Source: an uncultured delta proteobacterium (GTDB lineage Bacteria > Desulfobacterota > Binatia > UBA9968). Taken from it: a DNA stretch of 64,000 nt. This document shows, one piece after another, positions 1 to 64,000 of this stretch. Made by a program: the position numbers and the translations under genes. Numbering within the stretch: the first letter of the stretch is position 1; every line of letters starts with the position of its first letter. The DNA lies in contig CAVXEP010000025.1 of the NCBI GenBank assembly GCA_963760795.1, forward strand, positions 1 through 64,000. The letters run 5' to 3'. Below the pieces are notes generated by a model that was not told the origin of the DNA, ran no database searches, and worked only from the letters and a program-made list of their open reading frames with translations.

Positions 1-67
1 ACGGCGATCCTGGACGCTCTATGAGGCGCTTGTGGTAGTTCACTTTAAATCGCTGACAGGCTTCCAC

Positions 68-663
68 TCATGTTCGCTTGAGCGTTTCGACGACCTCGCC
101 AGAGTTCATCACGTAGCCCAGGAAATCGTCGATGTTGGCGAGGCTTGCGGCTTGAGCTTCGTCGGTTGCCGAATAGGTGCAGTCCCGCAGCGCCACCGTG
201 ACGATATCGCGAGACTTGGCGTCTCGCGCCAGCCACTCCACGCCCCAGTTCGTCGAACCGCCGGCGACGATCAGAATCCACACGCCTTTGACGCGCAGAA
301 GAGTTTCCAATTTGGTTTCGTGAAAGGCGCTGGACCTGACCTTGGTTACGAGTAGTCACCGGCCGCAGGCTTCAGTTCGTCAATCACTTCCGCCCCTTCC
401 GTGCCTTTGACACAAATAGGAGGCCCCGGTCGGCGCAGGTAGGGAGCGCGCTCGCTGGAAAGTCATCGCCGGATCGCTTTCTACCCTGGTATAGATCACT
501 GGAATCGGCAGGCGGTGCGCGAGATCGATGAGCGCTTTGGTTCGTTAACCACGGCCTGCATTTCGGGTTTGGAGAGCGATGCTTTGATGAAATCATTTTG
601 CATGTCGTGCAGCACCAAGGCGGTGTTTGACTGGCCGATTGGCGGCAACGGTGCACCTTTCAT
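68..663 (-). CDS. Isochorismatase/cysteine hydrolase family protein (frameshifted)
   Basis: N-term TALVLHDMQNDF (ATG 663, in ORF 496..813) and C-term TKVRSSAFHETKLETLLR...GGSTNWGVEWLARDA...VALRDC (ORF 68..310); joined by at least two frame changes. Confidence 0.75.
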
Positions 664-733
664 ATTAGTTCCTTTCTTGACAGCAAGTGGCCAGCGGAAA
701 AAATGCGAAATCCGAACTAAAAGGCTAAATTCG

Positions 734-890
734 AAATTCGAAGCACGAAATCCGAAACAAACCGCAGCCAAATAAATCAAAAACCTTAAGAAATTCCAAA
801 ACGACGAATCCACAGGGTTGTTTGGTACATTCTGGAGTTTTTCTCGTCATTTGAATTTGTTTCGAATTTCGGATTTCGTGCTTCGAATTT
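734..890. repeat. AT-rich intergenic inverted repeat
   Basis: aaattcgaagcacgaaatccgaaa (734-757) is the perfect reverse complement of tttcggatttcgtgcttcgaattt (867-890). Confidence 0.85.
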
Positions 891-967
891 TTTGTTATCC
901 CTCCTCTTGCGTTTCAACGTAGTATTCCCCACCGTCTGGATCTTCGAATCGGTAACGTTGCTCGGTA

Positions 968-1536
968 GTCAGCTTGCCTTTGCTTTCGCCAGGGCCCACT
1001 GCGCCTGGACGCCGAGATTCTCGGCCCAATGCTCGATGTAGGCAGTGTCGAGGTCGTGTCCCTGAGTTCGGACGATTCCGGCAGCATCCTCGATCTGACG
1101 TTCCGATTGGCAAGTTTCGCCCACTCTAGTTTGGATATCAGAACATCTTCGGGCGAGGCGACGAATAGGGTTGTTCCCAAAACGTTCGCCGGCGTGCGGC
1201 GATCGAATTCAAGCCGGCTAAAGTCGCGTGGTTTCCTCACGATGAAATCGATTTTCCACCCAGAGGCAAAGTCAATGACATTAAAAAGGGAAGATCGCTG
1301 GTAGGCGTCGAATGCTGCGTCGCGGTTAACATAATACTGATCTTCGGGAAAGTTTTTTAGCAGTGCTTCAAGACTCCCGGGATTTGGAGCGATGACCAAG
1401 TCGATATCTTGGGTCGCACGCGGCATTCCATGTAGTGAGCTGCGAAAGAGCCCGTCAGCATGTAAGGGATGCTCGCCGCATCGAGGAAGTTAATAATCCG
1501 ACGAATTACGTCATCAACCGTTTCGCCGGACGCCAT
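968..1536 (-). CDS. Nucleotidyltransferase-fold protein (DUF6036-like), frameshifted
   Basis: ATG 1536: ...IPYMLTGSFA / HGMPRATQDIDLVI...KIDFIV...ASPEDVLISKLEWAKL / SERQIEDAAGIV...YIEHWAENLGV; GS-x-DxD nucleotidyltransferase motif; frameshifts near 1440 and 1110. Confidence 0.75.
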
Positions 1537-1728
1537 ACAATTCCCAGGTCAGCCAGTCGCGAGTTGCCGACTCGTCGTACTCAGGACGCTTGGAACGAAT
1601 ACGAGCGCGGGCCAGGTCTCGAACGGTCTCGCTGATCTGACACGCGAGTTGCAGGCGGCGCGCTCCGCGGAGCGCGCGATGTATCCGGTTCGAACGCGGG
1701 CGGCTTCGGCTGACGTGTCTAGCGGCAT
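1514..1728 (-). CDS. Small helical partner protein of the nucleotidyltransferase (antitoxin-like), frameshifted
   Basis: MPLDTSAEAARV... / GARRLQLACQISETVRDLARARIRSKRPEYDESATRDWLTWELYG; its stop overlaps the NTase start. Confidence 0.55.
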
Positions 1729-1777
1729 GATTTCGTCACGCTAGCATGCTGAGCACGCTAAGACTAGGGAATGGGTA

Positions 1778-2000
1778 CCGGGGACAGAGCACGAATTTTC
1801 AGGAAGCCCCTTCGATCGAGGTCCTCGCTCGCCTAAGCTGAGATGCCGTATCGCTGCTGAAGACGGGATTGAGCGTACGCCCCTCTGCGTTTCATGATGT
1901 GGATAACCAGGCACCGCGAGTCTGGGAAATCCGAGTTATGGGGGAAGCGTATTAGATCACCTGCGGAGCCGTCAAGAAGAATTTAGTATTGTGTCCCCGG
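1778..2000 (-). mobile_element. Internally deleted RAYT (REP-associated tyrosine transposase) element, MITE-like
   Basis: Inverted ends ccggggaca (1778-1786) / tgtccccgg (1992-2000); minus strand encodes LAVPGYPHHETQRGVR, a degenerate RAYT N-terminal motif (PGxPHHVTQRG). Confidence 0.7.
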
Positions 2001-2102
2001 AATCATATCGCCGTGGAAATAATCGCCGGTTGCGTCGATCTCACCCGCGGTGAGTATCCTGTCGATAAACTCTTTGATGCGGGCTCTGTTGTCCTCGGAC
2101 AT
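1983..2102 (-). pseudogene. Truncated SnoaL/ester-cyclase-like cassette gene
   Basis: ggagg RBS, MSEDNRARIKEFIDRILTAGEIDATGDYFHGDM, then runs into the RAYT end and stops. Confidence 0.55.
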
Positions 2103-2134
2103 CACACCTCCTATGGTGAGATATGGATTTGGCG

Positions 2135-2216
2135 CTCTAACGTATCAGGCTGAGAGGGCGAGACCAGCGAGCGAAGCGAGCAGGTTCGAAGATCCTTCTC
2201 AAGCCGATTGTTAGGC
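2135..2216 (-). other. Integron attC site
   Basis: Minus strand R'' GCCTAAC (2216-2210) ... R' GTTAGAG (2141-2135); 82 bp imperfect palindrome with paired L boxes and a central gcgagcgaagcgagc. Confidence 0.8.
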
Positions 2217-2314
2217 GGCACTCGTCTCCGGAACACTACTATAGAGTGGAAGGGGCTACTCCCCGGTTACTGTCGTCTTTCGGATTGGTTTCGATACCCG
2301 GAGCGGCATGCTTT

Positions 2315-2933
2315 TCACGACGGCTCCCTCCAAAACTCCAATATTAGACTCTGTAACAATACGAAGACAAAAAGTAATAGACCGCCGATTGCTACGCCGC
2401 TTGCGCTAGCTCTCTCCCAATACCATTCCTGTGTTACTTCTCGCCACGACCAGTTCCAGATAGCACGTAGAAGAGGAAAGGTGTAGCCGAAAAGGAGGAG
2501 GATCACGTCTATGCAAGCTGCAAAAAGGGCAGCGACAATCGAGAAACCAAGCACAAAGTACACGGCAATCGTCTTAAGCGCCGCAAGCCACCATGGGTCA
2601 AACCTGATAAGCGGGGCCCCGGCAGGGGATCCCGTTAATGCGGCTTCAGTCCGAATCAGGTCTTTCAATAATAAGTCTAGATCCTGAACTTCTTTTCGCA
2701 ATGCTGTGCGACGATCTTCAATCTGGAGCCGTAGTTCTCGTACGGAGGTCGCTTGAACCTGTGGGAAGCGGGGATCTCTGAGACGCCGCTATCCATGCCT
2801 GGCCGATTGTTCCCAGTGCTGCTGTTGCTCCAATTGCCAGTGTTAACAGGACGCTAATCGTAGTAAACGTATGTCTATTCTGACGAATCCAGTTCAGCAT
2901 GACTTCGTTTACCTCCGGCTTAAATTCCTGCAT
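2315..2933 (-). CDS. Cassette-borne membrane protein (probably one gene, frameshift near 2750)
   Basis: ORFs 2718..2975 and 2315..2701 have overlapping open frames; several hydrophobic helices; lower GC; lies between a GTTAGGC core and attC. Confidence 0.55.
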
Positions 2934-3047
2934 CACGACTGTACCAAACCTTTCCAACAGGGAGCAGGCGGTCACTAACGTAGCTGGTCTCTATGCGTGC
3001 TCGAAATCGCGTTATAGCTAGCGCTTAAACGACTGCAGACTGGCCCC

Positions 3048-3075
3048 GCCTAACCAGTGAGTATACTGATATTAC
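3048..3075 (-). other. Putative attI-like cassette entry site
   Basis: GTTAGGCGG at 3054-3046 (minus) complements the R'' of the downstream attC; the flank is not palindromic (AGTATAC-TCACTG-GTTAGGC). Confidence 0.45.
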
Positions 3076-3320
3076 GGCTTTGAAAAATCACCGTTTGGCA
3101 AGATCTACCTTTTAGATCAACGAGTTGTCAATCAATTTTCGCGCGCGTTCGTTCCAATATACTTGCACGGCACCGGACGATGCAGGATTGAGTGGAACGA
3201 CATTGACTTGCATTCTAGAAAGTACCCGCGCTTGTGAAAGGTCTTGTCCTCACAACAGGTGACTCTTCGCATTTGAAAATGCGGTTTCCATCGCGCGGGG
3301 GAATTCTGCAATCCAAACTC

Positions 3321-4439
3321 TCAGCGCTGTAGCACGGTGTTGATGAAGTCGACGATTTCCCTTCTCATCAGCACGTACTTTTCTCTGTAAGTTTCTTGAT
3401 AGCTGACGCCTTCCTGGGGAAGCAGAATCTCCGGAATATGATCCCGTGGAACGTCGCGCCGGAGGCTCGCCAATCCCGAGGCTTTGCTCCAGGCCACCTG
3501 CCCTTCATTCGAGAGAAGATAATTCAAGTAGAGTTTCGCGGCATTGGGGTGCGGCGCATTTCTCACTGCTGAAATGGTTCCGTTGCTGGCGGTCACAAAG
3601 CCGCCCTCTTGCAGTCCCGCGCTGCCGAAAAGCTCCACCGGAAGGCCCTGCGCTTTGAGTTGAAACGTCAAGGTGCCGCTCGGGCCGAGTGCGATCGGGT
3701 AGCGTCCGCGAGCGACAAAGTCGACGATTTGCCGCTCTTCATTGGACGTAAAGATGTCCTGGGTTGTGAGCAGCTGCTTGATAAAATTTTTGCCTAAACC
3801 GAGCTTCTCGTTGGTGTACCAAAACGTGGCTATGTCCAATCCGCCGCCTGCTCGGCGCGGATCGAGCATGGCGATCTTGCCCTTCCACTCAGAATTGAGC
3901 AGATCTTTCCACGATTTGATTTTGCCCGGCGCCAACGAGTCGCGGTTGTAGACGAATGCGACCTGGACGCGGTTGCCATACACTAGATTATACTTCTCGG
4001 CGTCATCGGAGAAGTGCAGCTTCCCTGCTTTCCATTTTGACAGGTCGCGAATTTCGGGACCGACGATGAATGGTTGCATCGGCATGATGGCGTTCACCGG
4101 CGCAAGCCCTTCCAGCGCCGTCGTCGTTCCGGCAACGACCAGATCGGTTCGGTACTGCTGCGCTTTGAGCTCAGCCAATAGTTTCGGCGCCACCTGGGCG
4201 CCTTGCATGCCGTTAAAATCGACCTCGATTTCGGGATATTTTTTTTGAAACCCGAGCGTATAGGCGTCTCTGACGTCGGCGCCAGGAGGTCCGAAGACAA
4301 CCACCTTACCCTCTTTTTTGCCCGCGCCGACGATTTTTTCCCAGGCCGGATCATTAACCGACGCGCCCTGCGCGATGGCCGACGAGATATACATAAGCAC
4401 GAACAGAACAGCGCCTATAAATCGATCTCGACGGTGCAT
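3321..4439 (-). CDS. ABC transporter substrate-binding protein (Fe3+/thiamine-type fold)
   Basis: Signal peptide; WEKIVGAGKKEGKVVV, SWKDLLNSEWKGKI, NAPHPNAAKLYLNYLLSNEGQ; aggag RBS before ATG 4439. Confidence 0.85.
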   Translation of the reverse strand: MHRRDRFIGAVLFVLMYISSAIAQGASVNDPAWEKIVGAGKKEGKVVVFGPPGADVRDAYTLGFQKKYPEIEVDFNGMQGAQVAPKLLAELKAQQYRTDLVVAGTTTALEGLAPVNAIMPMQPFIVGPEIRDLSKWKAGKLHFSDDAEKYNLVYGNRVQVAFVYNRDSLAPGKIKSWKDLLNSEWKGKIAMLDPRRAGGGLDIATFWYTNEKLGLGKNFIKQLLTTQDIFTSNEERQIVDFVARGRYPIALGPSGTLTFQLKAQGLPVELFGSAGLQEGGFVTASNGTISAVRNAPHPNAAKLYLNYLLSNEGQVAWSKASGLASLRRDVPRDHIPEILLPQEGVSYQETYREKYVLMRREIVDFINTVLQR

Positions 4440-4470
4440 GTCGTTTCTCCTGGGTGGACGCAATGAGAAC

Positions 4471-4538
4471 TGGAGTAATGTAGTGGTGCAGTGATGCTTT
4501 TAAACCCAATACTCCAGCACTCCAATCCCTACACTCCC
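4471..4538. repeat. TGGAGTNN-octamer hairpin repeat, copy 1
   Basis: tggagtaatgtagtggtgcagtgatg ... caatactccagcactcca. Confidence 0.6.
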
Positions 4539-4549
4539 TGGCGCCTGCC

Positions 4550-5674
4550 TCATTTTCGATACGTCACCGGCGGCATGCGGCATGGAACGCCGGTCTTCGC
4601 CAGCTCGGCTTCGTAGATCGCGCGGACTTCCCGCGGCTCATCCTCATAATCCATCACCGTGCCGCCTTCGCTTTCAGACACGGTGGGTAAATACCGCTTG
4701 CCGACGCCGCGCTGGCCGCGGCGCAAGGCCAAATGCAGGCCAGGTTCCGCGCTGGTCGTAAAATGGGAGTGATACCAGCCCTCGGGCGGCACCAGCAGAC
4801 TGCCTTTGTGCCAGTCCACCTTAACGAACTTACCGTTTTTAGGTTTAGGCCCCTCGTTGGTATCGTATTTCGGCCACATCAGTGTGTAGCCTTTGCCGTC
4901 GAGCACGACCACCTGGGCGCCGGAGCCATGGTAATGGGGCTTTCGATAGGTGCCGCTGCCGATAGCCATGATGTGACCGACCATCGCTTTGTTACCCGAG
5001 CCGGTGATTCCAAGCCGGCTGTAGTCGACGCCGCGCCGCGGGTACTTGGTCAACGGCACGGCGTAAATGTCGGAAATGAAATTGATCGAGGTATCCTCGA
5101 ACTCCCCCTCCTTGATCTCGCTCGAAAAATAATTGTTCTGACCGGAAAACCGATCGGTGAATTCGTAGGGTGTATTGAAGATGAACTCAGGAGCAGCAAA
5201 AGCATTGAAAATAATCGGCGCATTGCTCGGCGCGACGAAGCGCACCGGCTCGGTCGCCGAGCCGTTGAAATGCTGGTGCTTGACGTTGAGCGGCGGCGAA
5301 AAAAGGCTGCCCGCTTGCCACTCAAGCAGGATGGTCTGATGGGTCTTTTCGCACCAGAACTGGGTCGCGCCGCGGCCCTCGAGGATCAGGATCAGCTCCT
5401 CATAGAGATGGCGCATGGGCTTTAGATTTTTTCCTGGCGGAATTTCGCCCACCATGGAGCCGACGAATCCTTGCGAGCCCTCGAGGTGGCAATAGGCGGC
5501 CGGACCACCCAGGCGCTCCCAGTGGCTGAGCGGGACCGTGCGTAAATCCTCCACACCATAGCCCGTGATAACCGGCAGTCCTTCGGCATCGCAAAACTCC
5601 AAGAACGGCGACTTGCGGAGAAATCTCTCCTTGGCCACGGTTTCCATGACTTCCGCAGAGTCACTGAGAGCCAT
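4550..5674 (-). CDS. Bicupin (gentisate dioxygenase-like cupin) protein
   Basis: ggagg RBS before ATG 5674; cupin motifs RHLYEELILILEGRG..PPLNVKHQHFN and PHYHGSGAQVVVLDGKG..PEGWYHSHF. Confidence 0.8.
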   Translation of the reverse strand: MALSDSAEVMETVAKERFLRKSPFLEFCDAEGLPVITGYGVEDLRTVPLSHWERLGGPAAYCHLEGSQGFVGSMVGEIPPGKNLKPMRHLYEELILILEGRGATQFWCEKTHQTILLEWQAGSLFSPPLNVKHQHFNGSATEPVRFVAPSNAPIIFNAFAAPEFIFNTPYEFTDRFSGQNNYFSSEIKEGEFEDTSINFISDIYAVPLTKYPRRGVDYSRLGITGSGNKAMVGHIMAIGSGTYRKPHYHGSGAQVVVLDGKGYTLMWPKYDTNEGPKPKNGKFVKVDWHKGSLLVPPEGWYHSHFTTSAEPGLHLALRRGQRGVGKRYLPTVSESEGGTVMDYEDEPREVRAIYEAELAKTGVPCRMPPVTYRK

Positions 5675-5695
5675 CGTGAACCTCCACAAACGGAT

Positions 5696-5780
5696 CGGAG
5701 GGTTGGAGTAACGGAGTATTGGAGTATTGCGTTTCGAACCCAACACTCCACCACTCCAAGACTCCAGCACTCCAATTCCC
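5696..5780. repeat. TGGAGTNN-octamer hairpin repeat, copy 2
   Basis: ttggagtaacggagtattggagtattg ... caacactccaccactccaagactccagcactcca. Confidence 0.75.
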
Positions 5781-5852
5781 CATCGGTCGATTGAGCGCAC
5801 TTTTCGACGATGCTCAGGGCATTCGTCATACGAGTCGTTTTTAGCTGCCTGT

Positions 5853-6446
5853 TTAGTTGTTCTTTTTTCCGGCCTGGTAATCGGGATGACGGCGCACGGC
5901 ATCGACAAATATTTCTCTCATGAAGCGGCCATAGGTGCGGTGCGGATCGCCTTTGACTCGGACTGTGTCGGGCTCGACCTTGGCGACAATGAAATGCGGA
6001 CCGCTGGTGTCGAGCGCTTGCCGAAGCGCGGCGGACAACGCTTCTTCACTGCGCACCGTTGCGGTGTTGGCGATGCCCGCGCCCTGGGCGATTTTTTCCA
6101 GATCGGTCTTGCGCGTCGTAAACGTCGAGCCCATGCGCGCGTAGGAGCCGTTATCCATGACGATCGCCACGAAATTCGCCGGATTCACGTCAGCCACGGT
6201 GATCAGGCTGCTGCTGTCGACCATCAAGCTGCCGTCGGAATCCAGAGCGATGACTTTGCGCTTGGGGAAGGCGGTCGTGAGTCCCAGCGCAAAAGGAATA
6301 CAGAGCCCCATGTTGCAACCGAAAAAGTTCGCTCCTTCGCGCCTCAAGTCGGACCAGAAGGCGGTGTTCGACGAGAGGCTGGTCACCGTCAGCATATGCT
6401 CATCGACCATGGGCGCCAAAAGTTTTAGACAATCGAAACGTTTCAT
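5853..6446 (-). CDS. TPP-dependent decarboxylase beta subunit (ComE-like), copy 2
   Basis: NMGLCIPFALGL, DSDGSLM...MDNGSY TPP-binding motif; aggag RBS. Confidence 0.8.
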   Translation of the reverse strand: MKRFDCLKLLAPMVDEHMLTVTSLSSNTAFWSDLRREGANFFGCNMGLCIPFALGLTTAFPKRKVIALDSDGSLMVDSSSLITVADVNPANFVAIVMDNGSYARMGSTFTTRKTDLEKIAQGAGIANTATVRSEEALSAALRQALDTSGPHFIVAKVEPDTVRVKGDPHRTYGRFMREIFVDAVRRHPDYQAGKKNN

Positions 6447-6470
6447 TAAAAACTCCTGAGTTAAGATTAT

Positions 6471-6584
6471 TTCTGCTGAAGATTCTTAGGAATGCTTCGA
6501 CAAGCTCAGCATGAACGGAAAATTCTTAAGAATTTTCCCGTTCGCCGAGCCCTGTCGAAGGATGAACCGAGTTTTTCAGCAGAA
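6471..6584. repeat. REP-like palindromic element
   Basis: Outer IR ttctgctgaa/ttcagcagaa enclosing cttcgacaagctcagcatgaacgg ... ccgttcgccgagccctgtcgaag. Confidence 0.75.
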
Positions 6585-6603
6585 TCAACAATTGACATCG
6601 GCA

Positions 6604-7188
6604 TTAACGACCGCCTTGATAATCCGGATGGCGGCGCACCGCGTCCATGAACCATTCTCGCATGGGCCGGCCCGAAGTGCGGCTGCGATCCGCCGACACG
6701 CGTTCCGGGTCGCGCTCGACTTTAGCGACGATGAGAGTCGGCCCGACGTTTTCCATCGCCTGTTTCGCTGCCGCAGAAAATTCCTCTAGTGTCGTGACCG
6801 TACCGGCGTTCGCGATCCCGGCGCCCTGGGCCATCTTCGCCAAGTCGGTCTTGCGCGTCGTGAACGTCGAGCCCATGAATGCGTAAGAACCGTTGTCCAT
6901 GACGAAGGCGACGAGATTGGCCGGGTTCACATCCGCCACCGTGATCAGGCTGCTGCTGTCGTTCATCAAGCTGCCGTCGGAGTCGATGGCGATGATCTTA
7001 CGCTTGGGAAAGGCCACGCTCAGCCCGAGGGCAAAAGGCAGACAGAGCCCCATATTCAAGGCGAAAAAGTTTGCGCCTTGGGGCCGGACGTTGAACCAAC
7101 ACGGCGTGTTGGTCGACAGGCTGGTGACCGCGAGCATATGCTCGTCGACCAGGGACGCCAAAAGTTTTAGACAATCGAAACGCTTCAC
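6604..7188 (-). CDS. TPP-dependent decarboxylase beta subunit (ComE-like), copy 1
   Basis: IDSDGSLMND...MDNGSY; GTG start overlaps the alpha-subunit stop. Confidence 0.8.
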   Translation of the reverse strand: MKRFDCLKLLASLVDEHMLAVTSLSTNTPCWFNVRPQGANFFALNMGLCLPFALGLSVAFPKRKIIAIDSDGSLMNDSSSLITVADVNPANLVAFVMDNGSYAFMGSTFTTRKTDLAKMAQGAGIANAGTVTTLEEFSAAAKQAMENVGPTLIVAKVERDPERVSADRSRTSGRPMREWFMDAVRRHPDYQGGR

Positions 7189-7697
7189 CAGAGCACCTCC
7201 CCGCTCAACAAGAGAACGATGGGATGGCTGTAGTCCTGGCAGGCGAAGGTGCCTTCCTGGATCATCCGTTTCAAGGTCGCTTTTTGATTGACCACGCGAT
7301 AGGGCACGCGCAACGCGCCGAGCAGCGGCTCGGCCACCTGTTTGAACATCAACAGCTGCGATCCCGGGATGCCGCTGTGATCGCCGAAGTCACCCCGGTA
7401 CGAGGCGAGAATCAGGATCGGCGCGCCATAAACCATCCCCATCTGCGACAATGCCCAGGTGCCAACCAGCAGGCCGGCGATGCCGGTCACGAAGACCACC
7501 CGACGCCCGCCCAGCGCGGCGCCGGCGCAGAAGGCAAGACCGTTTCCTTCGCCGGCCACCGTCACCGCTTGAAAGAAGGGATCCTGCCGCATCGCTTCGG
7601 TAAGCGAAAAGGTCGGCTCCTCAGGCAACGTCACGGCTAAATCGACGCCTTCCTCTTTTAATGTCTCAATGATGACTTGTACTGAATGCTGATCCAT
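7185..7697 (-). CDS. TPP-dependent decarboxylase alpha subunit (ComD-like)
   Basis: LKEEGVDLAVTLPE, VAGEGNGLAFCAGAALGG, ILILASYRGDFG; aaggagg RBS. Confidence 0.8.
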   Translation of the reverse strand: MDQHSVQVIIETLKEEGVDLAVTLPEEPTFSLTEAMRQDPFFQAVTVAGEGNGLAFCAGAALGGRRVVFVTGIAGLLVGTWALSQMGMVYGAPILILASYRGDFGDHSGIPGSQLLMFKQVAEPLLGALRVPYRVVNQKATLKRMIQEGTFACQDYSHPIVLLLSGEVLW

Positions 7698-7757
7698 CGA
7701 TCCTCCTTATGATTTAACCAACTTGGTAAAATACGTAGTCTACGGTAGTACGACCTG

Positions 7758-9154
7758 CTACTGCGCTGTTGGCTTGCCAATCCCATATCGATCCCAATCT
7801 TTGTCCACCTTCGCCATCACATCCCGCGCCGGCAGGCACACCCGAGCAAAATCCTTGGCGTCGTAGCGGGTTGCATCGATGAGAATCTTCGACGTGCGCG
7901 CCGGCCCCGCTTGTTCTTCCTTCGGCAAAGAGGGGTCTAAAAAAATCCCGGTGAGGCCGCTCATGATCTCGATGTCGCGGTGCGGCTGCACGCGCGTCGC
8001 CACCGCCCACTCGACTGCGGCGGGATTGAAGGGGTCAACATCCTCATCGACGACCGTCACCTGTTTGATATGCCGGCCGGGCGGCGAGCCGAATATTGCC
8101 AGCCCAACCATTTTGCCGTAGCCCTCATAGAGCTTGTCGATGGCCACCACCACGTGAAAGACGCCGCAGCCGCCCTCGGTGAGATGGACCGCTTTGACGC
8201 CGGCCAGAGTGATGTTGCGGAGTATTTCCGACTCTTTCCCGACCGCCGTGAGCACATCGGTCTCGTGCGGCGGCGCGCCCTGATAGGCGAGATGGAGAAT
8301 CGGCTTCTTGCGCCGAGTGAGCGCGGTCAAGTGAATGGTCGGGCGCGGCATCTTCAATCCGCCGTAATGGCCGGTGAACTCGCCGAAGGGTCCTTCTTCC
8401 GTTTTTCATCCGGCTTGAGAAATCCCTCGAGCACGAGCTCGGCGTCCGCCGGCACTTGCAGCGGCACGGTTTTGCATTGGACAACGTCAAACGGCTTGCC
8501 ACGAAGTGCCCCGGCCATCGCCAGCTCATCGGTGCCAAAGGGAAACGGACAGGAAGCCGCCATCACCAGGCGCGGATCGACGCCGATGGCAATCGCGATC
8601 GGAAACGGTTCGGTGGGCGCCTTGCGGTGCTGCAGCATGAAGTTGGTGTACGGTCCCGAGAGTATGCCGAGGGTATGCGGGCCATGCACTTGATTGCGAT
8701 AGATACCGACGTTGCGAACCCCGGTTAGCGGATCGCGGGTGTGATGACAGCACAGCGTCAGAAACGCGCCGCCGTCGAGATTGTTGAGGCGCGGCGCGGG
8801 AAGATCGAGGATGTTGATGTCATCTCCTTGGAGAATCACCTCCTGGCAAGGGCCGCTGTCGACGGCAACCGGCGGCAACGGCTGGCTCACCCGCCGATTC
8901 CACTCGCGGTGAACTTCCTGTTGCTCGCACTGCATCGCCAAGGCGTAACGCTTGCGCGAGGCCAGGGCGTTTATGAAAATCGGCATGTCCTTGCCGCCGG
9001 GGCGCTCAAACAGCAGCGCCGGGCCGCGGCCCCGCAAGCTCGTGACGCAGACCGCCCCCAGCTCCTGATCCAAGTCGACCGGCACGCGCACGCGGGCAAG
9101 CTCGCCTTCTCTGTCGAGCAGATCAATAAATTCTCGCAGGCCAGTAAACCCCAT
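7758..9154 (-). CDS. UbiD family (de)carboxylase, frameshift near 8400
   Basis: LREFIDLLDREGEL, RNVGIYR, EEGPFGEFTGHYG (across the frameshift), VVDEDVDPFN, VEWAVATR. Confidence 0.85.
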
Positions 9155-9173
9155 AGAAGCCCCCCTTAGGGAT

Positions 9174-9250
9174 TGGAGTAATGGAGTGTTGGAGTGATGG
9201 GCTCCTGATTAACCCAGTACTCCAATACTCCAGCACTCCAGTTCTCCATT
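9174..9250. repeat. TGGAGTNN-octamer hairpin repeat, copy 3
   Basis: tggagtaatggagtgttggagtgatggg ... cccagtactccaatactccagcactcca. Confidence 0.8.
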
Positions 9251-9255
9251 TCTTT

Positions 9256-10360
9256 TCATCTCGGCATGATCGTCTTGATGAACTCGACGATCTCTTCTCG
9301 CAAACGGACATACTTCTCGGTGGAGATATCCGGGTACGGCATACCGTCCTTGGGCACGAGAATATCCTGGACATGGTCTTTCGATACATCCCGGCGCAGG
9401 CTGGCGAAGCCGGCGGCCTTGCTCCACTCGAGCTGGCCTTCCGGCGATAAGAAAAAATCCACATACACTCGCAACGCGTTCGGATGGGGCGCGCTGCGCG
9501 GAATCGCCAGGCTGCCATTGCCCGCGGTAATATAAGTTCCCTCTTTGAGCGTCTCCGGATCTGAGATGCTTTAGCGGCAGCCCTCTGGCGATGAACTCGT
9601 TGGTCAGCACGTCGCTCGGTCCGATCGCGATGGGATACTTGCCGCGCGCGGCGAAATCCAGCATCTGCCGGTCGTCTCGCGGCATCACCAAATCCTTCAG
9701 GGCGAATATTTTTCGCATGAAATCTTTGCCGAGACCTGCATGGGAGTACCACAGAGTCGAGTTTCCCAAGCCGCCCCCGGCGCCGACTGGATCTTTGAGT
9801 GCGATTTTTCCCTGCCATTTAGGTTCGAGAAGGTCTTTCCACGATTTGAAATCAGCTCCCGAAACCAGCTGCGAGTTGTAAATGAACGGCGCCTTGACGT
9901 AGGCGCTGAAAACCAGATTGTAACTTTGCGCGTCATCGGAAAACGTCAGCTTACCGCCGCGCCACTTGCTCGGGTCCTGGGTGTTCGGCCCGGAAAGCCA
10001 TGGTTTGACCGCAACCAGCGCTTTCGCCGGCAGCAGTGTTTCCAGCGCCGTGGTCGTACCGGTAATCAGCACGTCAGTGCTGTTGCGGCCGGCGGCAAGT
10101 TCATTGAACAGTTTGGGGCCGATCTGACTACCGGCCATGCTCTGCAGGTCGACCCGGATATCGGGATATTTTTTCTGAAAGGCCAGAGTCAGCGCATCGC
10201 GCGTCTCGCTTCCCTGCGGTCCGATGACCGAAACCATGCCTTCCTTCTTGGCTGCGGCCAAAATCTGCTCCCAGGATTGAGCAGATTGGGCCAGCGCTCC
10301 TGCTGATCCGAGCAAGCCGAGACTCATCGCGATGAGAAAATTTCTCGCTACAAGAAACAT
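9256..10360 (-). CDS. ABC transporter substrate-binding protein, frameshift near 9560
   Basis: WEQILAAAKKEG, SWKDLLEPKWQGKI; C-term APHPNALRVYVDFFLSPEGQ in ORF 9256..9474. Confidence 0.85.
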
Positions 10361-10385
10361 TAGCGCCTCTCCAATTATTTATACC

Positions 10386-11465
10386 TCACCGACCGAAAGC
10401 TTCTTTGAACAGCGCGATCATGTCGTCTTTGACATCGACGGCTGCCTGGTTATAGGTTTTGATCGCTTTGGCTAACGGCACGCGCCAAGGCGAATGATCC
10501 GTGGGTACGTCTAAGCGCGCGCTGATATAGCCGTTGACTTGGGCAAAGTCCGTCTGGCCTTCTTTCGAGAGCAGCCAGTTGATATACACTTTGGCCGCAT
10601 TCGGGTGCGGCGCGCGGTTAAACAAGCCGAGGCCGCCGGAGCCGGGACTGACATCGGAGCCTTCCTTTATCTTACGCGGATCGACAATCGCGATGGGCAC
10701 GCCGGCTTTCATGCGTTCCTCGGCGACGATATCCGAAACTCCGATCAACACCAGGAACTTTTCCTTGGCAATGCCGTCCAGCTCTTGCATGTAATCCCTC
10801 AGAACCGTCGCTTCCTGTTTGCCGAGCGCTCGAATGAAGTTCGGCCCGAGCTCGGGATGCATGTAAAAGAACGTAAACGTCGCCTGACCGGGCCCCGCCC
10901 GCGTGGGATCGTCCAGGACGATCTTTTGTTTCCACTTCGGATTCAACAAGTCTTTGTAGGAGGTTATCGATTCCGGCTTCACGGCCTTTGGATTGACAAA
11001 CAGCGTGCCGCGCTGCGACGGCGTCATGACCAAAAAGCGTCTGCCCGCGTCGACAAACTCCAGCCCGCCGCCGCGCCACTGTTTGGGATCTTTTACCTGG
11101 GGAAGAATCAGCGCCGGCTCCATCGGATCGAGCATATTGCCGGGAAGCAGCGTCACCAGACCGGTGGTAGTACCGGTGACCGCAACGTCCCAGAGATACT
11201 GGCCGGCGTTGCGTTCAGCCGATAGCCGCGGGCCGATACCGGAGCCGCGATCGCCCCAATACTCCACCGAGATGCCATATTTTTTCTGGAAGGGCTCGCC
11301 CAAGACATCGCGCCGGTCGCCGCCGACCGGGCCGATCAGCGAAACTTTGCCTTCCTTCTTGGCCGCTTCCAGGACCTTCTCCCATTCTTGCGCGCAGCCG
11401 AGCTGCACAGAGCCGCCCGCGACCCACGCCACGATCGCTATCAATACATAGAATTTTCGCGCCAT
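10386..11465 (-). CDS. ABC transporter substrate-binding protein
   Basis: Signal peptide; WEKVLEAAKKEG; RAPHPNAAKVYINWLLSKEGQ. Confidence 0.9.
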   Translation of the reverse strand: MARKFYVLIAIVAWVAGGSVQLGCAQEWEKVLEAAKKEGKVSLIGPVGGDRRDVLGEPFQKKYGISVEYWGDRGSGIGPRLSAERNAGQYLWDVAVTGTTTGLVTLLPGNMLDPMEPALILPQVKDPKQWRGGGLEFVDAGRRFLVMTPSQRGTLFVNPKAVKPESITSYKDLLNPKWKQKIVLDDPTRAGPGQATFTFFYMHPELGPNFIRALGKQEATVLRDYMQELDGIAKEKFLVLIGVSDIVAEERMKAGVPIAIVDPRKIKEGSDVSPGSGGLGLFNRAPHPNAAKVYINWLLSKEGQTDFAQVNGYISARLDVPTDHSPWRVPLAKAIKTYNQAAVDVKDDMIALFKEAFGR

Positions 11466-11653
11466 ACTCCGATCTCCTCTTGCTATTGTTGATCGATCAG
11501 CTCACGCCCTTTGCTGAGCGTCGGTTCTTTCCATGCCGGGCTCGATGGTTGCTGCTGTTTCAATTTCTCCGCCATAGCGCGCTTCTCACGACCACTCCCT
11601 TCGGCACATAAAGATCGCCTTGCCGACTTTGATTAGAATTCACCTCATCGGCC

Positions 11654-12733
11654 TCAGCGGCCAAAAACCTCAGCCAATATGGGGGCCAGATCATTCCTCT
11701 TGTCGATCGCTTCCTGGGTATAAGTCTTGATCGATCCCGGCTGCGGCACGCGCCAGGGCGCGGCGTGATCCGTGGGAACATCGAGGCGATTGCTGATGTA
11801 GCCGGTCGCGCGCGCGTGGATCGTCTGTCCTTCCTTTGAGAGCAGCCAGTTGATGTAAACCTTGGCGGCATTAGGGTGCGGCGCGCGATTGAAGATCGAC
11901 AGCGCGCCAGACGCGGGGCTGATATCCGATCCTTCCTTTAATTGTCGGATGTCGACGATTTCTACCGGCACTCCCTGCTTCGCGCGCTGCTCAGCCAGGC
12001 TATCGGAGAACCCGAGTCCGACGGGATAGCGCCCCTGGCCGAGCATGTTAACCTCCTGGGCGTAATCCCTGAGCAAGGTAAGTCCTTGACCGGCGATTGC
12101 GCGGATAAATTTCAGCCCGAGATCCGGATGAAGGAAAAAGAAAGTGAAAGTCGCCAGGCCGGGGCCGGACTTGCGTGGATCATCCGCCACGATCTTGCCC
12201 TTCCACTTAGGATCCAGCAGGTCTTTGTAAGATTTGAATTCTTTGGCGTTGGCCAAGGTGGGATTGACGAAGAGAGTTCCGCGTTGAAAAGGCGTCATGA
12301 CCAACAGTTGCCGTCCCGGATCGAGGAATTCCAACGCGCCGTTGCGCCATAATTTCAGATCTCTAACTTCGGGAAGTATGAGATTCGTTTCCAGCGGATC
12401 CAAAACCCGCGCTGGGATTAAGTTCTCGAGTCCCGTCGTGGTCCCACTGATCACCACGTCCCATAGGTAACGGTCCGCTTTACGCTCGGCGCTGAGCCGC
12501 GGTAAAATTCCCGCGCCGGAATCGGCGTGGTACTCGACGGCGATGCCGTATTTTTTCTCGAAGGCGATCGTTAGCGCATCGCGGCGATCTGCGCCGACCG
12601 GGCCAATCATCGCGACCTTGCCCTCTTTCTTCGCGGCTTGAAGAACCCGGTCCCATTCTTCCTGCCCCGGCGCCGCGGCAAAGGCGACGCCGGTTAGCAG
12701 CGCCGCGAGCATCCAACCCACAATCAGCGTCAA
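11654..12733 (-). CDS. ABC transporter substrate-binding protein
   Basis: Signal peptide; WDRVLQAAKKEG; RAPHPNAAKVYINWLLSKEGQ. Confidence 0.9.
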   Translation of the reverse strand: MTLIVGWMLAALLTGVAFAAAPGQEEWDRVLQAAKKEGKVAMIGPVGADRRDALTIAFEKKYGIAVEYHADSGAGILPRLSAERKADRYLWDVVISGTTTGLENLIPARVLDPLETNLILPEVRDLKLWRNGALEFLDPGRQLLVMTPFQRGTLFVNPTLANAKEFKSYKDLLDPKWKGKIVADDPRKSGPGLATFTFFFLHPDLGLKFIRAIAGQGLTLLRDYAQEVNMLGQGRYPVGLGFSDSLAEQRAKQGVPVEIVDIRQLKEGSDISPASGALSIFNRAPHPNAAKVYINWLLSKEGQTIHARATGYISNRLDVPTDHAAPWRVPQPGSIKTYTQEAIDKRNDLAPILAEVFGR

Positions 12734-12841
12734 AGTGGCCGGTCAGCTGTGGTCTCATCATTAGCTCCGGGTTTGGGTCTCGGGTTAAACGCGAAACCGA
12801 ACCTCTAAACCCGGAATTGCCGTCAGCTGTGCGGCATCCTG

Positions 12842-13982
12842 TCACGCCTCGGGCGCATACATCGGCCACAACGGCTCATCGTCGCCGCGCTTGGCGATAT
12901 AATCGATGGCGTCATTGACCGCTGTTAAGGGAAACAACCGCGTCGTCACGTGGCGCGTATCGATGACGCCGCGGCGCGCCAGTTCCAGCAGCTCGGGAAA
13001 GTCAATGTAGTGGCGCCCGGTGATGCTGCAAATCTCGATGGAGCGGATCATCAGATAGCGCACCGGAAGATTGAGCGGCTCGGGGTTGGCGCCAATCAGC
13101 GCCACGCGGCCGCCGCCTTCCAAATTGCGAATGCATTCAACCAGAGTCTGTACGCCGCCGGGCGATAGATCCGCGACCACGCTGGCGCCTTGACCGTCGG
13201 TCAGCTCTTTTACTTTTTGCGTGATCGATTCGCCTTTGCCGAGAGCGACCGTGGCGACGCGCTTGGGATCGATGGCGTGAAGCTTTTCGAGCCGGGCCGG
13301 GTTGCGGGCGATGGCGATGACACGCGCCGCGCCCATGGCGAGCGCGGACAGCACCGTGCCGATGCCGGTGATGCCGGTGGCGCCGTTGACGATGACGGTT
13401 TCACCGCTATGCAAGCGCGCGCGCTTCAGCGCGCGATAGCCGACGGTCATCTGCGAGACTTTGCACATTTCGTCGATGTCGTCGTCGGGCACGAAGCCGC
13501 ACAACATTGGTTGCCGGCACGCGGCAGTACTCAGCCCAGAGGCCTTCCTTGTAGCGCAGGATGCGCTTCGATCCCGCCTCGCCCCACTTGGCGATAAACC
13601 CCATCACCCGATGCGCCAGGCAAAGATGCTGGCGGTCGGAGCGGCAAAACTTGCAATAGCCGCAGGTGATCGAACACATCACTACGACGCGGTCGCCGAC
13701 GCGCACGTTACTCACGTCAGGGCCCACTTCGACGACCTCGCCTAAGCCGTCATGGCCGATGATCATCGGCAAAAACGGTATGGTTGGCACTTCGGAGGTG
13801 TACTGTACGGCGTCCTCGCGCATGTGCAGATCGCCGTGATTGAGCCCGGCGCGCAAGACCCGAATCAGCACCTCGCCGGATTCGATATCGGGAATCGGCA
13901 CCTCGTCGACGCGCAGCAGGTCAGTAGATTTGCTGGTTTTTTCAAACCCGTAAATGCGCGCCGCTTTCATCGTGCCCTGCAT
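12842..13982 (-). CDS. Zinc-binding (MDR) alcohol dehydrogenase-like protein, frameshift near 13500
   Basis: ggagg RBS before ATG 13982; GroES-like N-term with CGYCKFCRSDRQHLC; Rossmann VIVNGATGITG in ORF 12842..13507. Confidence 0.85.
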
Positions 13983-14003
13983 GATAACCTCCAGAATTCC
14001 AAT

Positions 14004-14092
14004 TGGAGTAATGGAGTATTGGAGTACTGGGCTCCGCCTCCCCCTCTTTCCATTACTCCTTACTCCATTACTTCTATTATTCCAACACACCA
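14004..14092. repeat. TGGAGTNN-octamer hairpin repeat, copy 4
   Basis: tggagtaatggagtattggagtactggg ... ccattactccttactccattacttc. Confidence 0.75.
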
Positions 14093-14098
14093 TTGCCC

Positions 14099-15562
14099 TC
14101 ATCCCCACGGCTCCACCGGGATCTCGCTCCAGCGCTTCTCGCCGATGATTTTTAAAGGATCGATACGCGCCAGCACTTCACTCGAAATGGACAGCCGCTC
14201 GGCGAAGGGTTTGCCGATGGGCTTGGTGCAGTCGAAACCGGCTTTGCACACCAGCCTGCCGTCGGGAGAGCTGGGATCGAGCGGCGAGCCGGTCATGCCC
14301 GGCAAGGTCACCAAGCCGCGGTCCGCCTGAAAGCGCGTGGCAAGCGCCAAGAGCACTTCCCGCTCATCGAATATGTCGACATCTTCATCGAACACGAAGG
14401 CATGCTTGAGCCCAATGTAAGAAGTCAACGCCGTCACCGCCGCGGTCTTGCCCTGTCCCTCGACGGTCTTGCGTATTTGAATATAAACATGCGCCACGCC
14501 GCACCCTGACATCGGCAAATGCACGGCTTTGACCCCGGGCACGGATCGTTGCACGGCGCGAAAGACTTCGCCCTCTTTTGTCAGACTGATAATCCAATGG
14601 GTATGGCCGACCATCACGTCGTCCCAATAGGCGGTCTTCCTATAGGTCACCGCGGTCACTTTAAGTAATGGACACCAACGTTGCGGTCCGACGTGGCGCG
14701 TGTATTCGCCGAACGGCCCCTCGGGCTTGCGTTGGCCTTTGGGCAGGTATCCTTCGATCACGACTTCCGCATCCGCCGGCACTAAGAATTTGTCTCCCAA
14801 AGTCTCCGAAGCAACCAAACGCAGCGGCGCGCCCAAGGTGCCGCCGGCGCTCTCGTAGTGGCTCTCTTCCGGCCCGACGTGATTTGCCGCTCCCAACAAC
14901 GCCAGCGGATGATGACCGATCCAGTACGCCGCCGGCGTATCCTCTCCCGCCTCCTCGCAGTAACGCAGGTTGTGGGCATTATGTGAATTGGGCGCGAGCC
15001 AGACGCGGACCTCGTCGCGGTCGGCCAACCAACCGCGATGCATGGCGGAATTGTCCACACCGGTATTGCGGTTGAACGTTAGAAAGTGGCCTTCAGTGAT
15101 GTAGCGTCCGGGATCCATGCGGTGATGGCGCAGCGCCGGAAAACGGCGCACGTCGATGTCGGCTCCCTTTTCCACGACCTGTTTCACCGGAGCCTGATCA
15201 CGCGAGACAACGATGGGTCGTTGCCGTGTTTGGACCCGTTCATAGCAGGCGAGGCCGGCTTTCTGCACTTCCGCGCCCAGAGCCCGCGCCAGACGTAGAC
15301 GGCTGGCCAGCAGAAACGTGGTCAGCGGCATGGTTGCGCGCTTGCCATCGACGATGACATTGTGAAAAATCAACAGCGGGAAACGGTGCGCCTTTTCCAG
15401 CTTCATCGCCAGCGCGGAAATTTCCCATTCAGCGTTGAGCGGCTCCTCGATATGCAGCACTTCATCCGGATAGGCGCGCTCGTATTGCTCGATGAAACCA
15501 TGAAGGTCCGAGCCGAACGGAGCGCCGGCACTCGACGCAATCGCGCTTTCAGGTAACGCCAC
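14099..15562 (-). CDS. UbiD family (de)carboxylase
   Basis: VPADAEVVIEG, PEGPFGEYT, VFDEDVDIFD, LALATRFQADR, GSPLDPS. Confidence 0.9.
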   Translation of the reverse strand: MALPESAIASSAGAPFGSDLHGFIEQYERAYPDEVLHIEEPLNAEWEISALAMKLEKAHRFPLLIFHNVIVDGKRATMPLTTFLLASRLRLARALGAEVQKAGLACYERVQTRQRPIVVSRDQAPVKQVVEKGADIDVRRFPALRHHRMDPGRYITEGHFLTFNRNTGVDNSAMHRGWLADRDEVRVWLAPNSHNAHNLRYCEEAGEDTPAAYWIGHHPLALLGAANHVGPEESHYESAGGTLGAPLRLVASETLGDKFLVPADAEVVIEGYLPKGQRKPEGPFGEYTRHVGPQRWCPLLKVTAVTYRKTAYWDDVMVGHTHWIISLTKEGEVFRAVQRSVPGVKAVHLPMSGCGVAHVYIQIRKTVEGQGKTAAVTALTSYIGLKHAFVFDEDVDIFDEREVLLALATRFQADRGLVTLPGMTGSPLDPSSPDGRLVCKAGFDCTKPIGKPFAERLSISSEVLARIDPLKIIGEKRWSEIPVEPWG

Positions 15563-15601
15563 GAACTTGCCTCCTCAATTCAAAGTGAAATTCACAGCAC
15601 A

Positions 15602-15674
15602 AAATGAAAAATCAAAATTGAATACCGGACCGGAAAATCCGTTTGCGAAATTTTTAATTCTTAATTTTTCATTT
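15602..15674. repeat. AT-rich inverted repeat / possible terminator
   Basis: aaatgaaaaat ... atttttcattt. Confidence 0.5.
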
Positions 15675-18083
15675 CCTCGCGTTCTCGTAGCGCTTTAAAC
15701 CACTTTCGGCAACTTCCCACAACCGGCTCGGCACGATCGGCAGCGCGGCGATGCGAATTCCCAACGGCGCCAGCGCGTCTTCGACCGCGCTGGCGATCGC
15801 CGCCGGCGCGACCACGGCGCCGCCTTCGCCGACACCCTTGGTTCCGAGCAACGTCAGCGGCGACGGAGTCTCGAGCCGATCTCCTTCGATATTTGGTAAG
15901 TCTGCGGCTGTGGGCTTAAGGTAATCCATGAAACTGGTGGTGAGGAGCTGGCCGTTTTCGTCGTAGATAAACTCCTCCAGAAGCGCCGCCGCGATACCAT
16001 GAGCGGCGGCGCCGTGCACTTGGCCCTCAACGATTCCGGGGTTAATCTGCCGCCCGCAGTCGTGAATGACCAAGTAGCGCAAAACTTTAATTGCGAAAGT
16101 TTCCGGATCGATTTCCACCACCGCCACATGGGCCGCGCTGGCGAATCCCAGTTGGACGCGCACGCGCTTCTTGTCATCCGGATGCTTCGCCAACGGATTG
16201 CTGTAATAGTAAAGCGCTTCGAGGCCAGGCTCGCCGTCGGGCTGCTCATCGGCCAGGCTCCAATAGGCCCGGCTGGCGATCTGGGCGACGCTCACGCTTT
16301 TATCCGGCGCGCCGCGCACGGCGATATGGCCGTCGTAGAGCTCAAGGTCGTCGACATTGGCTTCGAGTTGCGCCGCGGCGCGCCTTAACAGCTTGTCGCG
16401 AACTTTGCGCGCGGCGCCGATCGCCGCCACCGTGTCATGGCCGTGAAACTTGTTGGAGTAAACCCCCGAGGTCATGACGTAAGGATGACTCGCCGAGTCA
16501 AAGGTCGTCGCCACTCTGATTTGCTTCACGTCGAGGCCGAGCTCGTCGGCGACGATCTGCGCCAGCGCGGTGGCATGGCCCTGGCCCGAGTCAAGACCGC
16601 CGGTAAAAACCGTGGCGCTGCCGTCGGTTTCTATTCGGACCCGCGCCGCCTCGCCCTGTCCGCTGAGCAACTGTGACGGACCGCTGACGAGCATGCCGTA
16701 ACTCAGGTTGGAGCCGCCGGGCTCTACCGCGGTGGCGATGCCGATGCCGAGCAGGCGGCCGCGCTCCCTGCCCTCGGCTTGCTCGCGCCCGAGCTTCTCG
16801 TAGTCGACGGCGGCCAGCGCCTTACGCAGCATCTCGGGATAATCGCCGCTGTCATAGGTCTGACCCGAGGGCGTATCGTAAGGAAACTGATCGGGTTGTA
16901 TGAAGTTGCGAAAACGGATTTCCGCGCGATCGATCTTGAGCGCCCGCGCCACCGCGTCGATCATTCTTTCCACGGCGAAACACATGAAGGGCTTGCCGAT
17001 GCCGCGGTTGGCCACCACGGGGCAGCGGTTGGTGACAACCGAATAGCCTTCGTAGGAAAGCGCGCGAAAGCGGTAACAGTTGGCGATGTTGCTCAGCATG
17101 AGCAAATTATGGCGCGCGGCGAAGTCGATGCCGGCGCCCTCGTTTTCAATGTTGCGGAATTTGATCGCCAAAACCGTTCCGTCGGCTTTAACCGCTGCGC
17201 TCATCTCCATGATGCCGTCCGCCGCGTGGCCCAGCGCCAATAGACTCTCGCGCCGGTCCTCGATCCACTTCACCGGCCGGCCCGCCTTTCGCGCCAGCAG
17301 CGCCGCGGCGATGAGAAAAAGCGGCCGCACCTTGTTGCCGAAAGAGCCGCCCATCGGCGGCACGATCATGCGGATCTTGCCCGGTGAAACACCGAGAGCC
17401 GCGGCGAGCACGTGCAGATCCTGCGCCGGTTGCTGGGTGTGTCCCCAGATCGTATAGGACTCCGTTGCCGCTTCGTACTGCGCCATCACGCCAAAAGTTT
17501 CGAGCGGCGTCGAGCAATAGCGGTGGATCGTCACGCGCTCGGCGACGACCGTATCGGCTTCTTTAAAGGCGCCTTCGACATCGCCGTAGGGAAAGGTATC
17601 GTGCCAGAGAATATTTGAGCCAACCTCTTCGAAGACCAGGGGCGCGTCGGATTTAAGCGCTTCTTCCGCATCGATCACGGGTGGCAATGGATCGTATTCC
17701 ACTTCGACCAGATCGGCCGCGTCTTCCGCGGTCGCCCGATCCACCGCGGCGATGCCGACCACCGGCTCACCGACGTAACGCACCTGTTGATAGGCCAAGG
17801 CGTAAACTTTAGGCGAGTTAGGCAGCGGCACCCGGCCGCGCTGCGGCCGGGTGAGCTGCGCAACGTCGTCGCCAGTGATCGCGCCGTAGACGCCGGGATG
17901 AGCGAGGGCACGGGCCACATCGATGCGGCGAATCTTGGCACGCGCGTACGGGCTGCGCACGTAAGCAGCATAGGCGACGCCGGGCAGCGAAAGATCGTCG
18001 ATAAAATGACCTCCTCGGGTCATGAGAGCTCGGTCTTCGCTGCGCTCGAGCGCTTGCCCCACCCATTTTCGCCCTAAGCTCAT
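15669..18083 (-). CDS. Xanthine dehydrogenase family molybdopterin large subunit (L1)
   Basis: True start MSLGRKWVG at 18083 (ATGA overlap); RSPYARAKI, GGSFGNK, YDSGDY, HDCG..INP..VEGQ, KGVGEGG. Confidence 0.9.
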   Translation of the reverse strand: MSLGRKWVGQALERSEDRALMTRGGHFIDDLSLPGVAYAAYVRSPYARAKIRRIDVARALAHPGVYGAITGDDVAQLTRPQRGRVPLPNSPKVYALAYQQVRYVGEPVVGIAAVDRATAEDAADLVEVEYDPLPPVIDAEEALKSDAPLVFEEVGSNILWHDTFPYGDVEGAFKEADTVVAERVTIHRYCSTPLETFGVMAQYEAATESYTIWGHTQQPAQDLHVLAAALGVSPGKIRMIVPPMGGSFGNKVRPLFLIAAALLARKAGRPVKWIEDRRESLLALGHAADGIMEMSAAVKADGTVLAIKFRNIENEGAGIDFAARHNLLMLSNIANCYRFRALSYEGYSVVTNRCPVVANRGIGKPFMCFAVERMIDAVARALKIDRAEIRFRNFIQPDQFPYDTPSGQTYDSGDYPEMLRKALAAVDYEKLGREQAEGRERGRLLGIGIATAVEPGGSNLSYGMLVSGPSQLLSGQGEAARVRIETDGSATVFTGGLDSGQGHATALAQIVADELGLDVKQIRVATTFDSASHPYVMTSGVYSNKFHGHDTVAAIGAARKVRDKLLRRAAAQLEANVDDLELYDGHIAVRGAPDKSVSVAQIASRAYWSLADEQPDGEPGLEALYYYSNPLAKHPDDKKRVRVQLGFASAAHVAVVEIDPETFAIKVLRYLVIHDCGRQINPGIVEGQVHGAAAHGIAAALLEEFIYDENGQLLTTSFMDYLKPTAADLPNIEGDRLETPSPLTLLGTKGVGEGGAVVAPAAIASAVEDALAPLGIRIAALPIVPSRLWEVAESGLKRYENARK

Positions 18084-18559
18084 GTCGCTTTTCCGTTGCT
18101 CGCAGCGGCGCGCACCGCGCGCACGATATTGACGTAGCCCGTGCACATGCAGAGATTGCCGCTGAGGCCGACGCGTATTTCTGCTTCCGTCGGATCGGCA
18201 TTGTCGCGCAGCAGTTCGAGGGCCGCCAGGATCATCCCCGGCGTGCAAAAGCCGCATTGGATTGCATGGTGTTGCTGAAATGCCAGTTGTAAGGGATCGA
18301 GCGCCTCGTCCGTGCCAATGCCTTCTATGGTGATTACTTCCGCGCCGTCGGCCTGCGCGGCAAAGAGCAAACAAGAGCGCACCGTGCGGCCGTCGAGCAT
18401 GACCGTGCACGCGCCGCACACGCCATGCTCGCAGCCGACGTGGGTTCCGACCAAACCGAGATCGTGGCGTAGAAAGTCCACCAGCGAGCGGCGCGGTTCC
18501 ACCGCCGCCGCCTGTTCTGATCCGTTTACTTTGACAGTGATCGAGATCTTTTCGGTCAT
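18080..18559 (-). CDS. 2Fe-2S small subunit (CoxS-like)
   Basis: GCEHGVCGACTV...RSC; QCGFCTPG; NLCMCTGY. Confidence 0.92.
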   Translation of the reverse strand: MTEKISITVKVNGSEQAAAVEPRRSLVDFLRHDLGLVGTHVGCEHGVCGACTVMLDGRTVRSCLLFAAQADGAEVITIEGIGTDEALDPLQLAFQQHHAIQCGFCTPGMILAALELLRDNADPTEAEIRVGLSGNLCMCTGYVNIVRAVRAAASNGKAT

Positions 18560-19434
18560 GACGCGAACTCGATGACGCGACTTTCCGCGGTCGCCAAGGC
18601 GCGACGCACCAACACGCCGGTGAGATGGCGCCGGTAGCTTGAAGAAGCGTGGATGTCGGCCGGCGGATCCAGCGCTTGCGCCGCAACATCGCCCGCCCCG
18701 CGAAAAAGTTCTGCGCCAGGCCGCTCACCGACGAGCGCCTGTTCCGCCGCCGTCATGCGGAGCGGCGCCGGACCGACTCCGCCAACCGCGACGCGGGCGA
18801 AGTCGATCCGACCATCGCGACCGCAGCCGAGCAGCACGGCGACCGCAACGATGGCAAAATCGCCATGCCGGCGCGCGATCTCGGTGCAGCACCAACCGCA
18901 ATCCGCAGGCGGCAGGTGAAAATCGATCGCCAGCAGCAATTCGTCCGGCGCGATGTCGGTCAACAGATAGCCCTGATAAAAATCCTGCGCCGCAACCGAA
19001 CGGCTCGCCAGCGCGCTGCGCAGATGGAAAGTTGCGTCCAAGGCGACGGCGAGCAGCGGCAGCTCCGCAGAGGGATCGGCATGGACCAAGCTGCCGCCGA
19101 CGGTGCCGCGATTGCGGATGGCCGGATGGGCGACTTGCTCCATCGCTTCGCGGAGAATCGGCAATCGTTCGGCTATCAATGGCGAGCGCTCGACATCCCG
19201 CTGCCGCACCATGGCGCCGAGCGCTAGCGTTTGATCGTCGAGCTTGATTTGGTCCAGACCTCGGACTCCATTGAGATCGATCAGGTTATGCGGTTGCGCC
19301 AGACGGAAATTCATCAGCGGCACGAGACTCTGGCCACCGGCGAGAACCTTGGCCTCATCGCCGTGAGATTGAAGCAGAGCCAACGCTTCGTCGACGCTCT
19401 TAGGCCGGAGTAAATTAAATGGCGCCGGTTTCAT
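18556..19434 (-). CDS. FAD-binding medium subunit (CoxM-like)
   Basis: MKPAPF, LAGGQSLVPLMNFR, IRNRGTVGGS, ARRHGDFA. Confidence 0.9.
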   Translation of the reverse strand: MKPAPFNLLRPKSVDEALALLQSHGDEAKVLAGGQSLVPLMNFRLAQPHNLIDLNGVRGLDQIKLDDQTLALGAMVRQRDVERSPLIAERLPILREAMEQVAHPAIRNRGTVGGSLVHADPSAELPLLAVALDATFHLRSALASRSVAAQDFYQGYLLTDIAPDELLLAIDFHLPPADCGWCCTEIARRHGDFAIVAVAVLLGCGRDGRIDFARVAVGGVGPAPLRMTAAEQALVGERPGAELFRGAGDVAAQALDPPADIHASSSYRRHLTGVLVRRALATAESRVIEFAS

Positions 19435-19503
19435 GATCGAAGAAGGATGCAATAGTAACGAAGATAGAGTGACAACAATTTTTTTCCGTTGCGTTCCGCA
19501 CAC

Positions 19504-19590
19504 AAATCTCCCCTTCCCCTCTTTGTCAAAGAGGGGTTAATGCTTCTCGGAGACATTCCCCCTTTGGAAAAGGGGGACAGAGGGGGATTT
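19504..19590. repeat. REP-like palindromic doublet
   Basis: aaatctcccc..cccctctttgtcaaagagggg and ccccctttggaaaaggggg..gggggattt. Confidence 0.7.
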
Positions 19591-19610
19591 GATTTTCATT
19601 TCGGCTGACG

Positions 19611-20423
19611 CTAGTTCAACTCTCCTTTGAGGAACTCGACCGCGATCCGGTTAAACTCTTCCGGATGTTCGGTCTGGGCATGAAGCCCGCAACTGGACAT
19701 CGCATAAAGTTTGGCGCCCGGGGTCATGTTAAAGGCGATCAGCGCCTGCTCGATCGGCAAAACTTTATTCTCTTTACCGGTGACGAACAGCACCGGCACC
19801 GTCATCTTGGCCAAAAGCGGTCTTAGGTTTGGCACATCCATCGGGTAGCAGCCCAACTTGGCATAGGCGCCGTATTGACGCGCGCTCGCTTCCAGATATT
19901 GATCGAAGATTTCCGGCGGCGCCCATCGATCGACGTTGAAGTATGCCCTGTCTAGATGGGCCTTGAGATTTTCCCGGGTCGCCGTGTAATTGGCGTAGGG
20001 TGCCAGCGCTTTCTGCTCCAGCTCGGGAGGTATGCCACCGCCGGCGTTGCCGATCAAAATCAATCGCCCGACTCTGTCCGGGTGCTCGGCCGCGATTGAA
20101 ATGCTGATCAATCCGCCTCGGCAGTTGCCGACCAAGTGGGTCTTTTTCACTCCCAGCGCATCGAGAAATTGCACCATATGTTCGACATAGGCGGGATGTC
20201 TCAGTTCGCGCGTCGGCACATCGGTCTTGCCGAAGCCAATGATATCCGGCGCGAGCACTCTAAACTGCTTGCCCAGCGCTTCCATGTTCTCGCGAAACTC
20301 CAGCCATCCGCCGGAGCCGGGGTCGGCGGAATGAAGCATGAGAACGTTGTCGCCTGCGCCGACTTCCCAATAGTGAGTGCGATATTCACCCGCCTGAACA
20401 AATTTTTCAGTTACATTGGACAT
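19611..20423 (-). CDS. Alpha/beta hydrolase fold protein (BphD/MhpC-like scaffold, atypical triad)
   Basis: RVLAPDIIGFGKTD, HLVGNCRGG, EHPEEFN; aggagg RBS. Confidence 0.85.
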   Translation of the reverse strand: MSNVTEKFVQAGEYRTHYWEVGAGDNVLMLHSADPGSGGWLEFRENMEALGKQFRVLAPDIIGFGKTDVPTRELRHPAYVEHMVQFLDALGVKKTHLVGNCRGGLISISIAAEHPDRVGRLILIGNAGGGIPPELEQKALAPYANYTATRENLKAHLDRAYFNVDRWAPPEIFDQYLEASARQYGAYAKLGCYPMDVPNLRPLLAKMTVPVLFVTGKENKVLPIEQALIAFNMTPGAKLYAMSSCGLHAQTEHPEEFNRIAVEFLKGELN

Positions 20424-20447
20424 CTGAGCTACCTCCTAAAAAAATAG

Positions 20448-20525
20448 TTGGAGTACTGGAGTGTTGGAGTAATGGGGAGTTTCATGACGCATCACTGCAC
20501 CACTCCATTACTCCATCACTCCATT
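20448..20525. repeat. TGGAGTNN-octamer hairpin repeat, copy 5
   Basis: ttggagtactggagtgttggagtaatg ... cactccattactccatcactcca. Confidence 0.8.
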
Positions 20526-20528
20526 TTT

Positions 20529-21650
20529 TCATACCCCCACCGCATGCAGCCGCGGAATCACTTCTTTGCCGAACAGACGGACATTATTCAGCACCAATTC
20601 CTGGGGCATCGCGCCCATGCGCACGATCGCCATGAACGTGCCAAAGCCGCCGTACTCTTGGTACTGCGCCATGAGATCTTGATACACCCGGTCGGGCGTC
20701 CCAACCAAGACAAAGCCGTCGTCGCGCATTTTTTCCATCGGCGTGACGTCGTAGGGGTACGGCGTTTTGACCGAATCGAAGGTCAGCTCGGGATTCATAT
20801 CGAGGATCCTTTGGATCGCGGCGTTGTTAACTTTCCCCAGGAGCTGTTGGAAGTAGTACTCAAAATGCGTCTTGCACAGCTTCTCCGCCTCCTTCTGGCT
20901 TTCCGCGACAAACACATGGCGCGCGATCAGGATATCGTTGGCAGTGCATGGACGGCCGAACTCCGCGCAGGCGTCGCGGAATAACTGGAGCTGCTTCTTA
21001 ATCGCCGCGGTTGGTTGGAAAGTAGAGCACAGCGTCACTCCCGGCCGTTTGGCGACGTTGCGTGTCGGCTCCGGACCGATGGCGCCGACCCAAACCGGTG
21101 GATGAGGACTCTGGTATGGCCGCGGCCACATGTCGACGTCTTTATAATGATAGAACTGGCCGTCGTGATTGAGCAGGTCGTTGGTCCAGGCCTTGAGAAT
21201 GACGTCGAGGGCCTCTTCAAAGCGCGGCCGGCCTTCTCTCAAAGGGATGCTGAGCGCGAGATATTCGCGCGGAATGCCGCGCACAAAGCCGGCGATGATG
21301 CGCCCCCGGGTCAGGTTATCCAGCATCGCCAGCTCTTCGGCGACGCGCAATGGATGGCCGTGCAGCGGCAGCAGATTGCCCGCCATGGCGAGCTTGATTC
21401 GTTTCGTCTTGGCCGCCACGTAGGCCAAAAAAACATTGGGCGAGTTGTCCAAACTATAGGGGCTGCCGTGATGTTCGTTTAAACAGACACCGTCGAAGCC
21501 TAATTCTTCCATCAGCTGGAACTGTTCCACATGGTTTTCATAAGTTTTCGCGGCAACCTCGGACTCATAGTTTTCTCTGCCGACCGGATATTTCAGCCGG
21601 CCGGTCAGATCCTTGCCGTAGGGCACAAAATCGAAAGTGAAGACCTGCAT
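20529..21650 (-). CDS. LLM class (luciferase-like) flavin-dependent monooxygenase
   Basis: EELGFDGVCLNEHH, HPLRVAEELAMLD, WPRPYQSPHPPVW. Confidence 0.9.
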   Translation of the reverse strand: MQVFTFDFVPYGKDLTGRLKYPVGRENYESEVAAKTYENHVEQFQLMEELGFDGVCLNEHHGSPYSLDNSPNVFLAYVAAKTKRIKLAMAGNLLPLHGHPLRVAEELAMLDNLTRGRIIAGFVRGIPREYLALSIPLREGRPRFEEALDVILKAWTNDLLNHDGQFYHYKDVDMWPRPYQSPHPPVWVGAIGPEPTRNVAKRPGVTLCSTFQPTAAIKKQLQLFRDACAEFGRPCTANDILIARHVFVAESQKEAEKLCKTHFEYYFQQLLGKVNNAAIQRILDMNPELTFDSVKTPYPYDVTPMEKMRDDGFVLVGTPDRVYQDLMAQYQEYGGFGTFMAIVRMGAMPQELVLNNVRLFGKEVIPRLHAVGV

Positions 21651-21689
21651 GCTGCTACCTCCTCGAGATAATTTTCTTCAATTGCTAAA

Positions 21690-21792
21690 TTCCATTTAAC
21701 CCCGCCCCTTGAGGCGGGCACAATTGAATGGAGTTTCCAAAGGGGGTGAGCATCCCCTTTGGTCGCGAGCGGGGTTCAAACCCCGCTCGCGA
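21690..21792. repeat. Three consecutive GC-rich hairpins
   Basis: cccgcc-ggcggg; ccaaagggg-cccctttgg (21737-21762); tcgcgagcggggtt-aaccccgctcgcga (21763-21792). Confidence 0.7.
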
Positions 21793-21803
21793 TTTAAATC
21801 GAT

Positions 21804-24236
21804 TTACGATCCTTGGTCTGCGCTCTGCATCAATTGCCACAGGCGCAACGGCGATGCCGGGATCGTCGTGCATTGAACGCCCAGCGGTTGGAGCGCATCA
21901 TTGATGGCGCTCAACAACGCCGCCGGTGTCGCCAGCACCGCGCTCTCGCCGGCACCTTTGACTCCCATGGGCGAAAACGGCGACGGTGTCTCGGTGTACG
22001 TTCTCTCGGTCATCGGCACTTCCCAAATCGTCGGCAGCAAATAATCCATCAACGTCGACGTCAGGTACTGGCCGTTTTCGTCATACACATGTTCCTCGAG
22101 AAGAGTCTGGCCCACGCCCTGCGCCACGGCGCCCTGGATCATGCCTTCGACCACCGCCGGATTCAACCTGACGCCGCAATCATCCGCGATGACGTATTTG
22201 AGAATACCCACCTGGCCGGTCTCCCGATCCACTTCGACCATCACCACGTGGGCGTTGTTGGCCGCCGTCAGGTCGAAGCTGCCCCGCCCCTCGGCGTCGG
22301 GCAGTTTGCGGTCGGGCGGATTGTAGGTGTAGCTGGCCTCGGGATTGCCGTCGACGCCGTCGGGCAGGAGATCGGAGCGGGTGAGCATGGTCGTGACCGC
22401 TTTCTGGAGCGGAATGGTCTTCTCGGGGGAGCCCTTGACCCTTAGTTGACCGTTGATAAATTCAATGTCTTCCGCGTCGGCTTCCATGATCACACCGGCC
22501 ACCTTGCGCAGTTTTTCGGCGACCCGATCCGCGGCGCCGAGAATGGCGCCCGATAGCATGACCGCTTGGCGGCTGCCAATGGGCCCCGTGCCCGGACCCG
22601 CGGAGAGACTATCCACCGCGATCACCTCGACATCCTCGCGGTCGACACCGAAGTAATCGGCCAGCAGATTAGTCGCAAAAGAGTGCTGGCCTTGCCCTTC
22701 CCACGGAAACGTAACTTCGCCGATAATCTTGCCGCTGGCGTCGATGCGCACGCGGGCGCTCTCCGGCATGGAGGTGCCGAAGGGCGCGCCGGGGCCGAGC
22801 AGCGTAAACATGCTCATCGCCACCGCGCTGAGCTCGACGCCGGTGTACACACCGATACCCACCAGCCGCCCTTCGCCCCGCGACCGAGCCTGTTCCCGGC
22901 GCAGCGCCGCATAGCCGGCCAGTTCCAGCGCCATGTCCAGCGTGCATCCGTAGTCGCCGCTGTCGTAGCGCGCGCCATTGGGAGCCTCATAGGGAAATTG
23001 CTCCGGGCGAAGCAGATTGCGCCGGCGTATCTCCACCGGATCAAGACCCAGCTGGCGCGCCGCGAGGTCGACGCAATGCTCCATTGCCAGGTTGTGCGCC
23101 GGCACGCCCCAGCCGCGGTACGACCCCTGCGGACATTTATTGGTCGCCACCACGGTGAGATCATACTGCGCGTTGCGAATGCGATACGGGCCAGTGAACG
23201 CCGACAGAGGCTTCAAGGCCTTACCGATGGCGACCGAAACCGCATGAGCGCCGAGATCGTCCAGCACTTTGACGCGGAATCCGGTTATTTCACCTTCGCG
23301 CGTCAGCGCCATTTCTGCCGAATAGATGCGGTCGGGTCCATGGGTATAGCTACTCAACAAGTGCTCGACTCGGTCTTCGATCCATTTGACATGCCGCCCG
23401 CCGGCCTTGCGCGACAGCAATGCCATACGGATGATCGCGTGGGGAAAAATCTTTGTGCCGAAGGAGCCGCCGTGGGGCAGCGGCGTAATGCGGATTTTGT
23501 GTGCCGGCAGGCGCAGGCCGCGCGCCACCGACGCGACGTAAAAGCCGGTGCCTTGGAAACCGCCCCAGGCATTGAGGGAATGATCAGGGCGCCACTGCAC
23601 GATGCAGTTGCAGGTCTCGATCGGATTGCCGCTCGCCCTGAGCCAGCGAAAATCGTCTTTGACAACGACGTCCGCTTCGGCAAAAGCCTCGTCGACGGCG
23701 CCAAAAGTAAAGAGCCGATGGTAAATCAAGTTGGTGCCCTGGTGTTGCCAAATCACCGGGCTGTCCGGATCGAGCGCCTTCTGCGCATCTATGACCGGCA
23801 CGAGAATTTCATAGTCGATCTCGATCAACTCGAGGGCGTCCTCGGCGATGTAACGGCTCGTAGCCGCAACCGCGGCAACCGGATCGCCGACGAATCTGAC
23901 TTTGTCCAACGCCAGGCAGTGTCCGGCCCAACCGAGCGGAAAACCAGGGACCGGCTCAGACCACGCCTTGGCGTCGGCACCGGTGACGACCGCGGCGACG
24001 CCAGGAAGCTTTTCCGCCTTTGAAGTGTCGATGCGCTTGATCCGCGCGTGGGCGTGCGGACTGTGCAAGACGGCCGCGAACAGCATGCCGGGAAAGGCCA
24101 CGTTATCGCCAAACTCCGCTCGGCCCGTCAGCAGCGTGGCGTCCTCGATGCGCGTCGTGTCCTTGCCCAGATAGCGCGGTTGAGTTACCGGCAGCTCACT
24201 CAGATCTCGTGGCACTTTCTGGCTCAAGTCGATCAA
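21804..24236 (-). CDS. Xanthine dehydrogenase family molybdopterin large subunit (L2)
   Basis: HSPHAHARI, GGSFGTK, YDSGDY, DDCGVRLNP, KGAGES. Confidence 0.9.
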   Translation of the reverse strand: MIDLSQKVPRDLSELPVTQPRYLGKDTTRIEDATLLTGRAEFGDNVAFPGMLFAAVLHSPHAHARIKRIDTSKAEKLPGVAAVVTGADAKAWSEPVPGFPLGWAGHCLALDKVRFVGDPVAAVAATSRYIAEDALELIEIDYEILVPVIDAQKALDPDSPVIWQHQGTNLIYHRLFTFGAVDEAFAEADVVVKDDFRWLRASGNPIETCNCIVQWRPDHSLNAWGGFQGTGFYVASVARGLRLPAHKIRITPLPHGGSFGTKIFPHAIIRMALLSRKAGGRHVKWIEDRVEHLLSSYTHGPDRIYSAEMALTREGEITGFRVKVLDDLGAHAVSVAIGKALKPLSAFTGPYRIRNAQYDLTVVATNKCPQGSYRGWGVPAHNLAMEHCVDLAARQLGLDPVEIRRRNLLRPEQFPYEAPNGARYDSGDYGCTLDMALELAGYAALRREQARSRGEGRLVGIGVYTGVELSAVAMSMFTLLGPGAPFGTSMPESARVRIDASGKIIGEVTFPWEGQGQHSFATNLLADYFGVDREDVEVIAVDSLSAGPGTGPIGSRQAVMLSGAILGAADRVAEKLRKVAGVIMEADAEDIEFINGQLRVKGSPEKTIPLQKAVTTMLTRSDLLPDGVDGNPEASYTYNPPDRKLPDAEGRGSFDLTAANNAHVVMVEVDRETGQVGILKYVIADDCGVRLNPAVVEGMIQGAVAQGVGQTLLEEHVYDENGQYLTSTLMDYLLPTIWEVPMTERTYTETPSPFSPMGVKGAGESAVLATPAALLSAINDALQPLGVQCTTIPASPLRLWQLMQSADQGS

Positions 24237-24261
24237 CCTTTATTCATGCTGTCGTTTGATG

Positions 24262-24385
24262 GGTAGTGGTTCAGTTTCACAAAAATTTGTACGGGCGACC
24301 CTATGTGGTCGCCCGTCCGAAAGGGGCAGACACATAGGTCTGCCCCTACGTTGACGCGTCGTCAAACCCAAACTGAACCACTACC
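24262..24385. repeat. REPIN-like element (GTAG-type REP doublet within 16-bp inverted repeats)
   Basis: ggtagtggttcagttt / aaactgaaccactacc flank gtacgggcgaccctatgtggtcgccc and ggggcagacacataggtctgcccctac. Confidence 0.8.
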
Positions 24386-24387
24386 GA

Positions 24388-26811
24388 TTAATGGCTCGCC
24401 TTTGTTTGCAATGCCCTCCATATCCGTAGCGGCGTCATCGGCGCCTCGGTGATTCTTACGCCGAGAGGTTCGAGGGCATCGTTCACCGCGCACAGCACCG
24501 CCGCCGGCGTCGTATGAAGCGCGCCTTCACCGACACCCTTGACTCCCAGCGGCGCGATCGGCGACGGCGTGCACATCTCATGCTCTTCGGCCGCCGGCAC
24601 TTCCATAATCGTCGGCATCAAATAGTCCATGTAGGACGACGTGAGCATCTGTCCTTTGTCGTCATAAACATATTCTTCGAGCAAGGCGGTGCCCACGCCG
24701 TGTGCCATGCCGCCCATCAGCATGCCGTGGACGACGCTCGGATTGAGCCGCACGCCGCAGTCGTCGACCATGACGTATTTAAGAATTTTCACCTGCCCGG
24801 TGTCGCGGTCCACTTCAACCATGCAGAGATGCTGCGCTCCGGCCGTGGTGACGCTATAGCGGCCAAAGCCTTTTTCGTCGGGAATCGTGCGATCCGGCGG
24901 GTTCCAAACGTAGGTCGCCTGCGGGTTGCCGTCGACGCCCTCCGGGAGCAAGTCGGGACGCGCCATCATGAACTGCGCCACCTGCGCCACCGCGAGTGAT
25001 TTTCCTGGCACGCCGAGCACGCGAAACTGCCCGTCGAACAGCTGGATGTCATCCGCGCCGGCTTCGAGCATTACGGCGGCGGCGCGCTTTAATTTATCCG
25101 TCAGGCGCGCGGCCGCCCCAAGCACGGCGCCGCTCAGCGCAATCGCCATAGAACTTGAGATCGGTCCGGTGCTCGGCTGCATGCTCAAACTGTCCACGGT
25201 GATCACCTGAATATCTTCCAACGCCAGGGCGAAATAGTCGGCGAGAATCTGCCGCACGAAACTATGTTGGCTCTGCCCGCCCGGCGGAAAACCCAGCTCG
25301 GCGATGAATTTTCCGAAGCCATCGATGCGCACGAGAATCCCTTCCGGCGACGATGTCCGGGTAAAAATGCGCGGCGAAGCGAGCGCCAGCATCGGCGGTC
25401 CGGTGAGGCCGGGCTCGATGCTGCTGACGACGCCGATGCCGACCAACCGTCCGGCCGCGCGCGCCGCTTGTTGTTCGCCCCGCAGTTGATCGTAACCCGC
25501 CTTTGCCAAAAGCAAATTCAAACTCGCTTCGTAATCGCCGCTGTCATAAACGTTGCCGGACGGCGAGACATAGGGAAATTGATCTTTCTTGATGAAATTG
25601 CGCCGGCGAACTTCGTTGGACTCCAGCCCCAGCTTCTTGGCGGCGATCTCAATAAGCTGCTCGATGACCCAGAAGTGCGGCGGCAAACCGAAGGCGCGCA
25701 GCGGCCCTTGCGGTGTCTTGTTGGTGAGGACGCCTTTGCAGGAATAGTCGACGTTGGCGATGTGATAACAACTACCGAGACAGAGCAGCGGCTTTAGCAG
25801 CATGCCGATGGCAAGCCACTCGGCAAAGGCGCCGAGATCTTCGGTCAGTTGCATTTTCATCGCGGTGATGGTGCCGTCGCGCTTGAGCGCCAGCTCGCAG
25901 TCGTAATAACGGTCCCAGGCGTGGCTGCTGTTGCCGACCAAATGCTCGATGCGGTCCTCGGTCCATTTGACCGGTCGGCCGCCGAGTTTCTTGGCCATGA
26001 GCGAGATCAGAACGACATAGCGGGCGAAAGTCTTCACGCCAAAGCTGCCACCCAAGGGCGATTGAATAATCCTGACCTGCTGCGAGGGGATGCCCAACGA
26101 GATCACCAACGCCGGCAATATGAGGTGGGGCGAGCGATGGCCGCCGCGCAAGGTCAACATGCCGGTGTAGGGATTCCAGTCGGCAATGCAAACGCAAGTT
26201 TCGATCGGATTGCCGCTGCTGCGATGCCAGCGAAATTGTTCTCGGACAATTAGGTCAGCGCCGGCGAAAGCGCCGTCAACGTCACCGAAAACAAATCGCC
26301 GGTCATAAGCGACGTTGCTGTCTTTGCCTTCTAGGACTTTGAGCGATGATGCTGAGCCGGCACTGTGCGGATCGATCACCGGCTCCAAGGGTTGGTATTC
26401 AATGTCGATCAGCTCAAGCGCATCTTCGGCAATGTAGCGATCGGTGGCCGCAACCACAGCAACGGGCTCGCCCACCCAATGAGTCTTTTCCACCGCCAGC
26501 GCGTGACCGGTCCAGCCTTCGGGAATGCCGAACACAGGCCGTGACCAGTCTTTGACTTCTTTGCCGGTCAGTACCGCCGCCACGCCGGGGAGCTTTTCGG
26601 CGCGCGAAGTATCGATGGACTTGATCAGAGCATGGGCGTGCGGGCTGCGCAGAATCGCGGCGTGGAGCATGCCAGACGTGCGAATATCGTTGCCATATTC
26701 CACCCGCCCGGTCAGTGCTAAGGCATCCTCCATCCGCGGGCTGTCTTTGCCGACGTGACGCGGTTGGCTGATGGGCAGTTCGCTGGGAAGCTTGGGCTCG
26801 GCGGTGGCCAC
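24388..26811 (-). CDS. Xanthine dehydrogenase family molybdopterin large subunit (L3)
   Basis: RSPHAHALI, GGSFGVK, YDSGDY, DDCGVRLNP, KGVGEG. Confidence 0.9.
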   Translation of the reverse strand: MATAEPKLPSELPISQPRHVGKDSPRMEDALALTGRVEYGNDIRTSGMLHAAILRSPHAHALIKSIDTSRAEKLPGVAAVLTGKEVKDWSRPVFGIPEGWTGHALAVEKTHWVGEPVAVVAATDRYIAEDALELIDIEYQPLEPVIDPHSAGSASSLKVLEGKDSNVAYDRRFVFGDVDGAFAGADLIVREQFRWHRSSGNPIETCVCIADWNPYTGMLTLRGGHRSPHLILPALVISLGIPSQQVRIIQSPLGGSFGVKTFARYVVLISLMAKKLGGRPVKWTEDRIEHLVGNSSHAWDRYYDCELALKRDGTITAMKMQLTEDLGAFAEWLAIGMLLKPLLCLGSCYHIANVDYSCKGVLTNKTPQGPLRAFGLPPHFWVIEQLIEIAAKKLGLESNEVRRRNFIKKDQFPYVSPSGNVYDSGDYEASLNLLLAKAGYDQLRGEQQAARAAGRLVGIGVVSSIEPGLTGPPMLALASPRIFTRTSSPEGILVRIDGFGKFIAELGFPPGGQSQHSFVRQILADYFALALEDIQVITVDSLSMQPSTGPISSSMAIALSGAVLGAAARLTDKLKRAAAVMLEAGADDIQLFDGQFRVLGVPGKSLAVAQVAQFMMARPDLLPEGVDGNPQATYVWNPPDRTIPDEKGFGRYSVTTAGAQHLCMVEVDRDTGQVKILKYVMVDDCGVRLNPSVVHGMLMGGMAHGVGTALLEEYVYDDKGQMLTSSYMDYLMPTIMEVPAAEEHEMCTPSPIAPLGVKGVGEGALHTTPAAVLCAVNDALEPLGVRITEAPMTPLRIWRALQTKASH

Positions 26812-26827
26812 GGTGATGAAGACCTCG

Positions 26828-27310
26828 CTAGGGATTGCGCAGCCGCGATGCCGCCAATTTTACCGATTCCAGAATATCTTGATAGCCGGTGCACCGGCAG
26901 AGGTGCCCCGAAAGCCACTCCTTGATTTCTTCTTCGTCTGCCTCGGGGTGTTTGCTCAACAGCTCGTAGGTCGTCATCAGAAACCCCGGCGTGCAAAAGC
27001 CGCATTGCAGCCCGTGCTTGTCGCGAAACGATTCTTGGATCGGATGCAGCTCGCCGGTTGATTTCGCCAAACCTTCCACGGTCATCAGCTCGGCGCCGTC
27101 GGCCTGCGCCGCGAGCATGATACAAGAGCGCACTGCTTCGCCATTCATCAGAATCGTGCAGGCACCGCACACGCCGTGCTCGCAGCCCACATTAGTGCCC
27201 GTGAGACCGACATCCTCGCGCAAAAAGTCCACCAAGGTTTTGCGCGCTTCGACTGCGTGTTCGTACGCCACGCCGTTGACGCGCACTTTGACGGTTCGAG
27301 TGGTTGCCAT
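26828..27310 (-). CDS. 2Fe-2S small subunit (CoxS-like)
   Basis: GCEHGVCGACT, QCGFCTPG, HLCRCTGY. Confidence 0.92.
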   Translation of the reverse strand: MATTRTVKVRVNGVAYEHAVEARKTLVDFLREDVGLTGTNVGCEHGVCGACTILMNGEAVRSCIMLAAQADGAELMTVEGLAKSTGELHPIQESFRDKHGLQCGFCTPGFLMTTYELLSKHPEADEEEIKEWLSGHLCRCTGYQDILESVKLAASRLRNP

Positions 27311-28185
27311 CACTTTTTCTCTAGTTTCTGCAGCGCGGCGCGGAGCGCCCGCTTGGTCAAGGTCGCCGCGACGGCACGGCGGTATGCTTCGCTGGCATGA
27401 ATATCGTTGCTGGGATCGATGCCCTGCATGGCGCTTTGCGCTGCCGCTTCGAAGGCCGGCTCTAAAGCGGCCTGGCCGATTAACGCCTCTTCCGCCGCTG
27501 TGACGCGTATGGGCGTCGGACCCACTCCGAAGTAAACCAGCCGTGCCCAGCGGATGACTTGGCGAACCGGCTCCAACGCGAGTCCCGCGATGATGCCGGC
27601 GATCGCGAAATCGCCGTGACGCCGGCTGATCTCGAGCACCGACCAGGCGCTATCCTTGGGCGGCGCCGGGAAGCGCACCTCGGTAAGTATCTCGTTAGCC
27701 TCAAGAGCGGTGGTAAAAAAACTCTGAAAAAAAGCCTCGGCGCCGACGGTTCGCGCTGCCTTCGCGCTGCTTAGAGTCATTTGCGCGTCGAGCGCCAGCG
27801 CCAGCGCCGGCAGCTCCGCCGCCGGGTCGGCGTGGGCGATGCTGCCGCAGATGGTGCCGCGGCTACGAATCTGCGGGTGGGCGATGTAATACGCGGCTTC
27901 CTGGAGAATCGGCACCCGCTCGGCGATCAGCTTCTCCGTTTGCAGAGCGCGCTGGCGCGCAAGCGCGCCGACGGCGATACCGCCATCGCTCGCCCGAACG
28001 TAGTTGAGCTCTTTGATCCGGTTGATGTCGATGACGATCTTGGGCCGCGCCAAGCGCATGTTCAAAAGCGGCATCAGGCTCTGGCCGCCGGCGAGAACCT
28101 TGCCGTCGCCTTGATGAGTATCGAGAAGCATCAACGCCTCTTCGAGACTGCGCGGATCGTAATAGTCAAATTTTGCCGGCTTCAT
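27310..28185 (-). CDS. FAD-binding medium subunit (CoxM-like)
   Basis: MKPAKFDY, LAGGQSLMPLLNMR, IRSRGTICGS, SRRHGDFA. Confidence 0.9.
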   Translation of the reverse strand: MKPAKFDYYDPRSLEEALMLLDTHQGDGKVLAGGQSLMPLLNMRLARPKIVIDINRIKELNYVRASDGGIAVGALARQRALQTEKLIAERVPILQEAAYYIAHPQIRSRGTICGSIAHADPAAELPALALALDAQMTLSSAKAARTVGAEAFFQSFFTTALEANEILTEVRFPAPPKDSAWSVLEISRRHGDFAIAGIIAGLALEPVRQVIRWARLVYFGVGPTPIRVTAAEEALIGQAALEPAFEAAAQSAMQGIDPSNDIHASEAYRRAVAATLTKRALRAALQKLEKK

Positions 28186-28213
28186 CGTGATTCTGGAATA
28201 TTTGCTTGTGGTT

Positions 28214-28949
28214 CTAAGTGCCGGCGGCGGCGCGATCCGCCCACTCGGTGGCGCGGCGGCGCAGAAATTGGAGACTGCGGCGCCAGCAATCCTCGGCCGC
28301 TTCCTGGCGATAGGCCGGGCCTTTCGCGTTGGTCCAGCCGTGATCGGCTCCCGGGTAAGTGTGCACCTCGAAATCTTTCTTGTGCGTCGTTAACGCACTG
28401 CGATAAGCGTCGACGTCTTGCAGCGGCACGAGACGATCGGCTTCGCCGAAGAAGGCGATCACGGGCGTCCGTAAAAACTGCACCCGCTCCACCGGCTGGG
28501 TCGGCGTGTTGGGATTTTTGCGTATCGTTGGTCGGAAAGCCGTGGAACGAGGCCGCTCCCGCCAGCCCGTGTTGAAACGTCGGCCACAAAAGCGCGAAAC
28601 GGCCGCCGAGACAATAGCCCCATGCAAAGACCGGCTGGTCGCCCACCTGCGGATGTTGCCTCAGCATGGCGAGGGCCGCGTTGAGATCGCCAAGGACTTG
28701 GTCATCGGGCTGAGCCCCCGGCCGTTTGAAGATATCTTCGGGAACACCCGGATGATCGAAGAAGTTGACTGCCAACGCGACAAAGTTTTCCACCGCAAGC
28801 CTTTCGATTACGTCCCCGGCGAATTCATCCAAGGCTCGGATCGTCGGAATCATGATAACGGCGGGAAACGGCCCGCGCCCTTGAGGCGACGCTAACAGGC
28901 CGCCGATTGTGCTCGTGCCGCTCGGAATTCGGACATTTTCAACCGCCAC
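28214..28949 (-). CDS. Dienelactone hydrolase family protein, frameshift near 28520
   Basis: WGYCLGG nucleophile; GEAD and YPGADHGW in ORF 28214..28627. Confidence 0.85.
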
Positions 28950-28983
28950 TGAACCTCCTCATCGTCGCACGCTGCCGAACTAC

Positions 28984-29445
28984 TTACGCCGTGGTTTTTT
29001 CTCGGCGCGCCACAAGGCGATTCTGCATGCACTGAAAAAACTGTCCCATCAGCTGCTTGGCCACGCCCTCGAATAGACGCTGGCCGACCCCAGCCATCAC
29101 CCCGCCCACCTGACCGTCGCCGTAAACGTGCACCGCGGTTTGGTCGCCGGCTTCATCCTGCAACGTGAGAGCGCCCTCGCCGCGGACAAAGCCGGCTGCT
29201 CCGGAGCCTTCGACGATGAGTTTGTAACTGCGCGGCGGCACTTTTTCTTTCATCGAGATCTTGCCGCTAAAGATGCCCTTGATGGGTCCGATGCCGACTT
29301 CCATCGTCGCCGCGAATTCATCGGTCGCGATTTCGTTCAACTGCTTGCAGCCCGGCGTGCAATGTTGCAGCGACTGCGGGTCAGTTAACAAGTCCCAGAC
29401 CTCCTGTGACGAGGCGGGAAACATAAAGCGGCCTTCGATTTTCAT
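28984..29445 (-). CDS. CoxG/SRPBCC family protein
   Basis: VWDLLTDPQSLQHCTPGC, GIGPIKG, AGVGQRL. Confidence 0.85.
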   Translation of the reverse strand: MKIEGRFMFPASSQEVWDLLTDPQSLQHCTPGCKQLNEIATDEFAATMEVGIGPIKGIFSGKISMKEKVPPRSYKLIVEGSGAAGFVRGEGALTLQDEAGDQTAVHVYGDGQVGGVMAGVGQRLFEGVAKQLMGQFFQCMQNRLVARREKTTA

Positions 29446-29731
29446 TTTTCAAATCTCGTTGCGGGTAAAATGTCTTCTAGCGAAAAGTCTATATTCGTTA
29501 CCCTTCGCCCTGTCAAGGCAAGTGCTGACAGCGAAGTGAATTGCTGTTCGACACCACTCAAGCGTCAATAGCTTAAGCGCCGCACAGTTGTGCTCTCAGT
29601 CATTGCGGCATCTTTTCGAAGCCTATCTTGTCAGCGCTCGTGTGAGCCTTTACGAAATCGTAAAGCTCATTGTCGAACCTTTGAACGGGTGACAGAATTC
29701 TACTCGGAGCAATTTATTTTACGGGAGACAT

Positions 29732-29777
29732 TGGGAGCGGCCGACGGGGATCGAACCCGTGACGTCCAGCTTGGGAA
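29732..29777 (-). tRNA. 3' fragment of tRNA-Gly(CCC); putative island attachment site
   Basis: Minus strand ttcccaagctggacgtcacgggttcgatccccgtcggccgctccca = anticodon loop, T-arm (GTTCGAT) and acceptor 3' strand; 5' half absent. Confidence 0.8.
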
Positions 29778-30209
29778 TTTAGTATCGATTTAGTGCTTTC
29801 TTCGTATACCGCACGGACTTACCCAACAATTTTCGCTCTAACAAACTTCTTTCGAACTTTAGTGATATCAAGTGGTTTCACGCCCTCTGCTTTTGTCTTG
29901 GGAAGTTTTGAGAACGCGGATTGAGCAGAATTGAGCGGTCCGTCCGCCTCCCGCTAATCGAACCGCACCAACCCACGCCTCAAATTGGCCTTCACAAGCG
30001 TGGTGAATGCCACCAGGCTTCCGGTAATGGCAATATCCATTTTGTTAGCTCAATAGATACTCAAAACAATGCATTGGAATTCTCTTGCGCCAACTCGTAT
30101 CAAGTTTCAAAACATTAGACTGGGTTCTACCGAGAACAATTTACTCTTCAATCGCCTCGCTCCGAAACTGTCCCACTGCGATACCTAAAGGAACGTATTG
30201 CTTCTCTAT

Positions 30210-31637
30210 TCATCGATCCAGATGAGATAACGGATTTTCAAATTTGAAGCCGAAAAGCCGTGGGTTCTCACCGATCACCGCTGCGGAAAATATGTAATAG
30301 ACATAATCGTAAGTTTCTTGGGGAACCTTGTCACGGTAGCGCGCCAGCAGTTGCCAAAAATTTCGCTCTCTTGGATTGGTCGGCATCGTGCGAAGCAAAT
30401 TCACAACTCTTTCCTCGCCCCAATTGTATGAAGACATCACTAACAGCCCCGAAGCTTGAGCCTCGGTACTGTAGATGAATTTTAAATACCGCGCAGCCGC
30501 ATTTGTCGCTTTAGCAAAATTGTGACGATCGTCAGCCGGGTCGGGCCGGCCTAATTCGACCAGGGGACCGACTTGCAAGCCATACTTGACGGCGGTCTCG
30601 GGGATGAATTGCCACATACCCTTAGCGTGCCCTTTGTAGGTTTTGGGTCCAACAATAAACGTATCGAAATTACTTTCCTGCAAAGCCAAGTAAAAGTACT
30701 GCGGTGGCAAACCTTGACCGAGCATGGCGGCGGCAATTGCCGGCACGTAGTTGTTTTCACGAGCGGTCCGAATAGCTCTTTCCAATCGATCGGAAGACTG
30801 CCATTTACGGATGTAGGTTTTGACTTCATCGATAAATCCCGCCGGCATATTGATCTCACACTCACCAAAGACGCGGGCAAGACGGTATATCAGCCGGTCG
30901 GGTTCAGATAGCTTTGCATTGTAAACTCCAATCCCCCGTAAGAGGTGTTCATAGTTTTCCTCCATTTCTTTTCGTTGGCCGCGAAATTTATTCACGAGTT
31001 GCAGTCCCTGGTGGTTCTGTGACTCCGTCGCCATTCGTTGAATGTTAGCGACATCCAGCTCGATCGACTTCATAGCGTAAAAAATCGCCTCGGCTCGTTC
31101 TTTTTGCTTGGCATTTTCAGAATGCAAATAAATCGCGTATCCGCCACTAAGAATGAAAAGCAGGACGACCACCGCTAGGACCTTAAAGTATTTTCGTTTT
31201 TCCCTGGTTTGTACCGATGCAAAGGCGCGCCGGATCATCAGAGTACGTTCACCCGCACCCTCTTCGTTCGAACCGTCGAAATAGTGACGGACAAATTGGT
31301 TCAGAGAATCGTCTTCGGATTTGCTTGCGGCCTCTGCCGTGTCAGGAACAAATGACAGCAACGTCGCACCTTTACCGAATCGGACCGTGGTTGAAGTAGT
31401 GAGCGGCGATCGGTCGATTTTTTTCCCGTCGACAAAAGTGCCATTGGTGCTATTGGCATCATTAATCCACCAACAGCCCTTCTCATGGTAAACCTCCGCG
31501 TGGCAGCGGCTAATCGAAGCGTCGGCGACAATTTGCACTTCACAATCGGAATCCCGACCGATCCGGAATTTTTCCGAAAACGAGCACTCCTTGTTGTTCG
31601 CTTGTCCCTGTTCCACCCGCACAACAATCAATGGCAT
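30210..31637 (-). CDS. FHA domain + TM helix + MltD-type lytic transglycosylase
   Basis: FHA IGR..ISRCHA..DANSTNGTFVDG; TM VLAVVVLLFILSGGYAIY; SLT LALQESNF, AKGMWQFIPETA, AARYL, SYNWGE. Confidence 0.85.
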   Translation of the reverse strand: MPLIVVRVEQGQANNKECSFSEKFRIGRDSDCEVQIVADASISRCHAEVYHEKGCWWINDANSTNGTFVDGKKIDRSPLTTSTTVRFGKGATLLSFVPDTAEAASKSEDDSLNQFVRHYFDGSNEEGAGERTLMIRRAFASVQTREKRKYFKVLAVVVLLFILSGGYAIYLHSENAKQKERAEAIFYAMKSIELDVANIQRMATESQNHQGLQLVNKFRGQRKEMEENYEHLLRGIGVYNAKLSEPDRLIYRLARVFGECEINMPAGFIDEVKTYIRKWQSSDRLERAIRTARENNYVPAIAAAMLGQGLPPQYFYLALQESNFDTFIVGPKTYKGHAKGMWQFIPETAVKYGLQVGPLVELGRPDPADDRHNFAKATNAAARYLKFIYSTEAQASGLLVMSSYNWGEERVVNLLRTMPTNPRERNFWQLLARYRDKVPQETYDYVYYIFSAAVIGENPRLFGFKFENPLSHLDR

Positions 31638-31993
31638 TTTGGCTGGCCCTGCCTACGTAGTTCGTTGCTCTCGCCGTCGTACAGCGGATTCATCTAGAAG
31701 CGTCGAGCGCACCGTTGAAAACTCAACAAAAACCCGGCGTAGCACCGACACCCATGGGCCATCGCCGGTTCGAGCGAAGGTTAAGGCGATTCCTAATCGA
31801 CGGACCTTACGGGAGGCGCTTACCAAGCTAAAAATAACAATCAATAGAAGTGACGCTATCTCCTATGCGTAGCGGCGCCCAATGAATAACAGGTGCGACC
31901 AGGCGTGAATGCTCCACTGAACACATCGGGACCAAAATTCTCGTAAATCAGGACAGGAATGAATTACAGAATCAGCAACCGGCACCGGCCGCA

Positions 31994-33523
31994 TTACTGA
32001 GTCCAGAGACTCTTTATCCGAAATGCGGGAAGACGTTCCTCAAACTTGGCGTCGACAGTAACTGGTTCCGCTTCACGAATAATTCGCCAGACGCGCTCAT
32101 AGAGCTCTGGACTGATCAAGACTGCTCCGGCCTTAGCTCCCGCACAGAACCTTGCCGCACGAATCACCGCGTCTCCAACAACTGTGAATCCCATAAAGTC
32201 CGAGACTCCGAGAAATCCGTTAACAACCTCCCCACAGTGAACGCCGATACCAAAACTGCAGCCACTTCTGCCGCTGTTGGTACGCGCCACGCTCAATTCA
32301 TCGATCCTCTTTTGCATATCCAAGGCCGCGAAAACGGCCTTTTCATAATGCATCGGATCGGGCTCCGGGCTGCCGAATACAGCCAATACAGTATCTCCAA
32401 CATACTGAATAACTGTACCGTCATGGGAAAATACCACCTGCGTTAAAGCGGCGAAATAGGAGTTGAGCAGCTCGACGACATCTTCGGGCTCCATAGATTT
32501 GCTCAGCTTGCTGAAACCGCGAATATCCGCGAAAAGGATCGTTACGTCCCCTCGTTCACCACCGGATGGAAACTGACCCCGATTCTTTAGCAATCTTTCC
32601 GCGATTTTCGGGGGGAATTGACGAAGTAGATTTGCTTTAGCCGTAGACTCCCGGCGCAATTCCTCTTGCAGCGTGTGATTCGCGACAGCCAACGCGGCAT
32701 GCTGAGCGATGGCCACGACTAATTTCAGATCGTCCTTGCCGAAAACATTCCCGCTCAGGTAATTGTCTACGCATATCACCCCAAGCGCGTGCCCTCGCCA
32801 CAAGAGTGGCGCATAGATAGCACAATCTACCGACACCAACGCCTGAGTCGAGTTCGGATCGCTATGACTGGGCTGCCAGAGGAAGGCAACTTGATCTGTC
32901 AACGCACGTTGCGCCAAGGTCATACTGACGGCCGGTTTGCCTGGAGGCACATGAGCCTTCAGCCGTAATGAGTCTGACAGCGGATCCTTTAGAACGATCG
33001 CGGCACGGGAACCTCCATGAATGGCTTCCACGAGCCTCCGAACGACCATTGTCAAAAGTGCATCAACGTGAACTTCGCTACCAAAGCTGAGAGGCAAATC
33101 ATATAAGATGGCTAGGTGGTGCTCGTGACTAAGCCGGCTGTTTTCCCCAAACGCGTATACAGGGCGTGTCGCGTTGAGGGTCAAGGTAATATTGGAGCTA
33201 TCATTCTCTGTCGACAATTCGGACTCTGCCGACAGTTGTATAATGGTGTCACCGATCGTGATCCGGTCAGCGGCTTCCACGACTTTCTGTGAGCCTGGCG
33301 CGAGCGCGACGCCATTTAGTAATGTCCCATTTCTACTGCCAAGATCTTCGATCCAACAACGCCCGTCATTTCTCCAAATCCGTGCGTGACGGTGCGATAC
33401 CAATCGGTCAAATCGCAAATCGAGATCGACGTCAACGCCTCCCTCGTGGCGTCCGACAATGATGTCGTCACCAACGTCCATCTCTTCACTCAATATGCCT
33501 TTGTATGAAAATCCGACGCGCAT
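31994..33523 (-). CDS. FHA + GAF + class III nucleotide cyclase
   Basis: FHA VGR..VSHRHA..DLGSRNGT; GAF IYAPLLWRGHALGVICVD..FGKDDLKL; cyclase ILFADIRGFS, YVGD, FGIGVHCG, VVGDAV. Confidence 0.85.
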   Translation of the reverse strand: MRVGFSYKGILSEEMDVGDDIIVGRHEGGVDVDLDLRFDRLVSHRHARIWRNDGRCWIEDLGSRNGTLLNGVALAPGSQKVVEAADRITIGDTIIQLSAESELSTENDSSNITLTLNATRPVYAFGENSRLSHEHHLAILYDLPLSFGSEVHVDALLTMVVRRLVEAIHGGSRAAIVLKDPLSDSLRLKAHVPPGKPAVSMTLAQRALTDQVAFLWQPSHSDPNSTQALVSVDCAIYAPLLWRGHALGVICVDNYLSGNVFGKDDLKLVVAIAQHAALAVANHTLQEELRRESTAKANLLRQFPPKIAERLLKNRGQFPSGGERGDVTILFADIRGFSKLSKSMEPEDVVELLNSYFAALTQVVFSHDGTVIQYVGDTVLAVFGSPEPDPMHYEKAVFAALDMQKRIDELSVARTNSGRSGCSFGIGVHCGEVVNGFLGVSDFMGFTVVGDAVIRAARFCAGAKAGAVLISPELYERVWRIIREAEPVTVDAKFEERLPAFRIKSLWTQ

Positions 33524-34235
33524 GGCAGAATCTTAGGACACCACGAAAACCCCTCGAACGCTAATATCGATCCACGTTTCCCTTGCAGAGCATTGCCGAG
33601 ATCAATGAAAACGTGATTCCAATTAGCCTAAGACGAAAGAATTGTCTATCGCAGCCATAGCTATCCCAAGGACCGTTGGAGACCTAGTTCCAATATGGTT
33701 TGTATACAACGGTCTAGTAGCGATACCCTCCGTTCCAAAGCGGCGGGAGGGGCAAGTCTTCTTCCGGCAACGTCCCCCGCCATCCATGGCAATTTTACTC
33801 TCAGTTATCCTGTGGTCCGAATTACTGGGAAGCGAGGCTCACTCTTACCTCCTTAGAATCTCTCACTTTCTATTCCGTTTTGTCTCATAAGTAAAAACAC
33901 TGGTCAAAAGCTCTCGCATGGCCTTGGTCGTAGATTGACTGCCATCGACTGGAGAGAAAAATGAAGAAAGCGAGGGGGGATGTGATCAGCTCACCCCTCA
34001 GGTAGGGTGGTGTGGCACAAAGAAGTCAATCGGAGGGAAAGCAACCACACAGGTTTGAAACCGGTATCAAGCAGCAAATCATTCAGAAAGTGGCATTCGA
34101 CCCGTTATCGGTCTGCATCGCCAGTCGCAACACCCTGATCTCGGACCGCTTGTTGATTGTTGGTGTATCCCGTTCCAAGAGCTTCGGGCGTACTTTTCCT
34201 TGCCCATAAGTCAGAGCTTGTGGCCTATAGACGGT

Positions 34236-34868
34236 CTACGGTGGAGCTGACAATCGCTTATCGTTGTCGACACAGTCCTTTATATGAGCTGCCCACCTCT
34301 TCTGCTGATCGGCATTACGACCGTGATTCGTTTCGTCATCATATTTTTTCGTTAGCTCACTGGCCAGCTGCTGATAGCGCTCGGTAATTCTCGTGACCGC
34401 ACGTTGCAATTCATCGGTCGTTGGCGCTCGCAGAGCTAACATTTCCCGTACCATATCCCGTCCGGACAGACCCGTAATATCAAAATGGACCTGTTCATGG
34501 GCCAGTAAAGCATCACTTTTTGTCCCCGTCACCACCCAAGTATCGTCAGGGACGACGTCAAGCTTAGCCGGATAATTGGGTAACCTGAATTGACCGTTCT
34601 CCCTGGTTACACTCAGTCTGCTGGGCGACGAAACCTCAGAATGAATTTGGGCATCTTCTAAAACACCATCAGGCCGTTTCGAGATTTCGCGAAATTCACT
34701 CCACGCGATTGCCCGCGGCCATCCGGAAATGACACCGCCCCCCGGAGCGCTCTGGCTCGTATTGGTGCCGGTTGGACGCGGCGGCGCTGATCCGCCGCGA
34801 GTCTGGTTACCCCCGCGAGCCTCCACAGCATCGCTACATGTCGGTCCTGGAACTCTACAGCCGCCCAT
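34236..34868 (-). CDS. DUF922-like predicted Zn metalloprotease
   Basis: IAWSEF, LLAHEQVHFDI (HExxH), YDDETNHG...QKRW. Confidence 0.65.
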   Translation of the reverse strand: MGGCRVPGPTCSDAVEARGGNQTRGGSAPPRPTGTNTSQSAPGGGVISGWPRAIAWSEFREISKRPDGVLEDAQIHSEVSSPSRLSVTRENGQFRLPNYPAKLDVVPDDTWVVTGTKSDALLAHEQVHFDITGLSGRDMVREMLALRAPTTDELQRAVTRITERYQQLASELTKKYDDETNHGRNADQQKRWAAHIKDCVDNDKRLSAPP

Positions 34869-35073
34869 AATAACTAATCGTTTTCAGCGTTCGTTGGCCG
34901 GTATGAATTCGCCGTAAAAGCGCGTGACGTGGTCGGTACAGAATACTCTTTAATTCACATAAACGAGATCGTTGGAAGGAAGCGGTCAATACCCTGATCC
35001 CTGTTCTTGTACGCTGGCTTTGAAGCGATCATCACAGATGTCTCGCCGGGATCGCACCCGATTAAGAATAAAT

Positions 35074-35847
35074 CTATTCGCGGAGTTTTTCCTCGATCTG
35101 CAATTTGAGGCGATCTTCCATTTTTGCGACCTCGTCAAAATCAATAAGTTCGACAAACGCCGGGACTCCCGACAACCGAGTCGCCCCCAGAAGAATTTCA
35201 TCCCGGGGCCGAAAAGACGGTAAAACTGAAGTGATCGTGACCAGGGGAAGGTCGCCTAATCCTGCACATGTATCTATCTTAATGTCGTAACGCAGATCGT
35301 TTAGTAACCGGGTGATCCCGGGAAATTTCGCGATGACATACTGCATGACCAGCGCATTGACCAAGAATTGCCGCACCTCCTCTGGCCGGCGCTCAACCTT
35401 TCCCGCTATCGCTTGTCGGAGTTGGGAAAGCGTATACCCCGAAGTGTAGCTGAGAGCCCAGCGCAAGGGTGACGTCATTGTCATCGTCTTGGATTCTTTT
35501 TCATTTTTCGCTTCGTGAGTATATTCCCAGGGGTAAAGCTCAAAGCGGCTTTCCATCATCGCCACTACCGCTTCATCCAGCTCTGGAACCAGCGCAAACG
35601 GCTTACCGCAAATCTCTTTGTACTTATCTCGTACCCGTCTAAAAGCAGCGTCCGCACCGATTACGTCTTCCTTCACTGAGGAACGGACATAGTCACCTAG
35701 CAGCCGGCGTGGTGCCAATAGCGGTCGGAGCGTTTCTAGATGGCCCCGCAGCTGGCTTAGCAATAGGCCAGAAACCGTCTCGGTTTTTGCCCGTAGCTCT
35801 GCTAACTGTTCAATTCTTAACGTATCTCGAAAATTGCCATCCGCCAT
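35074..35847 (-). CDS. Hypothetical protein (257 aa)
   Basis: Long ORF with globular composition; no recognised motif. Confidence 0.65.
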   Translation of the reverse strand: MADGNFRDTLRIEQLAELRAKTETVSGLLLSQLRGHLETLRPLLAPRRLLGDYVRSSVKEDVIGADAAFRRVRDKYKEICGKPFALVPELDEAVVAMMESRFELYPWEYTHEAKNEKESKTMTMTSPLRWALSYTSGYTLSQLRQAIAGKVERRPEEVRQFLVNALVMQYVIAKFPGITRLLNDLRYDIKIDTCAGLGDLPLVTITSVLPSFRPRDEILLGATRLSGVPAFVELIDFDEVAKMEDRLKLQIEEKLRE

Positions 35848-36207
35848 AGCAGGTTGGCTTCTACCACAATTGCTAGTCCAAGGGAAGCGCTACCAGAGGG
35901 GCACCAGCCGCGAAAGATTGACCCCCAAAAAGCCCCAGTGAGGGAATCACTACGGTGCGTGACCAGGACAACCGGGTCATATGGAGACCCTACACACAGT
36001 CCAGTTGACATTAAAGATTCTGATCGGATACGCTCCCAGCAATCGGCCCCCCCAAAAGGTCTAGATTAATCTTTTGGCCAGTATCTGTTGTGAATCGCGC
36101 AATGGTTGGCTCCGCATCAAACAAGAAGGTGAGCGAGAAATGCATCTAACTTCGCAGACCCCAAGAGTCTAGCACGTTACTCGTTCCGGCCCATAGGAAG
36201 TCTCACG

Positions 36208-37738
36208 ATGGCCACACGATCTTTTGCTGGCAACGTCAAGGTCAATTTAGTTTCTGAGTCCGAAGACGATCGTCCCTTGGCGGACCCGGAAGCTCCATTC
36301 CACGTCGCGTTATTGGGCGATTTCAGTGGTCGGGGCAATCGTGGCATTGTTGAAACAAGCAGCGCCCTGACCAGCAGGCACGTTTATCCGATAGACCGGG
36401 ATAATATTTTAGAGGTTATTAGCGCAGCTCAAAGTTGAGGTACGTATACCCATCCTAGGAAAAAATTCGCCGCCGATCAGTTGCCGCATTTCGGACGTAG
36501 ATGATTTTCACCCCGACCGTCTCTTCGAAAATCTCGATGTCTTTCAAGCCTTGAAAGAAACGCGCGAAAGCTTCAATGATCCTGCGACATTCGCGACGAT
36601 CGCAAAACAAACGGTCGCATCCACCAGTACCCCGAGACCCGCCGAGCCCGCTAAGGAGACCAAGACCACCAGCAATCTTCTCGACCAGATTCTCGACGCA
36701 ACAGCAAATCAGTCGCCGACAGCGAAAACCCGGCCACCGTCCGATTTAGACGACTTCGTCAAAGAAATCGTCACTCCCCACCTGGTCGCGAAACCTGATC
36801 CCATGCAGACCGACTTCGTCGCCAAAGTGGATACCGCCATCGGTGAAATCATGCGCCGGATCTTGCATCATCCTGATTTTCAAGCCATTGAGGCTGCTTG
36901 GCGCGGAGTATATTTCCTCGTATCGCAACTGGAGACCAACGAAAATCTCAAATTATTCTTGATCGACATATCCAAAGCGGAGTTGGCAGCCGACCTGCTC
37001 ACGGCGGATGAAATTACCTCCACTGGAGCCTACAAGCTACTGGTAAAACAACCGGCGGAGACGAGCGGTGGTGAGATTTGGGCGGTTTTGGCTGGAAACT
37101 TTATTTTTGACCAGACCCGTGTCGATACAGCACTGCTCAACCGTTTGGCCAAGCTGGCGCGCGCAGCGGGCGCACCATTCATCGCGGCGGCACATTCGCA
37201 CATACTCGGCTGCGATTCTTTAGCTGAGACGCCCGACCCAGACGACTGGAGACTGACAACGGATAACGAGACCCAAGAGGCGTGGGCCGCTCTTAGAAAA
37301 CTTCCTGAAGCCTCATCTCTCGGTCTCGCCCTGCCCAGATTTCTGCTCCGTCTGCCTTACGGTGAACAAACCGATCCGGTCGAGCGGTTCGATTTCGAGG
37401 AAATGGAAGCCACGCCAAGGCACGAAGAATACCTATGGGGCAACCCCTCGTTCGCATGTGTTTACTTGCTCGCCCAGACCTTCAGTCAATATGGTTGGGA
37501 TTTTCACTCCGGCATTGTCCACGAGATTAGCGGCTTGCCGCTCCACGTCTACAAAGTGCAGGGCGAATCACGGATCAAGCCTTGCGCGGAAGTAGTCCTA
37601 ACCCAGCGTGCCGCCGAAGCGATACTGGATCAGGCCGTTATGCCGTTCCTGTCGTTTATTCACCAGGACCTTTTGCGATTGGCGCGCTTTCAATCATTTG
37701 CCGATCCTCCGACGACTCTAAGTGGACGATGGAGATAG
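36208..37738 (+). CDS. T6SS sheath-related TssB-TssC fusion protein, frameshift near 36420
   Basis: TssB motifs PFHVALLGDFSG, IDRDN, DDFHPD; TssC motifs ILHHPDFQAIEAAWRG, GAPFIAAA, LPRFLLRLPYG, YLWGNP. Confidence 0.8.
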
Positions 37739-37904
37739 AATCAGAAGAAACGGCTTTGTTTATTAGAAAATGATAATCAAAACGAAACCGAACAACAGGC
37801 ATTGGTCAATTGGGGTTTGAGACGTGAAAAAAATCATTGAGAACTATTCTGTCAGCCTGACACGATTCGGCCGCAATGGTTTTCTTTTCCGATCAATCTA
37901 TGGG

Positions 37905-38663
37905 ATGCAGTGGGATTTTGTTAAAATCGTATCCGTTGTGGCTCTATGCGGTTCGTTTGCATTTGCTCAGGATCGGCCGGCGCTAACTCTCAATCAGATC
38001 AGCGAATTACTGAAAAACGGTGTCAGTTCGACCCGTATCGCTCGGTTGGTTGAACAATATGGAGTTGGTTTTGGATTAGACGAGGCTGCATTAAGGCGAC
38101 TTAGGGCGGATGGGGCAGATGAAGTTCTTTTGTCCACGGTGAAAAGAATGGCTGTTCGATATACTGAGGAACAGCAGCGCAGAAAGCGATTGGACTCGGA
38201 AAGGAAAAAGCAAGAAGAGGCAAGACAAGCTGTAGAAGTTAAGAAAAGGGCACAGGAACAGACGCAGCTGGGAGAAGTAACAAAGCAAAGACCGCAGAAA
38301 GGCACCGCCGCGACTTTGATGACCCAGGAAGATGTCGGTCGAGTCGCGAGCCTGCGCAACGTGATGAGTACGGAAGGGGGCGAAGTATCCGGAGACGTGG
38401 TTAACAATTCGAAACAGACGCTGCGCGACGTTCAACTGCAAATCCTTTATTCCTGGCGCTGGAACAATGAGTATCAGCCGGGCAAGGACGACCCGGGAAG
38501 GGCCTCTTATTATGTCCTTGACAGGGAAATTCTGCCTGGCCAGACTGTCCGTTTCAACTATAAACCGTCCCCGCCTTTTGCTCCTCGCGCAGATGGTCAA
38601 TTCGATATCAGCGTAAAGGTTGTAGGGTTTGCACAGGTATTTCAGCCAGGCGCTCAAAGATAG
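37905..38663 (+). CDS. Secreted hypothetical protein (helical domain, coiled coil, FxLYD-like Ig domain)
   Basis: Signal peptide ..SFAFA; charged coiled coil; VSGDVVNNS...ILPGQTVRF. Confidence 0.6.
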   Translation: MQWDFVKIVSVVALCGSFAFAQDRPALTLNQISELLKNGVSSTRIARLVEQYGVGFGLDEAALRRLRADGADEVLLSTVKRMAVRYTEEQQRRKRLDSERKKQEEARQAVEVKKRAQEQTQLGEVTKQRPQKGTAATLMTQEDVGRVASLRNVMSTEGGEVSGDVVNNSKQTLRDVQLQILYSWRWNNEYQPGKDDPGRASYYVLDREILPGQTVRFNYKPSPPFAPRADGQFDISVKVVGFAQVFQPGAQR

Positions 38664-39217
38664 CGTCTCGACGCACCTTTATCGATTCAGGTGACATTAG
38701 TTGATCCGGGCAGATAGTCCCCTCCCAGCTCTCTCGGATTGCCTGCATCGTTGGTTTGATCGTTGTTCTTATTTGGTTGTGATCTATCGCGGCTTTTTGA
38801 AGGTCTTCATGTACGCGCCTTTCAAATAGCGCAATGTTCGGTTAAGTGCCCCCTCTGGGAGTTTTCATCAAACGATGATTGTGATAGCCCACCAAGACGT
38901 AGCTGTGAACGCGAAGAAGAAACACGTCCAAAGCCCGCCCGAGCAACACCAAAACCTACTCCCGGTCCGGATCGTCTTTAAAGATCGCATTCCGCCCGAC
39001 GCGCGTTGCCGCGTGAAGTAACGCGAAATCGCGCTCCGGGCACTCGATTCGTAAGGGAGGTGCCATAAAGCGTGGTATGTGGGAAAAGATAAAAGAGGAA
39101 TTAATAAACCCTTTTGTTTAGGCTCTAATCTTGTGCGCAGAAAACAATGCTTTAGTTGGGGGCGGATTTCGTCGATATTATCTCACCCAGGCGGAGCCGA
39201 ACCTGCTGTCGAACCTC

Positions 39218-39952
39218 TTATCGAGCCAGTTGCGTAGCTATCGAGAAATTGTCGCTTCTCCCTGCCAACCAACTCACACGGCAAGCTAGCGGCAAGTTCC
39301 GCGTATTTCTTTTGGTCAAAATCAAGACTCCCATTGTGCAGCGAGTGTTTGCTCTCGCAGTATCCGTATCCTTCGCTTTGTTATCCACTTGCGCAGAAGC
39401 GGCAACGACGCGACGAGCAAGGATGGCTACCAGGGGTTGCCACATCCAGAAGATCACGGCAGTTATGAGTGAACCGGTGGCTAAGGCGAATCCGGTCGCC
39501 TTCAGCGCCATGGCATCGGATTGACAGGCGTGCATCGTTGTCGTCTAGGCGGCGGTCGCCTCTCGTGTGCTGGAGGAAATCCGTTGCTCGGCCGCGAGAT
39601 CACCCGCTGATGGAAGAGTCGCAAGCATGCTCTGTATAGTGTTCTTTGGCAGCGTCGGGATCGCGCTGACAGCGTCACAGAAACCCCGGAACTCGATGTC
39701 GTTCTTTACCCACGCATCAAGGAGTTGAGATCGCCAATCGTTCAGAAGCTTGGCGTCAAGAAAAAAGAAGCGCCCACACAGCGGAAGAAGCAGTAGCAGG
39801 CCAGACAATGGCAAGAATGTCCAAGTGACTGCCGCCCAGCCAAGCGAACCGAGAGTGAGCACCACAACCGCAACGACGAGGTTTCGAAAATACCGGGCGC
39901 GGTTATCGATCATCTTTGTTGTCTGATCGATCGCAATCCTATAAGCAGACAC
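39218..39952 (-). pseudogene. Hypothetical membrane protein interrupted by an in-frame TAG
   Basis: ORFs 39545..39952 and 39218..39535 share a frame, separated only by TAG and two codons; multiple TM segments. Confidence 0.55.
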
Positions 39953-40008
39953 AATTCACCTTTATCTAATCAACGAATTTGATCCATGAATTTGATTCAT
40001 ACTGAAAA

Positions 40009-41172
40009 TTAGGCCACGATGCTTTTGGATCGCCGAAGCTTGTGCACGGAAGCGATTACCTTATTAATTGTGTAGTCGATTTCCTCCTCCGTGGTAAAGC
40101 GGCCCAAGCTAAAACGAACGCACGAGTAAGCTTCATCGTCGGTGAGCCCCATCGCCTTGAGCACATGGCTCGGGCCAGAATCGCCACTCGAACACGCCGA
40201 ACGCGTAGACACGGCGATGTCGTGCATATCACGGATCAGCGTTCTGGCCTCGATATCTCTGAAACCTAAATTGGCAGTATTTGGAATTCGATTTTCCCGA
40301 TCGCCGTTGATCCAGATATCGGGCAGGTCCCGCAGAAGCCCCTGTTCGAGCCGATCACGCAAGCGGCCAACCTTCTCGGCCTCCTCTCTCAATTCCTGTT
40401 CGGCGATTCTACCGGCCTCACCAAATCCGACAATACCTGGCACATTGAGGGTGCCGCCTCGCAAGCCGCGCTCTTGCCCACCGCCGACAATCAGCGGCTC
40501 CAGATCGATGCGGGGTTCGCCACCACGAACAAACAAGGCGCCAACGCCTTTGGGTCCGTAGATCTTATGGGCTGAAAATGCCGCGAGGTCGATGCCGTCA
40601 GCGCGTACATCGATTGGCATTTTGCCGACGGCTTGAGTGAGGTCGCACAGCAACAACGCCCCGGCAGCGTGGACGATGTTGCTGATTTCTCGAATTGGGT
40701 AGATCGTGCCGATCTCAGTATTCGCGGCTGTTAGAGCTACCAAGAGAGTCTTCTTGGAAGACACTGCGGTTTTTAGCCGGTCCAAGTCAATGCGTCCCAC
40801 GCGATCAACACGCAGAACCTCAACTTCGATTTCGGCGAGTTGCTGGAGCTGCCTACAAGGAGCGAGCACGGCCTCATGCTCACTCGCGCAAGTTACAATT
40901 TTCTTTCGCTGCCAATTATGCAGGCCGACGAAACCTTTAATGGCAGCATTCAAACTTTCTGTGGCACTACCGGTAAATGTAATCTCGATGGGACTGGCGT
41001 TGATAACTTCAGCGATGAGTTGGCGCGCGTCTTCCACTGCTTCCGACGCATCCCAGCCCCATCGATGATCTCGGCTGGAAGCATTGCCAAATTTATCGGT
41101 TTGCCAGACATTGGCAACCTGCAAGACGCGCGAATCAACCGGGGTAGTCGCGTTATAGTCGAGATAGACCAT
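40009..41172 (-). CDS. Group I cysteine desulfurase (IscS/DndA-like)
   Basis: YLDYNATTP, FGNASS, SAHKIYGPKGVGAL, GGGQERGLRGGT, RSACSSG, RFSLGRFTT. Confidence 0.92.
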   Translation of the reverse strand: MVYLDYNATTPVDSRVLQVANVWQTDKFGNASSRDHRWGWDASEAVEDARQLIAEVINASPIEITFTGSATESLNAAIKGFVGLHNWQRKKIVTCASEHEAVLAPCRQLQQLAEIEVEVLRVDRVGRIDLDRLKTAVSSKKTLLVALTAANTEIGTIYPIREISNIVHAAGALLLCDLTQAVGKMPIDVRADGIDLAAFSAHKIYGPKGVGALFVRGGEPRIDLEPLIVGGGQERGLRGGTLNVPGIVGFGEAGRIAEQELREEAEKVGRLRDRLEQGLLRDLPDIWINGDRENRIPNTANLGFRDIEARTLIRDMHDIAVSTRSACSSGDSGPSHVLKAMGLTDDEAYSCVRFSLGRFTTEEEIDYTINKVIASVHKLRRSKSIVA

Positions 41173-41514
41173 CGCAGCTATCAAAGCCTACCCGATCAAA
41201 AGAAATTAGAGTTAAATCTTCACTCACGGAGCAGTAATCCTCTATTTCCAAAAAAGCCTTATAGCGCCTTCTCCCGCAACTGCTTTCACTTCAGGCTCGC
41301 CGTTGAGTAATCTAGTCCTCCCCAGGCTTTGCCGATTTGACTCTATATTTCGATGCTTTCGTTCTCCCTTTTAATGCCGAGTGCAATCCCGTTGCTGCCA
41401 CCCGCCACGGGAACAACATAGGTTTCGATGCCTAAAGACGAAACTGAAGATATTTTCGGATTTTCGGCTAACCATCGCTTTGCGAGGAATGTCCTTTGAC
41501 AGGAGGATCTCACT

Positions 41515-41868
41515 TTAGCAACGATAGTGAACTGGGTTTTTTGCCGCTTCATGGCGAGCAGCGGCTAATAATTCAAGAGCCTCACGTTTAGAGATCAGTG
41601 GAAATTGTTTCTTTGTGGCGAGAAGCGCTTGTCTAAACTCATTCTCGCTAAGCCGCCCTGACTGGCTAAATAATTTTCGCTTTATGTGGTCTTCCAGGTA
41701 CCGGCATGTGAAAAGTCCCCACACCGCGCCGCCTGCTGCACCGAGTAACGTCTGGCCCCCAGCTATGCTGCCGATAGTAGCTCCAATCGCCACTTGCCCA
41801 AACACGCACGCACCGTAAGCTATCGACCGCTTATCCTCCTCAGTAAAAAGCTCGAAGTCCTCTGCCAT
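41515..41868 (-). CDS. Small protein with a glycine-zipper-like hydrophobic hairpin
   Basis: aaggag RBS; ACVFGQVAIGATIGSIAGGQTLLGAAGGAVWGLFTC. Confidence 0.7.
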   Translation of the reverse strand: MAEDFELFTEEDKRSIAYGACVFGQVAIGATIGSIAGGQTLLGAAGGAVWGLFTCRYLEDHIKRKLFSQSGRLSENEFRQALLATKKQFPLISKREALELLAAARHEAAKNPVHYRC

Positions 41869-42167
41869 GCTCTACTCCTTTTTGCAGTGAACAATAGCCA
41901 TGTTGAACACACGCCCTCCCCCGTCTTTATAATACTATTTTAAGGTCTGACTGCGTCTTAGCATACCTGCGATATATCCTGTCAACTTTCGGCTCTGGCA
42001 GCACCCCCCGGCACACCTCAGTAAGGTAATCTGAAATCCGCCGTGTGCTATTTTCCGTACCTCCATGTATTCGGCACGAATTGAAGAACGGCTTTGACCG
42101 AAGGAGCATAGAATCAGTAAATCAGAGCAGAAATCAGGGTGGCCCTTCTCTGCCGGTCGTCACGCCT

Positions 42168-42614
42168 TCACCCAGCTCGGTAGATGACCATCACTTTGCT
42201 CAATTTAGTGGGGTCACCTCGGATGTAGTTGGGGAAGCCGACCATCGGCTCCATGGCTCGCAACTCGCCTTGCTCGGTCACATCGAATGCCAATCGGGAA
42301 TGACTGAGAGTGGCGCCTACTCGCTGCACGAACATGAAGTACCCCCAGCGTTCGAGATAGCGAGTGGCGTTCGCAGGCGTGAGTGTGCCAGCCTCATAGA
42401 TATCGAAGTCTAGGCTATAGTCTCTGAGGTACTTGCCAAAGAGGTCCCAGTCGGAAGTGTTCAGCGCTCCGTTGTGGTCGCCGTACTTCTCTGCAAATGT
42501 TTCCTGGTTCGTGTTGTCCCAGTACCAGGAAATGTATGACCACGATTCCATGCAAGCTGCCCAGCAACGCCAGCTTTGGCCCTGCTTAGCAGGTGGAGGT
42601 GTAATACTAGCCAT
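42168..42614 (-). CDS. Papain-fold cysteine peptidase (C39-like/AvrRpt2-like)
   Basis: gaggag RBS; KQGQSWRCWAAC, SHSRL, RAMEP (Cys-His-acid order). Confidence 0.7.
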   Translation of the reverse strand: MASITPPPAKQGQSWRCWAACMESWSYISWYWDNTNQETFAEKYGDHNGALNTSDWDLFGKYLRDYSLDFDIYEAGTLTPANATRYLERWGYFMFVQRVGATLSHSRLAFDVTEQGELRAMEPMVGFPNYIRGDPTKLSKVMVIYRAG

Positions 42615-42954
42615 AGAAAATTCTCCTCAAAATAAGTCGATTCCGAGCGTAGTTGACTCCGCCTCCGCTTCTATATTTCCAAGGCAGTATCGGCCCAGAT
42701 GTTACAGGGGCCTCAAATATGGAAATTGCGTAGCCAATCCAGCAATAGGTATTTAACTAAGGATAGGAAATTTAACCGCCCCTTTTTCGTTGATGGGAGC
42801 TATATCGCCGAACCGGCGAGCCGTCAAGCGCACGAGTGTTTGGTGAAAACTGCGGTTTTGTTTCGGCCGGTTCGGGCGATGCAGCGGTCGGAAGCGCGTG
42901 ACTTATTCCTCGTCGGGTGCTCGCTCAAACTCAAACTATACATCATACATGCCT

Positions 42955-44192
42955 GACCCGAATGCTTCCAATTCTCTATATTTCTCGATCTGCCGGCTCT
43001 TGTTTCCAGTAAAATATTCCAGAACCGTCTCCGCCCTCAATCCTGCGATCCCCTTCCCCCTCACATAAGAACGGTAACTGCTCCATCGGCAGTCTTGCGG
43101 ACGCTCGGCTCATTTCGCTTCTACCGGGTTGAGGTGGATATAGCGGCTGACCGGTAGCAATGACCTATTTTTTTATTAATGAGACAGAACGGAGTAGAAA
43201 GTGAGTCGTTCGAAGGAGAGGAACGACATGGAAGCGAAACAGGATGGAGTCAAAAAGGAGCGGCGGATATTCACAGCGGAGCAAAAGTTCGAGATTTTAA
43301 AAGACATCGAGCGATGCCCGACGATCAAGGAAGGATTAACGAAGCACCAGTTGGCCGAGTCGGTGTATTACAAGTGGAAGGGGCAGTTGGAGGTGGGGGT
43401 GCGAGCTTCGTTGCGCAACAGCCGGCCGTTAAAGTCTGCGGATTTGAAACGATTGGAAGAGGAGAATCGTAAGCTCAAGAAGCGTTACTTCGTTACTGAA
43501 GCAGGCGCTTTTGATCAGCGAGTTAAAAAAAGAGATGAGCTTGGATTGATGGGGAGGGGGCGGCATATGGAGAGTCAGAAACAATTAACGCTTGAACTGG
43601 TAGCGACGTATCACAACCAAGGGCGCACCGTGGGTGAAGTGCTGAGCAGCCTGGGAGTGGCGCGATCGAATTACTACCGGTGGAAGAAAGGCCGAACGGA
43701 ACAATCGGCGTCTGTGATCTATGGGCATTTAAAAGCACAGGGGCGGGTCGAGCCGTATCAACGGCGTAGCGCGCCGGTGGCAAGAGCCTCGATACGAGGT
43801 GTGGCAGAGAAATCTTTTGTGAGGCAGCGACTGGACCAAACTCAGTGTCGGTGGAGCAAGGTGGTATTTGCTAACGGTGATCGATTTCTTTTCGCGATGG
43901 ATCATCGCCTGGGAAGTGATGTCCATGCTGAAAATGTCAAAGCGATTTATCAGGCGGGGCTTAGAAGCCAAAAGATAAGTTTTCTCTCGGGCGTCTCAAA
44001 CACTACGTGCATGTGGTTGGACATCAGACAATAGGCCAATAGATCGACTTTCTTTTCCTGACAGTACACGGATAGCTTTTCGCGATATCTCTTTCGGTCT
44101 TGATCATCACGGAAGATCGCTTGGCGGTTATTCCCTCCGCAAATAACGTGGTAGACCGCCGCAGGATATTCTATGCGTAGGGCTCGCGGCAT
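42955..44192 (-). pseudogene. RAYT transposase split by an IS3-like insertion
   Basis: N-term MPRALRIEYPAAVYHVICGGNNRQAIF..YCLMSNHMH (44192-43985); C-term SRYIHLNPV..RWSSY (about 43160-42955). Confidence 0.8.
43161..43985 (+). mobile_element. Degenerate IS3-family-like element
   Basis: TG-started end tgacctattttttattaatgagaca; orfA HTH RRIFTAEQKFEIL..YYKWK..LEEENRKLK; slippery aaaaaaag near 43525; eroded orfB (LGVARSNYYRW). Confidence 0.7.
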
Positions 44193-44358
44193 AAACATTT
44201 TCTACAAGAAGCAGTCCGGAATGCCATAGATTAATATATTATATTCAAGCCTGACATTGACGGTCCCCCTAAATCTGAATGAGGCTTGTGGAGCTTCTAG
44301 CGGCTACTTTCGGGGTCGTTGCAATAAACGAACTGCTCAAGTAAGTTGGTCGCTCTCA

Positions 44359-44592
44359 ATGTCCATCAAACAAATAATCCTTACTTGGTGGGCTGAACAA
44401 TGCGGCATGCGGTATCGAAAAATACGCTGGCTGGACGTTTGGCATTTCGATAAAAAATGTCTCGATTTTCCAAAGAGAGACTTTGACGAAATTCTTCACA
44501 CGCCAGAGCATGGTCGCATTTGCCAAGCGTGTGGTCATGATTGGACGTCAAAGAAGGAACGGGACACACATAAATTTGAAGCCGTTGGCTGA
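44359..44592 (+). CDS. Small hypothetical protein with CxxC
   Basis: ICQACGHDW motif; weak support. Confidence 0.3.
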   Translation: MSIKQIILTWWAEQCGMRYRKIRWLDVWHFDKKCLDFPKRDFDEILHTPEHGRICQACGHDWTSKKERDTHKFEAVG

Positions 44593-44989
44593 TAAAGCCG
44601 CTGCTCGCCGGGCTCGCGAGGGTCCGGCGCCTTAACCCAACATCATGTAGGCCACCCAGGAGAGGAATAGAGTCGGGCACCAAAATGCCGATTATCATGC
44701 AGACTATTTCGACAGGGTCCATGCCCCAAGCGTAGCGCAAATATTTCGTTGTTTAAGGGGCTATTTCCTGTCGCCGGGCATGCGCTCCCACTTGCCCTTA
44801 TTCCCGCCTTGTAGTTTATCAAAGACAAACGTCCAAGCTGAGGTGGTCGCGACTACCGTGCCTGGGGCAATCTTAGGGCACCACGCTTCGCCAATGTGCT
44901 GAAGCCCACGATACCCAAGAGGTCAACGACCTCCCACGAGCAGAACCCGTTGCAAGTGGTCTCTTGGCAGCGGATTTCGTCATGGGTGC

Positions 44990-45303
44990 TGTTCAAGCTC
45001 AAGGGCGGAGAGCCGTTCGTGTTCGCTGGATTATGGGACGCATGGAAAAAACCAGACGGCCAAACACTACGCACCTATACGATTATCACGACCGAACCCA
45101 ACGAGATGCTCGCGCCGGTTCATAACCGCATGCCTGTTATGCTTTGCGACAGCAATGCGCTTGACTGGCTTAAAGGTGGCGAGATCGAGCACGCTCTTGC
45201 CTTGCTTAAACCGTTGCCCGCTGACTTGATGGATGGCTACGAAGTTTCCAAGTTGGTGAACATTCCTTTGAACGACGCGCCCGACTGCATCACGCCAGTT
45301 TGA
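44990..45303 (+). pseudogene. SOS response-associated peptidase (SRAP) C-terminal fragment
   Basis: FAGLWDAW, TYTIITTEPN, HNRMPVML, VSKLVN; N-terminal MCGR absent. Confidence 0.8.
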
Positions 45304-45393
45304 TACCTACCCACACCTCGAATAGTCCAAGGATAAGTCGCGGCGAGTTGAATCCCTCACTTCATTGCCGTTAAATGGGGATTGAGGAAGTGC

Positions 45394-45747
45394 TTATGGG
45401 TTCTTGCCGTCTTTCTCGAATAACCAAAAGTTGATGACCTGGGTGGCGGTAGGCTGCATCGTGCTCAGGAGCTTGCCTGTGCCCTCGTAGCCCGGTGAGA
45501 AGTCGTACATCGGGATGAACGATGCCAACATGAGAATGCTATTTTTCGAATTGTCTTGATAGTATGAGTCCTGTGGGGATTTGCCAATGGCGTGCCCGAC
45601 CACCCATTTCCCTCCGCTGGCAAAAGTCGACTGGTTGAAGCTCCGCCAATTGCCCATGCCGCCATGCCTCGACGCGTTAATGACGAGGTAACCCACGTCC
45701 GTCTGGTTGTCATCATCGAGCGTGATTTTTACGCTGTATTCAGGCAC
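45394..45747 (-). CDS. Hypothetical protein
   Basis: gaggag RBS before GTG 45747; 117 aa, beta-rich composition. Confidence 0.55.
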   Translation of the reverse strand: MPEYSVKITLDDDNQTDVGYLVINASRHGGMGNWRSFNQSTFASGGKWVVGHAIGKSPQDSYYQDNSKNSILMLASFIPMYDFSPGYEGTGKLLSTMQPTATQVINFWLFEKDGKNP

Positions 45748-46149
45748 GTTGGGTCTCCTCAAAATGGTCGTTGTTGAAGAGCGCTGTTCTCTAGCCTTTT
45801 TCTATGACTGGAGCCATATCGCAAGACCGGGAGAGATGTCAATTCCTTTTTCTGCAACCCACTGTTGTGCCGGTCGGCTCGGCCGGAGAGCAGTCGGGAG
45901 GTGCGCAAGAGGTGCCTTATGGCGTCGTTCGCTCGAACTCAGAGCGAGCGGCTCCGTCGGCTTGCGTTGGTACCTGTGGTCGCGTCGGGACAATGCTCTC
46001 ACTCTCCATAACCCCCATATTCGATCTTCATTGGCCGTATCGCACGATTCCATTTTAACGTGCGAACGTGCGCTGTCTAGTATTAGACAGTCGGGACTTG
46101 CTTTATCTCGATAATGAGCGGTAGAAGAACGCTCCGATGGAGGCTCGAC

Positions 46150-46797
46150 ATGAAGCAAGCAATCAAGATACCGTTCGGGTTTATCATAGTATTGTTGCTA
46201 TCCAATTTGGCCGCCGCAACCTCCCACGAGAACGCTTCATCCGCAGTAGCGCCGCCATGCACAGTAGGATTGCAACATACGTTTGAGTACAAGAGTAACC
46301 GTAAGTTCACCAGAACTGTATCAAAGCAGGTCGGGGAGTTGTGTGTTGTCGGCAACTCCTCTTTCGATAAGCAGTGGGTGCTAGTTAAGCTGATCGCAGC
46401 TGACGGTCGTGAGATAACTTCGCCGGACATCCAATTTCCCCGTATCGGTAAAGAGTGGCTTTCATTTCCTTTAGTCGTAGGTAAAGAGTGGCAATACGCA
46501 ATGCGCACACGTCCACAAATATCAGCTAATGTAAAGTCGTATATCGATTGGTACAAGGTGGTCTCCACAGATCGAATAACAGTTCGGGCAGGTACATTTG
46601 ACACTTACAAAATTAAATGGGAGCAACGGCAAGGGTCGGGCCTCGGGGTGAGATACTTCTGGTATTCGCCTGATGCTGAATACTACGTCAAGCATCAATA
46701 TGCCCGAGACGAAAGCACCCCGTCTGACTTCTGGGTGGATATTGAAGACTACGAGCTAGTCTCGATTCGCCGTCCAGGGATCAAAGCCAAACAATAA
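46150..46797 (+). CDS. Secreted hypothetical protein (DUF3108/TapB-like beta fold)
   Basis: ggagg RBS, signal peptide, FPLVVGKEW, ITVRAGTFDTYKI, YFWYSP. Confidence 0.7.
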   Translation: MKQAIKIPFGFIIVLLLSNLAAATSHENASSAVAPPCTVGLQHTFEYKSNRKFTRTVSKQVGELCVVGNSSFDKQWVLVKLIAADGREITSPDIQFPRIGKEWLSFPLVVGKEWQYAMRTRPQISANVKSYIDWYKVVSTDRITVRAGTFDTYKIKWEQRQGSGLGVRYFWYSPDAEYYVKHQYARDESTPSDFWVDIEDYELVSIRRPGIKAKQ

Positions 46798-46831
46798 TAA
46801 ATACGGTCAGGCATTCACCCAGCAGAAATCC

Positions 46832-47532
46832 TGAGTTAGCCCCAGTTTGACGGACACCTTAGAAAGGGGGCAGAAAGCCCCTGGGAGGTGTTCGATGAAC
46901 AAGCGTAAGACCTACACATCACAGTTCAAGCGTGAAGCGGTCCGGCTGATGGAGAGCTCGGACAAGGCCGCATCCGATGTCGCCCGCCAGCTGGGCGTCA
47001 GACGCAATCAGCTCTACAAATGGAAAGAGCAGTTAAGCAAACGTGGCGCGAAGGCTTTTTCCGGTGCCGGTCGGCAGAGAAGACAAATCGATGAACTGAG
47101 TCAGCTGCGCCAGGAGTTGGCCACGGTCAAAGAAGAGCGTGACATTTTAAAAAAGGCGGCAGCGTACTTTGCCAAGGAGCTCGGGTGAAGTACGGTTTCA
47201 TCCGAGCCCATCAAGGTCAGTTCAGCGTGTCGCGCATGTGTGAGGTGCTCCAAGTCAGTCGCAATGGGTATTACGACTGGCGAGACCGACCGGAATCCAA
47301 ACGGTCCAAGGAGAACCGTATCGCGTTGAGCCAAATCCGTGAAGTCCATGCCCGTAGCCGAGAGGCCTATGGGGCACTCAAGACTTGGCGGGAACTTATG
47401 GCAAGGGGCTTTGAGTGGGGACGACACCGAATCGCAAAGCTACGACGAGCAGCCGGCATCGAGGCCAAGCGCAAACGGCGGTTCCGCATCACGACGCAAT
47501 CGCGTGCAGGCGTGGTAGCCGTTTGGAATTGA
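46832..47532 (+). mobile_element. Truncated IS3-family element (left IR, orfA 46895-47188, 5' part of orfB 47185-47532)
   Basis: IR tgagttagccccagtttgacggaca; YTSQFKREAV..ERDILKKAAAYF; MKYGFI..MCEVLQVSRNGYY..YG; DDE domain missing. Confidence 0.85.
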
Positions 47533-47800
47533 GCAACTCGCCGCGCGGGGGTAGCGAGGCGGGGTGCGGCTGGGTATGCTCAGATGACTAACGCCCCCTG
47601 ACAATCACCGGCGGACCCTCGATGGCGGCGATCATCTTCAAGCTACCGTCACAGTTCGGGCAGTGGTCGATGTCAATATCGAAGACCCGTTTGAGTTGGC
47701 TAGCCCGACTCTTGCACAGGCACACCGCGGTCCGGCATCATCCGACGAGTTTGCCCGGCAGCGCTGCGACAGATAATGCAGTAACTCAGCTGCTCGACGC
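47520..47800 (-). pseudogene. IS91/ISCR-type transposase C-terminal fragment
   Basis: QLKRVFDIDIDHCPNCDGSLKMIAAIEGPPVI on the minus strand. Confidence 0.75.
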
Positions 47801-47807
47801 GCGCGAC

Positions 47808-48823
47808 GGGTCAAATCTTCTGTTGGCAGATCCCGTAAACAATGTTCTCGATTTGATCCCTAAATCTTCTCTCCTTTTCCATCTTTGACTTGACCCAGTG
47901 ACAGCCCCAACCCACCGCTCCATAGCTTCCTAAGCCAAACAAGCTCGCCGTCTCTTGCAACGTCCTATCACAACATCGCGCCACCAGGTACATCGCCACC
48001 TTACGAGCTTGATTCTCCCTTCCCCTCGTTCCCCGTAAAATCTCCTCTTTTGCGATTCTGTACGTCTGGCTACCTGATCCCGATTACCTGCTCCGCTTCA
48101 GGCTGTAACCCTCGTCGTTCATACCGCGGATGCTCTCGCGCTAGCTTCGCTGTCGGCCCTCTTATTCGCTCGACAAACTGTTCTCCTCCCAACACCGGAC
48201 TCTGACGGCCGGACTCGTAGAACCCCTCCAGGGCTTCCTCATTTCCGGCTAGCACGAACTCGTGAAAGGCTTTCCTTCCTCCCACCTGCTCCAATACTTC
48301 CCTTACGTTGAGCCAGTTCGGCGCTCCTTTGGTTTGCAGATAATACTTATGACTACTCCAACGATAGTCCTCCGGCATTTTCACAATACCTGCGTCCACC
48401 GGATTGAGATGAATGTAGCGAACTACGGCGCTTAAGTGTTCGTCAGCGTCGATTAAAATCGCCTTGTAGCGACCTCGAAACAGGGAGCCGTCGCGCTGAT
48501 GGCTGCGGTTAAAACGTTGGGTGTACAGCCCATCGACATGGCGCATGACGCGGCTCAGATTTCCCTTCGGCGTTCTTAGACATACATGGTAGTGGTTTGT
48601 CATCAGACTATAGGCAAAAACCTCTATGCCCCACTGCTTGTTAGCTTCAGCTACGGTGTTAAGAAACGTCTGGTAGTCGTCGTCTCTTAAAAAAGTTGCC
48701 TGCCTCGCTGTTCCACGGTTCATCACATGGTAAACGGCTCCGGCAAACTGTATCCGTAATGGTCGTGACACGGCGAATACACGTATCAAAACCAAGTGTA
48801 ACTGTCAACAAAAGATTTGACCC
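47808..48823 (-). mobile_element. RAYT element: transposase with DnaA-C-like HTH (CDS 47811..48771, frameshift near 48075) bounded by 21-bp inverted repeats
   Basis: SRPLRIQFAGAVYHVMNRG, LMTNHYH, LFRGRYKA, YIHLNPV; tail RKVAMYL..TLQETASLFG; IRs gggtcaaatcttctgttggca / tgtcaacaaaagatttgaccc (19/21). Confidence 0.85.
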
Positions 48824-48902
48824 CTTTGTGTTTCCTTTTGTGTTTCTTCTCTGAATGCATATATTATAGGTAAACTTGACCTTATGATGATTGGTCACAA
48901 CA

Positions 48903-49559
48903 TCAAGCCTGAGACTTGAACCAGTTGGCTAAGGGTTCTACGATCATGGCCAGGGATTCGGCTGCGCCTTTGAAGTCATAGAAGCCCTGGGCGGTTGAGG
49001 CCACCTTGATGATTTCATCCAAACGATCGGTCCGTCCGGCTAAATGCATCAGGATCACGCAAGTGGTGAACGGATTGCGAACCACGCCCGGACCGCGGCT
49101 CAGGACGTAGTCCAAGGCGCGATTCGGAACGGAGTCGAATCCTTCGATGATCGGAAACGCTTGCTCGCGGACGTCCTTACAGATTGCAGCGGCAATTGCA
49201 TGAAAATCGATGCTTGGCGAAACCTCGAAATGGGAAGCGCTCCGAAGATTGTGCGAGGTACATGAAAAAATGAGTGGAGTCGTAAACGTGGGGTGCGCAC
49301 TCAGGCCGCACGCCTCCATGGTGTCATAGATGATACCGCCGCTGAGCGCGAATAACCAGTAAAGTCCGTAAGTCCCTGGAGGGCGGCTGCCCTTGACCTC
49401 GGCGCAGGCGATGGCGAGGTCGGCACCAGACGTCAATTTGGCCTCCAGCCGCATCTTTGTGCTAACTTTCTTCGACAACTCGCCGGGCACCTCAAGTTCG
49501 GAGAATTGGTTCTTAAGGGCTTGGCCCATCTGCTTTTTTGTATTAGCAAGATCGGACAT
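48903..49559 (-). CDS. Putative immunity protein for the Rhs toxin
   Basis: Directly downstream of and co-oriented with Rhs; aaggt RBS; no recognised family. Confidence 0.65.
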   Translation of the reverse strand: MSDLANTKKQMGQALKNQFSELEVPGELSKKVSTKMRLEAKLTSGADLAIACAEVKGSRPPGTYGLYWLFALSGGIIYDTMEACGLSAHPTFTTPLIFSCTSHNLRSASHFEVSPSIDFHAIAAAICKDVREQAFPIIEGFDSVPNRALDYVLSRGPGVVRNPFTTCVILMHLAGRTDRLDEIIKVASTAQGFYDFKGAAESLAMIVEPLANWFKSQA

Positions 49560-49610
49560 TTTTTACCTTTTTGCTATATTCCACCTGGCACGTGTTTGCA
49601 AACTCGCTCG

Positions 49611-52600
49611 CTAAACATCGTATTTTAACACCGAAAACGTGGCCGGTTGCGTTCCGCCTTTGGCAGGTAATCCGGCATTGGTGGTTTTGTCTGGGTTGCC
49701 AGTTGCGACTGTCAAACTTCCTGTTGTTCCCGTGGACGTATCGATCGTCCCACCCGAACTGGTTGACGCGTTGGCTGGTTTGCTCATATCGAAGACCCCC
49801 GAGGCCGCCTGATTGTCCGTGAGCCGCCCAGTACCGTTTTTGACTTCGAACACATGGATAGTGACACCGTCGGGTCCGGTTGTCACGAAGTCGGCCCGAA
49901 CGCGCTGGCCGTTGACCACCATCGTCACCTCTTCGGCCATGATGGTGTGATTGTTAGCAATCAAGTCGGCTTCCGCAGCATCACGCCCGCGTTGACCGCT
50001 GTCATGCGATGCACACAATCCCAACGGATCCAACCAGTTGATCGGATTGGTGCCGTATGCGTAGAAATTGCCGCCCCCCAGCAAACCGCGTGGATCCTGT
50101 GAGATGTAGCGCCCGCTGTCGGGCGAATAATACCTGAACTTGTTGTAGTGCAGGCCGGATTCTTCATCGCGCCATTGGCCTTGAAATCCAATTGGGCACT
50201 CCACTTGGCTTCCGGGCGCTACAAACTCAGCGTCGACTTTCCCCCAGGCCGTGTACGAACGGCTTAGTGCCACGCGGCCATAGTCATTGATCAACTCTCG
50301 CGGCGTGCCCAATTGGTCATGAACGACGCTGAAGCTTCTGCCGTACTGCACTGTCAGCAGCGGTGCGAAGCTCGCGTCGCCGTAGACCCACGCCGAACGC
50401 GACTTGCCCGTCGCATCGGCCTCGTGAATTAGGCGCTCCTTATCCCACAGATAGATGCGCTTCTGCTTTACTAGGCCATTGACCAGCTCCTTGGCGACCC
50501 GGCGTGCCAGGGCATCGTAGCGATAGTGCCAGGTGCGGTCATCTGGATCGGTCACCCACTTCAGGCGATCCAGAGCATTCCACCCAAAGGTCCAGACCCG
50601 CGGGTGTTCTGAGCGTGACCGCTCGATCTTCCTAACCAGCCGTCCTTCAGCATCATATTCGAACCGGGTATCGCCCTGTTCGACCAATCGGTCGCCGTAC
50701 TCATGAAACCTAGCTTCGTCTAGAAAGTGTTGTCCTTCCGAGCGCGAGCGGGTGATGTTGCCAGTGCTGTCGTACTCGAAGCTTTCACTGCTTCCGCGAG
50801 ATTTCATGGTCTGGATCAAGCGTTCAGCAGGGTCGTAGATATAGTCCACCCTACCCCAACGTGCATCATCCAGGCTGCTCAGATTTCCGGCAGCATCGTA
50901 GTCGTAGCGTCGATGGAGCAGTTCGTTACCGCGCGATCCGAGTCGGCTCAGTTGCTGGTCAATCAGTCTGCCTACGCTGTCATAGCGCTGTTCAAGTCGC
51001 ACCCCACCAGGCAAAAGCCTGGCGATTTCTGCCCCATGAGCGTTGCGTTCGATGTGGTGGGATTGGCCACCAGTGGATATGCCAATGACAGCGCCGTTTG
51101 CATCGTTGGTGTAGTCAGTCAGCAACCCGAGGCTGGTGACGGTTTGCACTAGGTGACCTACGGCGTCGTAGCGGCTTTGGACCCAATGGTCTCCCTGCAT
51201 GTCGCGTAGGATACGACCCGATGCATCGCGCTCGAACCGAACTGCGATGTCAGCAGTTGTGGCTTGTTCCAGCTGGCCAAGTGCGTTGAACTGGAAGCGC
51301 ACGAATTCCCCGTCAGGCAGAATTTGGGCCACAATACGCTGTAGCGGGTCGCGCTCTAGCGCCACGGTTTCTCCGTTCGCATTCAAGAACCTGGTAACAC
51401 GATCTTCACCGTTGTATTGAAACTGGCGTTCAGCGCCATCGAAGGCCAGCTCGCGGACGACCTGCCCGCCATCGTTGTAGAAGAACCGGTACCGCTCGCC
51501 TTTGTGATTGATCACTTCATCGAGGCGCCCCGATTCACTACCCCAGACATAGCGCACGCTGTGGCTAGCAGGGTCCATGCGCTCCAACAAGCGGCTGCAA
51601 GGACCGTAGCGCCAACGGATGGCGTGGCCGCTCGGATCAACATATTGAGTTAGGTTGCCGGCGTGGTCATAAGCTGCGCTAATCACCGAACCATCGGGAT
51701 GCGTAATCTGGATCGGCCGCCCGAGCGGGTCGTAGCGGATCCGCGTGACGTCGGCCATAGCACCACGGCGCTCCACCACGCGGCCGAAAGCGTCGAACAC
51801 GAAGTCTCGACGGTGTCCGTTCCAATCGGTGATGGAACGCAAGATGCCGCGGTCAAATATCTGAGTCTTGCGAGCACCCAATGGGTTGGTGAGTTCGCGC
51901 ACATTGCCTTCGTCGTCATAGGCAAAATGCCAACGATTGCCTATCGGATCTACTGAAGCGATCAGCCGATTTGCGGCGTCATAGTGACGCTGCCAAAGCT
52001 GATCTGCGGCATCGGTGAGGGTGTGCGGCAGATGCTGCGAAGTAAAGGTCTGACGCGTAGCCTGTCCCAACGCGTTGACGACAAGCGCGCGGTTGCCCTG
52101 ATCGTCATACTGGTATCGGGTCGTTGCACCAGTGCTGTCGATCTTGGCGCTGATCCGCCCAAAAGCGTCGTACTCAGTACTGTGTAGCGCACCCAAGGCG
52201 CTCCACTCATTGACGACCTGTCCACTAGATAAGTACTGGAAACGCGACGTTGCCCCATAGCTGTTGGTGACTTCCGTGATACGCGCGGCGTCCAGATATT
52301 TCAGTCGCTTTTTGTCGTAGTTGTCTAGTCCTGTGCGCTGAACGCAACGGCCCTTGTGGTCGTAGCGGTAGAGAAACACGGCTCCGTCCTTGAAGACCTC
52401 GCGCGCCAACCGGTGCTTGTCGTCGTACTCGTAGCGATCGGCGAATCCGGCAGCGTCACGGCTCGCGGCAAGCCGGCCAACGCCGTCGTATTCGTAGGAT
52501 GCCACGTCATAGCGCTCGCCGCCGGCTGCCAATAGGGTCAAGCCGTCGATCAGGCCAACTCGGTTGTAACTGAGATCCAGTTGGCGTCCCTCCAGTCGCT

Positions 52601-53069
52601 GACGCACGCTTTCCAGCCGTCCAGCTTCGTCCCAGACTAGATCAAGCCCCTGGCCGCTCACGTTCTCCAGGCTGACGAGGCGCAGCGGAACGCCTTGCTG
52701 ACCAGGCACGAAGATGTAACGCCACACCTCGCCGCTCTCAACATTCCATGTTTGGACGACATAGCGCCCTTCGTACATGAAGATTTCGAAGAAGGCACTC
52801 AGATGCCTGATAAGGCCGCCTCCTTCCACGCTCGCGGTGGGATCGGCCACCAACTCCATGGCGCCAGTAGGAGTGACGAACTGAAACCCTTCGGGAAAGC
52901 GTGTCAGCGTAGTCGCGTAGCGATGCGTCCATCCTCTTCCCAGAGCCTCCGGCGGGTTCTGGATAGCTATTCCACTGTAGCGACGACTCCAGACCAGCGG
53001 CACCTTGCCTGGAATGGCCAAATCCTCGAACTCGGCAAAGACATTGCCGGAAGCAATATCAATGGGCAT
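49611..53069 (-). CDS. Rhs protein (DUF6531 N-term, YD repeats, PD-(D/E)xK-type C-terminal toxin)
   Basis: PIDIASG..LGRGW; YD repeats; FQGQWRDEESGLHYNKFRYY..DPRGL..NPINWLDPLGL; tip E..RADFV..FEVK..LTDNQ. Confidence 0.92.
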   Translation of the reverse strand: MPIDIASGNVFAEFEDLAIPGKVPLVWSRRYSGIAIQNPPEALGRGWTHRYATTLTRFPEGFQFVTPTGAMELVADPTASVEGGGLIRHLSAFFEIFMYEGRYVVQTWNVESGEVWRYIFVPGQQGVPLRLVSLENVSGQGLDLVWDEAGRLESVRQRLEGRQLDLSYNRVGLIDGLTLLAAGGERYDVASYEYDGVGRLAASRDAAGFADRYEYDDKHRLAREVFKDGAVFLYRYDHKGRCVQRTGLDNYDKKRLKYLDAARITEVTNSYGATSRFQYLSSGQVVNEWSALGALHSTEYDAFGRISAKIDSTGATTRYQYDDQGNRALVVNALGQATRQTFTSQHLPHTLTDAADQLWQRHYDAANRLIASVDPIGNRWHFAYDDEGNVRELTNPLGARKTQIFDRGILRSITDWNGHRRDFVFDAFGRVVERRGAMADVTRIRYDPLGRPIQITHPDGSVISAAYDHAGNLTQYVDPSGHAIRWRYGPCSRLLERMDPASHSVRYVWGSESGRLDEVINHKGERYRFFYNDGGQVVRELAFDGAERQFQYNGEDRVTRFLNANGETVALERDPLQRIVAQILPDGEFVRFQFNALGQLEQATTADIAVRFERDASGRILRDMQGDHWVQSRYDAVGHLVQTVTSLGLLTDYTNDANGAVIGISTGGQSHHIERNAHGAEIARLLPGGVRLEQRYDSVGRLIDQQLSRLGSRGNELLHRRYDYDAAGNLSSLDDARWGRVDYIYDPAERLIQTMKSRGSSESFEYDSTGNITRSRSEGQHFLDEARFHEYGDRLVEQGDTRFEYDAEGRLVRKIERSRSEHPRVWTFGWNALDRLKWVTDPDDRTWHYRYDALARRVAKELVNGLVKQKRIYLWDKERLIHEADATGKSRSAWVYGDASFAPLLTVQYGRSFSVVHDQLGTPRELINDYGRVALSRSYTAWGKVDAEFVAPGSQVECPIGFQGQWRDEESGLHYNKFRYYSPDSGRYISQDPRGLLGGGNFYAYGTNPINWLDPLGLCASHDSGQRGRDAAEADLIANNHTIMAEEVTMVVNGQRVRADFVTTGPDGVTIHVFEVKNGTGRLTDNQAASGVFDMSKPANASTSSGGTIDTSTGTTGSLTVATGNPDKTTNAGLPAKGGTQPATFSVLKYDV

Positions 53070-53076
53070 GGGTCAA

Positions 53077-53880
53077 TTACTTTGGTTCGCAACCGCAACT
53101 TTCCTCGCCTTGGCGACTCCCGCGCTGTCCCAGCCGGTCCACGCCCGCGGACACCCCCGCGCTCACCGCCCCCTGCGCTGCATTCACCGCAAGCGCCCGC
53201 ACCATGTCCGCGATACTCACACCCACCATCACGTTGCTGAAACCAATCGTCGCCGCATTGGGCACAATGATAAGGTCGGTGCAGGATGTCGCCATCAGAG
53301 GCGCAACAAACGCAAGCGGGCCACCATTAACGGTCACGTTGGGACTGCCGATCGCGGCGGAACCTTGACTGCCCGGATACGGTATCGGAGGCATGAGTAA
53401 TTTAATCCATGTCGACCATTGTGTGTACGCGCCGAAGCTACTCTTCACCGTGTCCCATACGCCACTCCAACTTGACGTATCCACCCCCGTCACGTCCTTA
53501 ACAAATTTTCCAGCTGCAGAGTCTGGTTTCACAAATATCGCCGAGATTCGGGAGATCGCCAGATTTGCCAATAGCGTCAGAGCAACTAGCATGAGCTGTT
53601 TCGGTATGTTCAGCAAATAGCGCCGCCAGTACATCATATTGAGCATCGACGGAGGTGCGGGCGCTCCCTGTGGAATATGGACGGAGTAACCCATGCAACC
53701 TGCCGCGCCTGCCGGCATGCCGTTTATGAGCGTATCGATCTTGGCGAACGCAGGCGTCATCCATAAAAAGATGCAGCCAAAGTACGGATGGGGCAGCATC
53801 GGCACGGGCACCACTATAATCACCATGTGAAAATCGATGCCGATCACCATATCCGTCATTTTCACAGCGGGCCAAAGCAT
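53077..53880 (-). CDS. PAAR-like spike protein (Rhs-type N-terminal module)
   Basis: GIDFH..PHPY, INGMPA, GSPNVTVNGGPLA, SNVMVG. Confidence 0.75.
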   Translation of the reverse strand: MLWPAVKMTDMVIGIDFHMVIIVVPVPMLPHPYFGCIFLWMTPAFAKIDTLINGMPAGAAGCMGYSVHIPQGAPAPPSMLNMMYWRRYLLNIPKQLMLVALTLLANLAISRISAIFVKPDSAAGKFVKDVTGVDTSSWSGVWDTVKSSFGAYTQWSTWIKLLMPPIPYPGSQGSAAIGSPNVTVNGGPLAFVAPLMATSCTDLIIVPNAATIGFSNVMVGVSIADMVRALAVNAAQGAVSAGVSAGVDRLGQRGSRQGEESCGCEPK

Positions 53881-53893
53881 ATTATTCCTCTTC

Positions 53894-54271
53894 CTATTTC
53901 GCGATCTCTACTACTTCGAGTCTTCCCGTAATTCTGGTGCGGCGAATCTTTACTTGCACGGTGTCGTTAGCCGATAGTGATTCGAATTGTTGCTTCGATA
54001 CCAGCGCCGCCGTGGGTTCACCAACGACGGTGAGCATAACCACATAGGTTTCGGGCCTCTCTTGCGATTGAACCCAGCTTCTACCGCCGGCTATTGTCGT
54101 GTGATAACTTGTTCCGCTCTCGTTAAATTGCTTTCCCGTCACCCTTCCAACCGCGCTCCGCACCTCAAGTCCTGTTCGGTCTATGGCGCCATAGATGAAA
54201 TATAAGAGCACAGCGCCGATGGCGACCAAGGAGAATAAATAGATAAATGGGTTTGCACTGAACGGTGTCAT
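53894..54271 (-). CDS. Small membrane-anchored protein (DUF2500-like)
   Basis: N-terminal TM, GRVTGK, V-S..F..L..D-V pattern. Confidence 0.6.
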   Translation of the reverse strand: MTPFSANPFIYLFSLVAIGAVLLYFIYGAIDRTGLEVRSAVGRVTGKQFNESGTSYHTTIAGGRSWVQSQERPETYVVMLTVVGEPTAALVSKQQFESLSANDTVQVKIRRTRITGRLEVVEIAK

Positions 54272-54290
54272 CGCCGACTTAAGCTTTTCC

Positions 54291-55415
54291 TCAAGTCACA
54301 GAAACTTCCATCTTGCGCATCTGAGGCAGCCAATCTGGTCCGGGATAAGGGATCGCACCGCGCCAGACGAGATCGATCTGACGGTCTTCCATCCGTATCA
54401 TTACCGTGTGCATCACCACTTCCGGTTCTTGTGCTCCGGAGCCGATGTCTAACCCTACGCGGGGCATGTCGTAAGGTAATCTAAACGACAAGGCTCCTTC
54501 TGGACTTAGATTTTCCGTGGCAACCTGTTCTCCCCCCTTGAGATATGGGAAAATAAGCCCAGCTGAGGCGCCGTTGAAGAAGCGAAAGTCCATATCCGGA
54601 AGACCATGCTTCAGGTAGGCCTCGCGCTGGCCGGCTGGGACCAGCTTTGCGTACGCCTGCCGCAGTTCTTGTTCTGTCGCGCGATCCGCGGGCAAGATTC
54701 CCGCGAGTTGCGCGCGCGGCAGCCAGGTCTTTGGGAACCAGCCGAGCCCCGCGGGAAAAGGCTGCTGTTCCCATCTTTTGTAGTCTCCAAGGCAAAGTTG
54801 CTCAGGGGTAAGCCGTGCGGTTGGGTTCTCCAAATTTGGCAGGGCAAGATTATTCAGACACCTTTCGGAGTTAGTCATAACAAAGCCGCGTCCCATTGGG
54901 TTCCGGGGATACGGATAGGACGCCACTTTGTCCGAGTAGACATCGATGCCGCCATAGGCAAGTTCGTAGCGTAGCTCCATGCTCAGGAAAGGCGAGGGCT
55001 CGGTAAATCTAGGCGGGCCGTTTTTGACAAAGCGTGCGACCCGGTCACCGATCACCAACACCTGCTTGCGCCGATTCTCCACTTGCAATGCGACCATGCA
55101 CAAATTCGTCGGTGTGCCTCGCGGCGCATACGCCTTGCCATTCAACACCACGTCCGTCGCAAGTTTAAACGGGATAAAGTCGCTCTCGTATCGAACTGAG
55201 GAATTCATTGGATCGTCCCACGGCACGTCCCCAGGGTTTAACGCTTTGTCCGCTGCGGTGCGGCTGCACACTCCGTTGGGCACGATGTCGTAAGTGCGCT
55301 TGAGCAGAACGCTCAGAACATATTTTCCTTCCGGCGTTTGGCCCGGCAGTACAACCGTGACACCACGCGCTTCGGTCGCATCGGTCACGGTCTCAGCGGC
55401 AGCGGACATACTCAT
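54291..55415 (-). CDS. DUF2169 T6SS adaptor, copy 1
   Basis: KRTY, YESDFIPFK, GKAYAP, YELAYGG, NPMGRG, LPNLE, FFNGA, LVWRG. Confidence 0.85.
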   Translation of the reverse strand: MSMSAAAETVTDATEARGVTVVLPGQTPEGKYVLSVLLKRTYDIVPNGVCSRTAADKALNPGDVPWDDPMNSSVRYESDFIPFKLATDVVLNGKAYAPRGTPTNLCMVALQVENRRKQVLVIGDRVARFVKNGPPRFTEPSPFLSMELRYELAYGGIDVYSDKVASYPYPRNPMGRGFVMTNSERCLNNLALPNLENPTARLTPEQLCLGDYKRWEQQPFPAGLGWFPKTWLPRAQLAGILPADRATEQELRQAYAKLVPAGQREAYLKHGLPDMDFRFFNGASAGLIFPYLKGGEQVATENLSPEGALSFRLPYDMPRVGLDIGSGAQEPEVVMHTVMIRMEDRQIDLVWRGAIPYPGPDWLPQMRKMEVSVT

Positions 55416-55417
55416 CT

Positions 55418-56513
55418 TCAGCTTATTTCAGCGTTTAGCCTTTTCATTTGCGGCAACCATGAGTAGCCTTCATAGACGCAACCGCCGCGCCAGATCATGT
55501 CCATTTCTAAGTCGTCCGGCCGTATACTGATAGTGTCCAGCTTGGCTGAGAGCTGCTGGACACCCAAGCCAATGTCCAGCGTAATGTTCGGAGTCTCGCC
55601 GGGCAGAAGAAAATCCAAAAGTACTTCGGGCGATAATCCGCGAAGAGTCACCTTCTCATCGCCCTTGATGTCACCAAACAACATCCCGTACGACGCGCCA
55701 TTATTTAGGAGCGGATGATAGCTCGGCAACTTGAACTGTTTCGCAAGCGCAATATGGTTCTTGGGCACCAAGCCCAAGCGCTCTTCTGTAGTTACCGTAT
55801 CCACATCGACAAACGCTGGATAAGAGCCTGCATACGCAGCAACGCGGATACCAGGTGCGCTGGAACCAGCCAAATCCTTGCGGCAAAGGCTGCTCTGGCC
55901 ACCTTGCAGGTTCGCCAAGGACGATCCGTTCCGGGGTCAAGAGATCATTGGGATCTTCAAGGTTTGGTAACGCCAGACCTTGGACCGTCTCTTTGACATT
56001 GCGCAACGCGACACCTTTTCCCATGTAGTTGCGTGGATAGAAGAACGGAATGTTCGGATCACTCGTCTCATCGCGGCCGCCGTAAGCGCGATCGTAGCGA
56101 ATCTCCATTTCGGTGAACGGCTTCGGTTCGGAAAATTTGGGTGCTATGTTCGCTCGATATTGGCAGTCGCGGTCGCCGAACACGGTGATTGATTTTTCGC
56201 GCTCCGCAACACGGACAGTGACAGTCATTTTAGTTGTCGGTACACCACCTGGTGCATACGCCTTCCCGATGATGACGATATCCACCAGAGGTTTGAAAGG
56301 GGCCAGCTCATATTCGTACTGGACTGTGGACCACTCAGGATCACCATCGTCGTAGTAAGCATCAGTTTTTCGCAGCTCGTGATCATTCGCACATCGTTCT
56401 ACAACGCTTCCAGGCTTGATCGTATAAGTACGCTTTACGATCACTGAGAATATGTGCTCCCCTCGATCATTCTTGCCCGGCACAATCTCAAAAGCCCCGT
56501 TTGCACTAGCCAT
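55418..56513 (-). CDS. DUF2169 T6SS adaptor, copy 2 (frameshift near 55840)
   Basis: KRTY, ELAPFKP, GKAYAP, YDRAYGG, LPNLED; C-term LDTISI..MIWRG in ORF 55418..55918. Confidence 0.85.
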
Positions 56514-56539
56514 AAACTTTGCTCGTCGCGCTGCTTCTC

Positions 56540-58562
56540 TCAGGGATTAAGCATGACCATGCCACCTTTGACCGTGTTCGTTGCAGAGCCCTCAGATATT
56601 ACGATCGCGCCTTTTGTCTGGTGCTCCGCGGTGGCCTCCGAGTGAACAATTTGGCCCTTGATCGTAACGGTATTGGATGCACGGAGGGTGATATTCACGC
56701 CCTCAATCGAGATATCCCCATTGCTTTCCATGCGTAATTTGCTGGCGCCCACCCACAGTTCGATGTGGGTCGCCGCCCAGGAATGAATATGCGCGGTTTG
56801 AGACGTAATATCGATCTCCTTTTTAACCGTATTCGTCTCTTTCCCTTCGGTAACAAGGATCGTCGTATCTTTTTTGATCGTCTCGTGATGAGTCCCATCG
56901 ACCATGATGGTCCGGTTGTTATGAATCGTTTGCGAGTCATCATGCTCAATAGTTGTAGCCATGTCGTACTGACCGTGAATCGTGATCTTTTCCTTGCCGA
57001 CCGTATCGTCCATCGACATCTCGTTGTAGCCCTTGCCCTTGTGGGTGTTGGTCTTTCGCCCGCTGACGACCTTTGCCGCCGGAAGGGCACTCGCCGGCAT
57101 TTGTTCTGCGTTGTAGACACTGCCGATAACAATCGGTTGGTCGGGATCGCCCTCGAGAAAATCGACGATGACTTCCTGGTCGATCCGGGGAATGTTGATC
57201 ATGCCCCATTGCTTCCCCGCGGAAAGAGTCGAAACACGAATCCAACAGGAACTGTTTTCATCTTTCTTGCCTTCGCGGTCCCAGTGGAACTGCACTTTTA
57301 TCCGGCTGTATTTGTCGGTGAAAATCTCTTCTCCGGCAGGACCGACCACAACGGCAGTCTGGGTGCCCTGGACAAAGGGTTTGGGAGTTAGCCGTTCGGG
57401 CCGGTAGGGCACGGCAAAGGGGATGCAGGTAAAACGATTGTCATAGCTGAAATTCGTCGATTCGGTGTCGATAGCCACTCCCCTGCGTCGCCGTGTGGGT
57501 CACGCTGGTGAGCAGATACTGGCCGTCGGCGTTGAAGTGTCGTTCCAGCGAAAATTTGTGACCGGTCACGAAGCTGGCGACAATTGCTCATGCCCTGAAT
57601 AACGATGCCCGGGACGGTTTCCTGCTGCATGCGAATGTCTGTGGTGCGCCGGTTGTCCTCGAAAATCTTTTGTAAGTCGGCGGCGCGATCGCCTCCACCC
57701 CGGTCGACACCATCAAACCGCTGGGCGTATTCTCCGGGAAAGTCATAGATTTCGAGCTTGTCGTTGCCATTGACTTTGAGCTTGTGGTTCACCTGGCCGA
57801 CTTGTACGCTATCGACAATCTGCGCTTCTGCCTCGAGATGCTTGTGCGGCAACTCAAAACAATGATCCCAAAGCGTATATTTTCCCGAGCGCCACTCTTG
57901 GGTCTTTTCCCACTCGTAAATGCGGTCTTCATCCCGTAGCCCACCACCCACTTCTTCATAGATAATTTTATTGCTGTGCGGCATATCGGAGTGGCTCATG
58001 GTCGTGTTGGCAACCACCATCTTGTGACCGTCGCGCCGTGTGCTTGAAGAAATAGTAGATGCCCTCTTCCTCCATCAATCGACTGGCAAAGTTGAAGTCG
58101 GTTTCGCGGTATTGCACGCAGAAATCCCGCGGATGGAAAGTTCCGTGGATCTCGATACGTGACGTCGAGGCCTTCAAGCACCTTTTTTAGAATATCGGGC
58201 ACCGACTTCTGTTGAAAAATCCGGCTCTGGGCCTTCTTCGTCAGCTTCCAAAGTTCGGGCACGATTTCGAGCCGGTAGTGGATAAAGACGTCGTCCCGTC
58301 CGCCTTGACTGAAACGGTTACAGATACCGCTGAAGAAACGCTGCTGTTGTCCCAGGTAAGTCCAGCCGGATGCCGAATCTTTTGGCCGAGCAGCTTATCG
58401 AACGCGACGTCCCGTTCTTTGTCTTTCTCAGCGACAAGATCGAGTTCGAAACTGTACAAACGGCGAAACCGCCTCGTGGCCGGTGAATCCCACCAACAAG
58501 AGAACGTCTTTCCCCAAAGGTGTGGTCACCCCCATGAGTCGGTTATCTTGGGTATAGGTCAT
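56540..58562 (-). CDS. vgrG: VgrG (TssI) spike protein, several frameshifts
   Basis: MTYTQDNR..TPLGKDVLL; FCVQYRETDFNFASRLMEEEGIYYFF; QTAVVVGPAGEEI..KVQFHWDR..SCWIRV..PRIDQEVIVDFLEGDPDQP. Confidence 0.9.
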
Positions 58563-58593
58563 TAGCTCAACTCCCTACTCGTAACCAACGTTC

Positions 58594-61264
58594 CTATGAG
58601 ATCTCGTAGCGGAACGCGCCGTTATCCCCGACGCTGACCTGAACCCTCGCGAAATTCCCTCGCCACGCGCCATCCGGCTCAAGAACTCGCGCGAAATCTC
58701 CGGTAACAGCGTACGCGTGAGAATATGGTCGACGTTGCGCGCTCCGCTTTCGACCTCGGTGCAGCGGTGCGCGACTTCTTCCACCAATGCCGGCGTCGAA
58801 GGAAAACAGCGCCCGATGATTTTCCATCAGCCGGGCCGCGAATGCGTCCGAGCTGCAGCTCGATGATCTTGCGCATGATATCGTCGGCGATCGGATAGTA
58901 GGGCACGATGATCGCGCGCCCGAGAAACGCCGGCTTAAAGACTTTCAGTAAATCGGGACGCAAAGCTTCCGCCATCGCGTCTGGCTCCGGCCGCGTATCA
59001 GGGTCGGCGGAGAGTTTCATGACCGTATCCGTGCCGACATTGGAGGTCATGATGATGAGCGTATTCTTGAAGTCGATTTCACGACCCTCAGCGTCCTCGA
59101 GCATGCCCTTGTCAAAGACCTGGTAGAAAAGCTCCATGACATCGGTATGCGCTTTCTCGATCTCATCGAGAAGCACGACGGAGTAGGGCTTGCGCCGTAC
59201 CGCCTCGGTGAGCACACCCCCCTCGCCATAGCCGACGTACCCTGGCGGCGAGCCTTTGAGCCCTGAGACTGTGTGGCCTTCTTGATATTCGGACATGTTG
59301 ATAACGACCAAATTTCGTTCGCCGCCGAAGAGCGTATCCGCGAGAGCTAGCGCAGTTTCGGTCTTGCCAACGCCGCTCGGGCCGACGAGCATGAAGACAC
59401 CGATGGGACGCCGGGGATCTTCCAACTTCGCCCGCGAGGTACGGATCCGTTGACTGATCGCTTCGAGGGCATGGGCTTGGCCGATGACCCGTTCTTCTAG
59501 CCGGTCTCTGAGCGCCAACACGGTCTGGATTTCATTTTTAACAACTTTCCCGACTGGGATCCCGGTCCAACCAGAAACCACTTCGGCCACAGTCTGGGCA
59601 TCCACACATACCTGCATGAGCGGAGTATCGCCCTGAATTTTGCTCAGCTCGTCGTTGAGGCGAGCAATTTCACCCTGCAGGCGCTTTACTTCGTCAGACG
59701 AAAGCCGACCTTCGGCTTTGGCGTCACCTGATTTAACCGTGGCCGCGTGGGCTTCAAGCTTCTCACGAATGACGCGTAACTGGGCGACGCGTTTCTTCTC
59801 TTCCTCCCAACGCTCCTCTAACGTGGCGAGCCGCGATTGCGCCTCACTTTTCGTTTTCGCTAGCCCTTCTAAACGCTCGGTAAAGATAGCCCCTATCAGA
59901 CTCTCGCGCTCCAGAATGGCGGATTCCGTTTCGATCCGTCTAATTTGCCGCTGGCAGTCCTCGATAGCCGGTGGGGTGGTCATCTGGCCCAATGCTACTC
60001 TCGCGCAGGCGGTATCGAGGACACTCACGGCTTTGTCCGGAAGTTGTCTGCCAGTGATGTACCGATGAGAAAAACGGACGGCAGCGTCCATAGCTTCATC
60101 CAAGACGCGCACGTTATGATGCGCTTCTAAAGTGCTTACTAAACCGCGCAACATTGCCACCGCCTGCTCTTCCGAGGGTTCGTCGACTTTCACAACCTGG
60201 AAGCGCCGAGTCAAAGCGGCGTCCTTTTCGAAATATTTTTTATACTCCGACCAGGTCGTGGCGGCGATAGTGCGCAGTTCACCACGCGCCAACGCTGGCT
60301 TCAAAATATTTGCCGCATCCCCTTGCCCCGCCTGGCCACCGGCGCCGATCATAGTGTGAGCCTCGTCAATAAAGAGAATAATCGGTTGCGGCGAAGCTTT
60401 GACTTCCTCGATAACCGATTTGAGGCGATTTTCGAATTCTCCTTTTACTCCGGCGCCCGCTTGCAGCAAAGTCAGGTCCAGGGTTTTCAGCGCGACGTTT
60501 ATTAACGTCTGCGGGACGTCTTTCTCCGCAATCCGTAAGGCCAGGCCTTCGACGACGGCTGTTTTACCAACGCCGGCCTCACCCGTAAGGATCGGATTAT
60601 TTTGACGGCGGCGGGTTAAGATATCGACCATTTGGCGGATTTCAAAATCCCGTCCTAGAACGGGATCGATCTGACCTTTGCGTGCTCGGTCCGTCAGGTC
60701 GATGGTAAATTGATCCAGGCCAGGGGTCTTTGTCGGCCCTCGGACACCAGCTTCTTTCGATTCAGCCGCCAGCGGGGATTCGTATTTATCTTCCACTGTT
60801 CCCGCGACCAAATCAGGCAAATTCTTGTGCAACTCCTCCACGGAGATCTTCTGGAACTCAGCCGACGCTTCCCGGGCAAGGCGGCTTAAGCTTTCCTCCG
60901 AGAGTAACGCCAATAAAAGATGCCCGGATCGAACCTTATTGGCGCCGTAATCAACCGAGGCCAAATTCCAAGCTTCCGTAATGATGCGCGGGATGTGCGG
61001 CGATAGCGCCGGGGTGCGCGCGTTACCAGTTTTCAAGCGATCTAAAGCCCGAGTCAAATCACGCGTAAGCCTCGTTTGGTCAACTCCGTATTGGTGCAGG
61101 ATACGCTGGATGTCCGTATCCTGCGATTCGGCAAGTTTCAGAAGAAAATGCTCGATATCGACGTCGTAATGGGTGCGCGCAAGGCAGAGACCAGCCGCCG
61201 CCTCCAATGCATTACGACCCGTGTCGTTGAGTTTGCCGATCAGGGATTTCAGGTTGAGGTTCAT
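58594..61264 (-). CDS. tssH: T6SS AAA+ ATPase ClpV (C-terminal frameshifts)
   Basis: LKSLIGKLN, LTRRRQNNPILTGEAGVGKT, GPSGVGKTETALALA, ESGARNVD. Confidence 0.93.
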
Positions 61265-62366
61265 AGCCGATGCCCCCTTGCATCCTTGCTTGACTGTCCT
61301 TGTAGTGCGCGGCCTGTATCCTTGTCAAATGGCTTCCAAGAATCGCCTGGTCGGCGTCACGAGAAAAATCGCGCGTCTTGAGCCAACTGGACCAGCCCAA
61401 TCTAAATGCGTTTGCACCAGGCTTGCGAAGTTCGCACTTAGGAACCTCTGATGCTTTGAGGATAAGCTGGCAACTAAAGTCGTGAACCGCTCCTGACATG
61501 AGTCGGGTGAGCTGGACCACGGACTTGAACGCCCATCCTGAGGGAAGAAAATCGCAAAATCTCTCGAATTTGAGTGGTCCGATTTTGATTCTAAACCCCG
61601 CCTGCTGATCCCAAGACCTCGAACCTAGAAAAGCACCCATGCCGATTTGATTGTTGCCATCGTCCCCACCAAGACGCGTCCGGTATTCGTCGCTAACACG
61701 CAACCACGCGCCAACGAATTGTTCGATCTTAACCGGGACGTCAAAATAGTCCCGCAGGACTGCTTCCAACGCGGATGCTGAGCACGGCTGCTGTACCAGT
61801 AGTCCGCCATAATGTAACAAAACCTCATCGCCGGTCGCCATTCTGCCTTGAAGCCCTCGCGTCCCCATGCCGACGAAATGGAAAAGGCAATCGGAAAACG
61901 CATCGTAACCGCTTCCGGAAGTTCTCGATCTCTCGTACGCAATGGGAAACCGGTACTTTTCCCACGCCCGATAAAAGAGAGAAATCATGCGATGATTGAA
62001 GATATCGAGGAAGTCGAGCAGCGTTGTGTCTTTGTAACGCACCCGTTCGAGAAGTAGCTCGGTGTAATGTCTGGGCAAGACTCCCGTGAGCCCTGTCAGG
62101 CCCATAAAAGCTACGGTCATCTGCGCCGGAGAGTTTTCATCGGCCGGCCGCGCGACATCCTGCACAGCGCTGGGTGGAAAAGTTAAAGATAGGAGTGAAC
62201 GAAAGCGAACTGCTTCATTGGATGGTGAAGTCTCACCGCCGACCGCACGCCGATTCGGGAAAAGGCGTTCGATCACACGAACCGCTTGAAAGAAATCAAA
62301 TCGAAAACCCTCTTCGTAAAGAATGTGGTCTAGAGGAGGATCTGTTCTCCGGCTCTCGGTGGCCAT
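61212..62366 (-). CDS. tssG: T6SS baseplate subunit TssG
   Basis: FDFFQAVR, FMGLTGLTGVLPRHYT, FLDIFNHR..FYRAWEKY, IEQFVGAW, LGWSSWL. Confidence 0.9.
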   Translation of the reverse strand: MATESRRTDPPLDHILYEEGFRFDFFQAVRVIERLFPNRRAVGGETSPSNEAVRFRSLLSLTFPPSAVQDVARPADENSPAQMTVAFMGLTGLTGVLPRHYTELLLERVRYKDTTLLDFLDIFNHRMISLFYRAWEKYRFPIAYERSRTSGSGYDAFSDCLFHFVGMGTRGLQGRMATGDEVLLHYGGLLVQQPCSASALEAVLRDYFDVPVKIEQFVGAWLRVSDEYRTRLGGDDGNNQIGMGAFLGSRSWDQQAGFRIKIGPLKFERFCDFLPSGWAFKSVVQLTRLMSGAVHDFSCQLILKASEVPKCELRKPGANAFRLGWSSWLKTRDFSRDADQAILGSHLTRIQAAHYKDSQARMQGGIGYEPQPEIPDRQTQRHGS

Positions 62367-64000
62367 CGCTTGAGTGTCTCCTCACGTTGTTGAGTTTTGG
62401 CGATCAGTTGGGTAAAGGAATTCAGTGACGTATAAAGACCCAAAAAACGTTCCAGCACGGCGGCGAAAAGAAAAACGCCACTCCCGACGTATTTCTCTTC
62501 ATCGAACTCTATCGTGACTTCCAACCCTCGGCAGAAGCCGTTCCAGGACATAGAACGCGGACGCCCGACGACCTGCCTCCCGGTCACCGCGGTGATGCCG
62601 GCGATCTGTTGTCGTACCACCGCCGAGTCGGCAACATCATAGAGTCTTAGTATCTCCTGGAGCGCGTCTCGCCCCCCGTCGAATAAAGATAAGTAATTCA
62701 GAGTCAGGTGAGAAATCAGTCGCCACTGAACGCCGCGCCGCGACGGCGCCCGCATGGTTTCAGTTGGCTTCTTTAAGCAGCGAATCCGCGACAACGGTGC
62801 CGCGCCTTCCAACTCGAACTCGCTGCGGTCACCGCCAAAGGGGAGCTTACCAGGGAGATCCCGGTTGCTGCAGGTTGCATGTATAATAACGGTATCGACT
62901 GCCGGTAGGGTCGGGCGAAACTCCAGATCGACCAAGGAAAGATAGACTTCGGTACCGGTATCGCCTTTTTTGGGAGATGGTCTTCGTGCCGCATACCAGA
63001 AGGCCTGCTGGCGTTCCCGTTCCGCCGCATGTTTGAAGGAATAAAAAGGCTGGTATTCGACGGTTTCATCGGTTCCTGGCGTGACGCTGATGACCGAGTC
63101 AACGGCGTAGACCTCCGTAGCGTTCTGACGGCGTACGTCGGGTATCACCTGGTATTCGGTCTGCGCGTGACTTAAACGGATGGGCTCGGCAATCTGGTTG
63201 AACAGGTTCACGATCGGCGCACAGCCCAAACGAAAGGTTTCTTTCGTCACAGGCTGTTCCAGTCGAGGCATTCGATTCAGCAAAATCTGGATCTCGAAGC
63301 CGTCAGCCGATTCATTCTTGATGGCCTTGCTTAGACCCGTCAGATCAAAAAAAAGAAATTTTTCCGGAAAACTAAAATATTCCTGCAACAGACGGTAACC
63401 GAGAAACGAACGTGAGCCGTAAGGTAACAGTCCTTCATCGGCGGCGAAGCCCACGGGGAGAATCGTCGTCGCTGGCAGCCGTACCGCCGTCCTGCTCTGC
63501 GTAGCAGATCGCGGCCGAATGCGGATTTCAATAACGTTGTTGAAAAGCAGCTCATAAAGAGTGTAAGTCAGCCGTGCTTCGCCGTGAATAAAAAATCGTA
63601 GCCGGTCAAGTTCAAGTTCAGCCAGGGACATGCCTGCTAGGCAACGAAGTTCAAGCCTGATCAATCCCAAAGCGGACCGGGGGAGTATTCCCTGACGCGA
63701 CGAGTCCACCGTTTCCAACCCGGCCGCTTCCACTTCGAGTGGCCAGAGAGTGGTTGGATAACAAGTGCGGAATCTGCACGGCGACCCCGCCACAGGCTGC
63801 GAATAGAGCGTAGCCCCTTTTTTAATGGCGTAACCACTGCCGATTTTTCCCTGGTCCGCATCGAGGACAAACTGGACGATGGACATGGAAGGAATCGGCG
63901 CCAGATAGTGGGGGTAGAGGACGTTGAGGAGCGATTCGGTGATTTCCGGGTATTCGTCCTCAATCTTGTGATGCACCCGCGCGGCGAGAAAAGCAAAGGC
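62330..64000 (-). CDS. tssF: T6SS baseplate subunit TssF (5' end outside window)
   Basis: YPHYLAPIPSM, GYRLLQEYFSFPEKFLF, LGCAPIVNLF, WRLISHLTLNYLS, WPPRAG. Confidence 0.92.
   Translation of the reverse strand, partial: AFAFLAARVHHKIEDEYPEITESLLNVLYPHYLAPIPSMSIVQFVLDADQGKIGSGYAIKKGATLYSQPVAGSPCRFRTCYPTTLWPLEVEAAGLETVDSSRQGILPRSALGLIRLELRCLAGMSLAELELDRLRFFIHGEARLTYTLYELLFNNVIEIRIRPRSATQSRTAVRLPATTILPVGFAADEGLLPYGSRSFLGYRLLQEYFSFPEKFLFFDLTGLSKAIKNESADGFEIQILLNRMPRLEQPVTKETFRLGCAPIVNLFNQIAEPIRLSHAQTEYQVIPDVRRQNATEVYAVDSVISVTPGTDETVEYQPFYSFKHAAERERQQAFWYAARRPSPKKGDTGTEVYLSLVDLEFRPTLPAVDTVIIHATCSNRDLPGKLPFGGDRSEFELEGAAPLSRIRCLKKPTETMRAPSRRGVQWRLISHLTLNYLSLFDGGRDALQEILRLYDVADSAVVRQQIAGITAVTGRQVVGRPRSMSWNGFCRGLEVTIEFDEEKYVGSGVFLFAAVLERFLGLYTSLNSFTQLIAKTQQREETLKRWPPRAGEQILL

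Follow-up and report, generated by a model that had tools for sequence, protein, structure and literature searches.

A PAAR-like protein and an Rhs cage encoded by adjacent genes: a probable two-gene form of PAAR-Rhs type VI secretion effectors

In the window, the whole stretch of 64,000 nucleotides from an uncultured Binatia bacterium analyzed here, a PAAR-like protein and an Rhs protein are encoded by separate genes, and this split is genuine and the norm across the family rather than a lesion. The locus is probably a natural two-gene form of the PAAR-Rhs effectors of type VI secretion systems (T6SS). Judged by alignment, the boundary of the Rhs gene is the position equivalent to the proline at which TseI, RhsA and Rhs1 undergo N-terminal autocleavage.

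The gene junction and its conservation

All features described below lie on the minus strand. The PAAR-like open reading frame (ORF; 267 aa, 53077..53880) ends in EESCGCEPK and a TAA codon (53079-53077). After a spacer of 7 nt (53070..53076), the Rhs ORF (1152 aa, 49611..53069) begins in a different frame with an ATG (53069-53067) and the N-terminus MPIDIASGNVF, without an N-terminal delivery domain. Within the spacer, the Rhs frame has a TGA (53075-53073), two codons 5' of the Met-Pro start. Re-reading of the ORFs thus gave the same anatomy as the preliminary description, that is, SCGCEPK, TAA, 7 nt, MPIDIASG and a TGA in the Rhs frame. Its statement that no single indel can fuse the two genes holds for indels of 1-2 nt, because the Rhs-frame TGA lies downstream of the TAA, but not for a longer deletion covering both stops, which could do so. 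The lack of a strong Shine-Dalgarno sequence before the Rhs ATG was also confirmed, with no GGAG-type sequence ahead of it.

Nineteen related genome loci were examined. In 16 of them the PAAR-like ORF is intact and the junction can be read, giving 17 junctions with that of the window. The two genes are separate in all 16, and the split loci span several phyla, including Gemmatimonadales, Terriglobia, Vicinamibacterales, Nitrospirales and Pirellulaceae/Gemmataceae, with further examples in Variovorax, Rhodoferax and Thiodiazotropha, among others. Spacers at the related junctions range from -4 to 53 nt, and over the 17 junctions the stop codon of the PAAR-like gene may be TAA, TGA or TAG. In addition, 700 clusters of stand-alone PAAR-like homologues (146-468 aa) were found versus nine fused clusters (469-2000 aa); among the 120 stand-alone clusters listed, lengths are 252-271 aa and identities 71-91%. 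The RefSeq annotation calls the same two genes in two Variovorax genomes. The case in which all close homologues are fused and the window allele is unique, raised in the preliminary description as one that would count against a real split, is therefore contradicted.

The Rhs start expected from that description, MP[IV]D, is present in all 14 of the closest database relatives of the Rhs protein (1128-1158 aa, with varied toxin ends) and, exactly, at eight of the 17 junctions. One GTG-PVDV and one MAIDI raise the number starting directly at [P/A]-[I/V]-D to ten. The remaining seven Rhs genes carry a leader of 8-17 residues ahead of G-H-P-V-D-V or G-D-P-V-D, so that gene boundary and scissile bond do not always coincide. 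In fused relatives (identity 32-64%), the two parts are joined as G-[E/H/D]-P-[I/V]-[D/N], with the joint before the Pro falling where the split lies.

The Rhs protein and the autocleavage site

The Rhs protein starts with a DUF6531 plug ('cork') domain (residues 2-69, 52863..53066; Pfam E 6.8e-16, model positions 3-69), continues with the RHS/YD repeats of the shell (PF05593, E 3.4e-70; TIGR01643 in 11 stretches) and reaches the Rhs-associated core at residues 939-1018 (50016..50255; TIGR03696, E 1.8e-23). The core contains DPRGL and, 17 residues later, DPLGL followed by Cys. D1014, P1015, G1017 and L1018 are conserved among Rhs relatives, and a C-terminal aspartyl autocleavage site is predicted after L1018, the DPxGL-type aspartyl autoprotease motif having been described in PMC8636562. 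The toxin domain (residues 1019-1152, 49614..50015) gave nothing above cut-off against Pfam. It is homologous to the toxin domain of Pseudomonas protegens RhsA, a predicted DNase (PMC8765631), the last 139 aa matching 7q97 chain residues 1286-1426 at E 3.1e-22. Directly 3' of the toxin lies a 218-aa ORF (48903..49559), a putative cognate immunity protein without a match in Pfam or NCBIfam, which is 67% identical to the ORF following an Rhs with the same toxin in Variovorax rhizosphaerae. The locus thereby shows the features of a T6SS-Rhs polymorphic toxin: an RHS/YD shell, a DPxGL core, linkage to T6SS genes and VgrG, and a downstream putative immunity gene.

Solved Rhs cages are matched down to E 1.7e-116, the best structural-database match being P. 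protegens RhsA (PFL_6096; PDB 7Q97), of prePAAR-TMD-PAAR-Rhs architecture. Pro2 of the window Rhs aligns with P361 of the S. bongori core and with position 289 of Photorhabdus laumondii Rhs1, and the HMMER envelope on RhsA begins at chain position 245, which is residue 305 (offset 60, verified with H530, C538 and H555). Cleavage has been located at C420/P421 in TseI of Aeromonas dhakensis, at H304/P305 in RhsA and at D288/P289 in Rhs1, so that RhsA P305 corresponds to Pro2. The stretch from P2 to G8 (P-I-D-I-A-S-G) fits the pattern P-[V/I]-x-x-x-[T/S]-G seen where the shell of autocleaving Rhs effectors starts, and is the aligned counterpart of the cut motifs of TseI (PVSMVTGE) and Rhs1 (PVYVASGE); across 21 sequences, P2, D4 and G8 do not vary. 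The earlier proposal that the Rhs ORF opens at the autocleavage Pro is hence in agreement with the alignments and with the joint in fused relatives.

The residues reported to drive cleavage in the known proteins are not conserved. TseI needs E428 and E429, at +7/+8 from its site, which correspond to N9 and V10 in the window Rhs; the C/H/H cluster near the RhsA cut is replaced by E224, F232 and T246; and the position of D288, needed before the Pro in Rhs1, is taken by the initiator Met1. A split form, in which the N-terminal delivery domain that TseI, RhsA and Rhs1 carry covalently is encoded by a separate gene, would have no use for such residues. It should be noted that a gene boundary at this place is to some extent expected, as the DUF6531 domain begins at the cleavage site itself. 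Fission at a domain boundary should keep both domains, and 'pre-cleavage' thus gains no independent evidence from the agreement between gene boundary and cleavage site.

The PAAR-like protein and its cassette

In the AlphaFold2 model of the 267-aa protein (pLDDT 82.3), two beta-rich halves (residues 1-70 and 170-220) flank a helical insertion of about 80 residues, hydrophobic by hydropathy (residues 84-162). A PPIPYPG motif follows at residues 164-170; it contains P165-I-P-Y168, an instance of the P(I/V)P(Y/F) motif defined for DUF4150/PIPY domains (PMC11883445), with P165 and P167 nearly invariant and P169 invariant. The C-terminal helix (residues 223-259, 53104..53214), conserved up to about residue 246, is a candidate docking or 'anchor' element by its likeness to the anchor helix of RhsA. 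The protein closes with a variable Cys/His tail (residues 260-267, 53080..53103; EESCGCEPK end), its E-P agreeing with the [E/H]-P seen in fused relatives.

No family model confirms the label 'PAAR' given in the preliminary description; the upstream protein is PAAR-like and divergent. No model in Pfam or NCBIfam matched it. PAAR_motif (PF05488) gave no match at E <= 10 and stayed below cut-off in ten of 52 relatives (best E 1.8e-4, 22 bits versus a cut-off of 27). DUF4150 (PF13665) likewise gave none, with hits in just two of the 52 relatives at E >= 0.27, and the prePAAR model PF25799 had no match at E <= 10. Sequence profiles matched no solved structure. Foldseek placed the protein on PAAR c1882 (4jiw_D) with a target-normalized TM of 0.74 and a probability of 0.60, but at E 1.4, none of its hits reaching E <= 0.001; leads from the Atlas were PAAR_motif and prePAAR_I clusters (score 0.88).

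The gene immediately 5' of the PAAR-like one (53894..54271) encodes a protein of 125 aa that has a single hydrophobic helix at its N-terminus and is 55% identical to its counterpart in locus L002; 11 of the 19 loci have an ORF of 123-154 aa in the equivalent place. Beyond it are an intact 374-aa DUF2169 protein (54291..55415; Pfam E 3.6e-66), a second DUF2169 gene in two frames with a single frame change near 55840 (55418..56513), a broken VgrG spike gene recovered as five tblastn pieces in three frames (56540..58562), and the T6SS core genes ClpV, TssG and TssF (58679..63976). With its cognate VgrG and a DUF2169 gene disrupted, the system may not be active in this bacterium. The order VgrG, DUF2169, DUF2169, 125-aa protein, PAAR-like, Rhs and putative immunity is conserved among loci. 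In a scan of ten, VgrG and two DUF2169 ORFs occur in seven; L017 has a 934-aa ORF in the vgrG position matching DUF2169 only, and upstream sequence was absent or not supplied for L015 and L016.

The 304-residue N-fragment of RhsA, with hydrophobic helices, PAAR and a helix by the cut, stays non-covalently bound after cleavage and resembles the 267-aa protein in layout; its sequence has no detectable similarity to that protein. Unlike the two genes of the window, RhsA is a single self-cleaving polypeptide with an Eag (DUF1795) chaperone, and the cassette has two DUF2169 genes instead, no DUF1795 gene being found among the cassette ORFs scanned. TseI and Rhs1 are also single chains, TseI with a non-PAAR N-domain, and their fragments remain associated after N-terminal cleavage. 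The gene order VgrG, DUF2169, PAAR-like is shared with the DUF2169-dependent DUF4150/'PIPY' tips and Tvp systems (Tse7, VP1415, Agrobacterium tumefaciens Tde2, Serratia marcescens Paar1), and DUF2169 proteins have been reported as necessary for PAAR-like spike tips (PMC11883445; PMC13373197). The window protein has the P-I-P-Y of such tips but no DUF4150 match, and differs from them in its helical insertion and separate Rhs partner. Two DUF2169 paralogues with a 125-aa hydrophobic protein fall outside the three classes described in PMC13373197. Tc toxins have been compared with RhsA in the literature.

In the Tc toxins, TcB and TcC are separate polypeptides that assemble non-covalently into an Rhs-type cocoon. 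Their split falls within the cocoon, and they are not delivered by a T6SS, whereas the split in the window separates a delivery module from a complete cage.

Alternative readings and the proposed model

Given the family-wide split, it is scarcely credible that a single PAAR-Rhs ORF was broken by recent mutation, pseudogenization or assembly error, even though frame breaks affect two other cassette genes of the window, VgrG and a DUF2169 gene, and fused relatives exist. Separate genes are seen at every one of the 16 related junctions that can be read, and stops and spacers differ among them; the 700 stand-alone clusters, the uniform MP[IV]D start of the closest Rhs relatives and the two annotated Variovorax genomes point the same way, and both frames carry stops at the window junction. 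Programmed recoding, in which a frameshift or stop read-through yields a fused PAAR-Rhs protein, is very improbable as well. It could be imagined at L002 and L012, where the ORFs share one frame with a single stop between them, but the frame relation varies by locus, L011 has two in-frame stops, L005 has an ATGA overlap, and the window would need a frame change in spite of stops in both frames. Moreover, no common slippery sequence or spacing is apparent over the 17 junctions.

A more serious, though still unlikely, alternative accepts two real genes and takes the Rhs protein as ordinary cargo loaded via a DUF2169 protein, the 125-aa hydrophobic protein or VgrG, with the PAAR-like protein only sharpening the spike and the plug boundary being a mere domain boundary. 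Three accessory genes are conserved in the cassette, and the literature describes TseI using separate parts to bind VgrG and chaperone, Rhs effectors that can follow VgrG and PAAR genes, and many PAAR-linked toxins coming from neighboring genes. On the other hand, no N-terminal domain is left on the Rhs protein for binding, the plug beginning at residue 2; in relatives the same PAAR-like domain is covalently joined to Rhs at this very point; and the variable PAAR-like tail differs in step with the class of Rhs N-terminus across the junctions.

In the favored two-gene model, the first gene would provide a delivery module, a PAAR-like cone that should cap VgrG and that bears the hydrophobic insertion, the C-terminal helix and the short tail. 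The second would provide the Rhs cage only, from plug domain to autoproteolytic core, with the RhsA-type toxin inside. As the gene boundary coincides with both the joint of fused relatives and the self-cutting site, the cell would directly make the fragments that others obtain by N-terminal autoproteolysis. The Rhs ATG may be translated through coupling to the PAAR-like gene. By the rule that methionine aminopeptidase removes Met before Pro, Met1 would be lost and the mature Rhs protein would begin with Pro. The C-terminal helix and tail of the PAAR-like protein might attach to the Rhs plug or cage without a covalent bond, by analogy with the cleaved N-fragment of RhsA, while the DUF2169 proteins may chaperone the PAAR-like protein onto VgrG.

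Separate genes could also let differing Rhs cores swap behind one conserved spike adaptor. Over 91 locus pairs, the PAAR-like body is 58-96% identical versus 27-68% for the Rhs shell (Spearman 0.27); the window shares 83% and 32%, respectively, with L005, and 79% and 68% with the V. rhizosphaerae locus, L009. These discordant identities fit the interchangeable cores suggested earlier, and could partly reflect different evolutionary rates instead of exchange. If the two-gene model is true, a contact-weapon toxin usually made as one self-cutting protein would be encoded pre-divided, in this bacterium and in many relatives.

The junction and the autocleavage site

In the window, the PAAR-like protein and the Rhs protein are encoded by adjacent open reading frames (ORFs) on the minus strand. 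The PAAR-like ORF (267 aa, 53880..53077) ends in GEESCGCEPK before a TAA at 53079-53077, a spacer of 7 nt (TTGACCC) follows, and the Rhs ORF (1152 aa, N-terminus MPIDIASGNVFAEFEDLAIPGKVPLVWSRRYS...) runs from an ATG at 53069 to 49611, an anatomy that the preliminary description had given accurately. The two frames differ and the spacer carries a TGA (53075-53073) in the Rhs frame; because a stop is present in each frame, no indel of 1-2 nt fuses the two genes, but the wider statement that no single indel could do so fails for a longer deletion across both stops, which a fusion in the window would need. The caveat on translation initiation was well placed, as no GGAG-like Shine-Dalgarno motif lies upstream of the Rhs ATG at this junction.

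A scan of one genome per species yielded 19 related loci from very different lineages, 16 of them with an intact PAAR-like ORF and a readable junction; outside this count are one locus at a contig edge (L006) and the loci L018 and L019. All 16 junctions consist of a stop, a spacer or overlap, and a separately started Rhs, so the close homologues are not all fused and the view that the split is not a break is upheld. Stops (TAA, TGA, TAG), spacers (-4 to 53 nt) and frame relations vary between loci, so that the split is not a lesion and the arrangement is old and maintained; the variation also counts against a shared recoding signal.

Both L018 and L019 are decayed copies. In L018 (8001-8762), a junction deletion removes PAAR-like residues 225-267 and Rhs residues 1-137, and in L019 (8001-9272) frame changes are found in both genes, with the parts still apart. 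At two other loci, L002 (8784-8828) and the Variovorax locus L012 (8814-8822), the ORFs lie in the same frame, separated by one stop and 13 or 1 sense codons, respectively; read-through there would yield a fused chain, and the other loci exclude read-through as a general rule.

Stand-alone PAAR-like homologues were recovered as 700 clusters in a search restricted to 146-468 aa, and the 120 matches listed are 252-271 aa long and 71-91% identical to the window protein. Over 469-2000 aa, the matching search returned 9 clusters, in each of which the PAAR-like part is fused to Rhs (1372-1477 aa, 40-64% identity), the ratio of 700:9 being rough because word filters limited both searches; an exhaustive search of 50%-identity representatives added fusions of 1382-1462 aa at 37-42% identity, and longer chains of 1586-1821 aa with a further domain. 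A quick, midpoint-rooted tree with SH-aLRT support places the window protein and the 30 close homologues sampled in a single group (support 91) whose members are all split; fused forms lie outside it, and the starred branches require at least three state changes; as the root is not established, neither fission nor fusion is claimed. Six further relatives (P0159, P0160, P0161, P0169, P0176 and P0179) are single chains of about 1586-1821 aa that join a gp5-type OB domain (Phage_base_V, DUF6484), the PAAR-like part and a full Rhs, with varying toxins (HNH, AHH, Ntox24); spike-like, tip and cage elements occur together in each of them.

Among single-chain Rhs effectors that cleave themselves, the reported cuts fall at C420/P421 ahead of PVSMVTGEELL in TseI of Aeromonas dhakensis, at P305 in RhsA of Pseudomonas protegens (PDB 7q97), and at D288/P289 of PVYVASGE in Rhs1 of Photorhabdus laumondii, whose paper sets the new N-terminus one residue later; in all three, the fragments are reported to remain associated. 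A search of PDB sequences with only the first 140 residues of the window Rhs gave no match, and the full-length query was used instead. There, the residues aligned with Pro2 of the window Rhs are P361 of the Salmonella bongori Rhs, whose crystallised core starts from residue 360, position 289 of Rhs1, and position 175 of the Vibrio parahaemolyticus Rhs. For RhsA, the printed alignment starts from D16 and the HMMER envelope from chain position 245; with a chain offset of 60, checked against H530 (H at chain position 470), C538 (C at 478) and H555 (H at 495), the envelope begins at RhsA residue 305. The proposal that the Rhs gene starts at the autocleavage proline is thus supported by these alignments.

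The boundary is exact in 10 of 17 junctions (the 16 readable loci and the window), where Rhs starts directly at the motif: eight begin M-P-[I/V]-D, one begins GTG-P-V-D-V behind a GGAGG, and one begins M-A-I-D-I. Rhs keeps a short leader in the other seven, as M-x(7-16)-G-H-P-V-[D/S]-V in five and as M-...-D-P-R-L-V-G-D-P-V-D in two. An MP[IV]D start was also found in all 14 close database relatives of the window Rhs (1128-1158 aa, 43-70% identical over the first 200 residues, several different toxin ends), two of which are the proteins of the Variovorax loci L009 and L012. Fused relatives carry the same C-terminal helix and a short linker that ends in ...C-x-R-P-G-[E/H] or ...G-[L/G]-[E/D], followed directly by P-[I/V]-[D/N]-P-V-T-G or P-[I/V]-D, respectively. 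On the upstream side, [E/K]-P stands just before the stop in the window (C-G-C-E-P-K) and in two Variovorax relatives (E-P-P-A, K-P-Q-G), which places the junction proline on both sides of the split, and one third of the 120 listed homologues end in ...[S/N/T/D]-H or -H-P, the latter being the residue pair at which RhsA is cut (H304 and P305).

As the cleavage site is the first residue of the plug (DUF6531 model position 3), a viable fission must hit the preceding linker, and the coincidence is therefore partly built in. Three findings exceed this expectation: 10 of 17 junctions are exact, many upstream proteins end in His or His-Pro, and the split persists across phyla.

The PAAR-like protein and its cassette

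The 267-aa protein was matched by no Pfam or NCBIfam model, and its label of 'PAAR' came from the preliminary description and some database sources. When 52 relatives were scanned singly, sub-threshold PAAR_motif matches were found in 10 (best E 1.8e-4) and very weak DUF4150 matches in 2, while a family profile run against PDB sequences found no solved structure and only a chance antibody match. A first AF2 model, built from 52 mostly close homologues, was poor (pLDDT 55.4) and was set aside; a second, for which the alignment was widened with fused and distant relatives, reached pLDDT 82.3 and pTM 0.68. It places beta-rich regions at residues 1-70 and 170-220, a helical insertion at 84-162, within which hydropathy marks a hydrophobic stretch (96-117), and a long C-terminal helix at 223-259. 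Foldseek returned nothing at E <= 0.001 with this model, and its sole meaningful row was the PAAR protein c1882 (4jiw_D), at E 1.4 and probability 0.60, with a TM of 0.74 when normalised to the target of 93 residues. A protein-language-model atlas gave PAAR_motif and prePAAR_I clusters at 0.88, which serves as a lead only, and residues 165-168 read P-I-P-Y, a motif recently used to define DUF2169-dependent 'PIPY' PAAR-like domains (PMC11883445). Taken together, the sub-threshold matches, the modelled fold, the atlas lead and this motif give the name: the protein is probably PAAR-like but divergent, carries a helical, hydrophobic insertion, and is a certified member of neither the PAAR nor the PIPY family. 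The label 'PAAR' is thus confirmed by no family model, and PAAR-like is the looser term used here.

The genes around it form a recurrent cassette. On the minus strand, the T6SS core genes for TssF, TssG and ClpV lie upstream of VgrG (56540-58562), which tblastn with the VgrG of L002 recovers as five pieces in three frames, the N-terminal pieces at low identity. Next come two DUF2169 paralogues about 40% identical to each other and both conserved in related loci, one (55418-56513) with a frame change near 55840 and the other (54291-55415) intact, and a 125-aa protein with a single N-terminal hydrophobic helix (53894-54271), located between the second paralogue and the PAAR-like gene. The order VgrG, DUF2169, DUF2169, ~125-aa protein, PAAR-like, Rhs and small ORF recurs in related loci, where the ~125-aa gene, found at 7607-7984 in L001, at 7596-7973 in L002 and in others, always keeps the place that it has in the window. 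A Pfam scan of 10 loci found VgrG and two DUF2169 ORFs in 7; L017 has a 934-aa ORF with a DUF2169 match only at the vgrG position, and for L015 and L016 the upstream sequence is missing or was not included.

DUF2169 proteins have been reported to be necessary for PAAR-like spike tips to form with VgrG (PMC11883445; PMC13373197), and the three classes of Tvp, the known DUF2169-linked accessory systems, do not, as described in the latter source, include two DUF2169 paralogues and a small hydrophobic protein. The 125-aa protein has no family match, apart from a weak DUF2500 match below the cut-off in L001 alone, and it may chaperone the PAAR-like protein at its hydrophobic insertion. The PAAR-like family is an uncharacterised one that current domain models miss, with an accessory set of its own, and it is found in phyla in which T6SS effectors are little studied.

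On the other side, the immunity gene is separated from a class-V aminotransferase gene (40009-41184) by an IS200-like Y1 transposase gene (48070-48795) and IS3-type HTH fragments (46847-47532 and 43201-44034). Because VgrG and one DUF2169 gene are frame-broken and IS-type genes stand beside the cassette, the window copy may be decaying, or the assembly may contain indel errors. The aminotransferase gene is found one or two ORFs after Rhs in five related loci (L001, L002, L007, L011 and L017).

The Rhs cage, its toxin and the variable tails

The window Rhs is a complete cage without any N-terminal delivery domain: family models match the DUF6531 plug (residues 2-69), RHS/YD repeats and then the Rhs-associated core (939-1018). 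The core carries DPRGL, 17 residues and DPLGL followed by C, and this spacing is the published arrangement of the C-terminal aspartyl autoprotease (PMC8636562). The final 139 residues of the protein have a match (E 3.1e-22) in the toxin end of RhsA from P. protegens (PDB 7q97), a toxin that its authors predicted to be a DNase (PMC8765631). The next gene (48903-49559, minus strand; 218 aa) has no family match and is 67% identical to the ORF after a same-toxin Rhs in a Variovorax rhizosphaerae locus; in being conserved with the same toxin, this putative immunity gene behaves as expected of one.

The two halves of the effector differ in how far they are conserved. In 91 pairs from 14 loci, identity is 58-96% for the PAAR-like body (first 245 residues) and 27-68% for the Rhs shell (first 1000 residues from the proline), with a weak Spearman correlation of 0.27; identities to the window are 83% for PAAR-like and 32% for Rhs in L005, 80% and 30% in L003, and 79% and 68% in the Variovorax locus L009. 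Conservation of the PAAR-like protein ends at about residue 246 and the tail beyond is variable. Across the 17 junctions, C-x-C tails precede an M-[P/A]-I-D start of Rhs in 8 and a leader with GHP in 2, [S/N]-H(-P) tails precede a leader with GHP in 3 of 3, and H-x-C-S tails precede DPRLVGDPVD in 2 of 2. Since tail and Rhs start are adjacent in DNA, their association in these sequences shows a recombination boundary upstream of the tail rather than co-evolution of the tail with the Rhs N-terminus; the latter was considered and dropped, because neighbours inherited together give an association only. Interchangeable cores behind one adaptor, as previously suggested, fit the discordant identities and the tail classes, with a tail of its own for each core.

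Between loci assigned to Gemmatimonadota, Acidobacteriota, Nitrospirota, Planctomycetota and Pseudomonadota (L001-L017), PAAR-like identities of 58-96% are unusually high for such distances and suggest that the cassette has spread laterally, that constraint is very strong, or both. In Rhs, Cys242 (about 52344-52346, minus strand; motif G-R-C) is invariant across 21 aligned Rhs partners of the family and lies four residues from the equivalent of H555, a member of the C/H/H cluster that stands close to where RhsA is cut. This cluster is not kept in the window Rhs, which has E224, F232 and T246 instead.

How a two-gene effector may be assembled

The mechanism proposed here, which as a whole we consider fairly probable, starts from what is observed, namely the two-gene anatomy and its conservation, the equivalence of the boundary to the cut site, the fused sisters, the cassette and the modular pattern. 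Translation of Rhs would be coupled to that of the PAAR-like gene, given the 7-nt spacer and the lack of a Shine-Dalgarno motif in the window; related loci show an ATGA overlap or 3- and 7-nt spacers. Methionine aminopeptidase, which removes Met before Pro, would take off Met1, and the mature cage would begin with the proline that opens autocleaved cages. The PAAR-like protein would hold the plug or cage non-covalently through its C-terminal helix and tail. This hydrophobic protein would be kept competent for VgrG by the DUF2169 proteins and perhaps also by the 125-aa protein, and after delivery the cage would free the RhsA-type toxin, already cut after DPLGL.

The main rival holds that another cassette protein loads Rhs and that the PAAR-like protein only caps the spike. 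The 304-residue N-fragment of RhsA is reported to consist of prePAAR, TM helices, PAAR, seal peptide and anchor helix and to be held by a helix inside the cage, and the 267-aa protein is like it in the order of its parts (cone, hydrophobic helices, helix, short tail); other Rhs structures are described in a bioRxiv preprint as having no such inner helix. A fused relative could not be used to relate the C-terminal helix of the 267-aa protein to the anchor helix of RhsA, as the alignment begins past the junction, and a complex prediction of Rhs residues 1-930 with PAAR-like residues 212-267, entered as alignments, scored 0.01 against a mark of 0.32 and is evidence neither way. We regard loading by another cassette protein as rather unlikely, and non-covalent holding by the PAAR-like protein is the preferred reading.

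A bolder reading joins these elements, and as a whole it is rather improbable: the covalent link between adaptor and cage would be dispensable, and a widespread T6SS lineage would encode the 'cut' in its genome. As the two genes are translated in a coupled manner, the C-terminal helix and Cys/His tail of the adaptor would be caught by Rhs while its plug and cage fold, and would replace the seal peptide and anchor helix of RhsA; the adaptor, itself highly conserved, would serve as a universal handle behind which Rhs-toxin-immunity cassettes with their own tails recombine. Since all tail classes end in Cys/His and the invariant Cys242 lies near the equivalent of the RhsA cleavage pocket, this trans-lock could involve a shared metal site.

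The literature already notes that an Rhs gene can be located downstream of one for PAAR, and that neighbouring genes encode many of the toxins linked to PAAR. In the main text of openly accessible articles, no description was found of a gene boundary at the N-terminal autocleavage site in a PAAR/Rhs family, of fused sisters beside such a split family, or of this PAAR-like family with its accessory set. Salmonella STM0291, considered as a separate PAAR gene upstream of Rhs, was discarded, as its paper names it the full-length main rhs gene.

That T6SS Rhs effectors cleave themselves at the N-terminus is established, but the literature has not settled on a mechanism or a purpose: published accounts name three different sets of required residues, and one calls the mechanism unknown. 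A large natural family in which the two fragments come from two genes, with sister lineages that are fused, offers a ready-made comparison, and matched split and fused pairs could be used to study the attachment of the N-fragment, the opening of the cage, and the carriage of different Rhs cores by one adaptor. The split family argues that it is the non-covalent two-piece state that matters, and not the chemistry of cleavage.
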